Positions 1-64,000 of a DNA stretch of 64,000 nt are shown piece after piece (positions within the stretch are counted from its first letter, which is position 1; each line of letters opens with the position of its first letter). Below the pieces are notes generated by a model that saw only the letters and a program-made list of their open reading frames with translations, was not told the DNA's origin and did not search any database. This DNA comes from Bacteroidia bacterium (GTDB lineage: Bacteria; Bacteroidota; Bacteroidia; NS11-12g; UBA955): the NCBI GenBank assembly GCA_044377005.1, contig JBILJV010000004.1:7698-71697 (forward strand), written 5' to 3'. A program made the position numbers and the translations under genes.

Positions 1-74
1 CTAATGGATTTTCTGCTACAGCCAAAAAAGCAATAGAAGATAAAGGCGGTTCTGCTAACTTAATAACAAAGTAA
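1..74 (+). CDS. rplO: 50S ribosomal protein L15, C-terminal fragment (gene starts upstream of the window)
   Basis: Frame 3 reads NGFSATAKKAIEDKGGSANLITK followed by TAA at 72-74. It lies directly 5-prime of secY, as in the conserved spc operon order. Confidence 0.6.
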   Translation, partial: NGFSATAKKAIEDKGGSANLITK

Positions 75-81
75 TTTTAGA

Positions 82-1437
82 ATGAAGAAATTTATTCAAC
101 GTATTAAAGAAATTTGGAGTATTGATGATTTAAGAACTAAAATCAAAAATACTTTATTGTTTCTTTTGATTTACAGAGTAGGTACATTTATTATTTTACC
201 TGGTATAGATGGTAATGTTTTAATGGGTGCATTACAAAGTCAAACTGAAGGGATCTTAGGTTTAGTCAATGTTTTTGCTGGTGGTGCATTTGGTAGAGGA
301 GCAATTCTTGCCCTAGGTATTATGCCTTACATTTCAGCTTCAATTGTTATTCAATTATTAACAATCGCTGTTCCTTCTTTCCAACGTTTGCAAAAGGAAG
401 GTGAAGATGGAAGAAGAAAAATAAATCAATACACACGTTACCTAACAATTGCAATAACAGCAGTCCAAGCGGTAGCATACTTGAATAATATTACATCAAA
501 ATCAGACAATTGGGCTGCGTTGTTATTCAAAACACAACCAGAGCAAATGTCCGAATTGTTCTTCATGATAACAAATGTTACTCTATTAGTTGCAGGTACT
601 ATGTTTACAATGTGGTTAGGTGAAAAAATTACAGACAAAGGTCTTGGTAACGGAATCTCTCTAATTATCATGGTAGGTATCGTTGATAGATTACCAGAAG
701 CGCTTGGTTTTGAATTGGATCAAAAATTTGCAAAAGGAGGTTTGCCTTTATTCATTATAGAAATAGTATTATGGTTGGCTGTTATTATAGCAACTATATT
801 ATTGATACAAGGTACAAGAAAAGTAACTGTTAATTATGCTAAACGTATTGAAGGTAATAAATTGTCTGGTGGCGCCCGAAATTACATTCCTTTAAAAGTA
901 AATGCAGCTGGAGTAATGCCAATCATATTTGCTCAAGCATTAATGTTTTTACCACCTACTCTAGCGCAATCTATGGATAACCCTAGCACATTACTAACTT
1001 CATTAAGTGATATTAGTTCTTTTGCATACAATTTTATGTTTGCAATTTTGATTATCACATTTACATATTTTTACACAGCTATTACCGTAAATCCGAATCA
1101 AATGGCTGACGACATGAAAAAAAGTGGTGGATTTATTCCAGGTATAAAACCTGGTAAATCAACAAGTGATTATTTGGATGAGGTTATGTCAAGAATAACA
1201 CTACCAGGTGCTTTGTTTTTAGCATTTATTGCTATATTACCAGCTTTTGCAATGATATTTGGAGTTAGCCAAAGCTTTGCTCAATTTTATGGTGGAACAT
1301 CCTTGTTAATAATGGTTGGTGTTGTGTTGGATACATTACAACAAATAGAAAGTCATTTATTAATGAGAAAATATGATGGATTGATGAAGTCAGGAAGAAT
1401 AAGTGGAAGATCTGGATTGAACTCACAATCTATTTGA
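82..1437 (+). CDS. secY: preprotein translocase subunit SecY
   Basis: 451-aa polytopic membrane protein with SecY-typical segments (ILALGIMPYISASIVIQLL, GGTSLLIMVGVVLDT). Its position is after rplO. Confidence 0.97.
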   Translation: MKKFIQRIKEIWSIDDLRTKIKNTLLFLLIYRVGTFIILPGIDGNVLMGALQSQTEGILGLVNVFAGGAFGRGAILALGIMPYISASIVIQLLTIAVPSFQRLQKEGEDGRRKINQYTRYLTIAITAVQAVAYLNNITSKSDNWAALLFKTQPEQMSELFFMITNVTLLVAGTMFTMWLGEKITDKGLGNGISLIIMVGIVDRLPEALGFELDQKFAKGGLPLFIIEIVLWLAVIIATILLIQGTRKVTVNYAKRIEGNKLSGGARNYIPLKVNAAGVMPIIFAQALMFLPPTLAQSMDNPSTLLTSLSDISSFAYNFMFAILIITFTYFYTAITVNPNQMADDMKKSGGFIPGIKPGKSTSDYLDEVMSRITLPGALFLAFIAILPAFAMIFGVSQSFAQFYGGTSLLIMVGVVLDTLQQIESHLLMRKYDGLMKSGRISGRSGLNSQSI

Positions 1438-1455
1438 TAATTAAAAAATAATTGT

Positions 1456-1463
1456 TACCTTTG
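1456..1463 (+). promoter_or_regulatory. Bacteroidota-type -7 box TAccTTTG upstream of infA
   Basis: Exact match to the TAnnTTTG consensus, 19 nt before the infA ATG, in the 44-nt secY-infA gap. Confidence 0.4.
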
Positions 1464-1481
1464 CACCCCTAATAATATAAA

Positions 1482-1700
1482 ATGGCAAAACAAGACTCGA
1501 TAAAACAAGATGGTACTATATCAGAGGCATTGTCTAATGCTATGTTTAGGGTAAAGTTAGAAAATGGGCATGAAATTATTGCAACAATTTCTGGAAAAAT
1601 GAGAATGAAATACATTCGAGTTTTACCAGGAGATAAAGTTCAAGTTGAGATGAGTCCCTATGATTTAACAAGAGGAAGAATTTCGTATAGATACAAATAA
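1482..1700 (+). CDS. infA: translation initiation factor IF-1
   Basis: 72 aa with an S1-fold IF-1 sequence ([48 protein letters not shown]). Confidence 0.97.
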
Positions 1701-1708
1701 ATAATATT

Positions 1709-1825
1709 ATGAAAGTAAGAACTTCAGTAAAAAAGCGCAGTGCAGACTGTAAATTAGTTAAAAGAAAAGGAAAACTTTTCGTTATAAACAAAAAGAACCC
1801 AAAGTTTAAACAAAGACAAGGATAA
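1709..1825 (+). CDS. rpmJ: 50S ribosomal protein L36
   Basis: 38-aa ORF below the ORF-track cutoff: [38 protein letters not shown]. It sits in the canonical slot between infA and rpsM. Confidence 0.9.
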
Positions 1826-1828
1826 AAA

Positions 1829-2206
1829 ATGGCAAGAATAGCTGGTATAGATTTACCTAAAAACAAAAGAGGTGTAATTGGTTTAACTTACATCTATGGA
1901 ATTGGCTCTAGTAGAGCATCTCAAATTCTTTCAGACGCTAATATCGATTTAGATAAAAAAGTTGCTGATTGGAATGATGATGAATTAACTGCCATTCGTA
2001 ATATTATTTCATCATCTTTTAAAACAGAAGGTGAATTAAGATCTGAGGTGCAATTAAATATTAAACGTTTAATGGACATCGGTTGTTACAGAGGTACTCG
2101 TCACCGTAAAGGTTTACCTGTAAGAGGTCAAAGTACAAAAAACAACTCTAGAACAAGAAAAGGTAAACGTAAAACAGTTGCCAACAAGAAAAAAGTAACT
2201 AAATAG
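1829..2206 (+). CDS. rpsM: 30S ribosomal protein S13
   Basis: [14 protein letters not shown]... start and a C-terminal basic tail; 125 aa; conserved operon order. Confidence 0.97.
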
Positions 2207-2211
2207 AATAA

Positions 2212-2592
2212 ATGAGTACAGCTAAAAATAAAAAGAAAGTTAAAGTTGACCCTATTGGTCAAGTGCACATAAAAGCATCTTTCAATAATATTATTGTTTC
2301 CGTTACTAATGTTAATGGAGATGTAATTTCTTGGTCATCTGCTGGTAAAATGGGTTTTAGAGGTTCTAAAAAGAATACTCCTTATGCAGCTCAGTTAGCA
2401 AGTCAAGATTGTGCAAAAGTTGCATTTGATGCAGGTTTAAGAAAGGTAGATGTTTTCGTTAAAGGTCCAGGTTCTGGTAGAGATTCAGCTATTCGTAATT
2501 TAGCAACTGTTGGTCTTGAAGTTATGTCAATTAATGACTGTACTCCACTTCCACACAATGGCTGCAGACCCCCAAAACGTAGAAGAATTTAA
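2212..2592 (+). CDS. rpsK: 30S ribosomal protein S11
   Basis: Contains [30 protein letters not shown] and a ...[13 protein letters not shown] terminus. Confidence 0.97.
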
Positions 2593-2619
2593 TAAAACAA
2601 TTAAGATAAATAAGAAATA

Positions 2620-3225
2620 ATGGCAAGATATACAGGTCCTAAATCCAAAATAGCTAGAAAATTCAAAGAACCAATCTTTGGTCCTGATAAGGCTTTAGAT
2701 AAAAAACCGTATGCACCTGGAATGCACGGTAATTCTCGCAAAAGAAAAAAATTATCTGAGTATGCAATTCAGTTAAGTGAAAAACAAAAAGCTAAATATA
2801 CTTATGGTGTATTAGAGCGTCAGTTTGCAAAAACATTTAAACTAGCTGCTACTAAAAGAGGTATTACTGGTGAAAATTTATTAAAGTACTTAGAAGCAAG
2901 ATTAGATAACACCGTTTTTAGATTAGGTATTGCTCCTACAAGAAGTGCTGCACGTCAATTAGTTTCACACAAACATATCTTAGTGAATGGTGAAGTAGTA
3001 AACATACCTTCTTATACTCTTCGTCCGGGTGATACAGTAGCAGTAAGAGAAAAATCTAAATCATTAGAAGCTGTTACAGATTCATTAAACGGAGGAAAAA
3101 AACGTTTCAGTTGGTTAGAATGGAATGATAAAGAAATGTCTGGTATTTTCCTGAATTTACCCGATAGAGCTGAAATTCCAGAAAATATAAAAGAACAATT
3201 AATCGTAGAGTTGTACTCTAAATAA
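2620..3225 (+). CDS. rpsD: 30S ribosomal protein S4
   Basis: [15 protein letters not shown]... start and an S4 RNA-binding domain ([31 protein letters not shown]). Confidence 0.97.
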
Positions 3226-3244
3226 TCAATAAAAATAACAAAAC

Positions 3245-4237
3245 ATGCCAATATTAGCGTTTCAAAAACCTGAGAGAGTGATAATGCATAAAGATACAGA
3301 CTTTTATGGTCTGTTTGAATTTAGCCCACTTGAAAGAGGTTACGGTGTTACAATAGGAAATTCTCTAAGAAGAATTTTATTGTCATCATTAGAAGGATAT
3401 GCAATTACTTCCTTAAAAATACAAGGTGTTGATCATGAGTTTTCAACTATCAAAGGTGTTGTAGAAGATGTAACTGAAATTATACTTAATTTAAAACAAG
3501 TTAGATTTAAGAAGACTTCAGGTTCTGATGCACAAGAAAAAGTATTCTTGAGCATAAAAGGTAAAGAACAATTCTTAGCTGGTGATATTGGAAGATACAC
3601 TAATTCATTTGAAATTTTAAATCCAGAATTAGTTATCTGTAACATGGAGCCATTTGTTAATTTGGATATAGAAATTACAATAGACAAAGGCAGAGGTTAC
3701 GTACCCGCTGATGAGAATAAACCTAAAGATATGCCTATTGGTTTAATTGCTATTGATTCTATTTTTACTCCAGTTAAAAATGTTAAATTTTCTGTTGAAG
3801 ACTTTAGGGTTGAACAAAAAACAGATTACGAGAAATTAGTAATTGAATTACACACTGATGGATCAATTCACCCAGAAAGTGCTTTAAAAGAAGCCGCAAA
3901 CATTCTTATTCAACATTTTATATTGTTTAGTGATGAGAATATTTTGTTAGATACACAAGTTAAAAAACCAACTCAAGAAGTAGATGAGAATTTCTTACAC
4001 ATGAGAAAAGTTTTAAAAACTAACCTTGCTGACTTAGATTTGTCTGTTAGAGCATACAATTGCTTGAAAGCTGCAGAAATTAGAACATTAGGGGAATTAG
4101 TAAGTTATGATATTGATGATTTATTGAAATTTAGAAATTTTGGAAAAAAATCATTGTCAGAACTTGAAGAGTTTGTTAGAGATAAGGGTTTAAATTTTGG
4201 AATGGATGTTTCAAAATATAACTTATCTGAAGATTAA
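3245..4237 (+). CDS. rpoA: DNA-directed RNA polymerase subunit alpha
   Basis: 330 aa with an N-terminal dimerisation domain ([20 protein letters not shown]) and a C-terminal alpha-CTD ([23 protein letters not shown]). Confidence 0.97.
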
Positions 4238-4261
4238 TAATTATAAATTGTATAGTATAAG

Positions 4262-4759
4262 ATGAGACACGGAAATAAAGTAAATAAATTAGGAAGAACC
4301 GCCTCCCACAGAAGAGCTTTAATGGCTAACTTAACCATTTCGCTTATTAAAAATAAACGTATTACTACCACTTTAGCGAAAGCTAAAGCTCTTAGAGTGT
4401 ATGTTGAACCTTTGATTACAAAATCTAAAAATGATACAACACACTCTCGTAGAACTGTGTTTGCTTATTTAAGAGATAAAGATTCTATCAAAGAACTTTT
4501 TGGATCTATCGCTGAAAAAGTAGCAACAAGACCAGGAGGTTATACAAGAATCCTTAAATTAGGTAATCGTATGGGTGATAACGCTGAATTAGCTATGATT
4601 GAATTAGTTGATTTTAACGAATTTACTGATGGTATAGGTAAGAAAAAATCTACCAAACCTAAAACTAGAAGAGGTAAAAAAGTTTCATCTGATGCTGTTG
4701 TTGAAGCTAAAACTGAAACAACTGAAACTGAATCTAACACAGATTCAACTGAAGCTTAA
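4262..4759 (+). CDS. rplQ: 50S ribosomal protein L17 with a K/T/E-rich C-terminal extension
   Basis: [24 protein letters not shown]... L17 core plus a ~40-aa low-complexity tail. It is the last gene of the alpha operon. Confidence 0.95.
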
Positions 4760-4770
4760 AATCTCTCATA

Positions 4771-4814
4771 AAGACATAAAAAAAGCCACTATAAAGTGGC
4801 TTTTTTTATGTCTT
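4771..4814. terminator. bidirectional intrinsic terminator between rplQ and convergent purQ
   Basis: Extended palindrome aagacataaaaaAAGCCACTataaAGTGGCTTtttttatgtctt. It is a GC-containing stem flanked by an A-run and a T-run. Confidence 0.7.
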
Positions 4815-4826
4815 TATGTTTTGTGT

Positions 4827-5507
4827 TTATTTAATGATACTATTAAAAATCGCTTGTCCATCTGTGTTAAATAGAAATTCAGAAAAACATCTTTCTGGAT
4901 GTGGCATCATTCCAAATACATTTTTCCCTTTATTGCAAATGCCAGCTATATTATTCAAAGAGCCATTAGGGTTACTTTCTTTAGTTATATTACCCTGTTC
5001 ATCACAATACCTGAAAATAATTTGTTTATTGGCCTCTAATTCATCTAAAGTTGATGCATCTGCATAGTAATTGCCTTCTCCATGTGCAATAGGAATGGTA
5101 TATACATTTTCTGAATCTAAATTATTTGTGATTTTTAAATCAGTATTAATGGGTTTTAAATAAACATTTTTGCAAAGGAATTTTTGATGGTTATTTCTTA
5201 AAAGTGCTCCAGGTAATAGTCCACTTTCACATAATATTTGAAAACCATTACATATCCCCATAACATATCCACCTTTGTCTGCATGCTCCTTTACGCTTTG
5301 CATAATAGGGCTTAGTTTTGCAATAGCGCCACTTCTTAAATAGTCACCATAACTGAACCCCCCAGGAAGAAAAATAAAGTCTACACCTTTTAAATCAGTG
5401 TCTTTATGCCATAACTCTTCTACAGGATGTTCTGATATTTTACTTAGAGTTTCAATTAAGTCTCTGTCACAATTGCTGCCGGGGAATATTACTACGCCAA
5501 ATTTCAT
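4827..5507 (-). CDS. purQ: phosphoribosylformylglycinamidine synthase, glutamine amidotransferase subunit PurQ
   Basis: 226 aa with MKFGVVIFPGSNCDRD start, GICNGFQIL nucleophile elbow and a HGEG / HPER region typical of PurQ class-I GATase. Confidence 0.9.
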   Translation of the reverse strand: MKFGVVIFPGSNCDRDLIETLSKISEHPVEELWHKDTDLKGVDFIFLPGGFSYGDYLRSGAIAKLSPIMQSVKEHADKGGYVMGICNGFQILCESGLLPGALLRNNHQKFLCKNVYLKPINTDLKITNNLDSENVYTIPIAHGEGNYYADASTLDELEANKQIIFRYCDEQGNITKESNPNGSLNNIAGICNKGKNVFGMMPHPERCFSEFLFNTDGQAIFNSIIK

Positions 5508-5512
5508 TTCTG

Positions 5513-5520
5513 CAAAAGTA
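5513..5520 (-). promoter_or_regulatory. -7 box TActTTTG only 5 nt upstream of the purQ ATG (near-leaderless)
   Basis: The minus strand reads TTACTTTTGcagaaATGAAA. Confidence 0.4.
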
Positions 5521-5602
5521 ATATTATGATTGATTATTCTGTTAAAATTTAATTAACAAAATTGTTTCAATCCATTAATTTGTTTAGTTTCGCAATGCCT
5601 TC

Positions 5603-6412
5603 ATGAAATCACTCTATTCATTGATATTTATTTTATTGATATCAACTGTTATTAATGCACAACAGTATCAGCTGTCTTTTCATATAGGACACGAATTTGG
5701 ATTTAGACCACAGTTGTCAAATGATGTAGATTTAAATAGTAGAGTAAAATACAGTTTAGGTAATGGCGTTACTAGTCAATTAATGTTCAATGTTATTCCT
5801 GATAGTGCCAATTGGCATTTTTCTTTAGGAATGAGTACTTTAAGAGGAAATACAATTTTAATTTCAGAAAATTTTATTAATACTTTTAAATATGAAGCAA
5901 TTTCGAAATCTATTGTATCTCATAGAATACCATTATTACTCAATTATCGTTTCAAAATAAAGCATAGTTCTATTCAAATCTTCTCAGGAATTGTTATCCC
6001 TTTCTATAATCGTATTAAAGAAGAATATTCAATGAAAGATAGTTCAGTTTTTATCAATAAAGAATTTAATGTAAGAAATTATTTAGCAATAGGTTACCAA
6101 GGTGGTGTTGAGTATAATAAAAAAATAAACAATAAGTTTTCTTTGTGCTTAAATGCTCATTTAAATATTTTAAATCAAAAAGTAAAATCTAAAGAATTAT
6201 CTTTTTATTCGGACAATGAATTTAATAATATTGATTTTATTTCAGACCGGTCTAACAGAGAATTTCTTTACAAAAAAGAAGTTACAGAGATTCAAAATAA
6301 TGAATCTTTTTTGCCACGTGGTTTTAATAAAAATTTACCTACCGATTTGCTGACTTACACTGAAACGCTCAGTAGTTTTGGTCTTAGTTTTGGATTGAAA
6401 TATCAGTTTTGA
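5603..6412 (+). CDS. hypothetical outer-membrane beta-barrel protein
   Basis: Signal peptide ending ...VINAQQ, alternating beta-strand-like pattern, and an aromatic C-terminus ...GLKYQF. No family recognised. Confidence 0.4.
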   Translation: MKSLYSLIFILLISTVINAQQYQLSFHIGHEFGFRPQLSNDVDLNSRVKYSLGNGVTSQLMFNVIPDSANWHFSLGMSTLRGNTILISENFINTFKYEAISKSIVSHRIPLLLNYRFKIKHSSIQIFSGIVIPFYNRIKEEYSMKDSSVFINKEFNVRNYLAIGYQGGVEYNKKINNKFSLCLNAHLNILNQKVKSKELSFYSDNEFNNIDFISDRSNREFLYKKEVTEIQNNESFLPRGFNKNLPTDLLTYTETLSSFGLSFGLKYQF

Positions 6413-6422
6413 TTTATTTGAG

Positions 6423-7079
6423 TTGAAAAAAGTGCTTAGTTATATATTGCCTAACTCTATTAAAAAAGGAACAACGCAACTTGGGCAAGACTATGATGTG
6501 GCCTTTGAATATGGCAAAAAAGTATTAAATAGTGCCAATGCTAATTATAGTTTCGGTAGTTTGCATGAGGTTATGCAAAAAGGGATTACAATGTTTCTTA
6601 AAAATAATTCTCCTCAAAAAGTTTTAGTTTTAGGATTAGGAGGTGGTAGTTGTATTGAAGTATTAAATCGAAAGTGTAAAGGAAAACTTTCCATAACTGC
6701 CGTTGAAATAGATGCTGATATCATTAATTTGGCTCAATCTTATTTTGATATTGGTCGGTATTCTAATGTTAAAATAATCAATGGAGATGCCCAAAACCTA
6801 TTCAACTATATTCCAGATGAAATTAATTCGTTTGATTTAATTGTTGATGATGTTTTTTGGGACAATCAAATGCCGGATTTTTGTTACCAAAATGACTATG
6901 TTCAGCAGGCTAAACTATTTTTAAACGAGAAGGGTTGTTATTTCAGAAATATTATGGAGCAAGATTCTTCAAAACTATTGACTTATGAAGCGTTATTAAA
7001 AGCTGAATTTGCTAGCATTACCAAATCAGATGTCTTGAAGCATTCAAACAAAATATACCTTTGTTATAAAAAACAATAA
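6423..7079 (+). CDS. spermidine-synthase-like SAM-dependent methyltransferase-fold protein
   Basis: VLVLGLGGGS glycine-rich motif I, AVEIDADII, and a NGDA..FDLIVDD layout. TTG start as given by the track. Confidence 0.6.
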   Translation: MKKVLSYILPNSIKKGTTQLGQDYDVAFEYGKKVLNSANANYSFGSLHEVMQKGITMFLKNNSPQKVLVLGLGGGSCIEVLNRKCKGKLSITAVEIDADIINLAQSYFDIGRYSNVKIINGDAQNLFNYIPDEINSFDLIVDDVFWDNQMPDFCYQNDYVQQAKLFLNEKGCYFRNIMEQDSSKLLTYEALLKAEFASITKSDVLKHSNKIYLCYKKQ

Positions 7080-7084
7080 ATTTG
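7077..7084 (+). promoter_or_regulatory. -7 box TAaaTTTG upstream of the MFS gene
   Basis: Exact TAnnTTTG match overlapping the upstream stop codon, 19 nt before the ATG at 7103. Confidence 0.35.
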
Positions 7085-7102
7085 CCTCAGTAAAAAACTT
7101 AA

Positions 7103-8491
7103 ATGAACAATAACGAACCAATAGTTTTTAAAAAAAACCAAACAAAAGTATTAAATGCTTGGTGTATGTATGATTGGGCTAACAGTGTTTTCCCTTTGAC
7201 CATTACATCTGCTATTTTCCCAATTTATTGGAACAGTCAAACAAAAAATGGAGTTGATGTTTTTGGACACACAATCGAAGGTTCAGTTCTGTTTAGTTAT
7301 AGCTTGTCATTAGCTTTTTTAATTATAGCCTTTATAAACCCAATTTTAAGTGGAATGGCAGACCATTCGGGTAACAAAAAGTTTTTCATGAAACTGTTTG
7401 TTTTGCTTGGTGCTGTATGTTGCTTTGGTATGTATTTTTTTGACTCTCAATCTATATGGATTGGGGTTTTAGCTTTTGTTTTAGGTACAGTTGGTTATGC
7501 AGGTAGTATTGTTTTTTATAATGCTTTTTTGCCTGAAATTGCCACCGAGGATAGATTTGATCTATTAAGTGCTAAAGGTTTTTCGATGGGTTATATTGGA
7601 GGTGTTATATTGCTAATTTTAAATTTATTGATAATTTTGTTCCCCTCAATACTTTACAATGTTGATGGAAAAGTAATGGAGCTAATGTCATTAAATCCTC
7701 AACTTGAAAATAATCAAGCAATTGTTTTAGCAAAGTCATATTTTGAGAAAAAAGCTAGTCAGTTGTCGTTTGTAACTGTAGGTGTTTGGTGGATCTTGTT
7801 TTCTCTAATCCCTTTTTATTATCTACCAAGTTCTAAAACAAATGAGAAAAAGCTATCGTTTAAAAAAGGGTATAACGAATTACGAAAAGTGTATTCTGAG
7901 ATTAAACAATTTAAATTAATGAAGCATTATTTATTGGCTTTTTTCTTTTATAGTATGGGAGTTCAAACTGTAATGTACGTGGCATCTATGTTTGGCGTTA
8001 AGGAATTAAAATTGCCGAAAGAGAATTTAATAATAACGATTTTATTGATACAATTAATTGCAATAGGAGGGGCCTATTTATTTTCTTATTTGTCGCAAAA
8101 AATAGGGAATATAAAATCATTAATTATAAGTGTATTAATTTGGATAGGAATATGCATTGGCGCCTATTATGTGAATGGGGTCAATGGTTTTTATTTATTG
8201 GCATCTGTTGTTGGTTTAGTAATGGGAGGTATTCAAAGCTTGTCAAGAAGTACATTTGCAAAACTTATTCCAAACGATACTAAGGACAATGCATCATATT
8301 TTAGTTTTTATGAGCTTACCGAAAAGGTAGCAATCGTTATTGGGACTTTTAGTTTTGGATTTATTGAGCAAATTATTCAAATTGTATTCAAAGTGGATAG
8401 TATGAGATATTCTGTATTGTCATTAATGTTGTTTTTTGCTATTGGTTTGTTTTTACTGATTCTTATCAGGGATGAAAATGTTGAAGTTTAA
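7103..8491 (+). CDS. MFS transporter, UMF1/Atg22-like family
   Basis: 462 aa with about 12 predicted TM helices. The N-terminal LNAWCMYDWANSVFPLTITSAIFPIYW signature is typical of UMF1. Confidence 0.7.
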   Translation: MNNNEPIVFKKNQTKVLNAWCMYDWANSVFPLTITSAIFPIYWNSQTKNGVDVFGHTIEGSVLFSYSLSLAFLIIAFINPILSGMADHSGNKKFFMKLFVLLGAVCCFGMYFFDSQSIWIGVLAFVLGTVGYAGSIVFYNAFLPEIATEDRFDLLSAKGFSMGYIGGVILLILNLLIILFPSILYNVDGKVMELMSLNPQLENNQAIVLAKSYFEKKASQLSFVTVGVWWILFSLIPFYYLPSSKTNEKKLSFKKGYNELRKVYSEIKQFKLMKHYLLAFFFYSMGVQTVMYVASMFGVKELKLPKENLIITILLIQLIAIGGAYLFSYLSQKIGNIKSLIISVLIWIGICIGAYYVNGVNGFYLLASVVGLVMGGIQSLSRSTFAKLIPNDTKDNASYFSFYELTEKVAIVIGTFSFGFIEQIIQIVFKVDSMRYSVLSLMLFFAIGLFLLILIRDENVEV

Positions 8492-8520
8492 TTAGATTGT
8501 ATTATTTTTGTAAATAGTTG

Positions 8521-8895
8521 ATGAGGGCATTTATTTCAATATTGTTGGTTGTTACATTGTCTTTTGGTTTTATCTTAAAATCAGTGATTATAGTTAATTA
8601 TCAAATTAACAAGACAAATATTATAGCAGCTTTTTGTATAAATAAAGATAAGCCTGAATTGGAATGTAATGGAAAATGTTATTTAAATAAACAGCTTTCA
8701 CAGACGGAATCATCAAATGAGAGTTCAAGTTTGCCAGAAAGTATTCTTCAATATGAGATTTCAACTTTTCTTGTTCCTGCCAATTTTATATGTAAAAAAT
8801 ATTTCTATTTTTTTTCAGAGACAGGTAATCAAGAAGAACATAAAGATTTATTAAGTGGATATTTATCTTCGGTTTTTAAGCCGCCATTAGCCTAG
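8521..8895 (+). CDS. small membrane-anchored Cys-motif protein (unknown function)
   Basis: One N-terminal TM helix followed by FCINKDKPELECNGKCYLNKQL. The ATG at 8521 is preferred over the TTG at 8518. Confidence 0.4.
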   Translation: MRAFISILLVVTLSFGFILKSVIIVNYQINKTNIIAAFCINKDKPELECNGKCYLNKQLSQTESSNESSSLPESILQYEISTFLVPANFICKKYFYFFSETGNQEEHKDLLSGYLSSVFKPPLA

Positions 8896-8990
8896 TTTGT
8901 TTTTTTTAAACTTTAACTCACAACATGATTCAATCGGTTGTGTTGAAACACTATAAACAAACTTATCTTAAATAAATAAACCTATTAATA

Positions 8991-9770
8991 ATGAAAAATA
9001 ATTTTCTAAATAAGCTAATTGTAGCTTTTACAATACTTACATCCTTCTTTTTTGCGTCATGTAAAAAAGACGAAGCTCCTAATGATGATAATTCAAACTT
9101 AACTGGACAGGTTAATATTGAGTTTGAACACAAATGGGGAATGAATTTAGTGCCTTTTTACATGGGCGTTGATATGATTCAGCCTAAAACCAAGGATACA
9201 CTTAAATTTACAACACTTAAATACTATGTTTCAAATATTCAATTAAAAAAGTCTGATGGCACATGGTGGGTTCAGCCAGATAGTTATTATTTGGTTGATG
9301 CAAGTTTGCCAAATACCATGGTCTTAACTGTTTCGAATGTGCCAACAGGAACATATACTGAAATGAAATACACGATGGGAGTAGACAGCATTCGAAATGT
9401 TTCTGGATCTCAAACAGGGGTTTTGTCTGCAATAAACGGAATGTTTTGGAGTTGGAACAGTGGTTATATTATGATTAAAGCAGAAGGGGTGTCGCCCAAT
9501 TCACCATCTGAGGATTTTGTATTACACCTTGGAGGCTTTAAAGGTGAATTTAATGTAGTAACGGTTAAAAACACTAATTTTGGGGGAGAGCTCCTTAATG
9601 TAAGTGCTAGTGCAACTCCACAAATTCATTTTATAGCTAATCCAGCTCGTTTTTGGCATACCAATCCAAGTGTTAGTAGTTTAAATAAAATACATATGCC
9701 TGGGGTTGAGGCTAAAAAGGCTGCAATTGATTTTTATGATGGCATTTTCTTTGATCACATTCACCCATAA
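8991..9770 (+). CDS. MbnP-like lipoprotein (putative copper-binding partner of the adjacent di-haem peroxidase)
   Basis: Lipobox FFASC. The segments LKYYVSNIQLKKSDGTWW, MGVDSIRNVSGSQTGVL and GMFWSWNSGYIMIKAEG resemble Bacteroidota MbnP-family proteins as I recall them. It lies directly upstream of a CCP/MbnH-like gene. Confidence 0.55.
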   Translation: MKNNFLNKLIVAFTILTSFFFASCKKDEAPNDDNSNLTGQVNIEFEHKWGMNLVPFYMGVDMIQPKTKDTLKFTTLKYYVSNIQLKKSDGTWWVQPDSYYLVDASLPNTMVLTVSNVPTGTYTEMKYTMGVDSIRNVSGSQTGVLSAINGMFWSWNSGYIMIKAEGVSPNSPSEDFVLHLGGFKGEFNVVTVKNTNFGGELLNVSASATPQIHFIANPARFWHTNPSVSSLNKIHMPGVEAKKAAIDFYDGIFFDHIHP

Positions 9771-9780
9771 TTAGATAAAA

Positions 9781-10803
9781 ATGAATAATGCGTTAAAAGT
9801 CATCTTGATTTTTTTCGTCCTCTTTTTCTTTTCTTCATGCCATACTTCTGAGGTAGAACAACCCAATAATTCTGTTGGGTTGTTCTATCCTAACTATATA
9901 CCCAGTCCGGTATATAAGTTTGAAAATAATAAGTTAACGCAAGAAGGAATTCAACTTGGGCGAATGTTGTTCTACGATCCCATTTTATCTTCCGATAGCG
10001 CCATTTCGTGTGGATCTTGTCATTCGCAGGCTCACGCATTTGCCGACCATAATATGAAAGTGAGTGTAGGGGTAGGAGGAAGAGTAGGTTCTAGAAATAG
10101 CCCCCCCATTTTCAATTTGGCATGGCATCCCCATTTTATGTGGGATGGTGGTGTAAACCATTTGGAATTAGTGCCATTAGCGCCTATTACAAATCATTTT
10201 GAAATGGATGATGATATTCCTAACATATTAATAAAGCTTAACAGAAATACATCTTACATTACTAGGTTTGAAAAAGTATTTAACAAAACAATTATCGACG
10301 ATCAAATGCTCTTTTTTGCTTTGGCTCAATTTATGGGCAGCATTACTTCTTTCGAATCTAAGTACGACCATATGAAACAAGGAAAAGCTACTTTTACTCA
10401 AAATGAAAAGTTAGGATACGAACTGTTTAAAACCAATTGCAATTCGTGTCATCAAGAACCTTTATTTACAGATTTCACTTTCAGAAATAATGGACTAGAT
10501 TCTGTGTTTATAGACAAAGGGAGAGCAAGTATAACTTTGCTTGAAAAAGAGGAAGGTTTGTTTAAGGTGCCTAGTTTAAGAAACGTGGCTCTTACTTATC
10601 CATACATGCACGACGGAAGATTTAGAACTCTCGATGATGTTATATTACATTACAATAGCGGTATTAGAAAATCAAAAACATTAGATTATTTACTAATAAA
10701 CCCCATTGTCCTCAATTCAAAAGAAAGACAAGATATTATTGCTTTTCTTAAAACCCTCAACGATTATCAATTAATCAATCAATCTAATATTTCCGAACCA
10801 TGA
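9781..10803 (+). CDS. di-haem cytochrome c peroxidase family protein (MbnH/MauG/CCP-like), lipoprotein
   Basis: Two CxxCH haem motifs (CGSCH at nt 10009-10023, CNSCH at nt 10438-10452). Contains PSLRNVALTYPYMHDGRFRTLDDV, typical of the CCP/MauG family, and a signal peptide ending FSSC. Confidence 0.85.
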   Translation: MNNALKVILIFFVLFFFSSCHTSEVEQPNNSVGLFYPNYIPSPVYKFENNKLTQEGIQLGRMLFYDPILSSDSAISCGSCHSQAHAFADHNMKVSVGVGGRVGSRNSPPIFNLAWHPHFMWDGGVNHLELVPLAPITNHFEMDDDIPNILIKLNRNTSYITRFEKVFNKTIIDDQMLFFALAQFMGSITSFESKYDHMKQGKATFTQNEKLGYELFKTNCNSCHQEPLFTDFTFRNNGLDSVFIDKGRASITLLEKEEGLFKVPSLRNVALTYPYMHDGRFRTLDDVILHYNSGIRKSKTLDYLLINPIVLNSKERQDIIAFLKTLNDYQLINQSNISEP

Positions 10804-11714
10804 AGGTCTATTTATTCTTAATTTCTATTGTGTTTTATAAGGTTTCTTTCGCATGTGATATTTGTGGCGGAAGTATCAGTGGGAATAACATGTCGGGTTT
10901 GATGCCAATGTTTAACAAAAATTTAATAGGCATGCGTTCCTCTTACCAAGCTTTTAAGCATCCCCCAACTATTGCAAATAAAACAGGTGAAAAACAAGTT
11001 CTGAAGGATGTTTATTGGTCGGAAGAAATATGGATGAGGTATTATCTTCACTCCAAAATTCAAGCTTTTGTTAATATCCCTTTTCGAAAAAACATTCGTG
11101 AACTTGTTGAACATTCTCAAAAAATTTATGGGGTAGGAGATATGTCATTCCAAATAAACTATGCCATTTATAATAATGTCGATTCTGGTTACAGTGACTT
11201 AAAATTGATGTGGTGGCTTGGAGGAGGGATTAAGTTACCAACTGGCAAATACCAGCAAAGAAGTGTCGATAAAACAATGTACCCTATTGGATTTCAGGTG
11301 GGTACAGGAGCTTACTCTTTTCTCTTAAATAGTTTGGTGTCTATTAGGAAAAATAAAATAGGTCTAAATTGGAATAGTAATATAAGCCTAAATTCAACAA
11401 ATGAACTAAATTATAAAATGGGAAATGTGTTTCAAACCTCTTTACAAGCTTTTTATTGGCACACAATTAAAGCCAATACAAAGCTATTGCCTCAGTTAGG
11501 TTTTCATGTTTTTCATCTACAAAAGGACATAAACTACAATACCATTAAAAAGCAATCGGGTGGAGAGCGGGTTGTAACAAGTATATCGATAGACGCTTAT
11601 GTTAATCAATGGATGATTTCGGTAAACATTCAAAAGCCTTTAATCGAGAGGATTGGAGAATCCGTGCCTGCAACACTTTCCTCTTATCAGCTAAATTTAG
11701 GGTATTTTTTTTAA
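10800..11714 (+). CDS. outer-membrane beta-barrel protein with N-terminal CxxC (putative small-molecule/metal channel)
   Basis: ATGA start/stop overlap with the peroxidase gene. The signal peptide is followed immediately by ACDICGG. The body is beta-rich and ends ...LNLGYFF. Confidence 0.45.
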   Translation: MKVYLFLISIVFYKVSFACDICGGSISGNNMSGLMPMFNKNLIGMRSSYQAFKHPPTIANKTGEKQVLKDVYWSEEIWMRYYLHSKIQAFVNIPFRKNIRELVEHSQKIYGVGDMSFQINYAIYNNVDSGYSDLKLMWWLGGGIKLPTGKYQQRSVDKTMYPIGFQVGTGAYSFLLNSLVSIRKNKIGLNWNSNISLNSTNELNYKMGNVFQTSLQAFYWHTIKANTKLLPQLGFHVFHLQKDINYNTIKKQSGGERVVTSISIDAYVNQWMISVNIQKPLIERIGESVPATLSSYQLNLGYFF

Positions 11715-11810
11715 TCATTTTAAATCTATCATTTGTCGAAACCTACAATTAGGCATGATAAAGTGTTGTAGATGTTTATTATTTTTGTTAAACTTAAGTT
11801 TATTAAAATT

Positions 11811-12581
11811 ATGAATAAAAAAAGAATTTCATTGCTGTTTTTTGCACTATTAATGTTAAGTAGTTGTGCTATTATTCGTCCGGGGGAAGTCGGTATCAAA
11901 CAAAAGTTTGGTAAAATGTCCAAAAAGGCCACAACTGAAGGAGCCGTTTTTTATAATCCTTTTGTTTCAAAAGTGATTATAACTTCCATTCAAACCAAAA
12001 ATATTGAATTGTCTTTAAGTTTACCTAGTAAAGAAGGTTTAAGCGTAACATCTCAAATCTCAATTTTATACAGATTGGATAAAAATATGGTACAAAAAGT
12101 AATAAGCTCTTATGGGTTAAAATATGAAGGTATTATTTCAAGTATTTTTAGGTCTGCAGCTTCGGATGTATGTGCACAGTTTTATGCTAAAGATATGCAC
12201 TCTGGAATGCGTTCTCAAATTGAACAATCTATCAAAGAAAAAATGGGTTCTATATTAACTTCTCAAGGAATAGTAATTGAATCTGTTTTAATGAAAAGTA
12301 TCCAATTGCCTCCCGGTTTAGCAACTTCTATTGAACAAAGATTACAAGCTGAACAAGATGCAATGAGAATGGATTTTTTAAAACAGCAAGCAGAGCGACA
12401 AGCTGAGATAAAAATTATTGAAGCAAAAGGGGAGAGAGATGCTCAAAAGATCCAATCAGAAGGTTTAACTCCTGAAATTATTAAGTTAAAAAGTATTGAG
12501 GCCTTTAAACTGTTGTCGGATTCACCTAACTCAAAAGTAATAATTACCAATGGAACTGCTCCATTTTTAATTACACCATAA
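11811..12581 (+). CDS. SPFH/prohibitin (band 7) family lipoprotein
   Basis: MNKKRISLLFFALLMLSSC lipoprotein signal (the internal ATG at 11811 is preferred over the 11772 track start). An SPFH core is followed by a coiled-coil segment, QAEQDAMRMDFLKQQAERQAEIKIIEAKGERDAQ. Confidence 0.8.
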   Translation: MNKKRISLLFFALLMLSSCAIIRPGEVGIKQKFGKMSKKATTEGAVFYNPFVSKVIITSIQTKNIELSLSLPSKEGLSVTSQISILYRLDKNMVQKVISSYGLKYEGIISSIFRSAASDVCAQFYAKDMHSGMRSQIEQSIKEKMGSILTSQGIVIESVLMKSIQLPPGLATSIEQRLQAEQDAMRMDFLKQQAERQAEIKIIEAKGERDAQKIQSEGLTPEIIKLKSIEAFKLLSDSPNSKVIITNGTAPFLITP

Positions 12582-12590
12582 TTTAATTTC

Positions 12591-12598
12591 TAGGTTTG
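12591..12598 (+). promoter_or_regulatory. -7 box TAggTTTG upstream of tRNA-Ala
   Basis: Exact TAnnTTTG match 30 nt before the tRNA 5-prime end. Confidence 0.4.
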
Positions 12599-12628
12599 CA
12601 TATTTTATGTATTATTGCAAACTCGTTT

Positions 12629-12702
12629 GGGGGATTAGCTCATTTGGCTAGAGCGCTTCGCTGGCAGTGAAGAGGTGATCGGTTCGAATCCGATATTCTC
12701 CA
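12629..12702 (+). tRNA. tRNA-Ala (anticodon GGC)
   Basis: Manual cloverleaf: acceptor GGGGGAT/ATTCTCC with the G3:U70 alanine identity pair, D arm GCTC-ATTTGGCTA-GAGC, anticodon arm CTTCG-CTGGCAG-TGAAG, T arm ATCGG-TTCGAAT-CCGAT, discriminator A. No encoded CCA. Confidence 0.9.
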
Positions 12703-12711
12703 CTTTGTATA

Positions 12712-12734
12712 AAAACCGTCTTTGGGCGGTTTTT
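12712..12734 (+). terminator. intrinsic terminator after tRNA-Ala
   Basis: aaaaACCGTCtttgGGCGGTtttt is a short stem (one G-U pair) followed by a T-run. Confidence 0.55.
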
Positions 12735-12894
12735 ATGTTAGTTAGCTATACAAACTAAGAAACTAATAACCTCAAAGGGCAAATTTAAAACTTCAATTAA
12801 TATATTAGAAATTACGAAGAAGATAAAATGCACTATTGCTCATTATTTCACTTTGAAATTGAATATGACAAAACGTGTTTTAAGAATAGTGTCG

Positions 12895-13119
12895 CTATAA
12901 CAGTCTTTTCCCCAATCTTCTCACATAAAGGTCTTCCACTTTTTTTCTGGCCCAAGGGGTTTTTCTTAAAAAAGTTAAGCTCGATTTAATACTTGGGGAG
13001 CTGTTAAAACAATTTATTTTTATTCTTTCTCCTAGCACTTCCCAACCCAAATCATCAACCAAGGCGGTCACTATGTGTTCTAGGGTTTTGCCATGCAGTG
13101 GATCTTTGGAATCGTTCAT
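12895..13119 (-). CDS. VF530/DUF2132-like small putative DNA-binding protein
   Basis: 74 aa. The [33 protein letters not shown]...[24 protein letters not shown] pattern matches the VF530 family as I recall it. Confidence 0.6.
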
Positions 13120-13155
13120 CAGAAATAAATATTATTAAGACTTAAAATAGAGAGA

Positions 13156-13932
13156 TTATTGTCCCTTAAAGGTTGCTTTTCTTTTTTCAATAAAAGCTTG
13201 CATGCCTTCTTTTTGGTCTTCGGTAGCAAACAACATATAAAAGTTTTTTCTTTCAAAAAACAACGCTTCTTGTAGCGGCATTTCGTATGCTTTTAAAACA
13301 CTTTCTTTTGCCATTTGAACGGCAATTGGAGATTTTTCGGCAATGGTACTTGCTAGTTTTACCGCTTCACTCAAATAAAATTCAATAGGTACAATTTTAT
13401 TGACCAATCCATAGGCTTTGGCCTCCTCTGCAGATATAAATTGTCCGGTAAGAACCAATTCCATGGCTTTAGCTTTGCCCACTATTCTAGTAAGTCGCTG
13501 CGTGCCACCAGCACCCGGCATTACACCAATACTAATTTCAGGTTGCCCAAATTGGGCAGTTTCACTGGCAATAATCATGTCGCAAATCATTGCAAGCTCG
13601 CAGCCTCCTCCTAAAGCAAATCCACTAACAGCTGCAATAATTGGTTTTTTTGTTTTTCTAATACTGTCCCAAGTGGTAAATTGGTCTATTTTTAACATAT
13701 CAATGGCGTTTCTTCCTGCCATTTGTTTAATATCAGCACCTGCAGCAAAAGCTCTTTCGTTACCACTAATTACAATAGCTCGAATGTTGTCATCATGGTC
13801 AAAATCAATTAAAGCTTGTTTAATTTCAAGCATTAATTCTAAATTTAGTGCATTCAATTCTTTTGGTCTGTTTAATTGAATGTGCCCAACATAAGGGGCT
13901 ATTTGTGGGTTAACAAGAATAAATTCAGGCAT
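13156..13932 (-). CDS. enoyl-CoA hydratase/isomerase (crotonase) family protein
   Basis: 258 aa containing RAFAAGADIKQM, AAVSGFALGGGCELAMICD and FGQPEISIGVMPGAGGTQRL, which are the crotonase oxyanion-hole motifs. Confidence 0.9.
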   Translation of the reverse strand: MPEFILVNPQIAPYVGHIQLNRPKELNALNLELMLEIKQALIDFDHDDNIRAIVISGNERAFAAGADIKQMAGRNAIDMLKIDQFTTWDSIRKTKKPIIAAVSGFALGGGCELAMICDMIIASETAQFGQPEISIGVMPGAGGTQRLTRIVGKAKAMELVLTGQFISAEEAKAYGLVNKIVPIEFYLSEAVKLASTIAEKSPIAVQMAKESVLKAYEMPLQEALFFERKNFYMLFATEDQKEGMQAFIEKRKATFKGQ

Positions 13933-15085
13933 TGTTTTTCGATTTTAAAATAATTCTTAAGGTTGTTTTTTTATAGGGAATACTTTCCTTTACAAAAATA
14001 TGTCCCTTGTGGTAATTTTCTATAATCCTTTTTACTAAAGATAAACCCAAGCCCCAACCCCTTTTTTTAGTTGTAAAGCCCGGTTTGAAAATTCTTTTTT
14101 GTAGTCCACTAGGTATACCCTTGCCATTGTCTGAAAGGTCAATAATAATTGATTTGTTCTTTAAAAAGCAACAGATAGAGATAGTTCCTTTTCCATCCAT
14201 CGCATCCATCGCGTTTTTGCATATATTTTCTATTACCCAATCAAATAATGGAACATTAATGTCTGCTAACAAGTTAAAATCAATATTTTCGTATTGATAT
14301 ATCACTTGTTCTGAACTTCGGGTTTGGATGTATTGTATCGCTTTTGTTAACTGTTCTCCAATATTTGTCTCTGATAATATCGGTACAGCACCTATTTTTG
14401 AAAATCTATCTGTAATAACTTTGAGCCTGTCCAAATCTTTTCTCATTTCTTCAAATGAATCTTCGTTTGCATAAGATTTGTCTATTTCCATTAAATCTAC
14501 CCAACCCATTAATGAACTCATTGGGGTGCCTAGTTGATGTGCTGTTTCTTTGGCTAATCCAACCCAAACTTGATTTTGTTCCGACTTCCTACTGTAGCTA
14601 AAAGCAAAGTAACTGACTGCAATAAATAAAGCAACAATCCCTAATTGATAATAAGGGTAAGTTTTGAGTTGTTTTAATGTGCTAGAATCGTCATAATAAA
14701 CATATTGCAATTCTGTTGGTGAAATATTAACTTCTATTGGTTCGTTTTTGTCTCTAATGTCTTCAAAATAGGATTCTATATATCCATCTCTTTTAATGGC
14801 ATTTGAATCTAAATTCCTAAAACTAATTACGTTTTTACCATCACTTAATATTACGGGAATTGTATTGTTAGATTCAACTAAAGTTAGATAAATATTTAAC
14901 TCTTGTTCTGTCTCAGCATTGGTTATCATATGTTGTGCATAAGCCCACAATTTGATTTTTTTTCGTTCTTCTTCTGAGAGTTTTTTGACCATATTGTTGG
15001 AATACAATAAAGAGAATATGCCAATTATTACGGCTATAATCAATAAAAAGATTTTTATTATTTTCTTTAGTTTATAAGTATTCAC
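13925..15085 (-). CDS. sensor histidine kinase (two TM helices, HisKA + HATPase_c)
   Basis: H-box AHQLGTPMSSLMGW, N-box NAMDAM, and G-boxes DNGKGIP / GWGLGLSLVKRII. No response regulator is adjacent. Confidence 0.85.
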   Translation of the reverse strand: MNTYKLKKIIKIFLLIIAVIIGIFSLLYSNNMVKKLSEEERKKIKLWAYAQHMITNAETEQELNIYLTLVESNNTIPVILSDGKNVISFRNLDSNAIKRDGYIESYFEDIRDKNEPIEVNISPTELQYVYYDDSSTLKQLKTYPYYQLGIVALFIAVSYFAFSYSRKSEQNQVWVGLAKETAHQLGTPMSSLMGWVDLMEIDKSYANEDSFEEMRKDLDRLKVITDRFSKIGAVPILSETNIGEQLTKAIQYIQTRSSEQVIYQYENIDFNLLADINVPLFDWVIENICKNAMDAMDGKGTISICCFLKNKSIIIDLSDNGKGIPSGLQKRIFKPGFTTKKRGWGLGLSLVKRIIENYHKGHIFVKESIPYKKTTLRIILKSKNNA

Positions 15086-15145
15086 AATTAATAAATTTCA
15101 AATCTAATAAAAAAATTGTTTTATTTATATATTTTCGCTACTTCT

Positions 15146-15880
15146 ATGGAAATGATTATACTTTTTAATGGAAATGAGATAAAAGTGGATAACAATCGCT
15201 TTTTTGACATTTCTATTCCTATACAAAAGAACACAAATGTAAATTGTTATCATTTAGAAAGTCCTACCTTTTCATTCTATGATAGTCCTGAGTTTTGTGG
15301 AAGTTTGGACAAAGGAGGGAGTGTCAATTGTGAAAAAATGTCATTTTACGCTCATGCATCAGGTACTCATACTGAATGTGCTCTTCATGTACTCAAAACG
15401 TCGGTTAATATGCTTAATATTAATTTGCCTTTATTGATTAAAGCAAAGTTAATAACAGTAAAACCCTCAGATTTTGAGGGAGATAAAGTAGTAAATGCAA
15501 CATTGTTTGAAGATGCTTTAAATAATACTGAAGCCAAAGCATTAATCATTCGAACCATTCCTAATAATAGTGAAAAAAGAATACATAATTATTCTAGCAC
15601 TAATCCACCCTTTATTCATACCGATGCAATCTCGTTGTTTAATCAATTGGGTTTTGAACACCTAATTACAGATTTGCCAAGTATTGACAAAGAACAAGAT
15701 GGAGGATTATTAGCCGCTCATAAATTGTGGTTTGGCGATGGAACTGTGCACAAAACAATCACGGAGTTAATATATGCACCAGATGATATTCCCGATGGTG
15801 ATTATTTTGTTTCAATACAAGCTCCTAAAATTGAAACAGATGCGGTTCCTTCTAAGATATTATTATATCCATGTTTTTAA
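15146..15880 (+). CDS. cyclase/kynurenine-formamidase-fold-like protein (divergent)
   Basis: HASGTHTECALH resembles the HxGTHxDxPxH cyclase-family metal motif. I chose the start at ATG 15146 because a TAtaTTTT -7-like box lies at about 15130, inside the longer track ORF. Confidence 0.4.
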   Translation: MEMIILFNGNEIKVDNNRFFDISIPIQKNTNVNCYHLESPTFSFYDSPEFCGSLDKGGSVNCEKMSFYAHASGTHTECALHVLKTSVNMLNINLPLLIKAKLITVKPSDFEGDKVVNATLFEDALNNTEAKALIIRTIPNNSEKRIHNYSSTNPPFIHTDAISLFNQLGFEHLITDLPSIDKEQDGGLLAAHKLWFGDGTVHKTITELIYAPDDIPDGDYFVSIQAPKIETDAVPSKILLYPCF

Positions 15881-16911
15881 GGCGAATTAATAGAGAGTCC
15901 CTTCTGTATGCCTTCAATGTGTTTTTGGAGAAGTGGTATTTTAGGTTTTACTCAACAAAACCTATCAATAGCCTATTGGTTATTAAGTGGGATGAAATTG
16001 GTGATATGGCAACAAGCACTCATGTTTTTGAGCTGCTAAAGATAAAATATCCAGACTCGCAATTAACGGTTTTGTGTAAGCCCTTTGTAAAACCACTCAT
16101 TCAAAATGACCCATTTGTGAATCACATTGTTTGTGAGTTAGAAACAATTAGAAAAACTAAATTTGATGTTGTAGTAGAGTTAAGAGGAACTTGGCAAACG
16201 CTTTTATGGGCTGTGTTTAATCGACCATTAGTAAGGGTAAGCCGAGCGTTAGTTCGATTTAAAAATAGAGGAAATCAGCCTCATGAAGTACTCACTAATT
16301 ATCAAATTATATCACATTTGGTAGGAGAAACAGATTTGATATCGCCTAAATTGTATTATTCAAATGAGGATATAAAAGCGGTTGATGTTTTTTTAGAAAA
16401 TCATCAGTGTAGCCATTTTGTATTATTTCATGTTGGTGCAAGAAAAAAACTAAGACAATGGAACAAAGATAGATTTGCTTTTGTTGCTGATAAGATAATT
16501 TTAGAACATCAATTAGCTGTTGTTTTTATAGGAACCCAAGAGGATGAGGAGGATATTGCTGAAATACAATCATCTATGAAGCATAAGTCTATAAGTTTTA
16601 CCCAAAATTGCTCATTGAGTATGCTTTCTTATTTGTGTTCAAAGTCGCAAATGTTTATTGGAAATGAAAGTGGTCCAATACATATATCGGCGTGTTTCAG
16701 TTCCCCAATAATTGGGTTGTATGGTCCAGGTGTGCCTTATGTTTTCTACCCATATTCAAAAAATGCAAAGGTATTTCATCATGTTGTAAAATGTAATCCT
16801 TGTGATCAAGTTCATTGCGTTACACCCGAAAAGCCTTGTATTTCTCTTATTGAAGCCGCAGAAGTATGCTTAACGGTAGATAAAATCCTGAATGAAAATT
16901 TGGGGGTCTAA
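15871..16911 (+). CDS. glycosyltransferase family 9 (LPS heptosyltransferase-like)
   Basis: 346 aa with GT9-like layout (LVIKWDEIGDMATSTHVFELLK, GNESGPIHISA near the C-terminus). It overlaps the upstream gene by 10 nt. Confidence 0.7.
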   Translation: MFLRRINRESLLYAFNVFLEKWYFRFYSTKPINSLLVIKWDEIGDMATSTHVFELLKIKYPDSQLTVLCKPFVKPLIQNDPFVNHIVCELETIRKTKFDVVVELRGTWQTLLWAVFNRPLVRVSRALVRFKNRGNQPHEVLTNYQIISHLVGETDLISPKLYYSNEDIKAVDVFLENHQCSHFVLFHVGARKKLRQWNKDRFAFVADKIILEHQLAVVFIGTQEDEEDIAEIQSSMKHKSISFTQNCSLSMLSYLCSKSQMFIGNESGPIHISACFSSPIIGLYGPGVPYVFYPYSKNAKVFHHVVKCNPCDQVHCVTPEKPCISLIEAAEVCLTVDKILNENLGV

Positions 16912-16949
16912 TGTTTTTTTAATACTTTCGTTAAATAAAATTAAAAAAA

Positions 16950-19676
16950 ATGTTTAAAAAATTACTATTTGTGGCAATTGCTTTCATGCTATCAATTAGC
17001 TCTTTTGCCCAATTAACCTCTGATAATGTTCAAATAAAAGATGATTTTGCTAAAGTGAAATTAAACGAAATAAATAGTAAAAGAAGTGCCACTTCACCAA
17101 AAGCTTGTGGTATCGATACTGTTGAATTTCCAAGATACAGAGGTACAGCCTATTTTGCTGTCAATGTGAGTGGTGGTCGCGCATTAGGTCAACTGTATAA
17201 TTGCCCTACGCCTTTGACTTTGTCTGGGTTTACGTTTTATGCGTATGTCTCTGCCAATCCTCCTACAGGGAAAAAAATGAATATTATTTGTAATGTATAC
17301 AACGCAGGAACCGATAGCTTGCCTTCAGGAACCCCATTAAGAAGTGATACATTAACAATTGATTCAACATTTGGTGGTGGTGTTTTGTCTAGATTTGAGA
17401 AACATGCTAGTTTTAATCCAATTACTTTAAATGGGAAATACATTCTAACCATAGAAACCGATAGTATGTCCATGAATGCAGGTGTAGTCACAAATAGTTA
17501 TTCTGCAGGAAATGGGAGAGGGCACAACTTGAATTGCGGATCCATAAATGGTATTTGGTATAATGGTAGAAATCTCAATATAGGTAATGTTCGTTTTGAT
17601 TGTGATGTGCTTTTGCATCCACACGTAAAATACAATTTTGGAACCGATTTTACAATTAATTCAAATTGTTATAATGTAGCAGATAGTGTAAAATTTGTTA
17701 ACCAATCGCCCAATAATATCTCCGGCTCTCCTATATATAATAGATATGAGTTTTTTAATATTGGTTATATATCTCACAATTGGAATTCTGGAGTTTCTCC
17801 TTTTTCTAATTTCACAGGTGTGAATTATGGAACAAAATATACGGTTAAACAAAACTACAATGTTCGACTCATTTCAAGAGTTTATGGATACCGTGGACCC
17901 AATTTTAATGGGTGTGTAGATACTACCATTAAGCCACTTTATTTTAAACCTGAAGTGCCTGGTTTTTCAGGTTCATTGAATGTTTGTAAAGGTGATTCCG
18001 TAATATATACTGCTAGTTCAAATGATACAGGTATTATTTATGAATGGTTTAAAAACCCACAGTCTTCTCCCTTTTTAATAGGAAAATCATACAAAATAAA
18101 CCAAGTTGTAAAAAATGACACTATTTATCTAAGAGCCAATAACCGCGGTTGTGTAAGTGGTTTTAGAATCCTTTATATCAAGTCAAATGACTATCCTAGT
18201 AATTTGACATTTAAAGATGATTCTATTTGTTCCGGGTCTCGTGGTATTTTGAAAACGAATACTAATGTTGGGGATGTTTTGTGGTATTCGGGTGTTAATG
18301 ACTTGACGCCGTTTTTTACCGGTTCAGTCTATCAAACACCTGTATTAACCAATAACATTTCATATTATATAGAAGCCTCAAATTTAGGTTGCAAACTCAC
18401 ACCAAGACAAGAAGTAAAAGTAAATGTAGGGAGTAGTTTTGCTCCACAGCAGCCTGTTGTATCTAATGATACTACGGTTTGTTTGTTTAATACAAATGCT
18501 GTTTATTTAAATGCAAGTGCGCCTTCAGGTTTAACAACGAGATGGTTTAATGTAGGGAGTGGAGGAACTAGTTTTAGTAGTTCAAATACTGTTATTTTTA
18601 ATCCAATAATTCGAGAAGTAAAAGTTTATTATGTAGATGCATTTAATGGAGTATGTGGCAGTAGTAGAGTGCCTGTTACAATAACAGTTGAAGACTTTCC
18701 AAGTATATTAAAAGTAGAGAGTGATATTATTTGTAAAGGAGATTCTGCCAGAAATAGTGTAACTGTTGCATTTGGAAATGTCGCATGGTATTCAGAATTA
18801 AACAATGGGTCACTATTGTCATCGAATACAACTTTTGTAAGCAAGCCATCAAACAGTTTGTCTTATTATATAGAAACAAGTAGTAAAGGTTGTAAAAGTA
18901 TAAATAGAACCCGCGCGGATGTTACTGTTAATGAAGCGCCATCTTTTACAAAAGTTTGGGCAGATACAATTTGTGCAAAGAATAAAGCCACATATTCAGC
19001 ATTAATCAATGGTCCAGGAACTGTTTCTTGGTATGAGTTTGACACTTCAAGTAATCCAGTATTTATAGGGAAAAAGTATGTTTCTGAGTTGTTGAATGGG
19101 GCTAAACGTTTTTTTGCACAGTCGGAGTATGCTGGTTGTATAGGTCCTAAAGTTGGCGTTCAACCATTGGTGAATGCCGCTCCATTTTCAGGTTTTTCAT
19201 TTGAGCTACTCACATGGCAAAGAGTAAGAGTGTCGCCTATTAATGCTGGAAGTGCTGGTGTTAAATGGTTGTTTGGAGATGGTATGACAAGTAATTTAAA
19301 TGTTGTTACACATCGTTATCAAAACCCAGGGGTATATGATGTGAAACTAATTTTAACAAATATTCAAAATGGATGTAAAGATTCAACAACTATTCCTGTC
19401 AATATTGAAACAAGTTCTTTGAGCTCTGTTAAGATTTTGCCAAGTTTTCAATATTATCCAAATCCAAGTAATTCCTTTGTTAAAATAGTGTGTCCTGAAA
19501 TAATGGAAGGTCAAAAAATGATGCAACTACTAAACACCAACGGTCAAGTTGTAATGACTCAAAGACTCGATTTTGTAAATGGATTAAGTGTTATTGACTT
19601 GAAAGGATTAAGTAGTGGTTTATATTTGTTGAAAATAGAAGGTTATCAATCTGTAGTTATATCAAAGCAGGAATAA
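16950..19676 (+). CDS. secreted multi-domain protein with five Ig-like Cys-framed repeats, a PKD domain and a T9SS type-A C-terminal sorting domain
   Basis: Signal peptide ...SSFAQ, PKD-like WLFGDGMTSNLNVVTHRYQNPGVYDVKLILTN, and CTD YYPNPSNSFVKI...SSGLYLLKIEG. Confidence 0.8.
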   Translation: MFKKLLFVAIAFMLSISSFAQLTSDNVQIKDDFAKVKLNEINSKRSATSPKACGIDTVEFPRYRGTAYFAVNVSGGRALGQLYNCPTPLTLSGFTFYAYVSANPPTGKKMNIICNVYNAGTDSLPSGTPLRSDTLTIDSTFGGGVLSRFEKHASFNPITLNGKYILTIETDSMSMNAGVVTNSYSAGNGRGHNLNCGSINGIWYNGRNLNIGNVRFDCDVLLHPHVKYNFGTDFTINSNCYNVADSVKFVNQSPNNISGSPIYNRYEFFNIGYISHNWNSGVSPFSNFTGVNYGTKYTVKQNYNVRLISRVYGYRGPNFNGCVDTTIKPLYFKPEVPGFSGSLNVCKGDSVIYTASSNDTGIIYEWFKNPQSSPFLIGKSYKINQVVKNDTIYLRANNRGCVSGFRILYIKSNDYPSNLTFKDDSICSGSRGILKTNTNVGDVLWYSGVNDLTPFFTGSVYQTPVLTNNISYYIEASNLGCKLTPRQEVKVNVGSSFAPQQPVVSNDTTVCLFNTNAVYLNASAPSGLTTRWFNVGSGGTSFSSSNTVIFNPIIREVKVYYVDAFNGVCGSSRVPVTITVEDFPSILKVESDIICKGDSARNSVTVAFGNVAWYSELNNGSLLSSNTTFVSKPSNSLSYYIETSSKGCKSINRTRADVTVNEAPSFTKVWADTICAKNKATYSALINGPGTVSWYEFDTSSNPVFIGKKYVSELLNGAKRFFAQSEYAGCIGPKVGVQPLVNAAPFSGFSFELLTWQRVRVSPINAGSAGVKWLFGDGMTSNLNVVTHRYQNPGVYDVKLILTNIQNGCKDSTTIPVNIETSSLSSVKILPSFQYYPNPSNSFVKIVCPEIMEGQKMMQLLNTNGQVVMTQRLDFVNGLSVIDLKGLSSGLYLLKIEGYQSVVISKQE
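17950..19180 (+). repeat. five tandem ~70-80-aa coding repeats (C-x-G-D/S ... W-Y/F ... G-C modules) inside the 908-aa protein
   Basis: The modules begin at NVCKGDS, SICSGSRG, TVCLFNTN, IICKGDSA and TICAKNKA. Each ends with a conserved G-C about 55-60 aa later. Confidence 0.6.
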
Positions 19677-19681
19677 TTTAA

Positions 19682-20230
19682 ATGCTAAAAGGTATTACCC
19701 TCTTTTGTTATCTGTTTTTTTTGTTAGGGGTATATTCTCAAGTTGAAGTATTTAGAGGAACGCAAGACACTGGATATGTTTTTAGTCCTGAAGATACCAT
19801 AACAAAGCCGCCTCAATTTGATGGTGGGGAAGATGCTTTTTATAATTTCATGGCAAGCTATGTCAACTATAAGGTATTGAATGCACAATTAATTGGTGAT
19901 AATATCAAATTTTCTTTCAATATTGAAAAAAATGGGAGCTTGTCTGATTTTAAAATAATTCATAGTGCTAATGTGAATTTGTCAATTGAACTTGAAAGGA
20001 TATTAACAAGTGATTTAATGCCCCAATGGGAACCTGGATATTTAGTAGGAAAAAAGAAAAAAACGCTAATGATTTATGATTTAAAGTTTTCACTAAGCAA
20101 TGAACTGCCGAAAGTAATTGTTAGTAAAAATTATACATTTTCTGAATATACTAAACAAACCAATCTTTTGAAAAGGTTTCTAGTTGCCGGTTCGGTTTTG
20201 ATTCTGGCAACTCTTTTTATTACTAGATAG
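19682..20230 (+). CDS. TonB-C-terminal-like domain protein with C-terminal TM anchor
   Basis: PPQFDGGEDAFYNFMASYVNY...MPQWEPGYLVGKKKKTLMIYDLKFSL resembles the TonB_C fold motif (PxFPGG...W.PG...G). A hydrophobic tail is present. Confidence 0.45.
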   Translation: MLKGITLFCYLFFLLGVYSQVEVFRGTQDTGYVFSPEDTITKPPQFDGGEDAFYNFMASYVNYKVLNAQLIGDNIKFSFNIEKNGSLSDFKIIHSANVNLSIELERILTSDLMPQWEPGYLVGKKKKTLMIYDLKFSLSNELPKVIVSKNYTFSEYTKQTNLLKRFLVAGSVLILATLFITR

Positions 20231-20234
20231 TTTT

Positions 20235-21026
20235 TTAAAAACAATCTAGTTGTAACCGCTTACATTCTTCATTTGCTTTTTCTGCAAAATCTTCACCACT
20301 TGAAGCATATAATATACTTCGACTTGCATTAATTAATAGGCCTCCAAATGAGGTTTTTGCATTTTCACAAACTTCTGAAACGGTTCCTCCCTGCGCACCC
20401 ACACCAGGAACTAAGAAAAAATGATTGGGCAATATTTCTCTAATAGAAGCAAGTGTCTTTGCTTTTGTTGCCCCTGTTACAAACATCAAATTATTGGGAG
20501 TTCCCCATTCAGATACCTTTGTTAGTACATGTTCATAAAGAGGTTTCTCTTCAAACTGCAATGTTTGAAAATCTTTGCTGCCTTGATTGCTTGTTAATCC
20601 TAAACAAATGACCCATTTATTGTCAAACTCAAAAAAAGGTTTCAATGAATCTTCCCCCATATAAGGCGCAACAGTAATGGCATCAAATGCCAAGGTTTCA
20701 AAAAAAGCTTTGGCGTACATTTTACTAGTATTTCCTATATCTCCTCGTTTTGCGTCTGCGATTTTAAAACAATTGTTGGGGATGTATGATAAAGTTTCTT
20801 CCATACAAGCCCAACCTTTAGTGCCATATTGTTCATAAAAAGCGGTATTTATCTTGTAAGAAACGGCAAAATCTTTGGTTGATTCAATAATCATTTTATT
20901 GAATTGTAACATCCCTTTGATATCTTTTGGCAAATGATTTGGTAGTTTGCTTATGTCAGTATCTAATCCAACACAAATTAAACTTTTTTTCGATTCTATT
21001 TGATTGATAAGTTCTTTTCTTAACAT
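20235..21026 (-). CDS. pyrF: orotidine 5-prime-phosphate decarboxylase (type 2)
   Basis: Contains LICVGLDTD and KIADAKRGDIGNT motifs. The start is moved to ATG 21026 because a -7-like box (GAttTTTG) overlaps the longer start at 21044. Confidence 0.88.
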   Translation of the reverse strand: MLRKELINQIESKKSLICVGLDTDISKLPNHLPKDIKGMLQFNKMIIESTKDFAVSYKINTAFYEQYGTKGWACMEETLSYIPNNCFKIADAKRGDIGNTSKMYAKAFFETLAFDAITVAPYMGEDSLKPFFEFDNKWVICLGLTSNQGSKDFQTLQFEEKPLYEHVLTKVSEWGTPNNLMFVTGATKAKTLASIREILPNHFFLVPGVGAQGGTVSEVCENAKTSFGGLLINASRSILYASSGEDFAEKANEECKRLQLDCF

Positions 21027-21126
21027 TTTATAATGGTTGTGCAAAAATCAATATTAATTATTCTAAATCAAATAAAATAATTGGCATTTTGCAACTATTT
21101 TTTAATTAGGATGTCTAATCAATTAA

Positions 21127-22803
21127 ATGATTAGTTGTACCTTTGTTGTTGTGAGACCATTAAAAACACTTATTCTTCTGTCTTTGTTTTTATTTATAGG
21201 GATACTTTGTGCTGTTTCACCAAAGCCAAAGTCACGTATTATAGTACAGTTTAATGAATCTGTAAAAGAACAGCAAGTTTATAAATTGTTTGAAGGGGTT
21301 GTTGAAAAGGTAACTGCTTTAGATGTTGATAAAAAGCTATTAGTTATAGAGTGGGCGTCAATTTATCTATCAAAAGAAAGGTTAATTGAAAGGTTAAATT
21401 CATTATCAAAAGTTCAAAATTTTCAAAATGATGGTATTATAAAGTACAGAGAAACAACGCCCTCAGATTCTTTGTTCAATCGTCAATGGCATTTAGGTTT
21501 AATTAAAGCTACAAAAGCATGGGATTTAAGTCGTCAAGCAGCCAATAGGCAAGGGGATACTATTGTTATAGCTGTTGTTGATGATGGATTACATTTGAAT
21601 CATCCAGATTTTAAAAATAATATTTGGAAAAATCATTCCGAAATTCCAGGAAATATGTTAGATGATGACAGTAATGGTTATGTAGATGATGTGTATGGGT
21701 GGAATTTTATGGGTCAAAACAATGACATTAGTGATAGTTTAAATTTTGATGCTACACATGGAACTCCGGTCGCAGGAATTATTGGAGCAAGAGGAAATGA
21801 TACGATAGGTATTACCGGAATAATGTGGCATGTTAAACTAATGATTGTTACTATTGCTGACACTTCTTTGTCAATGCCAATTTATCAATCCGATGCCATC
21901 CGAGCATATAGTTATGTTTTACATCAACGTAAATTGTACCAAAGTAGCAAAGGGAAAAAAGGGGCTTTTGTTGTTGCGAGTAATTCAAGTTGGGGAATTG
22001 ATAATAAAATGCCTCACGAAGCACCATTGTGGTGCATGATGTACGATTCTCTGGGTAAATATGGGGTTATGAATATTGGCGCTGTTTCAAATAACCAAGT
22101 TTTGGTAGATACTAAGGGAGATTTACCTACTTTATGCCCAAGTAAACATTTAATAACAGTAGGCTCATCAACGATAAATGACCAATATTTTTCAAGTGGT
22201 TATAGTCAGCTACATGTTGACCTAAGTGCACCAGGAGTGAATGTATTTTCAGTGAAAGCGTATAACAAGGAAAATCAAATTTCAGAAGATTTATATAGAG
22301 GTGGTTACTCAGGGACTTCTTTCGCATCACCTATGGTTACTGCAGCTGTTGGTTTATTGCACAGTTATGCTTGTGAAAAATTTATTGATTTAACCAAGTC
22401 TAATCCAGAAGTTGCTAATTTGTTAATCAGAAGGTTTATTTTGGAGGGTGTTGATACGATTGTTGCACTTCAAGGTTATACTGTTACTGGTGGACGTTTG
22501 AATATTGCTAAAAGTATGAAAATAATGGATGCCTATTGTTATGGCAATCTCAATATTTATAGCGCGTACCTGGAACAATTGAGCCTATATCCTAATCCTG
22601 GTAATGGCTTAATTTATTTCTCTAAAATCCTCCCATTACAAGAGTTTACAATCAATGTAGTTAATATGCAAGGTCAATCACAGTCCTTTGTCATCGTTGG
22701 AAATCAAATACAATTATTAACAAATGCCGAAGGATGTTATTTTATTAGGTTGATGTACCATAATAAAAGCTATGGATTTAAATACTTGTTGATGAATAAC
22801 TAG
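21127..22803 (+). CDS. subtilisin-like S8 serine peptidase with T9SS type-A C-terminal sorting domain
   Basis: Catalytic triad contexts AVVDDGL (Asp), HGTPVAGIIGA (His) and GTSFASPMVTA (Ser). CTD is LYPNPGNGLIYF...GCYFIRL. Confidence 0.9.
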   Translation: MISCTFVVVRPLKTLILLSLFLFIGILCAVSPKPKSRIIVQFNESVKEQQVYKLFEGVVEKVTALDVDKKLLVIEWASIYLSKERLIERLNSLSKVQNFQNDGIIKYRETTPSDSLFNRQWHLGLIKATKAWDLSRQAANRQGDTIVIAVVDDGLHLNHPDFKNNIWKNHSEIPGNMLDDDSNGYVDDVYGWNFMGQNNDISDSLNFDATHGTPVAGIIGARGNDTIGITGIMWHVKLMIVTIADTSLSMPIYQSDAIRAYSYVLHQRKLYQSSKGKKGAFVVASNSSWGIDNKMPHEAPLWCMMYDSLGKYGVMNIGAVSNNQVLVDTKGDLPTLCPSKHLITVGSSTINDQYFSSGYSQLHVDLSAPGVNVFSVKAYNKENQISEDLYRGGYSGTSFASPMVTAAVGLLHSYACEKFIDLTKSNPEVANLLIRRFILEGVDTIVALQGYTVTGGRLNIAKSMKIMDAYCYGNLNIYSAYLEQLSLYPNPGNGLIYFSKILPLQEFTINVVNMQGQSQSFVIVGNQIQLLTNAEGCYFIRLMYHNKSYGFKYLLMNN

Positions 22804-24815
22804 TAGTAAAACTTCCAATTAAATCCAATTCTAAATCTTCTAGGGGCTGAGGCATAAAAGGGAGTCGTATAATAATAATTCGCAAATTTGTATTGGTAAT
22901 TAAAGTTGCCTTCTGCTTGCAATGTTTCGGCGAGTTGATTGATATGTTCCATGACCGCAAAAAATCTTACATGTTTAATTTCTGCATTCAAAAACAAATC
23001 CACAAAAGGGTATGCCCCAACTTTATAAGGACTGTTTTGAAAACTTTGCAAAGCCGGATTATATGTGTTTGCTATGTATGAACTTGTCCAACTAACGTCT
23101 GCACCAATTTGGATAAAAGTCGATTTTTTGAAAGCAAATCTTTGGTAATACAAGGTGGATTTTGAAGTCAGTTCAGGTAATAATGCAGTTTGGGATAAGT
23201 TTGCTGAAAATTGTTGGAATAATAGGGTTTGTCTTAATTGCCAATTTCTTAAATTAAAGTGTTTCATTATTTCAGCTTGAAATAGGTTTTGTCCTTTAGC
23301 ACCTTGCATCGGCTTACCATCATTATTCAAATACATAAAGTTGTCAATAATGCCGAAATGAACGTCTACATAAAAGTTATTCAGTGGCATGGTGTAGTTG
23401 TATACTTTGTTTACATTCTTGTATTTACTCTTTCTTTCTATTTTAAATTGTACAATCTTTTGTTTAGTTGGATTCCAAGTGTTCGACCATCTATAATGGT
23501 TGCTAATTTGGTACTCCATTTGATAATAAGGTCTTCTTGAATTAACAAATAAGTTTCCTGCAAGTTGCCAAAGAGGGGCATGGGGGATTTCAAAGGTGTT
23601 TTTACTTTCAATACGATAGTCGTTTTGATTGAATCCTGAAAGGTAATAATGGGCATGAATAGATGATTTAATGGGTTTGTATAAAGACAAACTGCTGTTT
23701 AAAAACAAAGAAAGGTTTTGAGTCCTTAATTGGTGGAAATTGATTCTATTTGCCGACTGCCAATAATTAATGTTGTCATGTTTGATACCAGCTATCAAAG
23801 CATTCATACCTGGGATGATTATAGAAAATTCATTACTCAGTTGTTGTGAATTTGTTGAGTCTTTTGATTCATTGCCGTTGAAATAATAGGTTTGGTCATA
23901 AAAACCAAAATCTTTTGCATCATCGGAATAAAAATATTGCTGTTTCAAATGGGAGAGACGGTATTTAAGACCTATTTTTTTGTTTTTCATGGAATCATCA
24001 CCCGTAGAAATCCAATAGATTTGGTTGAACTCAATTTCTCTTAATTTGTGTTGAGAGTTCGCAAGCGACAACTCTGTTGGTAATTGACGTATATTAAATG
24101 GGGTTTCTCGGAATGTGGAGTCGTTTGTTGAAGATCTCTCAAGGCCTCCATTTTCTTGCATGATAGCTTTATTCCATGAATAAATAAAAGTGGATGTAAA
24201 GCGATGGTTCTTTGAATTGTAGTAACTGCTAAGTTGTGTATTTTTTACACTGTATCTTTGTCTTCTGTAAAAACCAACATTTGAAGTGCTGTGATATTTA
24301 GCGCTTATATTAAACTGTTTACTAATGTTTTGTGTGTGAAAAGCATACAAATCTATCATGCCATTCCTTCCTGCACTAGCACTCCCTTGTGCGTATCGAA
24401 ATTCAGTAAAGGGCATTTTTGCATTATATAAAACAGCATTGTTATTGGTAAAAAAGAGTTGTTGAAAAGGTTGATTGGCTGGGATAAATCCGTCTTTATG
24501 CTCAACTTGAAGTTTTAACGGTATGTATGGAGTTGAAACATCTCCCAAATTTTGAATAGGGAGCTTATTTTTTTTGATTTCATCATATTGTTGAATACCT
24601 AGCATTGAACTGTCCCGTCTTGTTATAAACTCATTTTTCTTGTAAAAGTCTGAAATATGTAGGTGTTTTGGGGGTAGTTTTATAGCAGTATCATACACTT
24701 CTTCGGGAGTTGTTTGTGATTTTAGTATAAAACCGGATAATAATATAAAAAAAAATAATATAAAACGAAGCATGCCTAAAGCCCACAAATTTAATGGAAT
24801 AAAAGGCTTAATCAT
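22800..24815 (-). CDS. large putative porin / outer-membrane beta-barrel protein
   Basis: 671 aa with an N-terminal hydrophobic signal, a Y/F/N-rich amphipathic strand pattern throughout, and a C-terminus ...FRIGFNWKFYY. Family not recognised. Confidence 0.45.
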   Translation of the reverse strand: MIKPFIPLNLWALGMLRFILFFFILLSGFILKSQTTPEEVYDTAIKLPPKHLHISDFYKKNEFITRRDSSMLGIQQYDEIKKNKLPIQNLGDVSTPYIPLKLQVEHKDGFIPANQPFQQLFFTNNNAVLYNAKMPFTEFRYAQGSASAGRNGMIDLYAFHTQNISKQFNISAKYHSTSNVGFYRRQRYSVKNTQLSSYYNSKNHRFTSTFIYSWNKAIMQENGGLERSSTNDSTFRETPFNIRQLPTELSLANSQHKLREIEFNQIYWISTGDDSMKNKKIGLKYRLSHLKQQYFYSDDAKDFGFYDQTYYFNGNESKDSTNSQQLSNEFSIIIPGMNALIAGIKHDNINYWQSANRINFHQLRTQNLSLFLNSSLSLYKPIKSSIHAHYYLSGFNQNDYRIESKNTFEIPHAPLWQLAGNLFVNSRRPYYQMEYQISNHYRWSNTWNPTKQKIVQFKIERKSKYKNVNKVYNYTMPLNNFYVDVHFGIIDNFMYLNNDGKPMQGAKGQNLFQAEIMKHFNLRNWQLRQTLLFQQFSANLSQTALLPELTSKSTLYYQRFAFKKSTFIQIGADVSWTSSYIANTYNPALQSFQNSPYKVGAYPFVDLFLNAEIKHVRFFAVMEHINQLAETLQAEGNFNYQYKFANYYYTTPFYASAPRRFRIGFNWKFYY

Positions 24816-24936
24816 ACATACTTTTTAGTAATTTGGAAATGAGATGCTTTTTTTTGGAAACATATTAAAAAATTGTTGCGTAATTTATTTTTTTGATTAG
24901 ATTTGCAGAAGTGTTTTCATAGTTTTAGTTTTTGTC

Positions 24937-24965
24937 AAAAGCCGTATCGAAAGATACGGTTTTTG
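24937..24965. terminator. hairpin terminator downstream of the CoA-binding protein gene
   Basis: aaaagCCGTATCgaaaGATACGGttttt is a 7-bp stem with a GAAA tetraloop, flanked by A and T runs, so it is usable on either strand. Confidence 0.55.
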
Positions 24966-24969
24966 GCAT

Positions 24970-25350
24970 TTATAGGGGTTTGTACTGTTGTGTTCTCAAC
25001 AATACCAAGGTACATGCTTCTATTGCATCAATGTTATTTTTCTGTAACTCATTTATATAGGCTTGATTTTCTGTCCCAGGATTGAATATTACTCTTTTAG
25101 GGTTTAAGTTTAGAATAAAGTTATAATATTTTTCTTGATTTTTCGGGTTTAAGTAAAGCGTTATAGTATGAATCGTTGGGTAGTTTTCTTTGTTATTAAA
25201 TATTGTAATAGGGACATCTAATACTTTTCCAACTTTGTTGCCAATTGCTAATGTTTCAAAATGATACGACCTTAATATACGAATTGCAATATTTGAGTAT
25301 CTATCGGACTTCTCACTTGCCCCCAAAACTAACGTTGTAAATAGTGACAT
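24970..25350 (-). CDS. CoA-binding domain protein
   Basis: 126 aa. LVLGASEKSDRYSNIAIRIL matches the CoA_binding_2 N-terminal Rossmann motif. Confidence 0.7.
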   Translation of the reverse strand: MSLFTTLVLGASEKSDRYSNIAIRILRSYHFETLAIGNKVGKVLDVPITIFNNKENYPTIHTITLYLNPKNQEKYYNFILNLNPKRVIFNPGTENQAYINELQKNNIDAIEACTLVLLRTQQYKPL

Positions 25351-25419
25351 TTATTTCTGTATTTTAATGTTTTCAAAATAAAAGAATTGTATGATATTCG
25401 CCTAATAATTTAATTCAAT

Positions 25420-25944
25420 ATGAACATAGGTGACAAACTTCCAAATTTTTCTTTAATAGCAACGAATGGACAAACTTATAATAACTATTCATTTGCCGAA
25501 CATTATGCCTTGTGTGTTATTTTTAGCGCTAATTCATGTCCAATCTCTAATGCATATTGGGAGCGAATTGTAAAATTGTCCGGACAATATGAGGAGGATA
25601 ATATGGCAACTGTCGTCATTAATTCTAACAATCCTTCATTGTCTCCTAAAGATAGTATGGAAGAAATGACTTCATTTTATAATGGATTAGTAATGCCAAG
25701 TTTTGTTTATTTAAAAGATGAAAACAGTAAAGTAGCAGAAGCTTTTGATGCAAGTAAAAATCCAGAAGTATTTTTATTTAACTCAAAAAGAGAATTAGTT
25801 TATCATGGTATTATCGATGATAATTGGGAAAGTGAAACTCAGGTTATGATGATTTATTTGGAAGATGCTATTGAATATTGCCTAGATGGTGTAGATATTG
25901 ATTATCCTGAGATGCCAGTTGAGGGTTGTGATATTGTTAAATAA
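25420..25944 (+). CDS. thioredoxin-fold (redoxin/AhpC-TSA-like) protein
   Basis: 174 aa. VIFSANSCPISNAYWERI lies at the position of the redox-active motif. Confidence 0.55.
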   Translation: MNIGDKLPNFSLIATNGQTYNNYSFAEHYALCVIFSANSCPISNAYWERIVKLSGQYEEDNMATVVINSNNPSLSPKDSMEEMTSFYNGLVMPSFVYLKDENSKVAEAFDASKNPEVFLFNSKRELVYHGIIDDNWESETQVMMIYLEDAIEYCLDGVDIDYPEMPVEGCDIVK

Positions 25945-26750
25945 TGGTTGTTAGAACAGTTGTAATTACAGGGGCTTCTTCAGGAATTGGAGAAGCTTTG
26001 GCATATCAGTATGCACAATTAAAATACAATGTTGTTATTGCGGCTAGATCTATTGAACAACTTAAATTAGTTGAGCTTAAATGTAAAGAATACAATTCTT
26101 CGGTCTTGCTTGTTCAATGCGATGTAAGTAAGGAAAGTGATTGTAAGTTTTTAATTGATGAAACCATTCGTCAATTCTCTTCATGTGATGTTTTAATTAA
26201 CAATGCTGGAATTAGTATGCGTGCAGTTTTTAACGATTGTGACTTAGATGTTATTAAAAAGGTGATGGATGTGAACTTTTGGGGAACCGTTTATTGCACT
26301 AAATATGCTCTACCTTTTTTATTGAAATCACAAGGTACTGTTGTTGGAGTTTCCTCTATTGCAGGTATTAAAGGATTGCCTGCAAGAACCGGCTATTCAG
26401 CCTCAAAGTTTGCAATGCATGGTTTTTTGGAATCTCTTAGAATCGAAAATTTAAAAAATAATCTTAATGTATTAATTGTTTGTCCTGGTTATACAGCTTC
26501 TAATATTAGAAATTCAGCTCTTAATAACAAAGGCAATAATCAATCAGAAAGTCCCCTAGATGAAGCTAAACTCATGTCTGCAGAAGAGGTTGCTCAAATG
26601 ATTGTAAAAGCAGTAAGATCACGTAAAAGTTACTTGTATATGTCTTTTGATGGGAAAATTCTTTTTTGGTTGAATAAATTCTTCCCATTACTAATGGATA
26701 AATTAGTTTTTAATAAAGTTTCTAAAGAAAAAGACAGCCCTTTTAAATAA
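25944..26750 (+). CDS. SDR family oxidoreductase
   Basis: Contains TGASSGIGEA (TGxxxGxG), NNAG and the YSASKFA catalytic Tyr-x3-Lys. TAATG stop/start overlap with the upstream gene. Confidence 0.9.
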   Translation: MVVRTVVITGASSGIGEALAYQYAQLKYNVVIAARSIEQLKLVELKCKEYNSSVLLVQCDVSKESDCKFLIDETIRQFSSCDVLINNAGISMRAVFNDCDLDVIKKVMDVNFWGTVYCTKYALPFLLKSQGTVVGVSSIAGIKGLPARTGYSASKFAMHGFLESLRIENLKNNLNVLIVCPGYTASNIRNSALNNKGNNQSESPLDEAKLMSAEEVAQMIVKAVRSRKSYLYMSFDGKILFWLNKFFPLLMDKLVFNKVSKEKDSPFK

Positions 26751-26752
26751 AA

Positions 26753-29290
26753 TTATCTTATAAGATGAAAGGTACCTCTAAACCATCTTTCAATATTGTC
26801 GCAACCCACATATTGGGTGTAAAATACATAAACATCTTGAGGTGCTAAATCGCCTTTTATTTTTCCATCCCAAGTAACCGAAGGGGTATTAGATTCAAAG
26901 ATTTGTTCACCCCATCTGTTGTAAAGTCTTAGTTGGTAATCAGCCCCAGGGTCACTGTATTTGTTGCCAGGATATACATCGTTAATGTTATCTCCATTTG
27001 GTGTAAATGCATTCGGCATAAACAGGTCTGAAGGAAGTGCATTTGGGTCCTCTTTTATTTGGATAGAATCTGAAATGATACATCCGTTTTTGTTTCTAAC
27101 GGTAACTCGGTATGTACCTACTTGTGATACAACAATTTTCTGAGTTGTAGCGCCAGTATTCCATAAGTATTCTTCCATATTATCTGCTGCAACAATCGGA
27201 TACCTTGAGGATAAGCAGATTGTAGTATCGCTTCCCAATCCACCATCTATTTCTGGATATTGAATAATGTTAATAGTGTCAGATGCCAAACATCCTTCTT
27301 CTGTTTCAATATTTATAAAATATTTGCCAGGAGTGGAAACAAACAATTGTTTGCTGGTAATTTCCCCATTCCATAAATATGATTTGTAATTCCTTTTGGG
27401 ATCTAGTGTTCGAGAAATAGGACCACAATAAAAGGTGTCTGGTCCTAAATCTAAACCAATAAAATAAAAGTCAATATCTGCAGTGTCGTATATTGTACAA
27501 AGTTTATTTGCCGCGGTTACAATATAACGACCTCTTTGGGTAATAGTAATTTGTGGAGTGTTTTGTCCACTGTTCCATAAATATCTTGTTTCTGCTTGTG
27601 TTTGTGGATGAAAATTCTCTCCATCTAAAATGGTTCCTGTGCCCTCACAAATAAAGGTGTCTCTTAGTTGGGTTCTAGGAGGGGGATATAAAACAAAGGT
27701 TATACTATCTTCTCCTAAACAACCATTTTGATTGATTACCTTTACCCAATATGTACCAAGTGAAGGGATAAAAACGGAGGCGTCTGTTGTATTGTCATTC
27801 CACCTGTAAGATTGGTAACCATCTTTGCCTTTATAAGTGAATTGAACAAAACTGTCTCTACAAATTACAGAGTCTGGGCCTAAATCAAACTTGCTTAAAT
27901 CATTGAAAATGTCAATTGTGTCTTTTGATGAGCAAGGAAAATCAGTAGCAGTAACAATGTATCGGCCAGCTTTATTAACCACTAGATTTCTAGTAGTTTC
28001 TCCTGAATTCCAAACATAACTGAGATTAGGAGGGTTGCTAATTAGTGTGGTTGTAAAAGGGCCACAAAACAAAGTGTCATTTGGTAATTGAGCTTTAAAT
28101 TTCTTTTTAATTTCTATCTCATACCTGAATGTGTCAGAACATAAGTTCGTTTTTGCTACAAGTTGTATTGTGTAGTTGCCCGGAATGTTATATCTGTATG
28201 AAGGATTTGTTTGAATAGATGTATTATTGCTGCCATTAGGATCTCCAAAATCCCACAAATAACTTGTTCCTCCTGAGCTTCTGTTTTGGAATAGGACTAA
28301 GTCGGATTCACAACTTAAACTTGGTGCAAAGAAAGAAGAAACTACGTCAAATACACATTCACTAATGTTAAACTGATAATCTCTTTTGGTCTCACCAATT
28401 AAAACCCCTTTTCTATACTCTAATACTTTTACCCCAATAACGTAATTCCCTGTTCTATCTGGAGTTAGGGCCAATTTTCCTGTTTTGCTGTTGACGCTTA
28501 ATGTAGGTTGTCCATTAATTTGAAAGTTAGTATTATATGTATTTGACCATTGAACCTTTCTGTTATCATTATCAAAAGGATAAGTTGGAGGTTTTGTATT
28601 TACATTATCAAAAATATCTGGTTTTACTCCTGAAGGGCGTTGTTGAACATTATCACCACCTAAGAAAGGTTGATAAAGTTCGTAAACCAATGAATCTCCA
28701 TTATCGTCTATTGCACTATGATCGAAATTTAAAGGGGCATTTGTACATAAGAAGTTAGGAGGTAAATACTTAAAAAAAGGAGAGGAGTTACCTAATTTTA
28801 CGTCCTTTATTTCTGTCCAATAAGTGGCACCTGTAGCATCAGGTAGCATAATATTGTCTATAATTCGATTTCTGCAACATCGTTCAAATGTAATTGTGTA
28901 ACCCCTTCCGGCATTGTCAGGTAAAGATAATTGAGTTGTAAAAGTATATCTTATTACACATTCTGTAGGTTTATTTCTAACACAATTGTAGTTTAAGTCA
29001 GCAATTTTTACAGGATTGAATCCTTGAATGTTTTCTTTGCTCAAAGAAAGTGAAGCGGTATTCTTGTTTCTATTGTCAAAAACGTGAATAGTGATTCCAG
29101 CAACGTCATCTTCAATAACCCCCTCAAAAGCATTTTTACAGTCAAAATATACATACAATGTTATGTTATAAAGGTAATTATTGCCACTTCTTCCTGCGTA
29201 TTTATACATCATTTCTCCACCCACTATGTGAGAAGCACTTGATTTAAATGCTAAAAAAGCGCATAATATGATAGTTATAATTAACCTCAT
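26753..29290 (-). CDS. T9SS type-B (gliding-motility-associated, CHU_C) C-terminal-domain surface protein with PKD domain and five W-N-x-G repeats
   Basis: N-terminal SHIVGGEMMYKY module, PKD-like YLWDFGDPNGS...GNYTIQLVAKT, and C-terminal PNAFTPNGDNINDVY...LYNRWGEQIF typical of type-B sorting domains. Confidence 0.8.
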   Translation of the reverse strand: MRLIITIILCAFLAFKSSASHIVGGEMMYKYAGRSGNNYLYNITLYVYFDCKNAFEGVIEDDVAGITIHVFDNRNKNTASLSLSKENIQGFNPVKIADLNYNCVRNKPTECVIRYTFTTQLSLPDNAGRGYTITFERCCRNRIIDNIMLPDATGATYWTEIKDVKLGNSSPFFKYLPPNFLCTNAPLNFDHSAIDDNGDSLVYELYQPFLGGDNVQQRPSGVKPDIFDNVNTKPPTYPFDNDNRKVQWSNTYNTNFQINGQPTLSVNSKTGKLALTPDRTGNYVIGVKVLEYRKGVLIGETKRDYQFNISECVFDVVSSFFAPSLSCESDLVLFQNRSSGGTSYLWDFGDPNGSNNTSIQTNPSYRYNIPGNYTIQLVAKTNLCSDTFRYEIEIKKKFKAQLPNDTLFCGPFTTTLISNPPNLSYVWNSGETTRNLVVNKAGRYIVTATDFPCSSKDTIDIFNDLSKFDLGPDSVICRDSFVQFTYKGKDGYQSYRWNDNTTDASVFIPSLGTYWVKVINQNGCLGEDSITFVLYPPPRTQLRDTFICEGTGTILDGENFHPQTQAETRYLWNSGQNTPQITITQRGRYIVTAANKLCTIYDTADIDFYFIGLDLGPDTFYCGPISRTLDPKRNYKSYLWNGEITSKQLFVSTPGKYFINIETEEGCLASDTINIIQYPEIDGGLGSDTTICLSSRYPIVAADNMEEYLWNTGATTQKIVVSQVGTYRVTVRNKNGCIISDSIQIKEDPNALPSDLFMPNAFTPNGDNINDVYPGNKYSDPGADYQLRLYNRWGEQIFESNTPSVTWDGKIKGDLAPQDVYVFYTQYVGCDNIERWFRGTFHLIR
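27055..28090 (-). repeat. five tandem ~65-aa coding repeats (Y-x-W-N-x-G ... G-x-Y-x-V ... C) inside the 845-aa protein
   Basis: YVWNSGETT..GRYIVTA, YRWNDNTTD..GTYWVKV, YLWNSGQNT..GRYIVTA, YLWNGEITS..GKYFINI and YLWNTGATT..GTYRVTV. Confidence 0.6.
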
Positions 29291-29328
29291 TTAATGAATT
29301 AGACGTACAAAGTTAAAAAAAGTTTCAA

Positions 29329-32280
29329 TTATTTTTGATTTATTATTTTCATATATTCATTCAAAAACTGTTCCGCTTCTTTTTTCTTGCCAATTTTTTC
29401 TAATTCAGTACCCAAATAATAGTATGCTTCAGCATTGTTCGGTTCTAATTGTATTGCATACTGTAAATTCATAAATGCTGAATCTAATTCATTTAATCTT
29501 AATTGTGCCTTACCTAAGCCTAAATAACCCCTTCCCACATTCCCATAAGTTTCCAAAAAGGAATAAAAATGATTTCTAGCCAAATCGTTTTGATTTTGTA
29601 ATAACTTGATTTCTCCCATTAATAATGGTGCAGAAGCATTCTTTTTGTTTTTGAATGCTTGGGATAAGTTATCGTATGCTTTGGTTAATAAATTTAAATC
29701 AGGGCTGTTGGGGTTTTTCATCATTGCTTGAGTATATAAAACTTCACCCACACTTTGAAGGGCATCGTAATTGCCGGTTTTTAGCTTTATTGCAACATTA
29801 TAAAAATACAAAGCACTGTCTAATTGCATTTTTAACTTATAGGCATTAGCAACACCTCTAGCAAATTCCTCTTCTAACGGGTTGTACTGATAAGCCAATT
29901 TGTAAAAATAAAGAGCGCTATCACCATTATTCTTTTTTAAATATTGATTCCCTTTATAACCATAATGGTTTTCTGCTTTTACAATTGCAGTTATTGGAAC
30001 TCCTCCTACATTGATAACATGTATAGTTCCTTTGGGTGGCCAATATCCATCTAAAATTTGGTTTTTTGAGAGAGTTCTTGTGCTCCAAATGGCGTAATCC
30101 CAATTGTTATTCATCCATTCCATTTCTCTGGTCCATAAACATGGAACATCTTTGCCTGCATTAACAAATGTTTTTAAAGCTTCTTGATTTGAATTTGCAT
30201 TGATTTTGATTTTAGGATTGCCATTGTTGTCTTTTTCTAATATTTCAGGTTTACTTTTTACAAGCCATTCAAAAGCCTCTCTTGGTGTTTGGTTCCAGTA
30301 ATCTATATCATAATTTCCATGAGCCCCTTTTATCCCTCCAATAATTTCATTGAAGTACATGTATTGATAAGGGTGGTTTTTTATATTCCAAGCAATTGGG
30401 CTTATTAAACTCACTATAAAAATGCCCCATATGACTAAACTAATTGTTTTGTTTTTAAAGAATAATCCTAATTGATGCCATGCTAAAACAGAAAGCACTG
30501 TTAATGTTGGATAAATAAACAAAAAGTGTCTCCATCCATTGTAAACATAAGATTTTTTGTAAATAGCATAAGCCAATGGGAAAACTGAAGCAAATAGTAA
30601 TAAAAAAAGGATTAATTTACCTAAAGTGTCTTTTTTCAACCAATTGATAATTGGACCAATAAATACTCCAAATAACAATCCTACAGGGGCCGTTATTATA
30701 ATCATTTTAGGGATATAATACCATGGTTTTTCATACAAACGAACCCCCTCAAATAATTCATAATAAGTGAGTAAGCCAAATTTTTCAAATTGTTTTAAAG
30801 CGTTAAATACTCCTGTCAAGGGTTGTCTCAATGCATATGGCCAAAAGAATATTCCAAAAATATAAGCACTAATGGAGATGATAACAATTGTTTTAATATG
30901 TATTTTAAAGGTTTTACTTGCATTTTTTTTGTATTGAAACAAAAGCCAATACAATCCAATAAACATAACCATATATCCAAAAATTAGCAATGCTCCTACC
31001 CTTACACTCAAAGCAAAACCGATAGCAATGGCAAGCATTACTTTGGTTTGATGTTTTGGTTTAGGTAATTCTTGAAGAAGTTTTACTAAGTAGTAAATGG
31101 ACATAATATAGCCTGTTGCAAATGGAATATCTTTGGAGTTGTTGAAGAAATGACCATATAAAGAAGGTGATGCAAATAAAGCAATAACTGTAATTACAGC
31201 GGGGAGCCAACCAGAGAGTCGTCTAACAAGTAAGGCTGTAAATAAGACTAAAAAGAAACCAATAATCGAATCTATTAAGTGTCTTGCGTAATATTCATTT
31301 TCAAATCCAAATACATTATTAACCGCCCTAATAACTAAATCCACACTAGAGCCATAAGAGAGTTTGCCAAATTCACTAATTTTGGGGTCAAACATTGTCG
31401 TATCACTTCCAAAACTTGTGTAAAATTTGATAACATGTTTAGAGAATTCATTATGTGCAGGTTCGTCCCAAGTGACATTATAATCTTTGCTTGTATATGC
31501 CATGCCAAAAAGGAGCGTTAAGCATAAAACAGCGAAAGTTTTTTTATAAATTGGAGCATTAATGTTGGACCAATCGTTTGACTCTTCCTTAATATTTGTT
31601 AACTTGAAAAAACTACTCCAAAACAATTTAAATCCTAAAAGTGTATTTTTAATTGCCGATTTTAAACCATCACCAATTACAAAATCATTGGTCCCTAAAT
31701 CAAATGAAACAGGCGTGTTTAGTTGTTCCTTTTCAGTAAGTGCAGCAATATGCCAAGCATCTTTAATTTTGTTTTTGAGGACTATTTTTTCAAACAAGTC
31801 TAATGGCATTAATACAGCTTCACAAGTTGATAAGTTAGATTCAACCCCCGAAAATAATTTACCCCAAAAATTAGAAATATAATGAATGTATTTTTGTAAA
31901 AAACCTGCTTTTTGAGGGATTAAACCATCCGCAACAACAACTTTGCTGGGAACAAAAAGCTTATTAGCTTTTTGAGACCACTTAAAATAAAGTGAAGGTT
32001 CGTTTGCCAAAGGAAGTTTTAAGGGAATAATGTTTTTTATATTCTCATCAAAAGTGACACCATTTATGATTTTAATTTTACCACTTTGTATTAGATTCTC
32101 TGTTTCTTTTGACTTTAACGATTGGTCCGAATACAATTCAATAGGATGGTTGGGCTTGATGCAGATTTCTGCTAATTGGATTAAATCTTCTTCGGCTTGA
32201 GGCGATCCATTAGAGGATAGGATATAAAAAGCCGTGTTTGATCCATTTGATTTGATTTTATCACTTTGATGATTGCTCAT
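29329..32280 (-). CDS. three-part membrane protein: unknown cytoplasmic N-domain, then a GT-C (PMT/ArnT, GT39/83-like) polytopic glycosyltransferase core, then C-terminal TPR repeats
   Basis: About 240 aa of soluble N-terminus, then about 11-13 hydrophobic helices. The first-loop acidic motif is VTWDEPAHNEF. The C-terminal ~220 aa has TPR-like pairs (ALYFYKLAYQYNP, AEAYYYLGTELEKIGKKKEAEQF). Confidence 0.55.
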   Translation of the reverse strand: MSNHQSDKIKSNGSNTAFYILSSNGSPQAEEDLIQLAEICIKPNHPIELYSDQSLKSKETENLIQSGKIKIINGVTFDENIKNIIPLKLPLANEPSLYFKWSQKANKLFVPSKVVVADGLIPQKAGFLQKYIHYISNFWGKLFSGVESNLSTCEAVLMPLDLFEKIVLKNKIKDAWHIAALTEKEQLNTPVSFDLGTNDFVIGDGLKSAIKNTLLGFKLFWSSFFKLTNIKEESNDWSNINAPIYKKTFAVLCLTLLFGMAYTSKDYNVTWDEPAHNEFSKHVIKFYTSFGSDTTMFDPKISEFGKLSYGSSVDLVIRAVNNVFGFENEYYARHLIDSIIGFFLVLFTALLVRRLSGWLPAVITVIALFASPSLYGHFFNNSKDIPFATGYIMSIYYLVKLLQELPKPKHQTKVMLAIAIGFALSVRVGALLIFGYMVMFIGLYWLLFQYKKNASKTFKIHIKTIVIISISAYIFGIFFWPYALRQPLTGVFNALKQFEKFGLLTYYELFEGVRLYEKPWYYIPKMIIITAPVGLLFGVFIGPIINWLKKDTLGKLILFLLLFASVFPLAYAIYKKSYVYNGWRHFLFIYPTLTVLSVLAWHQLGLFFKNKTISLVIWGIFIVSLISPIAWNIKNHPYQYMYFNEIIGGIKGAHGNYDIDYWNQTPREAFEWLVKSKPEILEKDNNGNPKIKINANSNQEALKTFVNAGKDVPCLWTREMEWMNNNWDYAIWSTRTLSKNQILDGYWPPKGTIHVINVGGVPITAIVKAENHYGYKGNQYLKKNNGDSALYFYKLAYQYNPLEEEFARGVANAYKLKMQLDSALYFYNVAIKLKTGNYDALQSVGEVLYTQAMMKNPNSPDLNLLTKAYDNLSQAFKNKKNASAPLLMGEIKLLQNQNDLARNHFYSFLETYGNVGRGYLGLGKAQLRLNELDSAFMNLQYAIQLEPNNAEAYYYLGTELEKIGKKKEAEQFLNEYMKIINQK

Positions 32281-32305
32281 TTTAAGTATTTTTTTGAAAT
32301 AATAG

Positions 32306-32896
32306 TTACAACTGTTTTAGAGATTGTTTAATAAGGAATTCGACACTTAGCTCTAATTTATTGTTATTGGTAATTTTGAGTAAAGTTTTTTCTGCAATAT
32401 TTCTTTGAAATCCAAGGGCTTGTAATGCTAATAACGCTTCGTCAAATGATTTAGGTGCTGCATTTACAAAATCATCAGGGTCAATCGATTGTGTTAGTTT
32501 GCCGATTTTATCTTGTAATTCTAAGATAATTCGTTGTGCAGTTTTTGGGCCAACTCCTTTAACAGCTTTTAATAAAGACAAATTTCCTGTAGAAATGGCA
32601 CTTATGATTTCTGTAGGAGATTGACCGCTTAATATCATTCTTGCAGTGTTTGTTCCAACCCCATTTACTATAATAAGTTGCCTAAATAATTGACGCTCAG
32701 TTTCGTCAAAAAAGCCATAAAGGTAGTGACCATCTTCTTTAATGGCCAAATGAGTTAAAATACGAATGTTTTTTTCTGATTTTATCTTTTCGTATGTGTT
32801 GATGCTAATTTGTAAATGAAAACCAATCCCATTGCAATTTAGAACCAAGAATGCTGGATTAGCATGTTCTATTTTACCTTCTATAAAATCATACAT
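32306..32896 (-). CDS. ruvA: Holliday junction DNA helicase subunit RuvA
   Basis: MYDFIEGKI... OB domain and helix-hairpin-helix pairs (VNGVGTNTARMIL, VKGVGPKTAQRII). Confidence 0.95.
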   Translation of the reverse strand: MYDFIEGKIEHANPAFLVLNCNGIGFHLQISINTYEKIKSEKNIRILTHLAIKEDGHYLYGFFDETERQLFRQLIIVNGVGTNTARMILSGQSPTEIISAISTGNLSLLKAVKGVGPKTAQRIILELQDKIGKLTQSIDPDDFVNAAPKSFDEALLALQALGFQRNIAEKTLLKITNNNKLELSVEFLIKQSLKQL

Positions 32897-32899
32897 ATA

Positions 32900-33979
32900 C
32901 TATGCAATTATTGATTCATTTTGTTCAATACATTTTACCCAATTATGTGTATCAGGTATTTGCAAAGTTTTAATTAATTCTAATTCAGTTTTTAATTTGA
33001 AGCCCAATAAATCTTCAGTTACAACTAAATTATATTTTTCGTCACGGAAACCAAAACAATCTATATGGGTAATGGTTGCAGCAGTACCTGTAACAAACAT
33101 TTCCACTAAATCACCATTTGCATGCCATTTAAGTAAATCTTGAACTAAGATAGGTTCTTCGAAGATTGGAATATGATGGTCTTTTATCATTTTGATAACA
33201 GAATCTCTTGTAATTCCTGCAAGTAATGAATCAGTTAAATTAGGTGTGTAAACGCCATTTTTGGTAACAACGAAAATATTACTAGTGCCTGTTTCTTCCA
33301 ATTTAGTATGAGTAATTCCATCGGTCCAAAGGACTTGGTCAAAACCATCTTTTTGTGCTAAATTCCTAGGATATAATGAAGCTGCGTAATTGCCAGCGCA
33401 TTTTGCACTTCCAACCCCACCAGCCGAAGCTCTTGTGTAATGCTCTTCAATTTTTACTTTAATGTTCCCTGCATAGTATGAACTAACAGGACAAGCATAT
33501 ATCATGAAGCTGTAATTGTCGCTAGATTTTACACCCAAAAAATCATCTGTTGCAAACATAAATGGTCTTAGGTACAATGAACTTCCTACTGAAGAAGGAA
33601 TCCAATCTTTGTCTAAGTTAAGGAGTTTTGATAATGCCTCCATAAAAATTTCTTTTGGAAAATGAGGCATACTCATTCTATCAGCAGAACGGTTTAATCT
33701 GTTTAAGTTTTCTTCGGGTCTGAAAAGAGTTATTTCACCGTTTGGTGTTTTGTAGGCTTTCATACCTTCAAAAATGGACTGACCATAATGAAGAGCTGAA
33801 AGGGTAGGACTCATTGGAATTTTTCCAAAAGGAATGATTCTAGGGTCATTCCATTGATTGTCGTAATAATCGCAAATGAACATGTGGTCGGTAAAAACTT
33901 TACCAAAACTGATATTATTTGGATCGAAATCTGAAATTTTTGAATTTTCTGTGGGATTTATTGTAATTTTGAAACTCAT
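32900..33979 (-). CDS. ilvE: branched-chain amino acid aminotransferase
   Basis: 359 aa of the class-IV aminotransferase type (LHYGQSIFEGMKAY, ...AGNYAASL..., GITRDSV). Confidence 0.88.
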   Translation of the reverse strand: MSFKITINPTENSKISDFDPNNISFGKVFTDHMFICDYYDNQWNDPRIIPFGKIPMSPTLSALHYGQSIFEGMKAYKTPNGEITLFRPEENLNRLNRSADRMSMPHFPKEIFMEALSKLLNLDKDWIPSSVGSSLYLRPFMFATDDFLGVKSSDNYSFMIYACPVSSYYAGNIKVKIEEHYTRASAGGVGSAKCAGNYAASLYPRNLAQKDGFDQVLWTDGITHTKLEETGTSNIFVVTKNGVYTPNLTDSLLAGITRDSVIKMIKDHHIPIFEEPILVQDLLKWHANGDLVEMFVTGTAATITHIDCFGFRDEKYNLVVTEDLLGFKLKTELELIKTLQIPDTHNWVKCIEQNESIIA

Positions 33980-34003
33980 TTCACTTGCGAAATAATCAAA
34001 AAA

Positions 34004-34504
34004 ATGGAGGAAAACCTAATTTTATCAGAAAATTTTCCTGAACTACTAGCCCAATTTATGGAAGGAGAGTTTTATCAAATTCAAGAGAGTCGTTGGTATG
34101 ACAAGTTTGAATACGAAGGAGAGAACAAATATCGCTTTCTAAATATAGTTAATCATACCGAATATAAAAGTCTTTCTGAGGAGGATAGTTTGTTCTTTTA
34201 TAAATTTACAAATGCGATTCAGTCCGAAAAATACAAAATGGATAAAGATGGTTTTGCTGTATTAAACATCAGCCTTTACCCTGGTGTGGAATGGAAGAAT
34301 ATCATTGATATTTTTCAACCTAATTTTTGTTTTTTTTGGGGTGTAAGTCCCTCTTTATTTGGTATAAATATTAATAAATATAAAGCATCAGTTCACAATA
34401 ATATTAAAATGCTTTATGTAGATAGTATGAATTCGGTTTTTTCAAACAGTTCACTTAAGATACAATTGTGGGAACAAACGAAGCCATTGTTCGGCATTAA
34501 ATAA
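34004..34504 (+). CDS. hypothetical protein
   Basis: 166-aa ORF with coding-like composition and no motif I recognise. Confidence 0.3.
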   Translation: MEENLILSENFPELLAQFMEGEFYQIQESRWYDKFEYEGENKYRFLNIVNHTEYKSLSEEDSLFFYKFTNAIQSEKYKMDKDGFAVLNISLYPGVEWKNIIDIFQPNFCFFWGVSPSLFGININKYKASVHNNIKMLYVDSMNSVFSNSSLKIQLWEQTKPLFGIK

Positions 34505-34516
34505 TTTATAAATTGT

Positions 34517-35101
34517 ATGCAAGAATTGATTTTTGTATCGACCAATAAGGGTAAAATAAATGAAATTAACCAACTTTTGAAAGAGGTATTTATTATCAAA
34601 GGATTACATGAAATTAGTTATTTTGAAGAAATAAAGGAAACAGGATCTACTCTTAATGAAAATGCACAAATAAAAGCACAAACTATTAATGATATTTTCA
34701 AGATAAATTGTTTTGCCGATGATAGTGGTTTGATGATTGAAGCTTTAAATAATCAACCTGGCGTAAAAAGTGCACGATTTGCAGGAGAAAATGCAACAGA
34801 CAAAGAGAATATCGATAAAGTTTTAACTTTATTGGATGGTGTTGAAAATAGAAAAGCGTATTTTAATACCGTTATATGTTTAGTATGGAACAATGTCAAC
34901 TACTATTTTGAAGGGAAAATTGAAGGTAGCATAGCAAATCAGCCCTTAGGAGAAAATGGTTTTGGTTATGATCCAATATTTGTACCTAATGGATTTGATG
35001 TTTCGTTTGCACAAATGACAAATGAAGAAAAAAATAAAATTAGCCATAGAAAAATAGCAGTTCAAAAATTAATTAATCAACTTAATAGTTTTGCCGAGTA
35101 A
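34517..35101 (+). CDS. rdgB: non-canonical purine NTP pyrophosphatase (RdgB/HAM1 family)
   Basis: Contains FVSTNKGKINE, ADDSGLMIEALNNQPGVKSARFAG, GFGYDPIF and SHR. Confidence 0.9.
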   Translation: MQELIFVSTNKGKINEINQLLKEVFIIKGLHEISYFEEIKETGSTLNENAQIKAQTINDIFKINCFADDSGLMIEALNNQPGVKSARFAGENATDKENIDKVLTLLDGVENRKAYFNTVICLVWNNVNYYFEGKIEGSIANQPLGENGFGYDPIFVPNGFDVSFAQMTNEEKNKISHRKIAVQKLINQLNSFAE

Positions 35102-36287
35102 AGAAGATTTATTTATAGATATTAATGCTTTTGACTACCCTCTTTTAGAAAGTCAAATTGCTCAGTTCGCATTAGAGCCCAGAGATTCATCAAAGCTATT
35201 GATATATAAGGTTGATGACCAGAAGATAAAAGAAGATGTTTTTAAGAATTTAACAGAAAATGTTCCCAATAATGCCTCTTTTTATTTTAACAATGCCAAA
35301 GTAATTCCTGCTAGAATTTTCCTTACTACAGTTACTGGGGCTAAAATTGAGGTCTTTTTGCTTAAACCATTTGATAAAGATTATCAACAAGCAATGTCAG
35401 CACTACATTCTATCAAATGGGAATGTATGATAGGAAACAAAAAGAAATGGAAAAATGATGAAATATTAACGCTCAATCTCAATGGCAATCTCGTTGAATT
35501 TGAATTAGTTAATGATAAAATTGTTGAAATTAAATGGTCCTTAGATTTAGCATTTGTTTCTTTACTAACGGAAATTGGCAAAATTCCATTGCCTCCTTAT
35601 ATAAAAAGATTGAGTAACGAACATGATGAAACCAGATACCAAACAGTTTATTCAAAAATAGAAGGTTCTGTAGCTGCACCAACTGCGGGGTTACATTTTA
35701 CTGACGCAGTCCTTGAGTCAATTAATAAAAAAACACAAGGTATACGAGAATTGACATTGCATGTAGGAGCGGGTACTTTTTTGCCGGTTAAAGTGCAAAA
35801 TGCAATAGAACATAATATGCATGAAGAGCATTTTTCAATTAATATTATAACTATAAAACAATTGCTATATGATGAGTATGTCATAGCGGTAGGTACAACT
35901 TCGGTAAGGGTTATAGAAAGCTTGTATTGGTGTGGACTGAATGTTATAAATGAAACAGTAAATCCATTTTGTATTGATCAATTTGTCGCATTTAATGAGG
36001 ATAGTAAAGTATTGCCTGACTATAAAGTTGTATTGACGGCCCTCATTAAATACTTGGAAAATGAAAATAAGGAGCAATTAATTGGAATTACTTCAATAAT
36101 GATTTTTCCAGGGTATGAGTTTAAAATAGTTCGTGGATTAGTAACCAATTTTCACCAACCTAAATCAACTTTGTTACTATTGATTTCAGCCTTTGTCAAT
36201 CAAAATTGGAAACAAATATATCAATACGCTTTACGTCATCAATTCCGATTTTTAAGTTATGGGGATAGTTCAATCTTGTTGAGGTAA
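35091..36287 (+). CDS. queA: S-adenosylmethionine:tRNA ribosyltransferase-isomerase
   Basis: Contains FDYPLLESQIAQFALEPRDSSKLL, PLPPYIKR, YQTVYS, AAPTAGLHFT, VGTTSVR and a GDSSIL terminus. TTG start overlaps rdgB by 11 nt. Confidence 0.9.
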   Translation: MPSKEDLFIDINAFDYPLLESQIAQFALEPRDSSKLLIYKVDDQKIKEDVFKNLTENVPNNASFYFNNAKVIPARIFLTTVTGAKIEVFLLKPFDKDYQQAMSALHSIKWECMIGNKKKWKNDEILTLNLNGNLVEFELVNDKIVEIKWSLDLAFVSLLTEIGKIPLPPYIKRLSNEHDETRYQTVYSKIEGSVAAPTAGLHFTDAVLESINKKTQGIRELTLHVGAGTFLPVKVQNAIEHNMHEEHFSINIITIKQLLYDEYVIAVGTTSVRVIESLYWCGLNVINETVNPFCIDQFVAFNEDSKVLPDYKVVLTALIKYLENENKEQLIGITSIMIFPGYEFKIVRGLVTNFHQPKSTLLLLISAFVNQNWKQIYQYALRHQFRFLSYGDSSILLR

Positions 36288-36382
36288 AGTTTTTATAAAA
36301 ATTATAAATTTTGGGTTTATTTTCGCAAACTAAAATTAATTTGGCACGAAATTAGAATTAAGACTAATTAATTTAAACATCT

Positions 36383-36910
36383 ATGAAATTAAGAATATTA
36401 TTATTTGTCATTTTTACAGCATTTACTTCTAGTCAGTTAGTGGCTCAAAAGTTTGGATACGTAGATACAGATTACATATTGTCACAAATGACTGAGTTTA
36501 AAGCGGCTCAAAAGCAACTTGATGAAGCCTCTCAAAAATGGGAACTAGAAATTAAATCATTTCAAGGCGAAATAGATAAAATGTATAAAGAATACAAGTC
36601 GGAAGAAATTATGTTAAGCCCTTCACAAAGAGAAGAAAGGGAAAATGCGATAGTAAAAAAAGAGGAATCTTTGAGAGAGTTTGAACAGGATAAATTTGGT
36701 GTAAATGGTCAACTATTCAAAAAAAGACAAGAATTAATAAAACCTATCCAAAGTAAAATATCAGAAGCTATTCTAAAAGTAGCCAAAAATAATGGTCTAG
36801 ATTTTATTTTCGACAAATCTGCCAATATGAATATTTTATATAGTAATATAAAGTATGATAGAAGTGGGGATGTTTTAGATGAGTTAGGTGTAGTTCCAAA
36901 TAAAGATTAA
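36383..36910 (+). CDS. OmpH/Skp family periplasmic chaperone
   Basis: Signal peptide, KFGYVDTDYILSQM start of the mature protein, and a long coiled-coil arm. Confidence 0.8.
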   Translation: MKLRILLFVIFTAFTSSQLVAQKFGYVDTDYILSQMTEFKAAQKQLDEASQKWELEIKSFQGEIDKMYKEYKSEEIMLSPSQREERENAIVKKEESLREFEQDKFGVNGQLFKKRQELIKPIQSKISEAILKVAKNNGLDFIFDKSANMNILYSNIKYDRSGDVLDELGVVPNKD

Positions 36911-36924
36911 TTTAAAAAAGTACA

Positions 36925-37503
36925 ATGAAAAATAATATATTAAAATCCCTGTCGTTAGTTGCGTTATTGTTTGTTTTTAGCCAAACTAATGCTCAAAAAG
37001 TTGGTCATTTAAATTTCCAAAAAGTTATTGAATTATTGCCGGAGTTCCAAACCGCTTCAGATGAATACCAATTATTCCAAGCTTCATTAGAGGACGAATT
37101 AACTCAAATTGAAGTTGAAGCAAAAAAAACACAAAGCTTAATTGAATTGGAACAAAAAAAGCCTCAACCAAGTGCCCCAAGATTAAAGCTTTTGGCCCAA
37201 AAAATGGAAAAATATCAAGTTAGTTATCAAGAATTAAGTCAAACAATTCAAGAAAGTTTGAAAGAAAAATACAATGAACTTATAGATCCCTTGAAAGAAA
37301 AGGTATCTAAAGCTGTAGCAGAAGTTGCAAAGGAAAATGGATATACTCATGTCATTGACAATACTTTTGGTACTTTAATCTATGCGGATGAAAAGTTTGA
37401 TTTAGAGACTTTAGTAAAAACTAAATTAAATATTAAAGACAAACCAGTTGTTCCAGCTACCAATGCACCTGGAGCTATTAATGGGATGGGAACAGGTAGA
37501 TAG
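36925..37503 (+). CDS. OmpH/Skp family periplasmic chaperone (second paralogue)
   Basis: Signal peptide, KVGHLNFQKVIELLPE, coiled-coil arm, and a P/G-rich tail. Confidence 0.8.
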   Translation: MKNNILKSLSLVALLFVFSQTNAQKVGHLNFQKVIELLPEFQTASDEYQLFQASLEDELTQIEVEAKKTQSLIELEQKKPQPSAPRLKLLAQKMEKYQVSYQELSQTIQESLKEKYNELIDPLKEKVSKAVAEVAKENGYTHVIDNTFGTLIYADEKFDLETLVKTKLNIKDKPVVPATNAPGAINGMGTGR

Positions 37504-37520
37504 TTTATTTAAGCTCTAAT

Positions 37521-38345
37521 TTGGATTCAAATTATTCCATTGGTGTTTTTGATTCTGGAGTTGGAGGACTCACTGTTTTTGAAGAAATAGTGAATGCCTT
37601 ACCTCAATATAATTTTATTTATTTAGGAGACAATGCACGAGTACCTTATGGTACTCGTTCTTTTGATACTGTTTACCAATACACACTTGAAGGGGTAACT
37701 AAGTTACATGAATTAGGATGTAGGTTAATAGTTATTGCTTGTAATACTGCATCTGCGAAAGCTTTAAGAACCATACAACAAAATGATTTGTTGAAATTTG
37801 ATCAACCATTTAAGGTGCTTGGTGTTATAAGACCTACCACTGAAGAAATTGGTGGTTTGACAAAAACTAACAAGGTTGGTGTTTTGGCAACCCCTGGAAC
37901 TGTTAATTCACTCTCTTATGTTATAGAACTTAATAAATTATATCCTCAAATTCAGGTTTTTCAAGAAGCTTGTCCTATGTGGGTGCCATTAATTGAAAAT
38001 AATGATTTTAATAACGAGGGGGGGCTGTTTTTTATAAAAAAGAACATACAAAACCTGTTGTCTCAAAGTCATGAAATTGATACAATTGTCCTCGGTTGTA
38101 CTCATTATCCATTGATAATAGATATTATAAAACAAAATATACCAAGTCATATTAAAGTAGTTTCCCAAGGAAACATTGTTGCCAATAGTCTTAAAGATTA
38201 CCTAGTAAGACACAAAGAAATTGAAATAATTTTACAAAAAGAAGGTAAAAGGTTGTTTCTAACAACAGAAGAACCAAGTTTATTTGACGAAAAGGCAAAA
38301 TTATTTGTTAAAAGCCAGATAAATAGTCAGATGGTTGAAATTTAA
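37521..38345 (+). CDS. murI: glutamate racemase
   Basis: Contains GVFDSGVGGLTV, VIACNTASA (Cys 1) and LGCTHYPL (Cys 2). TTG start. Confidence 0.93.
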   Translation: MDSNYSIGVFDSGVGGLTVFEEIVNALPQYNFIYLGDNARVPYGTRSFDTVYQYTLEGVTKLHELGCRLIVIACNTASAKALRTIQQNDLLKFDQPFKVLGVIRPTTEEIGGLTKTNKVGVLATPGTVNSLSYVIELNKLYPQIQVFQEACPMWVPLIENNDFNNEGGLFFIKKNIQNLLSQSHEIDTIVLGCTHYPLIIDIIKQNIPSHIKVVSQGNIVANSLKDYLVRHKEIEIILQKEGKRLFLTTEEPSLFDEKAKLFVKSQINSQMVEI

Positions 38346-38561
38346 TTAGCTGATTTACAATAGTTAAATAAAAAACAATTGCCTAATTGCAGCAATACAA
38401 GTTTTATTTTCGTCAAAAAAGGTATAACTGAAAAATTGATGTTGTTTTTATCCTTTTTAAAGTGTGTGTTTAAAAGTATTGTTAAGGGGTGGGCTGTTTT
38501 TTTTGTTTTGATTATTTTGAATCTAGTGTTAATTTGCTCGAGTTTATAAGTCCACCCATTA

Positions 38562-39515
38562 ATGATACAAAAAACTAAAATATCGATTATTGATGATTTT
38601 CACCCTGTCTTTTTACAACAACTTAATCCATATTTTGAAGTAGATTATCAGCCATCTATTGAAAAAAAAGACATCTTAAGCCAAGTATACAACTCCGAAA
38701 TAATCGCAGTAAGAAGTAAAATTAATTTTGATGAATCTATTATTAAATTATTGCCTAATTTAAAATGTATTGCGCGAGGGGGGGCAGGAATGGATAATAT
38801 TGATGAGGAATATGCATGCAAAAGAGGAATTATTCTTTTAAATGCACCTGAAGGAAATAGAAATACAGTTGCAGAACATTGTATAGGATTGCTCATTGGA
38901 TTAAGCAAGAATATAGTTAAAGGACATCAGAATGTAGTTGACTTAAATTGGGACAGAGAAGGTAATAGGGGTTGGGAAATTAAAGGGAAAAAAATAGGAA
39001 TTATAGGATATGGAAATACTGGATCATCTTTTGCCAGAAAATTATCTGGATTCGATTGCGAGGTTTTGGTTTACGACAAATATAAGTCCGTAAAATCAAA
39101 TGGTTATATTAAAAATGTCGATTTGGAAACGTTGAAAAAAGAAAGTGATGTAATAAGTTTACATATTCCTTTGACAAAAGAAACCAATCAAATGATTGAT
39201 CTTTTATTTATAGAAGGCTTAAAACAAGGAGTTGTTTTGATAAATACGAGTAGAGGAAATGTCGTAAATCAAGCTTCTGTATTAAATTGGATAAAAAGTG
39301 GAAAAATAAAACAGTATGCTACAGACGTACTTGAAAATGAAAATTTAAAGTCATTTACAGCCTATGAAATGGATTTATTTAAAAGTTTGTTAGCTACAAA
39401 TCAGGTGATTATAACTCCGCATGTTGCTGGTTGGAGTCATGAAAGCTATTTTAATATTGCGGATGTATTGTCGAAAAAACTGATTCATTTTTCGTTAAGC
39501 ACAAAAAAAAATTAG
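38562..39515 (+). CDS. D-isomer-specific 2-hydroxyacid dehydrogenase (phosphoglycerate-dehydrogenase-like)
   Basis: GIIGYGNTGSSFARKL NAD-binding fold, NTSRG, and HVAGWS catalytic His context. Confidence 0.85.
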   Translation: MIQKTKISIIDDFHPVFLQQLNPYFEVDYQPSIEKKDILSQVYNSEIIAVRSKINFDESIIKLLPNLKCIARGGAGMDNIDEEYACKRGIILLNAPEGNRNTVAEHCIGLLIGLSKNIVKGHQNVVDLNWDREGNRGWEIKGKKIGIIGYGNTGSSFARKLSGFDCEVLVYDKYKSVKSNGYIKNVDLETLKKESDVISLHIPLTKETNQMIDLLFIEGLKQGVVLINTSRGNVVNQASVLNWIKSGKIKQYATDVLENENLKSFTAYEMDLFKSLLATNQVIITPHVAGWSHESYFNIADVLSKKLIHFSLSTKKN

Positions 39516-39594
39516 TTAAAAGTTGAAATAAAGAAAAAAAACTATGAAATTGCCTCGCTTTTTGAGATTAAAAAATTGTTATTTTAAAATAAAT

Positions 39595-42500
39595 ATGAAG
39601 AATAAGTTTACTATCCAATCCCTGTTAATGTTTTTTATGACATTTGGATTTGCCATGATGATGAATGCGCAAACAAACATGGGTTTTATCAGGGGCGTTG
39701 TCGAAAAGAACAATGAACCAATGTCTAACGCAATTATTGTGTTGAAAAATTCAAATGGTGAGGAAATTAAGAAAGTTAGAACTGAAAAAAATGGGTCTTT
39801 TACTTTCATTAACCTTGAGCCAGGATTGTACAATATGAAAATTGAAGGAGATGGCATCCGTTTTGAATCCAAAGAAATTGACGACATTAATGTTACGACA
39901 GAAGGTAAGGTGCTTACACTTGAAGTTGAAGAAAAAGTTGTTCAAGTAGGTCAAGGAGAAAAAACCAAAAAAACAGACAAACAACAAAAAACCAAATTGG
40001 AACAAACTTCAACAACTGCAACAGTTAGTGGAGACCAAATACAACAAACAGGTTTTAGAGGTGCAACTTCAATGGCTCAGTTCCAGTCCGGTGTAACAAA
40101 CACCAGAGGTGGATTGAGTGGTAGAGGTGCTCGTACAGATGGAACAGCTGTTTTCGTTGATGGTGTTCGTGTTAACAACTCAAACATTAACCAAGGGATG
40201 AATGGTCAAGTTGACATTATGCAAGCGGGTATTCCTGCGCAATATGGTGACTTTACAGGATTGGGAATTTCAATTACCACTAAAGGAGGTGTTTCTTCAC
40301 GTAAAGTTGGAAGTTTTGAAGCTCGTTCAACTAGTATGTTCAATGCTTACCATCACAATTTGTTTGAAGCATTTTACGCTACACCAATTTTATGGAAAGA
40401 AAATCCAAGATACAAAACAGGAGAAAGTGATGTAAAGCGTATTCCAATTGCTGCTGTAAATTTATCTGGAAACTTTAATTACAATAGAGAACCAAGTCCA
40501 TCATACATTGGTTATTATGTAATTAAAGATGATCGTTTAGCTGAAATTGAAAGAAATCCTTTAAGAGTTAATACAGATGGAGGTTTGGTTCACAATGCAA
40601 ACTATTTAAATGAAAATGATTATGATAATGTTAAAGTGAGACCAAATGTTTATTCATTATCATCTTCTGCGCAAGCAAAATTCGATTTTAGATTGTCTGA
40701 TTTAGCAACCTTAACAGCTTTTGGTAACTTTGTTTATTCTAAGGGCGTAAATGGAGGTAATAATATAATGGCTTACAAAGACAATCCATTAAGCACTAAT
40801 TTATATACTTTAGGTTATGTCAAATACACACAAAACTTTAAAGGTCCAGACTCAGCTAGAAAGGCAGATAATGTGACATTAAATAACACTTATTTTACGG
40901 TTCGTTTTGACTACCAATCTACTTGGGCTAAAAACATGGACAACATTCACAGAGATGATATTTTTAGTTACGGATACATTGGAAGATTTGTTCATTACCC
41001 AACTGAATTTTTCAGTTACTATGGTAATTTAAATAATCCAAATGCACCTGCAAGAAAATTAGTAGACCAAAATGGAGATACTGTGTATTTAAGAAATTTT
41101 TGGGAACAAACTGGATATAGAGATACCTCAATTAAATTCCAACAAGCGAATATTAATACTGTAAGAGGAAATTATACCAATGCATTATTTAATAGATTTA
41201 ATGAATTAGGTGCAAATGTTACATTTGACCAACAAATTTTACAACAACAAGGTTTGTTAAATGGTTACAATCCAAACAATATTTATTCATTGTGGAATTC
41301 TCCAGGTACACAATTGTCTGGTTATGGAAAATCACAAAGAGAAACTTACACTTTCTTTGCTATGGGTGAAACTGAAGTTAAAGGTCCTCAAAATAGCAGT
41401 AAAAAAGCTTCATCAGGTCATAAACTGCAATTTGGTTTAACCTATGAGCAAAACGTAACTAGAGCATTCTCTGTTGGAGCAAATAATTTATGGAGATTAA
41501 TGTATCAATATGCGAATAGTCACATTGCAGAACTTGATAGAAAAAATCCAATTTTATCATACGATGCAAATGGCGTTTTCCAAGACACAGTTAGGTACAA
41601 TCGTTTGGTGAATAAAGAGGCTCAATCACAATTTGATAGAGAATTTAGACAAAGTTTAATCAATAAAAATGCGAAAGATGTTTATGGAAATCCAATAACA
41701 GAAACTACTTTCCTAGATATCAATTCTTATGCACCATCTGATTTTAAACTATCTATGTTTAGTGCTGACGAATTATTGAACAATGGTAGTGGAGTTGTTT
41801 CATATTATGGCTATGACCATTTAGGAAATAAATTAAGAGGAAGACCGAGTGTAAACGACTTTTTAGATGATAAAAACAAACGTTCAATTGGAGCATTCAA
41901 TCCTATTTATACAGCTGCATGGTTCCAAGATCAATTCTTCTTTAAAGATTTAGAATTTAGACTTGGTTTAAGATTAGAGCGTTATGATGCAAACCAATTG
42001 GTGTTAAAAGATCCATATTCATTATATCCAATTCAACAAAAAGGTGAAGTGAAAGAATTAGATGGTAATGTGATCACTCACCCAGAAAATATTGGAGATG
42101 ATTATGCAGTTTATGTTGATGATGTAAACAATCCAAGAAAAATATTAGGTTACAGAAAAGACAATAACTGGTACGACGAAAATGGAACTTTATTGTCTTC
42201 TCCTGATTTAATTGCTAATAGAACCAATAATGGTAAAGTTGCTCCATTGTTAGTTGATCCAACTAGACAAGAAGTAACAAGGGAGTCATTCAAAGATTTT
42301 CAACCTAAAGTAAATATTTTACCACGTATTTTCTTCAAATTCCCATTAAATCCTAAAAGTTTATTCTTTGCAAGTTATGACGTATTGGCTCAAAGACCAG
42401 GCGCAAACTTTGCAACTATTGATGACTATGTTTTCTTAACACAAAAAGCAACTAACTCATTAAACAACCCTGCTTTAGGATCACGTATTACTACAGATTA

Positions 42501-43398
42501 TCAAATTGGTTTTAAACAACAATTGTCTCCAACAACATTATTTGGATTCACTTCATACTATAGAGAAACTAAAAATGATATTTCTGCATTCCAATTTAAC
42601 AATGCATATCCTATTACTTACATCAGTTTCAATAACTTAGATTTTAGTACTGTAAAAGGATTGATTTTAGAGGTAGATTACAAAGCTCAAAACAATATGA
42701 GTTTAGGTGGTAACTACACATTGCAATTTGCTGATGGAACAGGTTCTAATATTAACTCACAAAGAGCCTTAATCGCTAGTAACCAACCAAATTTAAGAAG
42801 TTTGTTCCCTATGGGAGAGTTAGATATTCGTCATCAATTTAAAGGCGTCTTTAACTGGTCATTTTTTGATGGCAAAGGAACAACTCCAAAAGAAAGAGCT
42901 AAACGTAAATATTTAGGACCAGTAATTGGAAAAACAAAAGTATTAAGTAATACAAATATTAACTTAACATTTACCGCAGTTTCTGGTTTACCATACACTG
43001 CAACATTACAACCCGTTCAATTGGGTTCTGCCAACCGTTCTCCAATAAAAGGAACTCCATTCGGGTCAAGATTACCATGGCAATTTAACTCAAACTTAAA
43101 TATTCAAAAAGATGTGCCATTATCTTGGACAAATAAAGAAGGTAAGAAAAAAGGAGCTAGTTTGCAAGTGTACTTATTTGTAACGAATTTGTTAAATACA
43201 AGAAACGTATTCTCGGTTAACACTTACACAGGTTCTGCTGAAGATGATGGATTCTTAAATTCACCTCAAGGACAACAAGCATTACAAAATCAATTAAACG
43301 CAGCAGCATATACATTCTATTACAATGCATCTGTTAATAGTCCTTTCAATTACCAAGCTCCTAGAATGATGTATTTAGGAACTAGATTTATGTTTTAA
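39595..43398 (+). CDS. oversized TonB-dependent-receptor-like outer-membrane protein with N-terminal CarboxypepD_reg-like domain
   Basis: Signal peptide MKNKFTIQSLLMFFMTFGFAMMMNAQ (the track start at 39544 is less likely). Beta-sandwich GFIRGVV..GSFTFINLEPGLYNMKI, plug-like LSGRGARTDGTAVFVDGVRV...GIPAQYGDFTGLGISITTKGG, then about 1000 aa of barrel ending YLGTRFMF. Confidence 0.7.
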   Translation: MKNKFTIQSLLMFFMTFGFAMMMNAQTNMGFIRGVVEKNNEPMSNAIIVLKNSNGEEIKKVRTEKNGSFTFINLEPGLYNMKIEGDGIRFESKEIDDINVTTEGKVLTLEVEEKVVQVGQGEKTKKTDKQQKTKLEQTSTTATVSGDQIQQTGFRGATSMAQFQSGVTNTRGGLSGRGARTDGTAVFVDGVRVNNSNINQGMNGQVDIMQAGIPAQYGDFTGLGISITTKGGVSSRKVGSFEARSTSMFNAYHHNLFEAFYATPILWKENPRYKTGESDVKRIPIAAVNLSGNFNYNREPSPSYIGYYVIKDDRLAEIERNPLRVNTDGGLVHNANYLNENDYDNVKVRPNVYSLSSSAQAKFDFRLSDLATLTAFGNFVYSKGVNGGNNIMAYKDNPLSTNLYTLGYVKYTQNFKGPDSARKADNVTLNNTYFTVRFDYQSTWAKNMDNIHRDDIFSYGYIGRFVHYPTEFFSYYGNLNNPNAPARKLVDQNGDTVYLRNFWEQTGYRDTSIKFQQANINTVRGNYTNALFNRFNELGANVTFDQQILQQQGLLNGYNPNNIYSLWNSPGTQLSGYGKSQRETYTFFAMGETEVKGPQNSSKKASSGHKLQFGLTYEQNVTRAFSVGANNLWRLMYQYANSHIAELDRKNPILSYDANGVFQDTVRYNRLVNKEAQSQFDREFRQSLINKNAKDVYGNPITETTFLDINSYAPSDFKLSMFSADELLNNGSGVVSYYGYDHLGNKLRGRPSVNDFLDDKNKRSIGAFNPIYTAAWFQDQFFFKDLEFRLGLRLERYDANQLVLKDPYSLYPIQQKGEVKELDGNVITHPENIGDDYAVYVDDVNNPRKILGYRKDNNWYDENGTLLSSPDLIANRTNNGKVAPLLVDPTRQEVTRESFKDFQPKVNILPRIFFKFPLNPKSLFFASYDVLAQRPGANFATIDDYVFLTQKATNSLNNPALGSRITTDYQIGFKQQLSPTTLFGFTSYYRETKNDISAFQFNNAYPITYISFNNLDFSTVKGLILEVDYKAQNNMSLGGNYTLQFADGTGSNINSQRALIASNQPNLRSLFPMGELDIRHQFKGVFNWSFFDGKGTTPKERAKRKYLGPVIGKTKVLSNTNINLTFTAVSGLPYTATLQPVQLGSANRSPIKGTPFGSRLPWQFNSNLNIQKDVPLSWTNKEGKKKGASLQVYLFVTNLLNTRNVFSVNTYTGSAEDDGFLNSPQGQQALQNQLNAAAYTFYYNASVNSPFNYQAPRMMYLGTRFMF

Positions 43399-43421
43399 TT
43401 AAAAAAGAAAAAAAAGTTATT

Positions 43422-46400
43422 ATGAAAAGTGTTTTTATAAAATTAAAAGTTGTGGCCGTATTAATGTCTGTTTCGCAGATATTATCGGGGGCTGAAATTA
43501 AAAATTTCAATTCAACGACCAATGGAAACGGTCATTCACAAAAAAATAGCAATGGTTTTGCTGAATTTGCAAACAATTGTAAAGCCGCTTCACAAAGTGC
43601 AGATTTAGATGTTAACAATGTTAGAACCCGTATTTTAAACGGAGGAGACATGTGGTGGGATTTAAACAACCCTAAATATGAAATACCTAAAGTGTCTGAT
43701 GCAAATAGTGTTAGAAAACACTCTTTGTTTGCTGGTGCTTTATGGATAGGTGGATTAGGTAGAGGTGATGGTAATTTAAGAATGGCTGCTATGACTTACA
43801 GACAAAGAGGAAACGATTTTTGGCCAGGTACCTTAGACCAAAGTTCTGTAAGTACTGATGCATCTCGTTGTGAATCTTGGGACAAAATGTTTAAAGTAAC
43901 CAGAGATGAGTTGTTGAGACAACAAACTTCAGGATTTACAGATTTATCAAAAGGGATTTTAGAATGGCCAGCTTATGGTAATCCTAATATTCCGTTTGCA
44001 ACGAATCAAACAACAGATTTAGCTCCTTTCTTTGATTTAGATGGAGATGGTTTTTATGACCCAACTAAAGGTGATTATCCAATTTTAGATCCTACCAGAG
44101 ACAATGATAAAAACTTACCGAAAGATCAACCAGATCAAATGATTTGGTTTGTATATAATGATAGAGGAAATGTTCACTCTGAAACAGGTGGTATCCCAAT
44201 TGGTTTGGAAATCCAAACAACAGCTTTTGCTTTCCAAACAAATGATGAAGTAAATAATATGACATTCTACCGATCTAAAGTAGTTAATAGAGGTTTTGAG
44301 GCTTTAGATAAAACATATTTTGGTCAATGGGTGGATGCGGATTTAGGAAATTATGCCGATGATTATGTTGGATGTGATGTAGGTAGAAGTTTAGGCTATT
44401 GCTATAACGGTGATGACAATGACGAGGGTGTACTTGGATATGGTTTAAATCCTCCTAGTATCGGTGTCGATTTCTTTGAAGGTCCATTGGATTCAGCAGG
44501 AAACGAACTTGGAATGGGTGCTTTTGTTTATTATGACAATAACTTTAATCCGGTAAATGGTAATCCTAATAACGCTATTGATTTTTACAATTACTTACAA
44601 GGTAATTGGATGAATGCTGTTTGTATGAAATATGGTGGAAACGGAGTAAACGGAACCGTTTGTACTAAATACATGTTTGATAATGGTACAAATACAGCAA
44701 CTGCAACTTTACCAGCATGGACAGAAAAATCTTCAGGTAATCAACCAGCAGACAGACGTTTCTTACAATCAGCAGGACCATTTACTTTGTTTAATGGTGC
44801 CGTTAACTATGTAACAGTAGGTGTTGTTTGGGCAAGAGCAACATCAGGTGGAGCAACAGGGTCACTTAGTTTGTTAAAATTGGCAAGTGATAAAGCTCAA
44901 CAATTGTTTAATAATAAATTCGATTTACCTGATGGTCCAGAACCACCGGCTGTAGAAGTTCAAGAATTAAACAATGAACTAGTTATGAAATTGTTCAATA
45001 CAGATTTGCCTGAAAACTATTTTGAAGCAATCAAAAATGAATTAGGTCAAACGATTGAATACAAATTCCAAGGTTATTTGTTATACCAATTGAAAGATGG
45101 TACTGTTTCAAATACAGAATTAGACAACATAGAAAGAGCAAGATTAATTTACCAATGCGATGTAAAAGATGGTATTTCTTCATTAATTAATAGAGAATTT
45201 GATGCTTCTGTATCTGCTAAAATCCCTAAATTAAAAGTTGATGGCTTAAACCAAGGAGTTCAAAGAACATTAAGTATCAAAGAAGATGCATTTGCTTCAG
45301 GTTCAAACAAAACGCTTGTAAATTTTAAAAACTATTATTATCTAATGGTGGCTTATGGATATCCTTCTAATGACCCAAATAAAGAAGAAGATGTTCAATT
45401 CTTGCCTGGAAGAAATACAGCTAAATTTACAGCTTATCCAAGAAATACTTCACCAGAAAATGGTGGAAGTATGCAGCAAGCATTATATGGAGATGGTCCT
45501 ATTTTGAAACAAATAAATGGTCAAGGTAATGGGGGGCAAATTATAGAATTTAGCAAAGAGACTATTGATGCTATTTTAAGTAGTTCAACCAACAAGGTAG
45601 ATGAGCCTGTTTATTTAGGAGGAAGAGGTCCTGTAAATATTAAAGTTGTAGATCCAATGAAAGTGCCTAACGCTAATTTTGAATTTAGATTTATAGAACC
45701 TAGAGAGGTAAGAGTAAATTCAAGAGGTACTGGTTCAAATAAATATCAAGATTCAATCGCTGCAGGAAGTTATTGGATGCTAATAAACACAACTTCTAAT
45801 GATACTGTTTACTCTGAAGGAACTATTGCTACAAAAATAGAAACTATTCAAGGAAGAGACTCAATAGCAGGTGGCAAAAAGAACGGTCCAAAAGTTAAAT
45901 TAACCAATAGTTTAAAAGATTGGGGATTGGCTGTTGAGATTGTTCAAGTACCAAGCCCAGGTAGAAATCCATACGGGGAACCTTCTAATGGATTTTTGAA
46001 TTATACTGTCAAATTTGCTGACGAAAATAAACAATGGTTAACAGCAGTATTTGATGTAGATGGAGATAATTCTCCATTGAACTGGATTCGTTCAGGTACA
46101 AATGGCTTATCAGCAACATTCGATTCATATTCACATGATTTTAATGCTGATTTTGATCCAAACCATACAGGAAATGATTCTTATGACCCTTATGAAGTTT
46201 TTGAAAAAATATGGGATGGTAGAATAGCTCCATACGCACTAACAGCTAGAGCTTTAGGTCCAAAACCTTCAGGAACAGGTGCTGGTACTATATTATATAG
46301 CCCTGCATTTGCAAACTCCACAGTTGCTGATAACCCAATGACTGAATTGGCAAGTATTAAACTTGTATTAACCCCTGATGTAAGAAAATGGACTCGTTGT

Positions 46401-47366
46401 GTAGTTGTTGAAATGGGAGAAGACGTTGTATTAACACAAGGTTCAACCCCTAAGTTTAACCTAAGAGCTGCTAATTCTAAAAAACCTATTTACAATAATT
46501 CAGATGGTAGCTTGATCCGTTGGGAAGAAGATCCTTCAGAAACAGGAAGAAGTTATTTCCCTGGATATGCGGTGAATTTAGAAACTGGTGAAAGATTAAA
46601 TATCATCTTTGGAGAAGATTCTTACGTTCCTTCTGAAAATGGTAATGATATGATTTGGAATCCTACAAGTGTTCAGTCTAATGGAACTTATGTATCATTT
46701 GGAGGTAAACATTTTATCTACGTAATGGGAAGTTACCAAGGGATGAATACCAGAGGATATAGAGGTCCAATCTATGATGAAGGTGTTGAATATAAGAATT
46801 TATTAACTTCAGGTGGTTTCGACAAAAGAAGAGTATTCTCTCAAGCTATGTGGGTTATTCCTGCTTTAGCAGAAAGAGGGTACAATCTGAAAAATGGTGT
46901 TCCTCCAACTCAAGTTGATATTTCAATTAACATGAGAAAACCATTCACTAAGAAAGCATCAGAAATTGGCGATTCAACTAAATTGCCAGGTTACACATTC
47001 TCAACTGAAAGTATTTTCAATAATATCAATGAAACTACAGGTAAAAATGCAGTTAATATGATCAATATTGTACCTAATCCATATTATGCAACCTCTGCAT
47101 ACGAATCAAGTGCAATTGATTCACGTGTTAAAATCACTAATCTTCCACCTAAAGCAACTATTTCTGTATATACATTAAATGGCGCTTTGGTTAGAAGAAT
47201 TAAAAAAGATGACAATGAAACATTTGTTGATTGGGATTTGAAAAATAATAATAGAGTGCCAATAGCAAGTGGATTTTATATCATTCACGTTGATTGTGGT
47301 GATTTAGGAGAAAAAATATTAAAATGGTATGGCGTTATGCGTCAATTAGATTTGGATACATATTAA
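43422..47366 (+). CDS. 1314-aa secreted protein of unknown family with T9SS-CTD-like C-terminal domain
   Basis: N-terminal signal-like segment. DxDGDG-type motifs (FFDLDGDGFYDP at nt 44034-44051; VFDVDGDNSP). The last ~100 aa, NIVPNPYYATS...ISVYTLNGALVRRI...ASGFYIIHVD...KILKWYGVMRQLDLDTY, resemble a type-A CTD. There is a 23-nt gap to the upstream gene. Confidence 0.6.
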   Translation: MKSVFIKLKVVAVLMSVSQILSGAEIKNFNSTTNGNGHSQKNSNGFAEFANNCKAASQSADLDVNNVRTRILNGGDMWWDLNNPKYEIPKVSDANSVRKHSLFAGALWIGGLGRGDGNLRMAAMTYRQRGNDFWPGTLDQSSVSTDASRCESWDKMFKVTRDELLRQQTSGFTDLSKGILEWPAYGNPNIPFATNQTTDLAPFFDLDGDGFYDPTKGDYPILDPTRDNDKNLPKDQPDQMIWFVYNDRGNVHSETGGIPIGLEIQTTAFAFQTNDEVNNMTFYRSKVVNRGFEALDKTYFGQWVDADLGNYADDYVGCDVGRSLGYCYNGDDNDEGVLGYGLNPPSIGVDFFEGPLDSAGNELGMGAFVYYDNNFNPVNGNPNNAIDFYNYLQGNWMNAVCMKYGGNGVNGTVCTKYMFDNGTNTATATLPAWTEKSSGNQPADRRFLQSAGPFTLFNGAVNYVTVGVVWARATSGGATGSLSLLKLASDKAQQLFNNKFDLPDGPEPPAVEVQELNNELVMKLFNTDLPENYFEAIKNELGQTIEYKFQGYLLYQLKDGTVSNTELDNIERARLIYQCDVKDGISSLINREFDASVSAKIPKLKVDGLNQGVQRTLSIKEDAFASGSNKTLVNFKNYYYLMVAYGYPSNDPNKEEDVQFLPGRNTAKFTAYPRNTSPENGGSMQQALYGDGPILKQINGQGNGGQIIEFSKETIDAILSSSTNKVDEPVYLGGRGPVNIKVVDPMKVPNANFEFRFIEPREVRVNSRGTGSNKYQDSIAAGSYWMLINTTSNDTVYSEGTIATKIETIQGRDSIAGGKKNGPKVKLTNSLKDWGLAVEIVQVPSPGRNPYGEPSNGFLNYTVKFADENKQWLTAVFDVDGDNSPLNWIRSGTNGLSATFDSYSHDFNADFDPNHTGNDSYDPYEVFEKIWDGRIAPYALTARALGPKPSGTGAGTILYSPAFANSTVADNPMTELASIKLVLTPDVRKWTRCVVVEMGEDVVLTQGSTPKFNLRAANSKKPIYNNSDGSLIRWEEDPSETGRSYFPGYAVNLETGERLNIIFGEDSYVPSENGNDMIWNPTSVQSNGTYVSFGGKHFIYVMGSYQGMNTRGYRGPIYDEGVEYKNLLTSGGFDKRRVFSQAMWVIPALAERGYNLKNGVPPTQVDISINMRKPFTKKASEIGDSTKLPGYTFSTESIFNNINETTGKNAVNMINIVPNPYYATSAYESSAIDSRVKITNLPPKATISVYTLNGALVRRIKKDDNETFVDWDLKNNNRVPIASGFYIIHVDCGDLGEKILKWYGVMRQLDLDTY

Positions 47367-47390
47367 TCAATAATTATAGAAATTTTAAGA

Positions 47391-48530
47391 ATGAAAAAAA
47401 TAGTTTTAGCATTAAGCATCGCCTTTACTTGTTTACAAGTCAATGCTCAAATAAGTGACGGTCCTGCAAGAGCAGGTCAATATGGATTTACTCAATTATT
47501 GGTTAATGGATGGGGAAGTTCAAGTGGAATGGGAAACGCATATTCATCAGGGGTATCTGGTGTAGAATCGTTTTACTTAAACATAGCTGGTTTAGGTAAA
47601 GTAACAAACACTGAAATCGCATTCAGTCGTACTTCTTGGTTAGGTGGAACTGGTATTAATATCAATACTTTTGGATTTGGTCAAAAAGTTGGAGAAGGTG
47701 TTGTCGGTATTAGCGTTCAGTCTTTTGCAATTGGTCAAATTCCAATTACAACAGTGGATCAACCGGATGGAGGAATAGGAACATACAAACCTTCAATCAG
47801 TAATGTAAATTTAGCATACGCCCACAATTTCTCAGAGAGAATTTCTGCAGGCTTGAATGTGAAAATAGCAAGTGAGTCAACTCCAGATGTTAGAGTTGGT
47901 GCAATGGCATTTGATGCTGGGTTACAATATGCTGACCAATTTTTAAGAGGAAAAGCAGTGAAATATCAAAATCCTGAAATGAATCCAGCTGCAGCTAGAG
48001 GAAGTGACATAAGATTTGGTGTAAGTATCAAAAATTTAGGAACAGATGTTAGACACACTGGAGATGGATTGGCTGCAAAGTCAAACATAAATGGCAAAGA
48101 GTTTACTTCAACTACTTCCCAAAGAGCTGATAAGGTATCATTACCTTCACAAATTAATATCGGTTTAGCTTATGATTTTAGATTAGATAAAGATGAAAAA
48201 ACATACTGGAATCGTTTAACAGCTGCTTTGAATTTTACGAATAATGTGGCTATGGCGAATCAAACTTCTTTAGGTTTAGAATATGCTTACAAAGAAATAT
48301 GGTTGTTAAGAGGTGGATTTAATTATGAAAAAGGTGTCTTTAATTACGAAACTAGAAATAATGCCTACACTGGTTTAAATTTAGGAACATCTATTCAAAT
48401 CCCTCTTATTAAGAAAAATGAAAAAGGTTTCCGCACGAAATCAGATGCACTTGCAATTGATTACTCATACAGAGCAACTAGACCTTTTACAGGAACTCAT
48501 ACTTTTGGTTTAAGAATCAAACTTGATTAA
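47391..48530 (+). CDS. PorV/PorQ-family-like (FadL-type) outer-membrane barrel
   Basis: 379 aa with a signal peptide ...LQVNAQ. The N-terminal G-rich segment SSSGMGNAYSSGVSGVESFYLNIAGLG parallels the GMGDAGVA...NPA motif of PorV/PorQ. The rest has a beta-barrel pattern. There is a 24-nt gap to the upstream gene. Confidence 0.55.
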   Translation: MKKIVLALSIAFTCLQVNAQISDGPARAGQYGFTQLLVNGWGSSSGMGNAYSSGVSGVESFYLNIAGLGKVTNTEIAFSRTSWLGGTGININTFGFGQKVGEGVVGISVQSFAIGQIPITTVDQPDGGIGTYKPSISNVNLAYAHNFSERISAGLNVKIASESTPDVRVGAMAFDAGLQYADQFLRGKAVKYQNPEMNPAAARGSDIRFGVSIKNLGTDVRHTGDGLAAKSNINGKEFTSTTSQRADKVSLPSQINIGLAYDFRLDKDEKTYWNRLTAALNFTNNVAMANQTSLGLEYAYKEIWLLRGGFNYEKGVFNYETRNNAYTGLNLGTSIQIPLIKKNEKGFRTKSDALAIDYSYRATRPFTGTHTFGLRIKLD

Positions 48531-48546
48531 TTAACAAAAAAAATAG

Positions 48547-48554
48547 TATTTTTG
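48547..48554 (+). promoter_or_regulatory. -7 box TAttTTTG upstream of greA, abutting the preceding terminator stem
   Basis: Exact TAnnTTTG match 56 nt before the greA ATG. Confidence 0.35.
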
Positions 48555-48555
48555 C

Positions 48556-48591
48556 ACAAGTGCTTTCATATAGAGAGCACTTGTTTTTTTT
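48556..48591 (+). terminator. intrinsic terminator closing the three-gene outer-membrane operon
   Basis: ACAAGTGCT-ttcatatagag-AGCACTTGT is a 9-bp stem followed by a run of 7 T. Confidence 0.7.
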
Positions 48592-48609
48592 AATAACCAA
48601 TATAATAAA

Positions 48610-49083
48610 ATGTCAGACATAGTATACTTAACCAAAGAAGGTTACGATAATTTAAAAAAAGAAATTGATGAACTTAAAAAAGTTCAAAGACCTGCTATTA
48701 GTGCACAAATTGCTGAGGCAAGGGACAAAGGGGATTTGTCTGAAAATGCAGAATATGATGCAGCTAAAGAAGCTCAAGGTTTGTTAGAAGCTAAAATTGC
48801 AAACCTTGAAACTATGTTTTCCAAAGCAAGGATTATTGATGAATCAAAATTAGATAATTCAAAAGTTAACTTGTTAAGTAAAGTTAAAGTAAAAAACTTA
48901 AATGCCAATCGAGAAATGTTATACATGATTGTTTCTGAAAAAGAAGCAGATATGAAATTGGGTAAAATATCTAGTAAATCAGCAATTGGAGCTGGCTTAA
49001 TAGGAAAAGCACAAGGTGATATTGTGGAAATTCAAGTGCCTGCAGGAATTGTAAAATTAGAAATTTTGTCAATTAGTTTATAA
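48610..49083 (+). CDS. greA: transcription elongation factor GreA
   Basis: Contains YLTKEGYDNLKKEIDELK...ARDKGDLSENAEYDAAKEAQG; 157 aa. Confidence 0.95.
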   Translation: MSDIVYLTKEGYDNLKKEIDELKKVQRPAISAQIAEARDKGDLSENAEYDAAKEAQGLLEAKIANLETMFSKARIIDESKLDNSKVNLLSKVKVKNLNANREMLYMIVSEKEADMKLGKISSKSAIGAGLIGKAQGDIVEIQVPAGIVKLEILSISL

Positions 49084-49090
49084 AGCGAGA

Positions 49091-49483
49091 ATGTCAACCA
49101 TTTTTGATAAAATCATTAACAAAGAAATTCCATGTTTTAAAATACATGAAAATGATGATTTTATGGCATTCTTAGATGTTAATCCAATTGCTATTGGACA
49201 TACTTTAGTGATCCCCAAAAATCCACAAGATTATATTTTTGATTTATCGGATAGTGATTTTATGGCTTTTCATTTGTATTCAAAAAAAATAGCTTCTGCT
49301 CTAAAAAAAACCATAAACTGTAAAAAAATAGGAGTGGCTGTTATAGGTCTTGAAGTGCCACACGCTCACATTCATTTAGTACCCATGAATCATGTAGGTG
49401 ACCTTAATTTTACTGGAGAAAGATTAGTATTGTCAAATATTCAGTATGAAGATATTTGCAAACAAATTTTATCGAATCTTTAA
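49091..49483 (+). CDS. HIT family (histidine triad) nucleotide hydrolase
   Basis: FLDVNPIAIGHTLVIPK and the histidine triad HAHIHLVP. Confidence 0.9.
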   Translation: MSTIFDKIINKEIPCFKIHENDDFMAFLDVNPIAIGHTLVIPKNPQDYIFDLSDSDFMAFHLYSKKIASALKKTINCKKIGVAVIGLEVPHAHIHLVPMNHVGDLNFTGERLVLSNIQYEDICKQILSNL

Positions 49484-49562
49484 TTCATTTGTCTTTCTTT
49501 TTACTAATATTTATAATTAAGTCACATTAGTTGTTATATTCGTATTTTCCTTTCTGTAATTT

Positions 49563-51974
49563 ATGAAGTGGTTAATTTTCGTTGTAGTTTTTTTTAGTGT
49601 GTTTATTACTAATGCGCAACGCTATACTATAAAAGGCCTAGTCAATAATTCTGCAGGAGAGCCTGTTGCATATGTTAATGTGTCTATATTGGATATGCCA
49701 AGTATGGGAACTACTACCAATTTAAAAGGAGAATATACATTTAAATTGGAAGAAGGAAGCTATACCTTAGTATATGATATTATAGGGTATAAAACTTTGA
49801 AATATCCTATAATTGTGAATAAAAATGCGATCATCAGTTCTGTTATTATTGAACAGGATGAAACTGAGTTTGTAGGCGTTAAAGTATCAATGAAAAAAGT
49901 TGATCGTTCTGAGGAAATCATTAGACAGGTTATTGCTAATAAATTAAAATATTTATATACCACAAGCTATTCAAATGAGGCTTATATTAAAGCGACTTTA
50001 GTAAATGAATTCGCAGTGAGTAAAAATGATACTTTAGATTCATTGTCAACCCCGAATCTTACTATGGCAGAAATTCATTTGAAAACCTTTTTTTCGACAC
50101 CCAATAAAATCAAAGAGGAAAGAAAGGCTGTAGTTTTAAGAGGCAATACCCAAGATTTGTTTTATTTGAGTCATACAGAAGGAGATTTTAATTTTTATAA
50201 GAATTTAATTCAAGTGCCTGCATTAAGTGAGTCACCTCTACTATCCCCCATTTCAAACAGTGGGCTTGTTGCTTATAAGTATAAATGGATGGGTGTTTTC
50301 TATGAAAATAATATTAAGTATTACAGAATAAAAGTAAGTCCGGGATTGTTAGGGAATGCACTCTTTAGCGGTGAATTAGTAATTCAAGACAGTACATGGT
50401 CAATAAAGTCATTAAGCTTGGTCGCGCCCAAGTATCACACACCTGAATATGATTTTTTTGAAGTCAATCAAACCTATGGTTTTGAATTAGGAAAGTATCA
50501 TTTAACAAGACAAGAATTTAATTATCAAACAGGAACCAAAAAAAAACACACAAATGGAAAAACTATAGTAGTTTACTCAAATTTCGAAGATTCAGTAATA
50601 CTGAACAAACGGTTTTTTAATAATGAGTTAAGTTCAACAGCAAAAGAAGCATATGAAAAAGATTCACTCTATTGGCAAGGCATTCGTAAGGAACCCTACT
50701 CGTCATTAGAGATAGCTTTTATACGTAAATCAGACAGTTTGATTGCCTTAAAATCTCAGAAGTTTTGGCAAGACTCAGTTGATGCTGTTTTTAATAAAAT
50801 TACTTTAAAAAAATTATTCTTATTTGGCCAAGGCAATTACGATAGAAGTAATGAACGAACATGGTCTTTTAAACCTTTAGTTTTTGTATATCAGCCATTA
50901 TATATTGCTGGTCCTAGGGTAGATTATTGGGTTGCGTATAACAAAGAAAATAAAAATAAGAAAGAGTTTAATGCATTTGTTCGGGCCAATATGGGAACTA
51001 TTAACAAAGATTTAAAAGGTAATATTTCATTAACAAGGTTATATAACCCATTTAAAAGAGCCTCCTATTCCATGAGTATAGGAAGTGATTTTGGAATTAT
51101 TAACCCCTTTGAATCTTGGATTAGATTGTTTTCAAGAGCAAACTTTTATGTACATGATTTTGTTAGTTTTTCTCATCGTAAGGAAATTATAAACGGATTG
51201 TATGTGAGATTGGGAACTGAATTTTCAAATAGAAGGTCTGTGAGTAATTTAACATTTGATTCAAGAGGCGATAGTTTATGGGGAGGTAATACTGATATTA
51301 TTGATTTTAGTTATTACAAAGCAATGTATTTTTCGACATTTATAAGTTATGTTCCATTTCAGAAATATGTACGGGAACCTTATCAAAAGTTAATATTAGG
51401 TTCGGCTTGGCCTGAGTTATTTTTGAGTTATCGAAAGGGCGTTCCATACTTAGGAAGTGTTGTAGATTTTGATTATATGGAATTTGGAATTGAACACGAT
51501 TTAAAAGTAGGCTTGTTGGGTAATACCAAATATAGATTTGTAAGTGGAGAATTTCTTCAATCCAAAGATTTAAGAATAGTTGATTATAAATTTCAACGCA
51601 GAGCAGGTCCTATATTTTTTACCAATCCATTGTTTTCATTTCAAGGGATAGATAGCACATACAATACCTTAAAACGCTTTTATGAATTCCATTATTTACA
51701 CCGTTTTAACGGAGCATTAATAAACAAATTGCCATTACTGAAAAAGTTAAATGTCATAGAAGTAGCTGGTGCAGGTTTTTTATATACCCAAGAAAGAAAA
51801 TTTAGATATGTAGAAGGTTTTGTAGGAATAGAAAAAATTATACGTTTTTGGAATGAACGATTTAAGTTAGGTGTTTTTTTGGTAGCAGCTCAAAGTAATT
51901 TATACACATACAGACCTCAATTAAAATTTACAATTGAAGCTTATGATAAAGTGCGAAATAAATGGCCATACTAA
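49563..51974 (+). CDS. CarboxypepD_reg-like domain protein with large uncharacterised C-terminal region (DUF5686-like)
   Basis: Signal peptide, YTIKGLVNNSAGEPVAYVNVSILD...GEYTFKLEEGSYTLV beta-sandwich, then about 700 aa with no motif I can assign. Confidence 0.5.
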   Translation: MKWLIFVVVFFSVFITNAQRYTIKGLVNNSAGEPVAYVNVSILDMPSMGTTTNLKGEYTFKLEEGSYTLVYDIIGYKTLKYPIIVNKNAIISSVIIEQDETEFVGVKVSMKKVDRSEEIIRQVIANKLKYLYTTSYSNEAYIKATLVNEFAVSKNDTLDSLSTPNLTMAEIHLKTFFSTPNKIKEERKAVVLRGNTQDLFYLSHTEGDFNFYKNLIQVPALSESPLLSPISNSGLVAYKYKWMGVFYENNIKYYRIKVSPGLLGNALFSGELVIQDSTWSIKSLSLVAPKYHTPEYDFFEVNQTYGFELGKYHLTRQEFNYQTGTKKKHTNGKTIVVYSNFEDSVILNKRFFNNELSSTAKEAYEKDSLYWQGIRKEPYSSLEIAFIRKSDSLIALKSQKFWQDSVDAVFNKITLKKLFLFGQGNYDRSNERTWSFKPLVFVYQPLYIAGPRVDYWVAYNKENKNKKEFNAFVRANMGTINKDLKGNISLTRLYNPFKRASYSMSIGSDFGIINPFESWIRLFSRANFYVHDFVSFSHRKEIINGLYVRLGTEFSNRRSVSNLTFDSRGDSLWGGNTDIIDFSYYKAMYFSTFISYVPFQKYVREPYQKLILGSAWPELFLSYRKGVPYLGSVVDFDYMEFGIEHDLKVGLLGNTKYRFVSGEFLQSKDLRIVDYKFQRRAGPIFFTNPLFSFQGIDSTYNTLKRFYEFHYLHRFNGALINKLPLLKKLNVIEVAGAGFLYTQERKFRYVEGFVGIEKIIRFWNERFKLGVFLVAAQSNLYTYRPQLKFTIEAYDKVRNKWPY

Positions 51975-52865
51975 TTAGAATTCAAGACATTTTTGTTTCC
52001 CATTCATTTTACTTCTACCTCTTCGCATATTCCCGAAATCCGATCCTTTTTTTCCATTACCTAAGGTTATATTGTATGCGAAACAAATAAAGAAAAACGT
52101 ATCATTGTCTTTGGGGTCACCTCTTATAGCACCCGGGGAGCTAAATCCTGGGATATCAGAAATATTTCTGTCAGCTAATGCGGCAGCATCTGGGCCTTTA
52201 GCGGCTATTAATAAACTTTGATCAACATAATTAGTACTAACATCATCAATATAATCGGTTGTTGTTTTTCTTAAATTAAGTTCTAATGACAAAAATTGTC
52301 CTCTACCAACAGCCCATTTATAACCAATTCCGTGCGGGAAACACAATGCACTTAATTTGTATGGCTCTTTCCCAGTTAACGCAAACTGACCTTCTGTTCC
52401 GTAATTTCTTAGCTCATAAATGTTGCCATTTAATTTTGTTTTGGGATTAAATGTAAAGTATCCAACACCACCAAAAAAATACCACATCCCTTTTTTATTT
52501 CTTGAATTATAAAGATTGATTTCTGCAGTAACATCTCCTTCAAATATATTACTGTAAAAGTTTAAGTTTCTACCTTTGCGTTCTTTGTTTGAGGTATATT
52601 TGTCATTGGCAGAAACTCTAGCATACCAAATGTTAGTTCTTATAGCAAAATATTTATTTAAATTAAACCTTAGTCCTGTTGTAGCGGCATATCGGGTTGA
52701 GAGTATGTCTAAGTCTTGAAAATCATTGGTGCCAAGAAAAGGCTTTCCCCCTAAATCACCAAGAAAATGACTTGATGAAACGCCAAACATAAAGTCAACG
52801 GATTGAGCATAAGGTTTTATACTTAGTGTAAGAATTAAAATTATTAGATTAAGTGTTTTATTCAT
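51975..52865 (-). CDS. outer-membrane beta-barrel protein (unknown family)
   Basis: Signal peptide ...KPYAQS, amphipathic strand pattern, and a basic C-terminal tail ending ...CLEF. Confidence 0.4.
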   Translation of the reverse strand: MNKTLNLIILILTLSIKPYAQSVDFMFGVSSSHFLGDLGGKPFLGTNDFQDLDILSTRYAATTGLRFNLNKYFAIRTNIWYARVSANDKYTSNKERKGRNLNFYSNIFEGDVTAEINLYNSRNKKGMWYFFGGVGYFTFNPKTKLNGNIYELRNYGTEGQFALTGKEPYKLSALCFPHGIGYKWAVGRGQFLSLELNLRKTTTDYIDDVSTNYVDQSLLIAAKGPDAAALADRNISDIPGFSSPGAIRGDPKDNDTFFFICFAYNITLGNGKKGSDFGNMRRGRSKMNGKQKCLEF

Positions 52866-52910
52866 TATTTTTGATATAATTGTAATGTAAATATAGGTGT
52901 TTTGTAATTA

Positions 52911-53558
52911 TTAATCAAAATTTTTAATTTTAAAAAGTTCAAAGTTATTATCGTATAAAACCGATATGACATTCATATTTATAAGCTTGATTAAACTTCT
53001 TATAATTGTTCTTTTTTTGAAGGGTAGCTTGCTAAGTAAATAATTTAGCTTAATAGGTCCATTTTTACGCATTATTTGCATGATTTCCGATTCAAAAAAG
53101 CCATAAGTGTTTTTGCCTATGTTTTGAGTTTTGTTATTAAATTTAAGCCATTCATAAGTAACAATGCCTGCTTTGAACGTGTGATCCTCTTGTCTGATAT
53201 ATACAATTTTATTTTTTCCCGCATCTAAAGCGAATACAGGTTTTTCGGGAATTTCTTCAATATTAACCTCTAAGATAATTTTTTTATCAATGGAGTGCTC
53301 CTTAAATTTTAATTCTACAGGGGGAACACAATAAAGTTGTGCTGCCAATTCAATCATGTATTTTTCTTCCTCTGATTTAACACCTGCAATGGTTTTATTA
53401 TCCCTTACACCCACTAATAATGTACCTCCTTTGGTATTGGCAAATGCACAAATTGTTTTGGCGATTTTATAAGCATCAGAAATGGTGTGTTTAAAATCAA
53501 GATGAAGTCCTTCTCCATTAAAAATTAATTGATTGATATGATTTAAGTTTTTTATCAA
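52911..53558 (-). CDS. AlbA_2 (Schlafen-type) DNA-binding domain protein with C-terminal winged-helix-like region
   Basis: GEGLHLDFKHTISDAYKIAKTICAFANTKGGTLLVGVRDNKTIAGV matches the AlbA_2 core motif (E..FK....i.AfANt.GG.l.iGv.D.g.i.G). Confidence 0.55.
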   Translation of the reverse strand: MIKNLNHINQLIFNGEGLHLDFKHTISDAYKIAKTICAFANTKGGTLLVGVRDNKTIAGVKSEEEKYMIELAAQLYCVPPVELKFKEHSIDKKIILEVNIEEIPEKPVFALDAGKNKIVYIRQEDHTFKAGIVTYEWLKFNNKTQNIGKNTYGFFESEIMQIMRKNGPIKLNYLLSKLPFKKRTIIRSLIKLINMNVISVLYDNNFELFKIKNFD

Positions 53559-53562
53559 TTAC

Positions 53563-54792
53563 TTATTCTGATGTAAAAATTAGACGACTCATTTGATCAA
53601 TTTCGAAAATTTCATTAGCTATATCCTGAATAGTATTTGCTTTAATGTCTTCAATTTTTTTGATTGCATCTTCCAAACTTTCAATAGGATAGTCCTGAGC
53701 TAAGTTTTTTCCAAGGGCAAGTATTACATTCAAGCGATGTTCTTCTGATAAAGAAATTTGACCAATAAATTGATTCTTTGCTTGATTGAGTTGTAAAGTG
53801 CTTAGCGGTTTAGTTTTTAATAAGTTTAACTCTTTATTAATTAAATCGATAGCCTTGTATAAATATTTTTTTTCAGTTGAGAAATAACAATGAAATAATC
53901 CTGTGTCTTTAAATGCCGAATAACCACTTTCAATGTTATAAGTATAGCCATATTTTTCTCTAATGCTAAGATTTAACCTTGAATTCATGCCTGGCCCACC
54001 CAATAAATTATTAAGCAATAATAAAGGTATTCTGTTTTTGTGATGATATGGATATGCAATATTCCCTATAATAGAATGACATTGAATATGTTCTGTTTTT
54101 TTTATTTGGGCTGTTTTTTGGTAGTGCTTAAATACATCTCTTTCAGGAATTGGTTTGTTAGGTAATTCCGATATACATATCTTTTCAATGTGCTTTAATG
54201 CCTCATTAAAGGGCAATGAAGAGCTTATACTTAAAGCAATATTAGAAGTTTGGTAATACGTATTATGAAAATCAATTAAAGTTTTTTGTTGGATTTGTTG
54301 AATACTTTCTTGTGAGCCTAAAATATTAGGGCCTAATGAATGTTTGTTAAATATTGACTCCTGAAATTCATCGTAGATGTTTTCTTCTGGAGTGTCCAAA
54401 TACATGTTTATTTCCTCAGAAATCACCTTTTTTTCTTTTGTTAATTCTTTCTCAGGAAAAGTTGAATTAAATGTCAAATCACTCAATAGCTCTAGAGCTC
54501 TTTTGAAATGAGGTGCTGTTACTGTCGCATAAATAGTGGTTATTTCTTTGGTTGTAAAAGCATTCATTTCACCTCCAACGATTTCCAATCTATTAATAAT
54601 GTGATAAGCATTTCTTTTTTTAGTGCCTTTGAATAACATATGCTCAAAACAATGGGCTGTGCCGGGTATTTCTCCATCATCTCTCGAACCTGCATGGATA
54701 GTAAACGCAATATGCGAAGCTATAGCCTGAGGATAATGATGGTACATTATTTTTAATCCATTGTTTAATGTATGTATAATATAGTCTTTCAA
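53563..54792 (-). CDS. M16 family (pitrilysin/insulinase-like) zinc peptidase
   Basis: Inverted zinc motif HCFEHMLFKGT (HxxEH); 409 aa two-lobe size. Confidence 0.85.
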   Translation of the reverse strand: MKDYIIHTLNNGLKIMYHHYPQAIASHIAFTIHAGSRDDGEIPGTAHCFEHMLFKGTKKRNAYHIINRLEIVGGEMNAFTTKEITTIYATVTAPHFKRALELLSDLTFNSTFPEKELTKEKKVISEEINMYLDTPEENIYDEFQESIFNKHSLGPNILGSQESIQQIQQKTLIDFHNTYYQTSNIALSISSSLPFNEALKHIEKICISELPNKPIPERDVFKHYQKTAQIKKTEHIQCHSIIGNIAYPYHHKNRIPLLLLNNLLGGPGMNSRLNLSIREKYGYTYNIESGYSAFKDTGLFHCYFSTEKKYLYKAIDLINKELNLLKTKPLSTLQLNQAKNQFIGQISLSEEHRLNVILALGKNLAQDYPIESLEDAIKKIEDIKANTIQDIANEIFEIDQMSRLIFTSE

Positions 54793-55731
54793 TTAGAATG
54801 AAATTAGAGAAGATTTAGCAAGTTCGTATTCTTTTATTAAGTTGGAAAATAGCTCTGCAACCGGTCGAGATTCTTTAATCATGGAAGCGACTTGACCAAT
54901 TTCAAGTTCACCTTCTATCAAATCACCCTCAAACATCCCTTTTTTTGCTCTGCCACGGCCAAGTAATTTCTCAAGTTCTTCCTTGCTCGCACAATTCTGT
55001 TCAGCTTGTTTTACTAAATCATAAAAAGGATTTTTTATTAATCTAACAGGAGTTAGTGATTTCAAACTTAGTTCTGTGCCACCATCTTCTGTTTCTATTA
55101 TTTTGTTTTTAAAGTTCTGATGTGCACTACTTTCGGTACTTGAGGCAAATAAGCTGCCTATTTGTACACCATCTGCACCTAATGCCATACAAGCTAATAT
55201 AGCATTTCCGCTTCCTATTCCACCTGCTGCTATTACAGGAATATTAACGGCCTTTTTTATCATAGGAATTAAACACAATGTTGTAGTTTCCTCACGGCCA
55301 TTATGGCCGCCCGCTTCAAAACCTTCTGCTACAATTGCATCAACCCCTGCTAGTTCACTTTTTATAGCAAATTTTGTATTTGATACAACATGAACCACTG
55401 TAATTCCATGTTCTTTTAATTTACTTGTCCATATCGCTGGATTTCCTGCACTTGTAAACACTATTTTTACACCTTCTTCTATAATGATAGCCATATGCTT
55501 TTCAATATCCGGGTATAGTAAAGGAACGTTTACACCAAATGGTTGGGAGCAAACCTCTTTGCATTTTTGGATATGTTCTCTCAGAATTTCAGGATACATA
55601 CTTCCAGAACCAATAAGACCTAATCCGCCATTATTGCTTACAGCTGAAGCTAATTGCCAACCACTGCACCAAATCATACCTCCCTGAATAATGGGATACT
55701 TGATTTTAAATAATTCAGAGATTTTGTTCAT
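54793..55731 (-). CDS. NAD(P)H-dependent flavin oxidoreductase (nitronate monooxygenase / FabK-like)
   Basis: Contains YPIIQGGMIWCSGWQLASAVSNNGGLG, EAGGH and AAGGIGSG. The start is moved to ATG 55731 because a TAtcTTTG box lies inside the longer track ORF. Confidence 0.8.
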   Translation of the reverse strand: MNKISELFKIKYPIIQGGMIWCSGWQLASAVSNNGGLGLIGSGSMYPEILREHIQKCKEVCSQPFGVNVPLLYPDIEKHMAIIIEEGVKIVFTSAGNPAIWTSKLKEHGITVVHVVSNTKFAIKSELAGVDAIVAEGFEAGGHNGREETTTLCLIPMIKKAVNIPVIAAGGIGSGNAILACMALGADGVQIGSLFASSTESSAHQNFKNKIIETEDGGTELSLKSLTPVRLIKNPFYDLVKQAEQNCASKEELEKLLGRGRAKKGMFEGDLIEGELEIGQVASMIKESRPVAELFSNLIKEYELAKSSLISF

Positions 55732-55759
55732 TTTGTTTTTGTAAAAACTTAATATGATG

Positions 55760-55767
55760 CAAAGATA
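55760..55767 (-). promoter_or_regulatory. -7 box TAtcTTTG for the oxidoreductase-M16-AlbA_2 operon
   Basis: The minus strand reads TATCTTTGcatcatattaagtttttacaaaaacaaaATGAAC. Confidence 0.4.
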
Positions 55768-55928
55768 CAAATTAATGAATCGAGGTATTCTATGCCTTCT
55801 GTAAAGATTGTACCAATGTGTATTGAATAGTATGCATTTAAATTTATGTTGATTTAGGGTTAATAATTAATCTATATAAAGTATTCTGTTTTTGAGTTAA
55901 GTTTGAACCTAAATTATTCTAAACTAAA

Positions 55929-57632
55929 ATGAGTAGAAATTATATCCCTGAAAGTTTTAATATTACCACTTGGGAATTGTTGTTGCCTTATTACGAAAAG
56001 GCCAAAGACTTCCCAATAAATAGTGCCGATGAATTTGATGATTTTTTGAAGTATATCAGTGAATTAGAATCTATGGTTAGTGAGGATTTGGCTTGGCGAT
56101 ACATTAAAATGACTTGCGATACCAATAATGAAGAGTTGGAAAAAAGGTATGTAGATTTTGTGAATTTAATTCAGCCACATGTTGCTCCATTTGAAGATAA
56201 AATTAATCAAAAAATACATCAATCTCCCTATAAGTCAGCTTTAGAAAAGGAGAAATCATATTTTATTTATTTTAGGTCAATAGCCAATTCTATTCAGTTG
56301 TACCGTGAGGAAAATGTGCCACTATTTGCCGAAATTCAAACGCTTTCACAAAAATATGGTTCAATAACTGGTTCTATGTCTGTTGAAATTGATGGAAAAG
56401 TATTGACTTTGCAGCAGGCTTCTAATATTTTAAAAGAACCAAATCGTGAGCGCAGACAAATGGCTTATGAAAAAATTCAAGCTGTTAGATTTAATAAAGT
56501 TGATGAATTGAATGGTTTGTATAATGAACTAATTCAATTGAGACATCTAGTTGCAAAAAATTCGGGTTTTAATGATTTTAGAGATTACATGCACCAGGCT
56601 ATGGGGCGTTTTGATTATTCGGTTCAAGATTGTTTTGATTTTCATGCAGCCATTGAACAACAAGTCGTTCCATTGTTGAAAAAGATTGAAGCTGAACGTA
56701 AAAATACTCTTGGTTATGAAACATTGCAACCATACGATTTGGCTGTAGACCCTAGTAATAGAAACGCTTTAAAGCCATTTGAAACCGGTGCTGAATTGTT
56801 AGAAAAGACCATTCAGTGTTTTACTGCAATTGATCCTGAATTTGGAGAAAACCTAAAGACAATGAAACAAAAAGGTTTTTTGGATTTAGAAAGTAGGTTA
56901 GGGAAGGCGCCCGGTGGTTATAACTACCCTTTGGCAGAAAGTGGTGTTCCTTTTATATTTATGAATGCCGCCGGAAGTTTGAGAGATGTTGAAACAATGG
57001 TTCATGAGGGAGGCCATGCAATGCATAGTTTTTTGACTGAACATTTAACTCTTAATGCGTTTAAGAATGCACCTATGGAGGTAGCTGAAGTGGCTAGTAT
57101 GTCTATGGAACTTTTAAGTATGGATACTTGGAATGCCTTTTTTGACAATGAAGGAGATTTAAAAAGAGCAAAAATTGAACAACTTGAAGGTGTTATTGCT
57201 ACTTTGCCTTGGATTGCAACCATTGATGCTTTTCAACATTGGATTTATACCCATCCACTACATACTATTGAAGACAGAGTAGAGGCATGGAAAGAAATAT
57301 CAAATCGATTTGATACAGGAGTTGCCGATTATTCCAAATACCAACTTTATCTTTCTAATAGTTGGCAAAAACAATTGCATTTATTTGAAGTGCCTTTCTA
57401 TTATATTGAATATGGTTTTGCCCAATTGGGAGCTATTGCTATTTGGCGTAATTTTAAAAAAGATAAGCTAAATGGATTAATGGGATACAAGAATTTATTA
57501 TCTAAAGGGTATACTTTGACAATTCCTGAATTATTTGAGGTAGGCGGTGTTAAGTTTGACTTTTCAAATAAGTATGTTGGAGAGTTGTTTCAATTTGTTT
57601 GGGATGAATTAGAACAATTAAAGAAAAATTAA
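55929..57632 (+). CDS. M3 family oligoendopeptidase (PepF-like)
   Basis: 567 aa with zinc motif HEGGHAMH and a downstream E in EVASMSMEL. Confidence 0.85.
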   Translation: MSRNYIPESFNITTWELLLPYYEKAKDFPINSADEFDDFLKYISELESMVSEDLAWRYIKMTCDTNNEELEKRYVDFVNLIQPHVAPFEDKINQKIHQSPYKSALEKEKSYFIYFRSIANSIQLYREENVPLFAEIQTLSQKYGSITGSMSVEIDGKVLTLQQASNILKEPNRERRQMAYEKIQAVRFNKVDELNGLYNELIQLRHLVAKNSGFNDFRDYMHQAMGRFDYSVQDCFDFHAAIEQQVVPLLKKIEAERKNTLGYETLQPYDLAVDPSNRNALKPFETGAELLEKTIQCFTAIDPEFGENLKTMKQKGFLDLESRLGKAPGGYNYPLAESGVPFIFMNAAGSLRDVETMVHEGGHAMHSFLTEHLTLNAFKNAPMEVAEVASMSMELLSMDTWNAFFDNEGDLKRAKIEQLEGVIATLPWIATIDAFQHWIYTHPLHTIEDRVEAWKEISNRFDTGVADYSKYQLYLSNSWQKQLHLFEVPFYYIEYGFAQLGAIAIWRNFKKDKLNGLMGYKNLLSKGYTLTIPELFEVGGVKFDFSNKYVGELFQFVWDELEQLKKN

Positions 57633-57645
57633 TTTTTAGAATTTT

Positions 57646-59658
57646 ATGAAGAAGATAGTAATTGTTTTAGTGGTTTTGTCGACGACTGTTGGAGGGTATT
57701 TTGCTTGGTTAAAATGGAGTCCCAATAAATTTACAGATGTATTTTATTTAATTCCTGATGACGCTGTTATGGTTGTTGAAACCCAAGACCCTATTAATAA
57801 TTGGCAAACTTTCAGTTCCTCTGAAATGTGGAGTGGTTTAAAAACTTTTCCTCCTTTTGCAGAAATTACCAGGAATGCAGATGTTTTAGATGAGGTAATT
57901 AAATCAAATCAACAAGTGTTCGGTCTGCTTGGTCAAAGGCATTTGTTGATATCTATTCACATGACGAAAGCCAAAGATTATGATTTTGTATACTATGCAG
58001 ACATGAAAGAGGCTTCTAAGTCTTCTATGATCAAAGCTTCATTGGTTAGTGTGATAAAACAATTTGGATTTTCACAAACTGTGAAAAAAGTAGGTGATAT
58101 AGAAGTTAATGAGTTTCTTGACCCACAGACAAGAGATGTTTTATCAATCTGTTTTGTAAATAACTATTTGGTTTGTTCCTACAATAAAGGCCTTATAGAA
58201 AAGGTAGTTACAACATCTCAATTACCTGCCTCTCAGTTAGGAACACAAGCGAGGTTTGACGAAATTGACAGATTAACTAGTCAGGAAGGCTTGTGTAGAG
58301 TTTTTGTTAACTATAAAACATTACATCAATATATGGGGGTGTATATGGAAGACGTAAGTGATTTAAAATCATTATTTACATCACTCCATTATACAGGGTT
58401 TGATATTAATTTAAAGGATAATTTAGTTTTAGCAGATGGATCAACGTTGGTTAATGATAGTTTAAGCTCAACCCTTCAAGCATTGTCTGTTTCTGGTAAG
58501 TCAAACAGTGAGATTGAGTCGATTTTTTCGGAAAAAACCTCGTTTTTGTTTTCATTAGGCTTTAATGATTTTAATACCTTTTATTCAAATTTTGAAAAAG
58601 TATTAAAGATAGATGCAGAGGCGTTTGCAAAACAAGATGCAGCTATAAAAAAGTTGGAGAAATTCTTAAAAATTAATATTCAAGAACAACTTTTTGATTG
58701 GATGGGAAGTGAAATTGGGATTGCACAGTATGAAACAGATGTTTTGATAGGGAATAAAGTTAAAAATGTAATGGCCATAAAAGCCAAAGATATTGCTTTA
58801 GCAACTGAACAATTAGCATTTATCGAAAAACAAATTAGAAAAAGAACGCCTTTAAAGTTTAAAGAGTTAAACTACAAAAATTATCCCATAAAGTATTTGG
58901 AAGTAAAAGGCTTATTCAAAACAATACTTGGAAATATGTTTGAAAAGATTGAAAAGCCGTATTATACTTTTTTAGGAGATTTTGTTGTTTTGAGTGACGA
59001 TCCAAAAACCTTATTAATTACTATTGATGATTTTATAGAACAAAGAACAATGTCAAATAAAGAAGATTTTAGATCATTTAGAGGGCAATTGCCCGAAAAG
59101 ATAAGTGTGCTTGCTTATGTAAGTCCAGATAGGCATTTTGGAAATTTTAAAGGATTGTTGAACAAAGAAAGTTGGGAGAGTTCCAAAAAAAATCAGAATC
59201 ACATAAGATCGTTTCAGCAAATTGGTTTATCCATCTCAGGTGATGGAGATGTAATGAGAACTGTTTTTTGTGCAGATTACAGAAAATGGGAAAAGTTAGA
59301 AGAATTGCCAATTCAACCCATAGATTCCGCCTCAATCGATTTATTTCAAGATACACTTAGTGCAATTGATTTGTTTATAGTTACCAATTTTCAAGACAAT
59401 ATGAGTAATACTTATTATGAAAGTGGTCAAGTAAAAACATCCGTTGAAATGGAAGGGATATTGATGGATGGGGCCTTCATTGAATATTATGAAAATGGCA
59501 TAGTAAAAGTAAAAGGGAGATACAAAAAAGGAGTTAAAACTGGTACTTGGAAATATTACAGTCCAAATGGAGTTATAGAAAAGCGAGACAAGCCGGGCAA
59601 TACAGAAGAAGACAATATCAGTTTTTGGGATAAAATATTAGGAAGAAATAAAGAATAA
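57646..59658 (+). CDS. membrane-anchored protein with large unknown domain and C-terminal MORN-variant (YwqK-like) repeats
   Basis: N-terminal TM helix. The C-terminus YYESGQVKTSVEMEGILMDGAFIEYYENGIVKVKGRYKKGVKTGTWKYYSPNG is a MORN-like repeat pattern. Confidence 0.45.
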   Translation: MKKIVIVLVVLSTTVGGYFAWLKWSPNKFTDVFYLIPDDAVMVVETQDPINNWQTFSSSEMWSGLKTFPPFAEITRNADVLDEVIKSNQQVFGLLGQRHLLISIHMTKAKDYDFVYYADMKEASKSSMIKASLVSVIKQFGFSQTVKKVGDIEVNEFLDPQTRDVLSICFVNNYLVCSYNKGLIEKVVTTSQLPASQLGTQARFDEIDRLTSQEGLCRVFVNYKTLHQYMGVYMEDVSDLKSLFTSLHYTGFDINLKDNLVLADGSTLVNDSLSSTLQALSVSGKSNSEIESIFSEKTSFLFSLGFNDFNTFYSNFEKVLKIDAEAFAKQDAAIKKLEKFLKINIQEQLFDWMGSEIGIAQYETDVLIGNKVKNVMAIKAKDIALATEQLAFIEKQIRKRTPLKFKELNYKNYPIKYLEVKGLFKTILGNMFEKIEKPYYTFLGDFVVLSDDPKTLLITIDDFIEQRTMSNKEDFRSFRGQLPEKISVLAYVSPDRHFGNFKGLLNKESWESSKKNQNHIRSFQQIGLSISGDGDVMRTVFCADYRKWEKLEELPIQPIDSASIDLFQDTLSAIDLFIVTNFQDNMSNTYYESGQVKTSVEMEGILMDGAFIEYYENGIVKVKGRYKKGVKTGTWKYYSPNGVIEKRDKPGNTEEDNISFWDKILGRNKE

Positions 59659-59664
59659 ATCTTT

Positions 59665-59696
59665 TTTGTAAATTAAAAGAGAACTTCTTACTTTTG
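59665..59696 (+). promoter_or_regulatory. full Bacteroidota-type promoter (TTTG -33 element, 20-nt spacer, TActTTTG -7 box) for the CAT tRNA
   Basis: TTTG at 59665-59668 and TACTTTTG at 59689-59696. The tRNA starts 40 nt downstream. Confidence 0.5.
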
Positions 59697-59735
59697 CAAT
59701 CCCATAAACAAATTGTTCATTTGTTAAATGTTTTT

Positions 59736-59809
59736 GGGCCCTTAGCTCATTCGGTTAGAGCAACTGACTCATAATCAGTGGGTGGCTGGTTCGATTCCAG
59801 CAGGGCCCA
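59736..59809 (+). tRNA. tRNA with CAT anticodon, most likely tRNA-Ile2 (lysidine-modified) rather than elongator Met
   Basis: Manual cloverleaf: acceptor GGGCCCT/AGGGCCC, D arm GCTC-ATTCGGTTA-GAGC, anticodon arm ACTGA-CTCATAA-TCAGT, T arm GCTGG-TTCGATT-CCAGC, discriminator A. It is strongly similar by eye to E. coli ileX (GGCCCCTTAGCTCAG...GACTCATAATC...GCTGGTTC.A.TCCAGCAGGGGCCA). Confidence 0.88.
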
Positions 59810-59817
59810 CTCTTTTT

Positions 59818-59844
59818 AAAAACCTCCTAGTTGGAGGTTTTTTT
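59818..59844 (+). terminator. intrinsic terminator after the CAT tRNA
   Basis: aaaAACCTCCtagttGGAGGTTttttttt is a stem extendable to 10 bp, followed by a T-run. Confidence 0.65.
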
Positions 59845-59882
59845 ATAAGATATTTATATATTCCTATTGTATTTAGTAAAAT

Positions 59883-59911
59883 TTGACAAGTACTCTTTTG
59901 GTACTTGTCAA
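59883..59911. repeat. perfect 11-bp inverted repeat TTGACAAGTAC-n7-GTACTTGTCAA
   Basis: Read directly from the sequence. There is no downstream T-run on the plus strand and only a weak T-run on the minus strand. Confidence 0.8.
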
Positions 59912-60420
59912 GACAAAATTGTAAAAAAGAATTGATAATCATAGTGCTCGTTATTATGGATCAAAAATATTTACATCAAATGCGATTGAAAGGGATAATG
60001 TTTTTGAATATTACACCCAACGTTACGCTCATGCATTAAGTAAATTAAGTAGCTAAAAAGTAAGGGTTACCTAAAGAACCTGAAGAAATTCCCTGAAATG
60101 TTTGATAAGGTTTTTTAACAATACACAATGAAATTAGATCCACCAACTTTTATAGTTCCCTCTTTTAACTCGAATATTGTGAGTTATTTTTTTTACCTAC
60201 AGCATATCTTTGATGTGTTTTTTACAATTCTATTATTTATTGGGAAATAAATAATCAATCACAAATAAATTTAATTTTTAATAATTCATTTTGTGTTTAA
60301 CAATAATTTCAAAGACAGAGTTACTAATTACTTGCAAGAAGAGAGCGAAAGCGAAAATTTATAAATTGTTAAATGTAAATTCCAAATTTAAATTTTTTTT
60401 TTTTGATCGCTTTAAAATGA

Positions 60421-60428
60421 TAGTTTTG
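60421..60428 (+). promoter_or_regulatory. -7 box TAgtTTTG upstream of the 111-aa ORF
   Basis: Exact TAnnTTTG match 16 nt before the ATG at 60444. A T12 homopolymer lies at 60393-60404. Confidence 0.4.
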
Positions 60429-60443
60429 CGTAATTAAATCTAT

Positions 60444-60779
60444 ATGAAACTAACCATAACAAGCATTGAGTTAAAGGGAGTTTTAAAGTTTTTTGTTTTG
60501 TCTAAACAAGCCTTGTTTATACTAAAACAATTGCGAAGTTCTCAATGTAGAGGGTTTAAGAAAAAAGGAATTTGGACCACACACTACACCATGACCCTAT
60601 GGAATTCGGAGCAAGAAATGAACGCTTTTGCACAAAGTGGGGCTCATTTGTCTGCAATGAAGTTAAGCCAAAGTATTGCCAAAGAGATTAAAGTATTAAC
60701 GATAGATGCCAATGAATTCCCCTCATGGAATCAGGCTATTGAATTACTAAATCATCAAGGCAAATCTTTTAAATATTGA
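60444..60779 (+). CDS. small ABM/dimeric alpha-beta-barrel-like protein (DUF3291-like)
   Basis: 111 aa. TMTLWNSEQEMNAFAQSGAHLSAM resembles the T.S.W.s...l..F...G.H...M motif of DUF3291/ABM-fold proteins. Confidence 0.4.
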   Translation: MKLTITSIELKGVLKFFVLSKQALFILKQLRSSQCRGFKKKGIWTTHYTMTLWNSEQEMNAFAQSGAHLSAMKLSQSIAKEIKVLTIDANEFPSWNQAIELLNHQGKSFKY

Positions 60780-60831
60780 TTTTACTTCGTTTTAAAATCA
60801 AATATAAAGAGTTCCTTTAATAGCATTATTT

Positions 60832-61512
60832 TTGCCAACATTGAAACCTACTAATCCTTTTAGAATACAAGATCATATTCTATATGAAGACAATCATTTG
60901 ATTGCCATTTGTAAACCTTCAGGCGTTTTGGTGCAGGGCGACCAAACAGGCGATGTGCCACTTTCAGATTTGGTAAAAGCATTTTTAAAAGAACGTGACC
61001 AAAAACCAGGTAACGTTTTTTGTGGTGTTATTCATCGAATTGACAGACCTGTAAGCGGTGTAGTTGTCCTTGCAAAAACCAGTAAAGCATTGTCTAAAAT
61101 GAATGAATTGTTTAGGGAGGATGCAATAAAGAAAACATACCGAGCATTGGTTAATGGGGTGCCAGAAATAGAACAGCAGGAGTTAAGGAGTTTTTTAAGA
61201 AAAAATGATAAAACCAAAAGGGCTGATGTGTTTAATCGTCAGGTAGAAAACAGTAAAGAAAGTGTTTTGAGTTTTAAGGTTTTGGAAAAAAAAGGGCATC
61301 AAAGTTTACTAGAAGTTTATCCAATAACAGGGCGTTTCCATCAAATCAGAGCCATGTTAGCTTCCATAAAGTTGCCTATTGTAGGAGATGTTAAATATGG
61401 TGCACCTCAGGCACTTAAAAATAAATCCATTTGTTTGCATGCATTTCAAATTGAGTTTGTTCATCCCGTTAAAAAAGTAACAATAAAAATTAGTTGTAAA
61501 GAGCCTTTCTGA
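60832..61512 (+). CDS. RluA family pseudouridine synthase
   Basis: HRIDRPVSGVVVLAKT catalytic-Asp motif and GRFHQIRA. TTG start. Confidence 0.85.
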   Translation: MPTLKPTNPFRIQDHILYEDNHLIAICKPSGVLVQGDQTGDVPLSDLVKAFLKERDQKPGNVFCGVIHRIDRPVSGVVVLAKTSKALSKMNELFREDAIKKTYRALVNGVPEIEQQELRSFLRKNDKTKRADVFNRQVENSKESVLSFKVLEKKGHQSLLEVYPITGRFHQIRAMLASIKLPIVGDVKYGAPQALKNKSICLHAFQIEFVHPVKKVTIKISCKEPF

Positions 61513-61527
61513 TTCTTAAAAACTCAC

Positions 61528-61535
61528 TACCTTTG
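61528..61535 (+). promoter_or_regulatory. -7 box TAccTTTG upstream of proline dehydrogenase
   Basis: Exact TAnnTTTG match. It overlaps the GTG start offered by the ORF track, which argues for the ATG at 61553 as the true start. Confidence 0.4.
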
Positions 61536-61552
61536 TGCCTATAATTACAGGA

Positions 61553-62713
61553 ATGCTTCCATTAGATTTTAACAATACCCAAATTGCATTTGAACATAAA
61601 TCCAATGCTGAATTAAAAAAAGCAAGATTACTTTTTCAAAGTTTTAGTTACCCTTTTATTATCAAACAAGGACCTAAAATAGCGAACTTGTTTATTGATA
61701 TATTGCCTCCCGTAAAAAGTTTAATTCGCCATACTTTGTTTTCCCAATTTTGTGGAGGAGAAAGTATTCAGGATTGTCAAAAAACAGTTCAAGAATTAAG
61801 CAAATCTAATATTGGGACGATTTTGGATTATTCCGTTGAAGGAGAGGAGTCTGAAAAGGTATTCGATGGTACGATGAACGAGGTTATCGATACCATTGAA
61901 ATGGCATCAAAATTTAGAAATGAAATTCCCTTTTCTGTATTCAAAACTACAGGTATTGGAAGAATGGAATTGTTAACAAAAGTAAATGCAAATGAGCAAC
62001 TAACTGATGTTGAAAAAGAAGAGTTTGATAGAGTTAAGTCAAGATTTGAGCGAATTTGCGATAAAGCAAATCAAAATCAAGTGCGTTTATTTGTAGATGC
62101 TGAGGATTCTTGGATTCAAGATGTAATAGATGATTTAACGTATCAAATGATGGCAAAATATAATAAAGAATCGGCCATTATTTACAACACAATTCAATGT
62201 TACAGGACTGGAAGAGTTTCACAACTTCAGTCAATATTAAATACAACAGATTATTTTTTGGGCTTTAAGTTGGTTCGTGGTGCCTACATGGAAAAGGAAC
62301 GTGAGCGTGCTTTAAAAATGGGATATATTTCTCCAATTCATGTCAATAAAGTTGAAACAGATAAGGAATACAACGATGCCTTAAAATTTTGCATAGAACA
62401 CATTGATAGAATTAGTATTTGTGCAGGGACTCACAATGAGCAAAGTTCTTTGTATTTAGCCAGTTTATTAACTGAAAAAGGACTTTCAAGCCAACATCCT
62501 AATGTTTTTTTTGCTCAATTATTAGGGATGAGTGATCATATCTCTTATAACTTAGCAAAAGGGGGTTACAGGGTTGCGAAATATGTACCTTACGGTCCTG
62601 TAAAAGCAGTATTACCTTATTTAAGCAGAAGGGCTCAAGAAAATAGTTCAGTAAAAGGACAAGCTGGTCGCGAACTCAATTTGATAAATATTGAATTGAA
62701 AAGAAGGGGGTAA
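61553..62713 (+). CDS. proline dehydrogenase
   Basis: About 386 aa with a TIM-barrel PutA-type pattern (FVDAEDSWIQD, KLVRGAYMEKER, QLLGMSD, YVPYGP...YLSRRAQEN). Confidence 0.85.
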   Translation: MLPLDFNNTQIAFEHKSNAELKKARLLFQSFSYPFIIKQGPKIANLFIDILPPVKSLIRHTLFSQFCGGESIQDCQKTVQELSKSNIGTILDYSVEGEESEKVFDGTMNEVIDTIEMASKFRNEIPFSVFKTTGIGRMELLTKVNANEQLTDVEKEEFDRVKSRFERICDKANQNQVRLFVDAEDSWIQDVIDDLTYQMMAKYNKESAIIYNTIQCYRTGRVSQLQSILNTTDYFLGFKLVRGAYMEKERERALKMGYISPIHVNKVETDKEYNDALKFCIEHIDRISICAGTHNEQSSLYLASLLTEKGLSSQHPNVFFAQLLGMSDHISYNLAKGGYRVAKYVPYGPVKAVLPYLSRRAQENSSVKGQAGRELNLINIELKRRG

Positions 62714-62727
62714 AGGGGGGGTAAAAT

Positions 62728-63702
62728 CTACCAACCTAATATCCAAGCAAATATCAATGGAGAAACAATGGTTGCATCACTTTCTACAATGAATTTAGGA
62801 GTGTGAATATCTAATTTACCCCAAGTGATTTTTTCGTTTGGTACTGCACCAGAGTAGGAACCATAACTTGTTGTTGAGTCAGAGATTTGACAGAAATAGC
62901 CCCAAAAAGGAACGTCATGCCATTCTAAATCTTGGTACATCATTGGCACCACACAAATAGGGAAATCACCGGCGATACCTCCTCCAATTTGAAAAAATCC
63001 CACACCTTTGCCTGAACTATTTTTTCTATACCAATCTGCCAGCCATACCATGTATTCAATACCACTTTTCATTGTAGACGCTTTCATTTCGTTTTTAATA
63101 ACATAACTGGCAAAAATATTCCCCATTGTGCTGTCTTCCCAACCTGGGACTACAATTGGGATGTTTTTTTCTGCTGCCGCTAACATCCAACTGTTTTTTG
63201 GGTCTATTTCGTAATATTGTTCTAAAACACCACTTAATAACATCTTATACATGTACTCATGTGGGAAATAGCGTTCACCATTGTCATCTGCTTCTTTCCA
63301 AAGTTGATGAATATGTTTTTGTAATCGTCTGAATGCTTCTTCTTCAGGAATACAAGTGTCTGTTACTCTGTTATAATGATTTTCTAGTAAATCCCACTCG
63401 TCTTGTGGACTTAAGTCGCGGTAGTTAGGAACACGTTTGTAATGACTATGAGCTACTAAATTCATAATGTCCTCTTCTAAATTTGCACCAGTACAACTAA
63501 TGATAGCAACTTTGTCTTGTCTAATCATTTCGGCCAAAGAAAGCCCAAGTTCAGCTGTACTCATGGCACCAGCTAAAGTAATCATCATTTTTCCGCCTTC
63601 ATTTAAAAAGGTTTCATATCCTTTGGCAGCATCCATTAATGCTGCTGCGTTAAAATGTCTGTAATGGTGTTCAATAAAATGTGAAACTGGTCCTTTGCTC
63701 AT
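62728..63702 (-). CDS. deoxyhypusine synthase family protein
   Basis: 324 aa. The segments HFNAAALMDA, ITLAGAMSTAELG, ISCTGANLEEDI and IGGGIAGDFPI resemble the DHS / homospermidine-synthase-like NAD-binding fold. Confidence 0.8.
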   Translation of the reverse strand: MSKGPVSHFIEHHYRHFNAAALMDAAKGYETFLNEGGKMMITLAGAMSTAELGLSLAEMIRQDKVAIISCTGANLEEDIMNLVAHSHYKRVPNYRDLSPQDEWDLLENHYNRVTDTCIPEEEAFRRLQKHIHQLWKEADDNGERYFPHEYMYKMLLSGVLEQYYEIDPKNSWMLAAAEKNIPIVVPGWEDSTMGNIFASYVIKNEMKASTMKSGIEYMVWLADWYRKNSSGKGVGFFQIGGGIAGDFPICVVPMMYQDLEWHDVPFWGYFCQISDSTTSYGSYSGAVPNEKITWGKLDIHTPKFIVESDATIVSPLIFAWILGW

Positions 63703-63732
63703 GATTGTATTTTTTTAGCGTATTTGTGGCTG

Positions 63733-63764
63733 CAAAAGTAACCATTTTTGTAATTTCATTCAAA
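63733..63764 (-). promoter_or_regulatory. full Bacteroidota-type promoter (TTTG, 20-nt spacer, TActTTTG) for the deoxyhypusine-synthase-like gene
   Basis: On the minus strand, TTTG is at 63764-63761 and TACTTTTG at 63740-63733, with the ATG at 63702. Confidence 0.5.
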
Positions 63765-63769
63765 CAAAT

Positions 63770-63777
63770 TATATTTG
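63770..63777 (+). promoter_or_regulatory. divergent -7 box TAtaTTTG firing rightwards into a >220-nt ORF-poor leader
   Basis: Exact TAnnTTTG match, back-to-back with the minus-strand promoter. Confidence 0.35.
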
Positions 63778-64000
63778 CGCCGTGTTAATGGAATAAGAAA
63801 GAGGTGCAAGAAATATTAATTTGAGAAAGAAGGGTGAAGAAAATGTTGTCTAAGTATTAATATTGAATAGGTCTACTTATGTTGATTAGAAATAAACGCC
63901 GAGGAAAATGTAAATGTATCAGGTGAATAAATGAAATACTCAAATTCTTATTTAATACTTAATTTATATTAAATTAGTATTAAAAATAACTCTTTTAACA

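Follow-up and report, generated by a model that had tools for sequence, protein, structure and literature searches.

Organization of the locus

The window, the 64,000-nt stretch of DNA analyzed here, contains three consecutive plus-strand genes, ORF1 to ORF3, whose predicted products are a TonB-dependent transporter, a large secreted protein and an outer-membrane barrel of the PorV/PorQ family (Table 1). The sequence-only reading had placed them 23 and 24 nt apart, and the ORF list confirmed exactly these distances for the ORF1/ORF2 and ORF2/ORF3 gaps, respectively. It had also described one transcription unit of about 9 kb closed by a strong terminator with a 9-bp stem. The hairpin at 48556-48584 is indeed strong and is followed by T7 at 48585-48591, but its stem has 12 pairs, enclosing a 5-nt loop. 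It has a centroid energy of -17.3 kcal/mol, corresponding to z = -5.4 relative to shuffled sequences, none of which (200 in all) folded equally well. Because a generic terminator scan showed no enrichment overall (four found, 5.4 expected), we claim this strength for the hairpin singly. It sets the 3′ end of the unit, whereas the 5′ boundary is not established. A 2-hydroxyacid dehydrogenase gene (38562-39515) lies on the same strand 79 nt upstream of ORF1 (28 nt from the upstream ATG), and a search for a terminator-like site between the two genes found none.

Along with this dehydrogenase, the neighbors of the trio encode the housekeeping proteins GreA and HIT. No regulator, riboswitch or enzyme hinting at a substrate was found near the trio, nor was a SusD gene. 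Other type IX secretion system (T9SS) cargo is encoded within the window, namely a type A protein (16950-19676) and a type B protein (26753-29290).

Table 1. Coordinates of the three genes and of the features assigned within and behind them.
Feature	Position	Strand	Basis or remark
ORF1, TonB-dependent transporter, 1267 aa	39595..43398	+	probable start; mechanical ORF from 39544 is 1284 aa
ORF1 signal peptide MKNKFTIQSLLMFFMTFGFAMMMNAQ	39595..39672	+	read from sequence and homolog alignment, without a predictor
ORF1 N-terminal CarboxypepD_reg beta-sandwich	39691..39903	+	PF13620
Possible TonB box VEEKVVQVG, then K/Q/T-rich linker	39925..40026	+	homolog alignment
ORF1 plug domain	39994..40329	+	PF07715, motifs, AF2 model
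ORF1 beta-barrel, about 22 long strands	40354..43395	+	DSSP on AF2 model
ORF1 five long insertions, about 424 aa in total	40486-40650, 41146-41322, 41476-41904, 41989-42309, 43186-43365	+	DSSP on AF2 model
ORF2, predicted secreted protein, 1314 aa	43422..47366	+	Sec signal peptide 43422-43493, no lipobox cysteine
ORF2 N-terminal region with best-conserved blocks (residues 53-160, 236-360, 431-505)	43578..44936	+	column identity
ORF2 invariant Asp-rich stretch, WVDADLGNYADDYVGCD...YNGDDNDEG	44328-44435	+	alignment
ORF2 type-A-like T9SS C-terminal domain (CTD)	47037..47363	+	TIGR04183, PorZ model
ORF2 C-terminal tail QLDLDTY	47343..47363	+	family motif x-x-D-[LFY]-D-x-[FY]-COOH
ORF3, PorV/PorQ-family outer-membrane barrel, 379 aa	47391..48530	+	NF033709; signal peptide 47391-47450
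Intrinsic-terminator-like hairpin and T7	48556..48591	+	3′ close of the trio unit

ORF1 is predicted to be a plugged TonB-dependent transporter

The likely start of ORF1 is M18 of the mechanical frame, giving a protein with a typical signal peptide; its homologs are 1262-1272 aa long, in agreement with this start and with the roughly 1270 aa proposed before. A CarboxypepD_reg-like domain, a K/Q/T-rich linker, a plug and a TonB-receptor-like barrel had been suggested. The first scored 36.7 bits against PF13620 (cut-off 32.3), and the linker corresponds to residues 138-161. The plug stayed just below the Pfam threshold (22.8 versus 23.9 bits), but ORF1 contains typical plug motifs (SGRGARTDGTAVFVDGVRV and GIPAQYGDFTG), and its AF2 model places the plug inside the barrel. 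This model, built for residues 150-1284 (pLDDT 88.3, pTM 0.83), retrieved PfeA, PirA, PhuR, FhuA and XusA in a Foldseek search at E-values of 1e-25 to 1e-22 and target-normalised TM values of 0.65-0.76; in Bacteroidota, transporters of this class pair with surface proteins, XusA-XusB (PDB 9gbc) being an example. ORF1 itself matched no Pfam barrel family at E <= 0.01, and homologs at 35% identity matched both Plug and TonB_dep_Rec_b-barrel of Pfam. A clear E-V-x-V-V-x-[AY] motif is found in distant homologs; the corresponding part of the window protein is hydrophilic, no clear TonB box being seen there, and a hydrophobic run lies a few residues upstream. Together, model and fold matches argue that ORF1 is a real 22-strand TonB-dependent transporter with a plug. 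ORF1 is not a member of the SusC family: it showed no SusC/RagA match, and no SusD-like gene lies beside it. Conservation was 0.51-0.61 in the insertions, 0.56 in the strands and 0.57 in the plug; the long loops are as conserved as the membrane core.

ORF2 belongs to a large unnamed family and ends in a T9SS-type domain with a conserved tail

ORF2 had been called an orphan, a description that does not hold. Relatives of ORF2 occur in 7,359 clusters at 50% identity (E <= 1e-3), including 2,466 at E <= 1e-30; more than 6,283 homologs were counted, and full-length identity was still 50% at rank 120. The 1,150-aa core matched no Pfam and no NCBIfam family, the family profile retrieved nothing from PDB sequences at E <= 10, Peptidase_C25 gave no match, and the list of the 50 best fold matches contained no PorU or PorZ chain. 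We therefore rejected an end-to-end identity with PorU, PorZ or another named family. The AF2 model (pLDDT 82.8) depicts a large, beta-rich, multi-domain protein, and its weak fold matches (TM 0.15-0.22) are to glycoside phosphorylases and hydrolases, namely to their beta-supersandwich domains. Some relatives contain inserted Ig/cadherin-like or BNR propeller domains. Column identity in the three best-conserved blocks reaches 0.78-0.83, compared with 0.63 for the whole protein. The invariant Asp-rich stretch, over most of which AF2 confidence falls below 50 (model residues 264-293), may bind metal.

The type-A-like CTD proposed for ORF2 was borne out at the family level: TIGR04183 matched 33 of 36 family members, the window protein scoring just under the cut-off (22.1 versus 23 bits). 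By sequence, the domain best resembles the tail of PorZ, the CTD portion of the PorZ model having matched 28/36 members (best E 3.3e-9), and a resemblance to the PorU CTD was seen in 6/36. The CTD is more conserved than the protein as a whole (0.74 versus 0.63). With a mean distance of 0.50 it comes near GreA (0.47), and at the domain level no other stretch of the trio is as well conserved as the CTD with its tail.

The seven-residue tail was present in all 74 related loci in which the ORF2 C-terminus lies on the contig and in all eight more distant trio-linked ORF2 genes, once as a variant sequence. It was missing from 3/3 ORF2 paralogs lacking both partner genes alongside, these three being the only informative tail-less genes and chosen because they are tail-less. 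One such stand-alone paralog shares its genome with a tailed trio copy, at a distance of 7 kb. The tail thus tracks the adjacent partner genes, present with them and absent without them, an observation that this analysis adds in favor of the sequence-only reading. The tail-less paralogs look like ordinary cargo. By standing alone they show that the core of ORF2 can function in the absence of the partners, so ORF2 is not simply a transporter lid.

ORF3 appears to represent a distinct subfamily of the PorV/PorQ family

In keeping with its previous description as PorV/PorQ-like, ORF3 scored 106.3 bits against NF033709 (cut-off 90). Its scores lie far below the equivalog cut-offs for PorV (52.8/250 bits), PorQ (44.6/220) and PorV2 (27.5/325), a pattern repeated in all 44 family members, and we therefore rejected ORF3 as a canonical porV or porQ. 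The only significant PDB match of the family profile was PorV of Flavobacterium johnsoniae (6h3i_F, E 2.5e-14), to whose N-terminal half ORF3 is 23% identical; no BAM chain was among the matches. TIGR03519 (PorP/SprF-like) and the BamG model matched 5/44 and 1/44 family members, respectively, in each case weakly. These scores suggest that ORF3 is a distinct subfamily within the PorV/PorQ family.

The trio is widely conserved

The trio was complete in all 78 related loci where the contig permits, at ORF2 identities down to 42%, and intact in seven of eight more distant genomes examined. More distant loci with a complete trio and differing outer flanks were L079, L080, L081, L084, L085, L086, L087 and L090; the upstream dehydrogenase is missing from L080 and L085 and GreA/HIT from L084. 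Throughout the trio-containing loci examined (78 related and eight further), ORF1 never leaves the trio. In most loci, the dehydrogenase, GreA and HIT genes are nearly as syntenic as the trio, so adjacency alone is weak evidence of shared function. Distance-matrix correlations were r = 0.92-0.975 among the trio proteins (0.92 for the 109-aa ORF2 CTD alone), compared with 0.81-0.88 to GreA, 0.60-0.66 to HIT and 0.46-0.50 to the dehydrogenase; protein length and common phylogeny confound all of these values. The conservation of ORF2 exceeds that of ORF1 and ORF3 and is about level with that of the housekeeping genes.

The sequence-only reading had named three outcomes that would speak against it: ORF2 matching PorU or another characterized family end to end, ORF3 being the genome's only, canonical porV, and the genes not being co-localized in related genomes. 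All three were examined and none was found.

Comparison with known systems

In the PorZ-PorQ and PorU-PorV pairs of Porphyromonas gingivalis, a T9SS surface protein keeps its CTD, through which it is held by a 14-strand barrel of the PorV family (PMC10202324). The ORF2 CTD, with its match to the PorZ model, and the family of ORF3 recall these pairs. In contrast to them, ORF2 has a core unrelated to the propellers of PorZ and to the C25 peptidase of PorU, its CTD ends in an extra conserved tail, ORF3 stays under the equivalog cut-offs for PorV, PorQ and PorV2, and a TonB-dependent transporter is in every case encoded alongside the pair.

ORF1 resembles the transporters of SusC/SusD and XusA-XusB in its 22 plugged strands, its N-terminal CarboxypepD_reg-type domain and the adjacent gene for a surface partner. 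Unlike the partners in these systems, however, ORF2 is a T9SS-type protein of 140 kDa rather than a lipoprotein, a third gene encodes a putative anchor, and the trio lies among housekeeping genes without an adjacent regulator.

SprB-SprF of F. johnsoniae and its relatives likewise have cargo and its own specialized barrel encoded side by side; the cognate PorP/SprF barrel determines cargo destination (PMC12618676), and according to the same paper the general PorV serves every type A CTD. Unlike SprB-SprF, the ORF2 CTD is type-A-like rather than type B, and ORF3 is PorV/PorQ-like rather than PorP/SprF-like. By description, ORF1 can also be set beside PG0534 of P. gingivalis and Oar of Myxococcus xanthus, barrels of the receptor type that have been linked to the secretion of proteins and not to any known uptake of nutrients (PMC5445135; PMC6434023), although PG0534 has 92 kDa and ORF1 about 140 kDa. 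Finally, in BamG-BamH of the Bacteroidota BAM, a 14-strand barrel of the FadL family holds a surface protein by extracellular loops (PMC12578637; PMC12611786). ORF3 differs from BamG in its PDB match to PorV and the near absence of BamG-model matches in its family, and ORF2, unlike BamH, is not a lipoprotein.

Proposed function and alternatives

We propose, at a probability of about 45%, that ORF2 is T9SS cargo which ORF3 retains next to the transporter in a capture and uptake unit. The three genes would encode one outer-membrane module in which ORF1 is a TonB-dependent transporter with unusually long, conserved extracellular insertions. Whereas the CTD of ordinary cargo is cut off, ORF2, presumably exported by the T9SS, would keep its CTD and family-specific tail and through the CTD remain bound to ORF3, a dedicated PorV/PorQ paralog, much as PorZ is bound to PorQ and PorU to PorV. 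ORF2 would thereby be kept at the cell surface, adjacent to ORF1. Its beta-sandwich core, probably stabilized by metal ions, might capture or process an extracellular ligand, perhaps a glycan or other polymer, and pass it to ORF1 for TonB-powered import. In favor of this reading are the identity of the parts, the other T9SS cargo in the window, the tight spacing before one terminator, the joint conservation, the tail and the precedents above. Counting against it are the lack of a clear TonB box in ORF1, the CTD and plug scores just under their thresholds, the stand-alone paralogs, the weak fold matches of ORF2, the small and selected set of tail-less genes, the nearly equal synteny of the neighbors, the confounded correlations and the missing substrate clues around the trio.

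Alternatively, the trio could be an accessory of the T9SS secretion or attachment machinery rather than a nutrient system. In that case ORF2-ORF3 would sort or attach other cargo as a lineage-specific equivalent of PorZ-PorQ or PorU-PorV, and ORF1, like PG0534, would be a receptor-like barrel needed for secretion. The mostly PorZ-like, sometimes PorU-like CTD and the family of ORF3 would fit, as would the housekeeping-gene setting without a regulator, the enzyme-like conservation of ORF2 and the precedent of PG0534, which is listed as TonB-dependent-receptor-like, essential for T9SS function and without a known role (PMC5445135). We nevertheless consider this unlikely: neither in sequence nor in fold does the core of ORF2 resemble the propellers of PorZ or the C25 domain of PorU, ORF1 far exceeds PG0534 in mass, the tail-less paralogs resemble ordinary cargo, and the carriers found are all uncultured, the T9SS literature searched describing no such component.

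Similarly improbable is that ORF2 is a structural surface protein (a coat, adhesin or motility track) anchored by ORF3, with ORF1 a second anchor or unrelated and no transport taking place. Exposed coats and adhesins are not usually conserved like housekeeping genes, however well the large, beta-rich, multi-domain build, the domains inserted in some relatives and the absence of substrate clues would suit them. Genes for type B CTD adhesins do often adjoin those for PorP/SprF-like shuttle barrels (PMC12618676). ORF1 in turn never leaves the trio, and its complete conserved plug and barrel, with the TonB-box-like motif of its homologs, point to energized transport.

The three genes might also be neighbors by descent, comprising an ordinary transporter, ordinary T9SS cargo and a spare PorV paralog, since the block from dehydrogenase to HIT is syntenic in most loci though its flanking genes clearly serve unrelated functions. 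This seems quite unlikely, given that the trio survives changed flanks in L080, L084 and L085, that its genes are tightly spaced before a single terminator, that tail and partner genes co-occur (one contrast lying within a genome), and that distance correlations are much tighter inside the trio than with its neighbors. Oar carries an N-terminal domain of the CarboxypepD_reg type, and Pfam includes an Oar-like barrel family. An outward, Oar-like role of ORF1 in exporting ORF2 or an ORF2-made product, with the CTD for anchoring only, would accord with its PF13620 domain and with the requirement for Oar, a TonB-dependent transporter, in secretion of the Myxococcus protease PopC (PMC6434023), but is highly improbable, because ORF1 lacks a match at E <= 0.01 to that or any other Pfam barrel family, which should count against a relationship to Oar, because ORF2 has its own T9SS signal in a window that also encodes ordinary T9SS cargo, and because passage of a protein of about 140 kDa through a 22-strand barrel is not expected.

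The sequence-only reading is thus partly supported: only partly, because ORF2 is not an orphan, the 5′ boundary is open and the neighbors are nearly as syntenic, and because T9SS export, ORF2-ORF3 binding, contact with ORF1 and transport are steps that we infer. For the capture and uptake unit that we favor, the identity of its three parts, the breadth of their joint conservation and the link between tail and partner genes are established by the observations above; retention of the CTD, the direction of transport and the substrate belong to the inferred part. All carriers of the trio found belong to uncultured lineages, and we found no paper on such a trio. It looks like an undescribed surface machine that is common in uncultured aquatic Bacteroidota.

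Locus layout

The sequence-only reading had described three same-strand genes closed by a strong terminator, and this layout held on closer analysis. The genes of the trio, ORF1 (TonB-type transporter), ORF2 (large surface protein) and ORF3 (PorV/PorQ-like barrel), are separated by spacers of only 23 and 24 nt, and the terminator-like hairpin that follows ORF3 has a centroid energy of -17.3 kcal/mol, with z = -5.4 versus 200 shuffles. The start of ORF1 most likely lies at M18 (39595) of the mechanical reading frame, which would give a protein of 1267 aa with a typical signal peptide, as in its homologs. We looked for a terminator-like site in the gap between the upstream dehydrogenase gene and ORF1 and found none. 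An Rfam search of the window detected two tRNAs only, with no element near the trio and no riboswitch or substrate-revealing RNA. A foreign origin of the region was rejected on its flat G+C content of 30-35%.

Positions, in window numbering, of the trio and of other features discussed
Feature	Position	Strand	Remark
T9SS cargo gene	16950-19676	+	four Ig_7, PKD, type A tail
T9SS cargo gene	26753-29290	-	PKD, type B CHU_C tail
983-aa protein	29329-32280	-	beside ruvA
Two OmpH/Skp genes and glutamate-racemase-like gene	36383-38345	+	just upstream of the six-gene block
D-2-hydroxyacid dehydrogenase	38562-39515	+	ends 79 nt before ORF1 start
ORF1, mechanical ORF	39544-43398	+	ORF listing
ORF2, 1314 aa	43422-47366	+	ORF listing
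ORF3, 379 aa	47391-48530	+	ORF listing
Hairpin, 12 pairs, 5-nt loop, then T7	48556-48584		between ORF3 and greA
GreA and HIT genes	48610-49483
803-aa DUF5686 protein	49563-51974	+	downstream of HIT
215-aa Schlafen AlbA_2 protein	52911-53558	-	between DUF6089 protein and M16 peptidase

Several other genes in the window were noted. The OmpH/Skp-racemase group usually follows bamA in Bacteroidota; here bamA is not adjacent, and queA and a Ham1-family gene precede the group. The 983-aa protein gave weak PMT_2-like and C-terminal TPR matches, at or just under the Pfam cut-offs. The 803-aa protein carries CarbopepD_reg_2 and DUF5686 (431 bits), has no NCBIfam name, and lies downstream of HIT in the window and its closest relatives only. 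It is close in size to PG0534, a receptor-like T9SS protein of P. gingivalis listed at 92 kDa (PMC5445135), and we suspect that the two are alike in architecture.

ORF1 is a TonB-dependent transporter distinct from SusC

An AF2 model of ORF1 (residues 150-1284; pLDDT 88.3, pTM 0.83) contains approximately 22 long strands, and the best 50 Foldseek matches were all TonB-dependent transporters, with E-values down to 8e-25 and target-normalised TM scores of 0.52-0.76. Among the matches listed were PfeA, PirA, PhuR, FhuA, BtuB and XusA, the last from the XusA-XusB transporter-partner pair. Model and matches together identify ORF1 as a plugged 22-strand barrel. Pfam detected CarboxypepD_reg in the window protein at 36.7 bits, placed Plug (PF07715) at 22.8 bits, short of its 23.9-bit cut-off, and found no barrel domain (PF00593); in precomputed hits, homologs at 34-38% identity matched both Plug and TonB_dep_Rec_b-barrel. 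Distant homologs carry a TonB-box-like motif, E-V-x-V-V-x-[AY], before the plug. The aligned position in the window protein is a K/Q/T-rich linker, with a possible shifted box, KVVQVG, just upstream. TonB-ExbBD-dependent transport is predicted for ORF1.

Relative to a normal transporter, ORF1 has approximately 424 extra aa in five long inter-strand insertions, whose conservation (0.51-0.61) is on a par with that of the plug (0.57) and the strands (0.56). Exposed loops are not usually kept so well, and the pattern agrees with a conserved interface.

The distinctness from SusC/SusD claimed earlier was upheld. Since the SusC/RagA model does not match ORF1, nor does any other NCBIfam model, ORF1 is not a member of that family, with which it shares only the N-terminal CarboxypepD_reg domain. 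No SusD-like gene was found in the window neighbourhood or in the related loci with called genes listed, and SusC-like identity was rejected on both grounds.

ORF3 is a distinct member of the PorV/PorQ family

ORF3 scored 106.3 bits against the PorV/PorQ family model NF033709 (cut-off 90), and the same model matched 44 of 44 relatives at E ≤ 0.001. Single-sequence searches of PDB sequences with ORF1, ORF2 and ORF3 returned no matches; the ORF3 family profile had a sole significant match, F. johnsoniae PorV (6h3i_F, E 2.5e-14), to whose N-terminal half ORF3 is 23% identical. These results substantiate the earlier assignment of ORF3 as PorV/PorQ-like. Its equivalog scores fall far under the cut-offs (PorV, 52.8 versus 250 bits; PorQ, 44.6 versus 220; PorV2, 27.5 versus 325), the relatives score in a like pattern, and canonical PorV or PorQ was rejected, which settles the question of whether ORF3 might be the usual porV. 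BamG was rejected as well, its model matching one of 44 family members weakly (E 7.5e-6). By these sequence scores, ORF3 is a distinct member of the PorV/PorQ family, and as such it would fold into a 14-strand FadL-type barrel.

ORF2 belongs to a large family with an unassigned core

The sequence-only reading had called ORF2 an orphan. That label had to be dropped: more than 6,283 relatives came up in a word-indexed search, with full-length identity still 50% at rank 120, and an exhaustive phmmer search with the core (residues 46-1215) reached 7,359 clusters (50% identity) at E ≤ 1e-3, 2,466 of them at E ≤ 1e-30. Among the matches listed, NCBI annotates these relatives as 'hypothetical' or 'T9SS type A sorting domain-containing'. 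Across the window protein and 36 relatives, the core drew no match from Pfam or NCBIfam, and the family profile found nothing among PDB sequences at E ≤ 10. The AF2 model (pLDDT 82.8, pTM 0.67) is mostly beta; its fold matches in the PDB were weak (TM 0.15-0.22) and fell on the supersandwich domains of enzymes such as GH94 and GH116, and a viral library yielded nothing useful. The ORF2 family is among the larger conserved protein families still without a Pfam model or structural relative.

By inspection, ORF2 has an N-terminal Sec signal peptide, MKSVFIKLKVVAVLMSVSQILSGA, with no lipobox cysteine. Its best-conserved blocks are residues 53-160, 236-360 and 431-505 (column identity 0.78-0.83). 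The middle block contains an invariant Asp-rich stretch, WVDADLGNYADDYVGCD...YNGDDNDEG, over most of which AF2 confidence is lost and which is probably a metal-binding loop. The longest relatives were checked for extra domains; the sole finds were one Ig/cadherin-like and one BNR insert, neither of them informative.

We also considered whether ORF2 is PorU, PorZ or another named family end to end, and found that it is not. There is no C25 or propeller match and no Pfam match in the core; only the CTD (type-A-like T9SS C-terminal domain) aligns. The PorZ and PorU models gave E-values far short of equivalog cut-off level, the PorZ match in the window protein is confined to the CTD, and no PorU or PorZ chain occurs among the 50 fold matches listed.

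The ORF2 CTD is strongly conserved and ends in an additional tail

The type A sorting model TIGR04183 scored 22.1 bits on the window ORF2, against a cut-off of 23, and matched 33 of 36 relatives; PF18962 matched 19 of 36. The CTD part of the PorZ model matched 28 of 36, with a best E-value (3.3e-9) better than the best of TIGR04183, and the PorU model matched six. The sequence also shows PNPY, GxY and K-W motifs. Conservation of the CTD is 0.74 versus 0.63 for the whole protein. Its mean pairwise distance (0.50) is near that of GreA (0.47) and smaller than those of the ORF2 core (0.66), ORF3 (0.81) and ORF1 (0.83). That the CTD is the best-kept stretch of the trio would not be expected of a signal removed by cleavage and lost. 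Searched alone against PDB sequences, the CTD gave only spurious matches, e.g., adiponectin.

In nearly all ORF2-family members compared, a tail of seven residues, x-x-D-[LFY]-D-x-[FY], extends beyond the last CTD strand (...KW[YF]G[VI]M[RH]); in the window protein it reads QLDLDTY. The tail is present in all 74 related loci with the ORF2 C-terminus on the contig, and all eight trio-linked genes examined at greater distance have it too, in one case as a sequence variant. Of the members looked up for their lack of a tail, three are informative. P0384 (locus L083) has a canonical-looking end and no transporter or PorV-like neighbour; P0387 (L088) stands alone and has a regular Por_Secre_tail match; P0343 (L090) is a second copy of 1369 aa that ends ...KWCGYIGE and lies 7 kb downstream of a complete trio whose own ORF2 ends ...RPIDLDTF, with GreA-HIT-RuvC between them (1-12110). 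A fourth, in L089, was left out as its contig is too short. In these three cases the tail and the adjacent partner genes are missing together. With three such cases the pattern is suggestive rather than conclusive; no other line of evidence ties the C-terminus of ORF2 to its partner genes so specifically. The stand-alone paralog of L083 (7138-9831) sits after B12-binding radical SAM and fatty-acid desaturase genes.

No core T9SS genes were found within the 64-kb window. Its two cargo genes carry one type A and one type B tail, indicating that the organism uses both signal classes.

The trio is conserved across uncultured Bacteroidota

The genome-collection scan identified 78 loci, all from Bacteroidota MAGs, several with clearly wrong taxon labels, with ORF2 identity down to 42%. 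In 73 of the 78 the gene immediately before ORF2 is an ORF1 homolog (the other five contigs begin inside or at ORF2), and in 74 the gene immediately after it is an ORF3 homolog (the other four end before ORF3). Eight further genomes keep the order (L079, L080, L081, L084, L085, L086, L087 and L090); L081 belongs to the marine MED-G17 group, and the L084 ORF2 contains the BNR insert. Co-localisation of the trio in relatives was thereby confirmed as far as contigs allow. None of the named sources is cultured, all being MAGs or 'Cryomorphaceae bacterium'.

The dehydrogenase upstream and GreA-HIT downstream are usually syntenic too, so adjacency alone proves little. Two genomes lack the dehydrogenase (L080, L085) and one lacks GreA-HIT (L084), and the trio is intact in all three. 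Pairwise-distance matrices within the trio correlate at r = 0.92-0.975 (partial r 0.84-0.95 controlling for neighbours), versus 0.81-0.88 with GreA, 0.60-0.66 with HIT and 0.46-0.50 with the dehydrogenase; for the 109-aa CTD alone the correlation is 0.92. These values fit co-evolution of the trio and are confounded by protein length and shared ancestry. In L079, from a 3.79-Mb genome, two ORF1-like transporters, of 1228 and 1230 aa, stand in tandem ahead of one ORF2/ORF3 pair (2258-9969), suggesting that the transporter can diversify while ORF2 and ORF3 stay single.

The six-gene block of dehydrogenase, trio, GreA and HIT stays together in most carriers, and its outer flanks vary (Skp/MurI, UvrC, ATP synthase or KsgA in L079, L081, L084, L086 and L087). 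Several contigs with the block (L003, L031, L040, L043, L050, others, and the source of protein P0531) bear the labels Chitinophaga pinensis, Rhizobium, Bifidobacterium, Sphingomonadales or Oscillatoria; these are very likely mis-binned or mislabelled MAG records. An apparent ORF1-ORF2 fusion of 2,574 aa (P0526, in the cluster of P0435) was rejected as an assembly or frameshift artefact, since in place of the normal ORF1 end the gene call reads on across the spacer into the signal peptide of ORF2.

A proposed surface module and its alternatives

TonB-dependent transporters of Bacteroidota work with surface-exposed partners. Within the T9SS, PorU stays bound to PorV and PorZ to PorQ, each keeping its CTD (PMC10202324). 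According to PMC12618676, type B cargo genes often adjoin PorP/SprF-like shuttle genes, two tested cargos need their cognate shuttle, and the general PorV is the route assumed for type A cargo. From CTD retention, cognate shuttles and transporter-partner pairs we infer that the T9SS would export ORF2, which would retain its CTD and tail; that ORF3 would hold it beside ORF1 on the cell surface; and that an external ligand, bound or processed by the ORF2 core, would be taken up with TonB power. The identity of the three parts is nearly certain and the ORF2-ORF3 pairing somewhat favoured; to the whole chain we assign a probability of roughly 0.45.

Two alternatives seem improbable to about the same degree. 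The trio might be a lineage-specific piece of the T9SS attachment machinery, as the PorZ-like CTD of ORF2 and the precedent of PG0534 (PMC5445135) would suggest; the PorZ likeness stops at the CTD. ORF2 might instead be a structural coat or adhesin, a reading that accommodates its size and beta-rich fold. It is less probable still that the genes are neighbours by descent only: the syntenic flanks agree with this, and trios that persist where a flank is missing speak against it. Outward transport by ORF1, as with Oar and PopC (PMC6434023), is very improbable.

Returning to the proposed uptake module, the parts are each of a known kind and their combination matches no described system. The trio differs from SusC/SusD, PorU/V/Z/Q, SprB/SprF and BamG/H, a description of it was not found in full-text literature searches, and in public databases the ORF2 family is annotated as hypothetical or by its sorting domain alone. 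A more specific version, which we regard as rather unlikely, is that the tail is a new retention or sorting signal diverting type-A-like cargo from PorV/PorU cleavage to a dedicated PorV paralog, giving a T9SS-delivered transporter partner in thousands of uncultured aquatic lineages. If true, this would be a third way in which Bacteroidota equip TonB-dependent transporters, after SusD-like and other surface lipoproteins, in a system built around a 1,150-aa protein core without known relative.

In current accounts every type A tail takes the general-PorV route, from which a type-A-like tail served by a barrel of its own would depart. The seven-residue tail offers a simple sequence marker for finding further such pairs. 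TonB transporters with surface partners and PorV-held T9SS cargo, both central to feeding and surface building in Bacteroidota, have so far been described as separate systems, which the trio would join. Abundant Flavobacteriales-like lineages of fresh water and the sea are among its carriers, so its substrate could matter for aquatic carbon turnover.

Follow-up and report, generated by a model that had tools for sequence, protein, structure and literature searches.

Introduction

The better-known transporters of Bacteroidota have SusD, BtuG or other surface lipoproteins as their partners. A different kind of pairing is found in Porphyromonas gingivalis, where the C-terminal domains (CTDs) of PorU and PorZ are retained, on PorV and PorQ respectively, and cognate barrels were proposed to shield CTDs against cleavage (PMC10202324). 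The Lys residues of motif E and the last 13 residues of type-A CTDs are required for secretion and mediate the contact with PorV (PMC10202324). Genes of type-B cargo cluster with those of cognate PorP/SprF barrels (PMC12618676); the role ascribed to such a barrel is to anchor or target its cargo, the CTD of which is probably not cleaved (PMC10202324, PMC12618676). In the Bacteroidota BAM, the pair BamG-BamH shows a large extracellular protein held through the loops of a 14-strand FadL/PorV-type barrel, beside another barrel (PMC12578637).

We analysed a stretch of 64,000 nucleotides from a Bacteroidia bacterium, referred to as the window. It encodes the target of this study, a very large, well-conserved and unstudied surface protein of uncultured Bacteroidia. 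As judged from sequence motifs and a structure model, this protein ends in a type-A-like CTD to which a further segment is appended, and the gene is located between those of a TonB-dependent receptor and a PorV/PorQ-family barrel.

Results

The three-gene locus

The features are listed below; residue numbers refer to the target protein.

39544..43398, plus strand: TonB-dependent receptor, 1284 aa, CarboxypepD_reg domain at the N-terminus, then plug and large barrel, ending in ...RFMF (Pfam, homologues, PDB profile search)
43422..47366, plus strand: target ORF, 1314 aa and a stop codon, ATG start
43422..43490, plus strand: Sec-type signal peptide MKSVFIKLKVVAVLMSVSQILSG/AE, read from the sequence, with a putative cleavage position
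43542..44981, plus strand: best-conserved stretch of the body (residues 41-520), with NGGDMWWD (73-80), WVDADLGNYxDDYVGCD and GDRRF (conservation profile, lists of invariant residues)
44028..44063, plus strand: FFDLDGDGFYDP, residues 203-214, putative Ca-binding loop
46047..46076, plus strand: VFDVDGDNSP, residues 876-885, second Asp-rich loop, partly conserved
47058..47333, plus strand: T9SS type-A-like CTD, residues 1213-1304, predicted seven-strand Ig-like sandwich (AlphaFold2, Foldseek, TIGR04183)
47334..47363, plus strand: tail VMRQLDLDTY, residues 1305-1314, past the last CTD strand (model, family conservation)
47391..48530, plus strand: PorV/PorQ-family outer-membrane barrel, 379 aa (NF033709, 106.3 bits, cut-off 90)
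48556..48584, plus strand: terminator-like hairpin with a 12-bp stem and a T run, closing the three-gene unit

The receptor and target genes are separated by 23 nt and the target and barrel genes by 24 nt, and the terminator-like hairpin was seen only 3' of the barrel gene, not between the genes of the unit. The three genes probably act as one outer-membrane unit.

A preliminary description of this DNA had placed a barrel gene downstream of the target, and the NF033709 match assigns it to the PorV/PorQ family; the receptor gene upstream had been missed. The barrel is none of the PorV, PorQ and PorV2 equivalogs, since the respective models gave 52.8, 44.6 and 27.5 bits against cut-offs of 250, 220 and 325. 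Barrels encoded beside distant relatives of the target reached 108-156 bits with NF033709, and the four tested missed the equivalog cut-offs as well, while the PorP/SprF model TIGR03519 scored at most 19 bits on the barrel genes. By these profile scores, the downstream barrel represents a subfamily apart from PorV, PorQ and PorV2.

The receptor was matched in Pfam by CarboxypepD_reg (36.7 bits) and by Plug at 22.8 bits, just below the gathering score of 23.9. Many of its homologues are annotated with PF07715 and PF00593, and in the PDB the receptor profile picked up YncD and PqqU at their plugs and SusC at its N-terminal domain. The protein carries a TonB-box-like VxV segment and ends with ...LGTRFMF, a Phe-terminated OMP β-signal pattern. 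Its assignment to the SusC/RagA subfamily was rejected: there was no NCBIfam match at E<=0.01 and no SusD neighbour, and only the CarboxypepD_reg domain resembles SusC. No SusD-like or lipoprotein gene was found beside the receptor gene among the window ORFs with NCBIfam and Pfam.

Body of the target protein

The target ORF (43422..47366) encodes a signal peptide, which on inspection of the sequence contains no lipobox Cys, a β-rich body of ~1190 aa, the type-A-like CTD and the conserved tail. The protein had been described as long and Asn/Gly/Asp-rich, with nine scattered Cys and two DxDGDG-type motifs, and all of this was found again: G, N and D make up 9.4, 9.1 and 7.0% of its 1314 residues, and exactly nine Cys are present (53, 150, 318, 327, 401, 414, 579, 993 and 1292), of which C53 and C150 are invariant across the family. 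Both motifs were located, at residues 203-214 and 876-885. In the broad family, FFDLDGDGFYDP persists as the consensus FxDxxGDGxYxP and VFDVDGDNSP is reduced to scattered Asp.

About 1150 aa of the protein have no match in Pfam, NCBIfam or the PDB. Pfam gave zero matches for the target itself, and for 32 family members it gave nothing other than weak matches to Por_Secre_tail (PF18962, in 16 of the 32, best E 6e-4) or FlgD_ig. The PDB sequence searches were empty with both the single protein and the profile as a query. In the structure model the body is almost all β, and the protein is predicted to be a soluble multi-domain β-sandwich protein. A remote-homology search by Foldseek with this model revealed no full-length match of the body to a characterised family. 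The matches were weak and local, to glycoside hydrolase/phosphorylase proteins (E ~1e-4, TM <=0.24, rmsd 8-15 Å); the Foldseek output gives no aligned residues, and the β-supersandwich accessory domains were taken as the matched part. These body matches yield no functional clue, which we count against the interpretation given in the Discussion.

Several specific identities were considered. A glycoside hydrolase or phosphorylase (GH116, GH94, GH92, GH63 and others) was rejected, as the almost all-β model lacks an (α/α)6 catalytic domain. PorU, the C25 sortase, was ruled out: no PorU/C25 model matched the target in NCBIfam or Pfam, and Foldseek matched the body to no gingipain or caspase-like fold. 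PorZ (NF052228) was rejected with 22.9 bits against a cut-off of 260 and an alignment confined to CTD residues 1209-1290. Neither Pfam nor Foldseek detected BtuG or SusD homology. The searches in NCBIfam, Pfam, the PDB and Foldseek thus agree with the earlier observation that the body belongs to no evident catalytic or binding family.

C-terminal domain

The type-A pattern noticed previously at the C-terminus was confirmed by the motifs, by the seven-strand model and by the Foldseek matches to PorZ and PorU. PNPYY (1218-1222), ISVYTLNGALV, GFYIIHV (1284-1290) and KILK (1298-1301) are present, and motifs B (PxP), D (GxY) and E (KxxK) all occur, in VPNPYY, GFYIIHV and EKILK respectively. Residues P1218, N1219, P1220, G1284 and Y1286 do not vary within the family, and K1298 is almost invariant. 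AlphaFold2 modelled the domain with seven strands at a pLDDT of 78.7. The profile matches are weak; NCBIfam detected only the CTD, through the PorZ C-terminus (E 2.5e-5) and TIGR04183 (22.1 bits, cut-off 23). In Foldseek, the best match was PorZ (5m11; E 3.5e-5, TMq 0.57, rmsd 2.8), and PorU (6za2), the CTDs of RemZ and NucA (8gl8_D, 8glk_D) and the RgpB CTD were also found. PorZ and PorU lead the CTDs of cleaved cargo by a small margin (E 3.5e-5 and 8e-4 vs ~2e-3). Column identity in the CTD (0.71-0.75) is at the level of the best body segments, as would suit a domain in continued use rather than a disposable signal.

Conserved tail

An extra segment of 13 residues had been noticed past the canonical CTD end. 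Thirteen residues do follow KILK, but only 10 of them lie beyond the last CTD strand, which is EKILKWYG (1297-1304) in the AlphaFold2 model, and the overhang relative to TIGR04183 is also ~10 residues. The tail therefore starts directly after motif E, whereas type-A domains end the protein near this motif. The segment itself is a family-wide motif, which is no accident of one sequence, judging from the alignments. Together with the preceding KWYG it reads K-W-[YFM]-G-x-x-[RH]-x-x-D-L-x-x-[YF]-COOH, with the consensus KWFGxxR[PQ]xDLxx[FY]-COOH. It is kept in all 79 species loci, and a relaxed form of it in most of 149 distant representatives at 37-49% identity. W1302, G1304, D1310, L1311 and D1312 are invariant or nearly so, and almost every member ends in an aromatic residue (Y or F). 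The end pattern [LIV]-D-L-D-[ST]-[YF] has hydrophobic residues at -1, -4 and -6 and Asp at -3 and -5. An OMP β-signal has hydrophobic residues alternating at -1/-3/-5/-7 and a terminal aromatic residue.

The comparison with other CTDs showed that the tail is absent from PorZ and from four canonical CTD proteins (window 16950-19676, window 21127-22803, L064:6588-7559 and L082:737-1633), which end at or a few residues from the end of the TIGR04183 model. No other ORF of at least 150 aa in the 1.35 Mb of DNA examined has such an ending. In the model of the CTD with its tail, computed without a partner, the tail is non-strand with a pLDDT of ~56, as would be expected for a partner-binding peptide in isolation.

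Family and gene order

At least 2385 clusters of the family were counted at 50% identity (E<=1e-30), and clustering at 90% left over 6000 sequences. All named matches are MAGs, and no cultured or named member occurs among the 240 best matches listed. The order receptor-target-barrel was found in 77 of the 79 GTDB species loci and also in most of the distant relatives, e.g. L084-L090, which come from distant clades, among them a 'Chitinophagales' MAG. The wider order serA-TBDR-target-barrel-greA-HIT is kept down to ~40% identity, across MAGs labelled as different orders, usually with one target copy per locus set. At equal divergence, the median identity of the target is 50%, vs 41% for SerA and 43% for both the receptor and the barrel.

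The receptor gene is syntenic with the target gene in every locus with upstream sequence except L055, L064, L080 and L082/83. L055 and L064 contain stand-alone target copies with an intact tail, and L080 a tail-truncated member, yet with a PorV-family gene adjacent. These three exceptions do not sort cleanly with the presence of the barrel gene.

Discussion

The target resembles PorZ-PorQ and PorU-PorV in that a T9SS-exported type-A CTD protein appears to be paired with a PorV/PorQ-family barrel, and its CTD fold is closest to 5m11 and 6za2, from proteins in which the CTD is retained as an anchor (PMC10202324). In contrast to PorU and PorZ, the body is unrelated, having neither the C25 peptidase nor the PorZ β-propellers, and the equivalog scores are not reached; the target and barrel genes are adjacent, and a TonB-dependent receptor regularly joins them as the third member. 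The conserved 10-residue tail is a further difference from PorZ. The analogy to PorZ thus does not rest on the tail, and retention does not need one. Clustering of the cargo gene with its own barrel gene is shared with type-B cargo and PorP/SprF, such as SprB-SprF of Flavobacterium johnsoniae, although here the CTD is type-A-like and the barrel belongs to the PorV/PorQ family. As in the SusC/SusD and BtuB/BtuG pairs, a TonB-dependent receptor bearing CarboxypepD_reg is co-encoded with a large, surface-exposed partner. Unlike SusD and BtuG, to which it shows no homology, this partner carries no lipoprotein signal; it would reach the surface through the T9SS and be held by a separate barrel, and its role as a lid is putative. 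The likeness to BamG-BamH concerns architecture alone: the sequences showed no relation, and the partner barrel is a TonB-dependent receptor instead of BamA.

We tentatively favour, as a possibility somewhat short of probable, that the target is a T9SS-exported surface subunit kept on the PorV-like barrel by its CTD and tail and acting as the extracellular partner of the receptor. The protein would leave the cell via Sec and then via the T9SS by its type-A-like CTD, and this CTD would be kept, unlike that of ordinary cargo, which is cut by the PorU sortase. The CTD and tail may hold the target permanently on its cognate barrel, at the extracellular loops, in the lumen or at a lateral opening. 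Barrel and target could then cooperate with the co-transcribed receptor, perhaps in physical contact. The large, β-rich ectodomain, which evolves slowly and is rich in Asp, Asn and Gly, would be the extracellular partner of the receptor, a lid for capture or processing during a presumed uptake, delivered by the T9SS in place of lipidation. The downstream PorV/PorQ-family barrel, the closest CTD structures being PorZ and PorU, the conservation of the CTD and the tail after motif E count circumstantially for retention. The absence of a tail from PorZ counts against it, as the tail possibly serves another purpose. The stand-alone copies with a tail, the tail-truncated member beside a PorV-family gene and the small lead of PorZ and PorU in Foldseek weigh against the proposal too.

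A further-reaching form of this proposal, which we regard as rather unlikely, is a third kind of T9SS cargo-barrel coupling. The tail (KWFGxxRPxDLxxF-COOH) would lock into a private FadL/PorV-type barrel, shield the CTD from PorU and so build a lipoprotein-free 'SusCD-like' machine with a T9SS-delivered 130-kDa lid tethered beside the TonB-dependent transporter. Such a machine would be old, passed on vertically and part of the core of many aquatic Bacteroidia that are uncultured.

The target may instead be ordinary T9SS cargo, which we likewise regard as rather unlikely. The CTD and tail would then be a sorting signal and the barrel a transient, dedicated shuttle; PorU would cleave the CTD, and the body would be released or anchored by glycolipid near the receptor. 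The target has motifs B, D and E, as cleaved type-A CTDs do, the cargo CTDs of RemZ, NucA and RgpB are among its Foldseek matches, and dedicated shuttles are known for type-B CTDs (PMC12618676). Type-A CTDs, however, use the general PorV (PMC12618676), which would make a private barrel needless for mere transit; the closest CTD structures are the two retained ones, PorZ and PorU; and conservation of the CTD and tail like that of the best body segments, over thousands of sequences, would be unusual for a disposable signal.

It is still less probable that the triad is not a nutrient system and belongs to envelope biogenesis or to the accessory machinery of the T9SS, either in PorZ/PorQ-like delivery of an anchor lipid and surface attachment or as a BamG-BamH-like canopy on a FadL-type barrel. 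This would be in agreement with the deep conservation of the gene order, the conservation of the target above SerA, its usual single copy, the PorZ C-terminus as the sole NCBIfam match besides TIGR04183, and the BamG-BamH precedent (PMC12578637). The PorZ, PorU, PorQ and PorV equivalog models nevertheless scored far under their cut-offs, the body shows no connection with the binding of lipid or LPS, and the upstream protein looks like an importer, with its plug motif, TonB-box-like VxV and PF00593 homologues. Deep synteny with serA, greA and HIT would fit cell-envelope housekeeping as well, which we count against a role of the target in uptake.

That the tail is a BAM-type β-signal, as its terminal Y or F might suggest, or a functionless longer last strand is very improbable: its hydrophobic residues and Asp do not alternate as in the ...LGTRFMF of the receptor, the target is modelled as a soluble β-sandwich protein, and D-L-D is invariant over thousands of sequences.

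If our preferred reading of the target as a retained surface subunit is correct, the fate of a type-A CTD, PorU cleavage or anchoring, would be set by a short, easily mutated tail and a cognate barrel, and TonB-dependent transporters of Bacteroidota could gain surface partners by the T9SS, not by lipidation. The family is large, conserved beyond SerA and surrounded by the same housekeeping genes in hundreds of species, while having neither a Pfam model nor a solved structure, and it constitutes a sizeable annotation blind spot in abundant freshwater and marine Bacteroidia.

The type-B model TIGR04131 matches another protein of the window, not the target. In the same 64-kb window, which contains no core T9SS genes, lie the genes of two canonical type-A cargoes and of a single type-B cargo, in agreement with a T9SS in this genome.

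Protein family and fold

The sole long ORF at its position encodes a product of 1314 aa with 9.4% G, 9.1% N and 7.0% D. The composition, the nine cysteines, both Asp-rich motifs and the C-terminal motifs with their extension, all listed in the preliminary description, were found in the protein. Its parts, the motifs being read from the sequence, are as follows:

43422-47366, forward strand: ORF of the 1314-aa protein
residues 203-214: Asp-rich motif FFDLDGDGFYDP
residues 876-885: Asp-rich motif VFDVDGDNSP
residues 1213-1304: T9SS C-terminal domain (CTD)
residues 1305-1314: tail beyond the CTD

The order at the C-terminus is PNPYY, ISVYTLNGALV, GFYIIHV, KILK and then WYGVMRQLDLDTY. At the N-terminus, MKSVFIKLKVVAVLMSVSQILSG/AE has the appearance of a Sec signal peptide, and a lipobox Cys is absent.

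A word-indexed search yielded over 6283 relatives, each of them full length (approximately 1210-1690 aa) and lacking Pfam domains; they are unnamed or annotated as 'T9SS type A sorting domain-containing protein'. When 1.84 billion representatives were searched exhaustively with phmmer, the numbers of clusters detected were 8617 (E ≤ 1e-3), 6206 (E ≤ 1e-10) and 2385 (E ≤ 1e-30); at least 590 GTDB species possess a relative. The named matches come only from metagenome-assembled Bacteroidia genomes (MAGs; freshwater, marine, hot-spring and other samples), the organism labels of which are unreliable (some records carry 'Rhizobium' or 'Bifidobacterium'), and no cultured organism was found among the 240 best matches listed. 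Its anatomy and distribution are solid, and the family constitutes a large annotation gap.

The claim that the protein belongs to no peptidase or glycoside-hydrolase family held in the Pfam, NCBIfam and PDB searches as well as in Foldseek comparisons of the body model. Pfam gave no match with the protein and NCBIfam only two weak ones, both within the CTD; the NCBIfam model of the PorZ C-terminus matched the CTD with E 2.5e-5, and TIGR04183 scored 22.1 bits (cut-off 23). No PDB sequence was matched by the protein or by a 108-sequence profile, and PDB sequence and profile searches with the protein, its CTD and the neighbouring barrel gave no matches or chance matches only, apart from CTD-PorZ with E 0.29. 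PorU is similar in size and adjoins porV in some genomes; a divergent PorU was excluded by the absence of both a PorU/C25 HMM match and a caspase-like fold. A PorZ homologue was likewise excluded, the match being confined to the CTD.

The body (residues 46-1210) and the CTD region (residues 1185-1314) were modelled separately as single chains with AlphaFold2. The body model, built from a 108-sequence alignment, is almost wholly beta (pLDDT 86.6, pTM 0.76). Its matches in the PDB were only weak and local (E about 1e-4, TM ≤ 0.24, rmsd 8-15 Å) and concerned GH116, GH94, GH92 and GH63 enzymes and lyases, which have beta-supersandwich accessory domains in common, presumably the part that matched. 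These weak local matches and the lack of a helical catalytic domain in the model speak against a glycoside hydrolase. A search of a viral structure library gave nothing meaningful (TM ≤ 0.17). This remote-homology check, which the preliminary description had proposed, thus provided CTD matches and weak local body matches and no full-length match to a characterised family.

Residues 41-160, 241-360, 441-520 and 1041-1080 are, together with the CTD, the best-conserved stretches; C53, C150 and numerous Asp, Asn, Gly, Arg and aromatic positions are invariant in the family. The distant relative P0305 (L087:7001-12064, 1687 aa) contains about 370 extra residues with a BNR-type (PSII_BNR) Pfam match on record and is flanked by serA, a receptor and a PorV-family barrel, which shows that the body tolerates domain insertions.

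Receptor, barrel and gene order

The gene lies in the middle of a triad, separated by 23 nt from the upstream and by 24 nt from the downstream coding sequence:

39544-43398, forward strand: 1284-aa TonB-dependent receptor
43422-47366, forward strand: 1314-aa protein
47391-48530, forward strand: 379-aa PorV/PorQ-family barrel

A terminator-like hairpin with a 12-bp stem is located 3' of the third gene, and none was found between the triad genes. The upstream protein is identified as a TonB-dependent receptor by its CarboxypepD_reg N-terminal domain, a plug marginally under the Pfam gathering score, the plug signature ...GGLSGRGARTDGTAVFVDGVRV and the C-terminus ...RFMF; PF07715 and PF00593 were detected on its homologues, and a profile search of the PDB matched plug regions. 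Neither a SusC/RagA match for the receptor nor a SusD-like neighbour gene was found. The downstream barrel passed the PorV/PorQ-family model (106 bits, cut-off 90) and fell far under the equivalog cut-offs of PorV, PorQ and PorV2, as did the neighbours of four distant relatives; a PDB sequence search at E ≤ 1 returned no chain for it.

The order serA, receptor, 1314-aa protein, barrel, greA, HIT is retained in 77 of the 79 species loci, and the triad was found again in most readable contexts of distant representatives, including a Chitinophagales-labelled MAG. At equal divergence, the median identity of the 1314-aa protein is 50%, versus 41% for SerA and 43% for both the receptor and the barrel. 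It is very probable that the three genes of the triad work together.

The frame from serA to greA-HIT (38562-49483 in the window; species loci L001-L079 and distant relatives L087 and L089) is preserved from 96% to about 40% identity of the 1314-aa protein. It also occurs in MAGs labelled as different orders, and such gene order is unusually stable for an outer-membrane cassette. Shortly 3' of greA and HIT, another large outer-membrane-type protein (803 aa, CarboxypepD_reg and DUF5686, E 1e-128) is encoded at 49563-51974 on the forward strand, syntenic in closer relatives only.

C-terminal domain and conserved tail

The CTD model is a seven-strand sandwich (pLDDT 78.7), the last strand of which is EKILKWYG (1297-1304). 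PorZ (5m11) was its best PDB match in Foldseek (E 3.5e-5, TMq 0.57, rmsd 2.8 Å), followed by the DUF3244 protein 3sd2 and PorU (6za2), and lower matches included the CTDs of Flavobacterium johnsoniae translocon cargo (8gl8_D, 8glk_D) and of RgpB. On this model, the matches to PorZ, PorU, the cargo CTDs and RgpB show a genuine T9SS CTD fold. The motifs and the fold agree with the earlier reading of the last ~100 aa as a type-A pattern, but the domain does not end the protein and its HMM score is at the edge of the cut-off.

Other T9SS cargo proteins are encoded in the window, the first two of which served as controls for the CTD end:

16950-19676, forward strand: 908 aa, canonical type-A CTD
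21127-22803, forward strand: 558 aa, subtilisin-like peptidase, type-A CTD
26753-29290, reverse strand: 845 aa, type-B CTD

Close to these, a 983-aa TPR-containing protein (29329-32280, reverse strand) and a 671-aa protein (22800-24815, reverse strand) had no or weak NCBIfam matches.

The extra terminal segment noticed in the preliminary description was borne out by three alignments. Residues 1237-1293 align with positions 13-61 of the 72 in TIGR04183, leaving a surplus of about 10 residues beyond the model, whereas four canonical type-A CTD proteins, including the two in the window, stop at the model end. PorZ stops about 5 residues past the motif-E Lys in its weak alignment (E 0.29) with the family CTD profile, while the family has 13 more. 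The last ten residues, VMRQLDLDTY, were modelled as non-strand with low confidence. The pattern [KR]W[YFM]G[VI][MIV][RH]x[LIV]DLD[ST][YF]-stop was found in all 79 species loci. Of 149 cluster representatives (37-49% identity), nearly all have its relaxed form KWFGxxR[PQ]xDLxx[FY]; the tail variants track clades. No such ending was found in other ORFs of at least 150 aa across 1.35 Mb of DNA; the tail, placed directly after motif E, is specific to this family.

Proposed function

The 1314-aa protein is very probably a T9SS cargo. Type-A CTDs need their motif E and their final 13 residues for secretion; the PorV interaction was shown to be regulated by motif E, and a published AlphaFold model sets motifs B, D and E against the PorV extracellular loops (PMC10202324). 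PorU and PorZ keep their CTDs, seated on PorV and PorQ, and CTDs have been hypothesised to be protected from cleavage by cognate PorV-like barrels (PMC10202324). PorP/SprF barrel genes cluster with their own type-B cargo genes (PMC12618676). Together with these facts, the CTD, the tail, the private barrel and the constant receptor partner, all in an operon-like arrangement, argue for export and retention. The T9SS would export the protein, which would be handed to, or captured by, its private PorV/PorQ-family barrel and held there by the CTD plus the tail; the large, strongly constrained ectodomain may then act as a capture or processing partner of the adjacent receptor. The unit would so be analogous to SusC/SusD or BtuB/BtuG, likewise a receptor with a surface partner, but would contain no lipoprotein; it would share its working principle with PorZ-PorQ and PorU-PorV, although the protein is in neither family. 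Both this mechanism and the role of the body are inferred; the chances that the CTD is retained are about even, and the complete chain of events is proposed tentatively. As far as our searches showed, a triad of a receptor, a tailed-CTD protein and a private PorV-family barrel is undescribed in the literature.

The best surviving alternative, that the protein is ordinary cleaved cargo and the barrel its dedicated shuttle, is unlikely, since it is hard to reconcile with a CTD and tail conserved as well as the best body segments. Still less probable is envelope or T9SS accessory machinery, which might take the form of a module like PorZ/PorQ or of a canopy like BamG/BamH (PMC12578637); this reading is favoured by the fixed housekeeping neighbourhood and disfavoured by the importer-like receptor. 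In the Bacteroidota BAM, published work shows BamP to be periplasmic and BamG to be the FadL-like barrel; BAM subunits as such were rejected, the downstream barrel being without a PDB sequence match at E ≤ 1, and are left as an architectural analogy only. It is highly improbable that the tail is functionless or an OMP beta-signal, the pattern of which it does not follow because of Asp at -3 and -5.

Exceptional members

Tail loss and barrel-gene loss among exceptional members gave a mixed picture with no clean association. The distant relative P0263 has a deviant tail and a full triad, and P0351 (L080) has a truncated tail, yet a PorV-family gene lies upstream. Two family copies occur on the 3.79-Mb chromosome OZ244977.1 (L053 and L055), one in a full triad and the other (L055) stand-alone with an intact tail and a histidine kinase alongside; another stand-alone copy with an intact tail was found at L064. 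The stand-alone member P0377 (L082:7001-11212) has the truncated tail ...KWAGVIRK and adjoins a class D (OXA-type) beta-lactamase gene (L082:11357-12178; 270 bits, cut-off 250).
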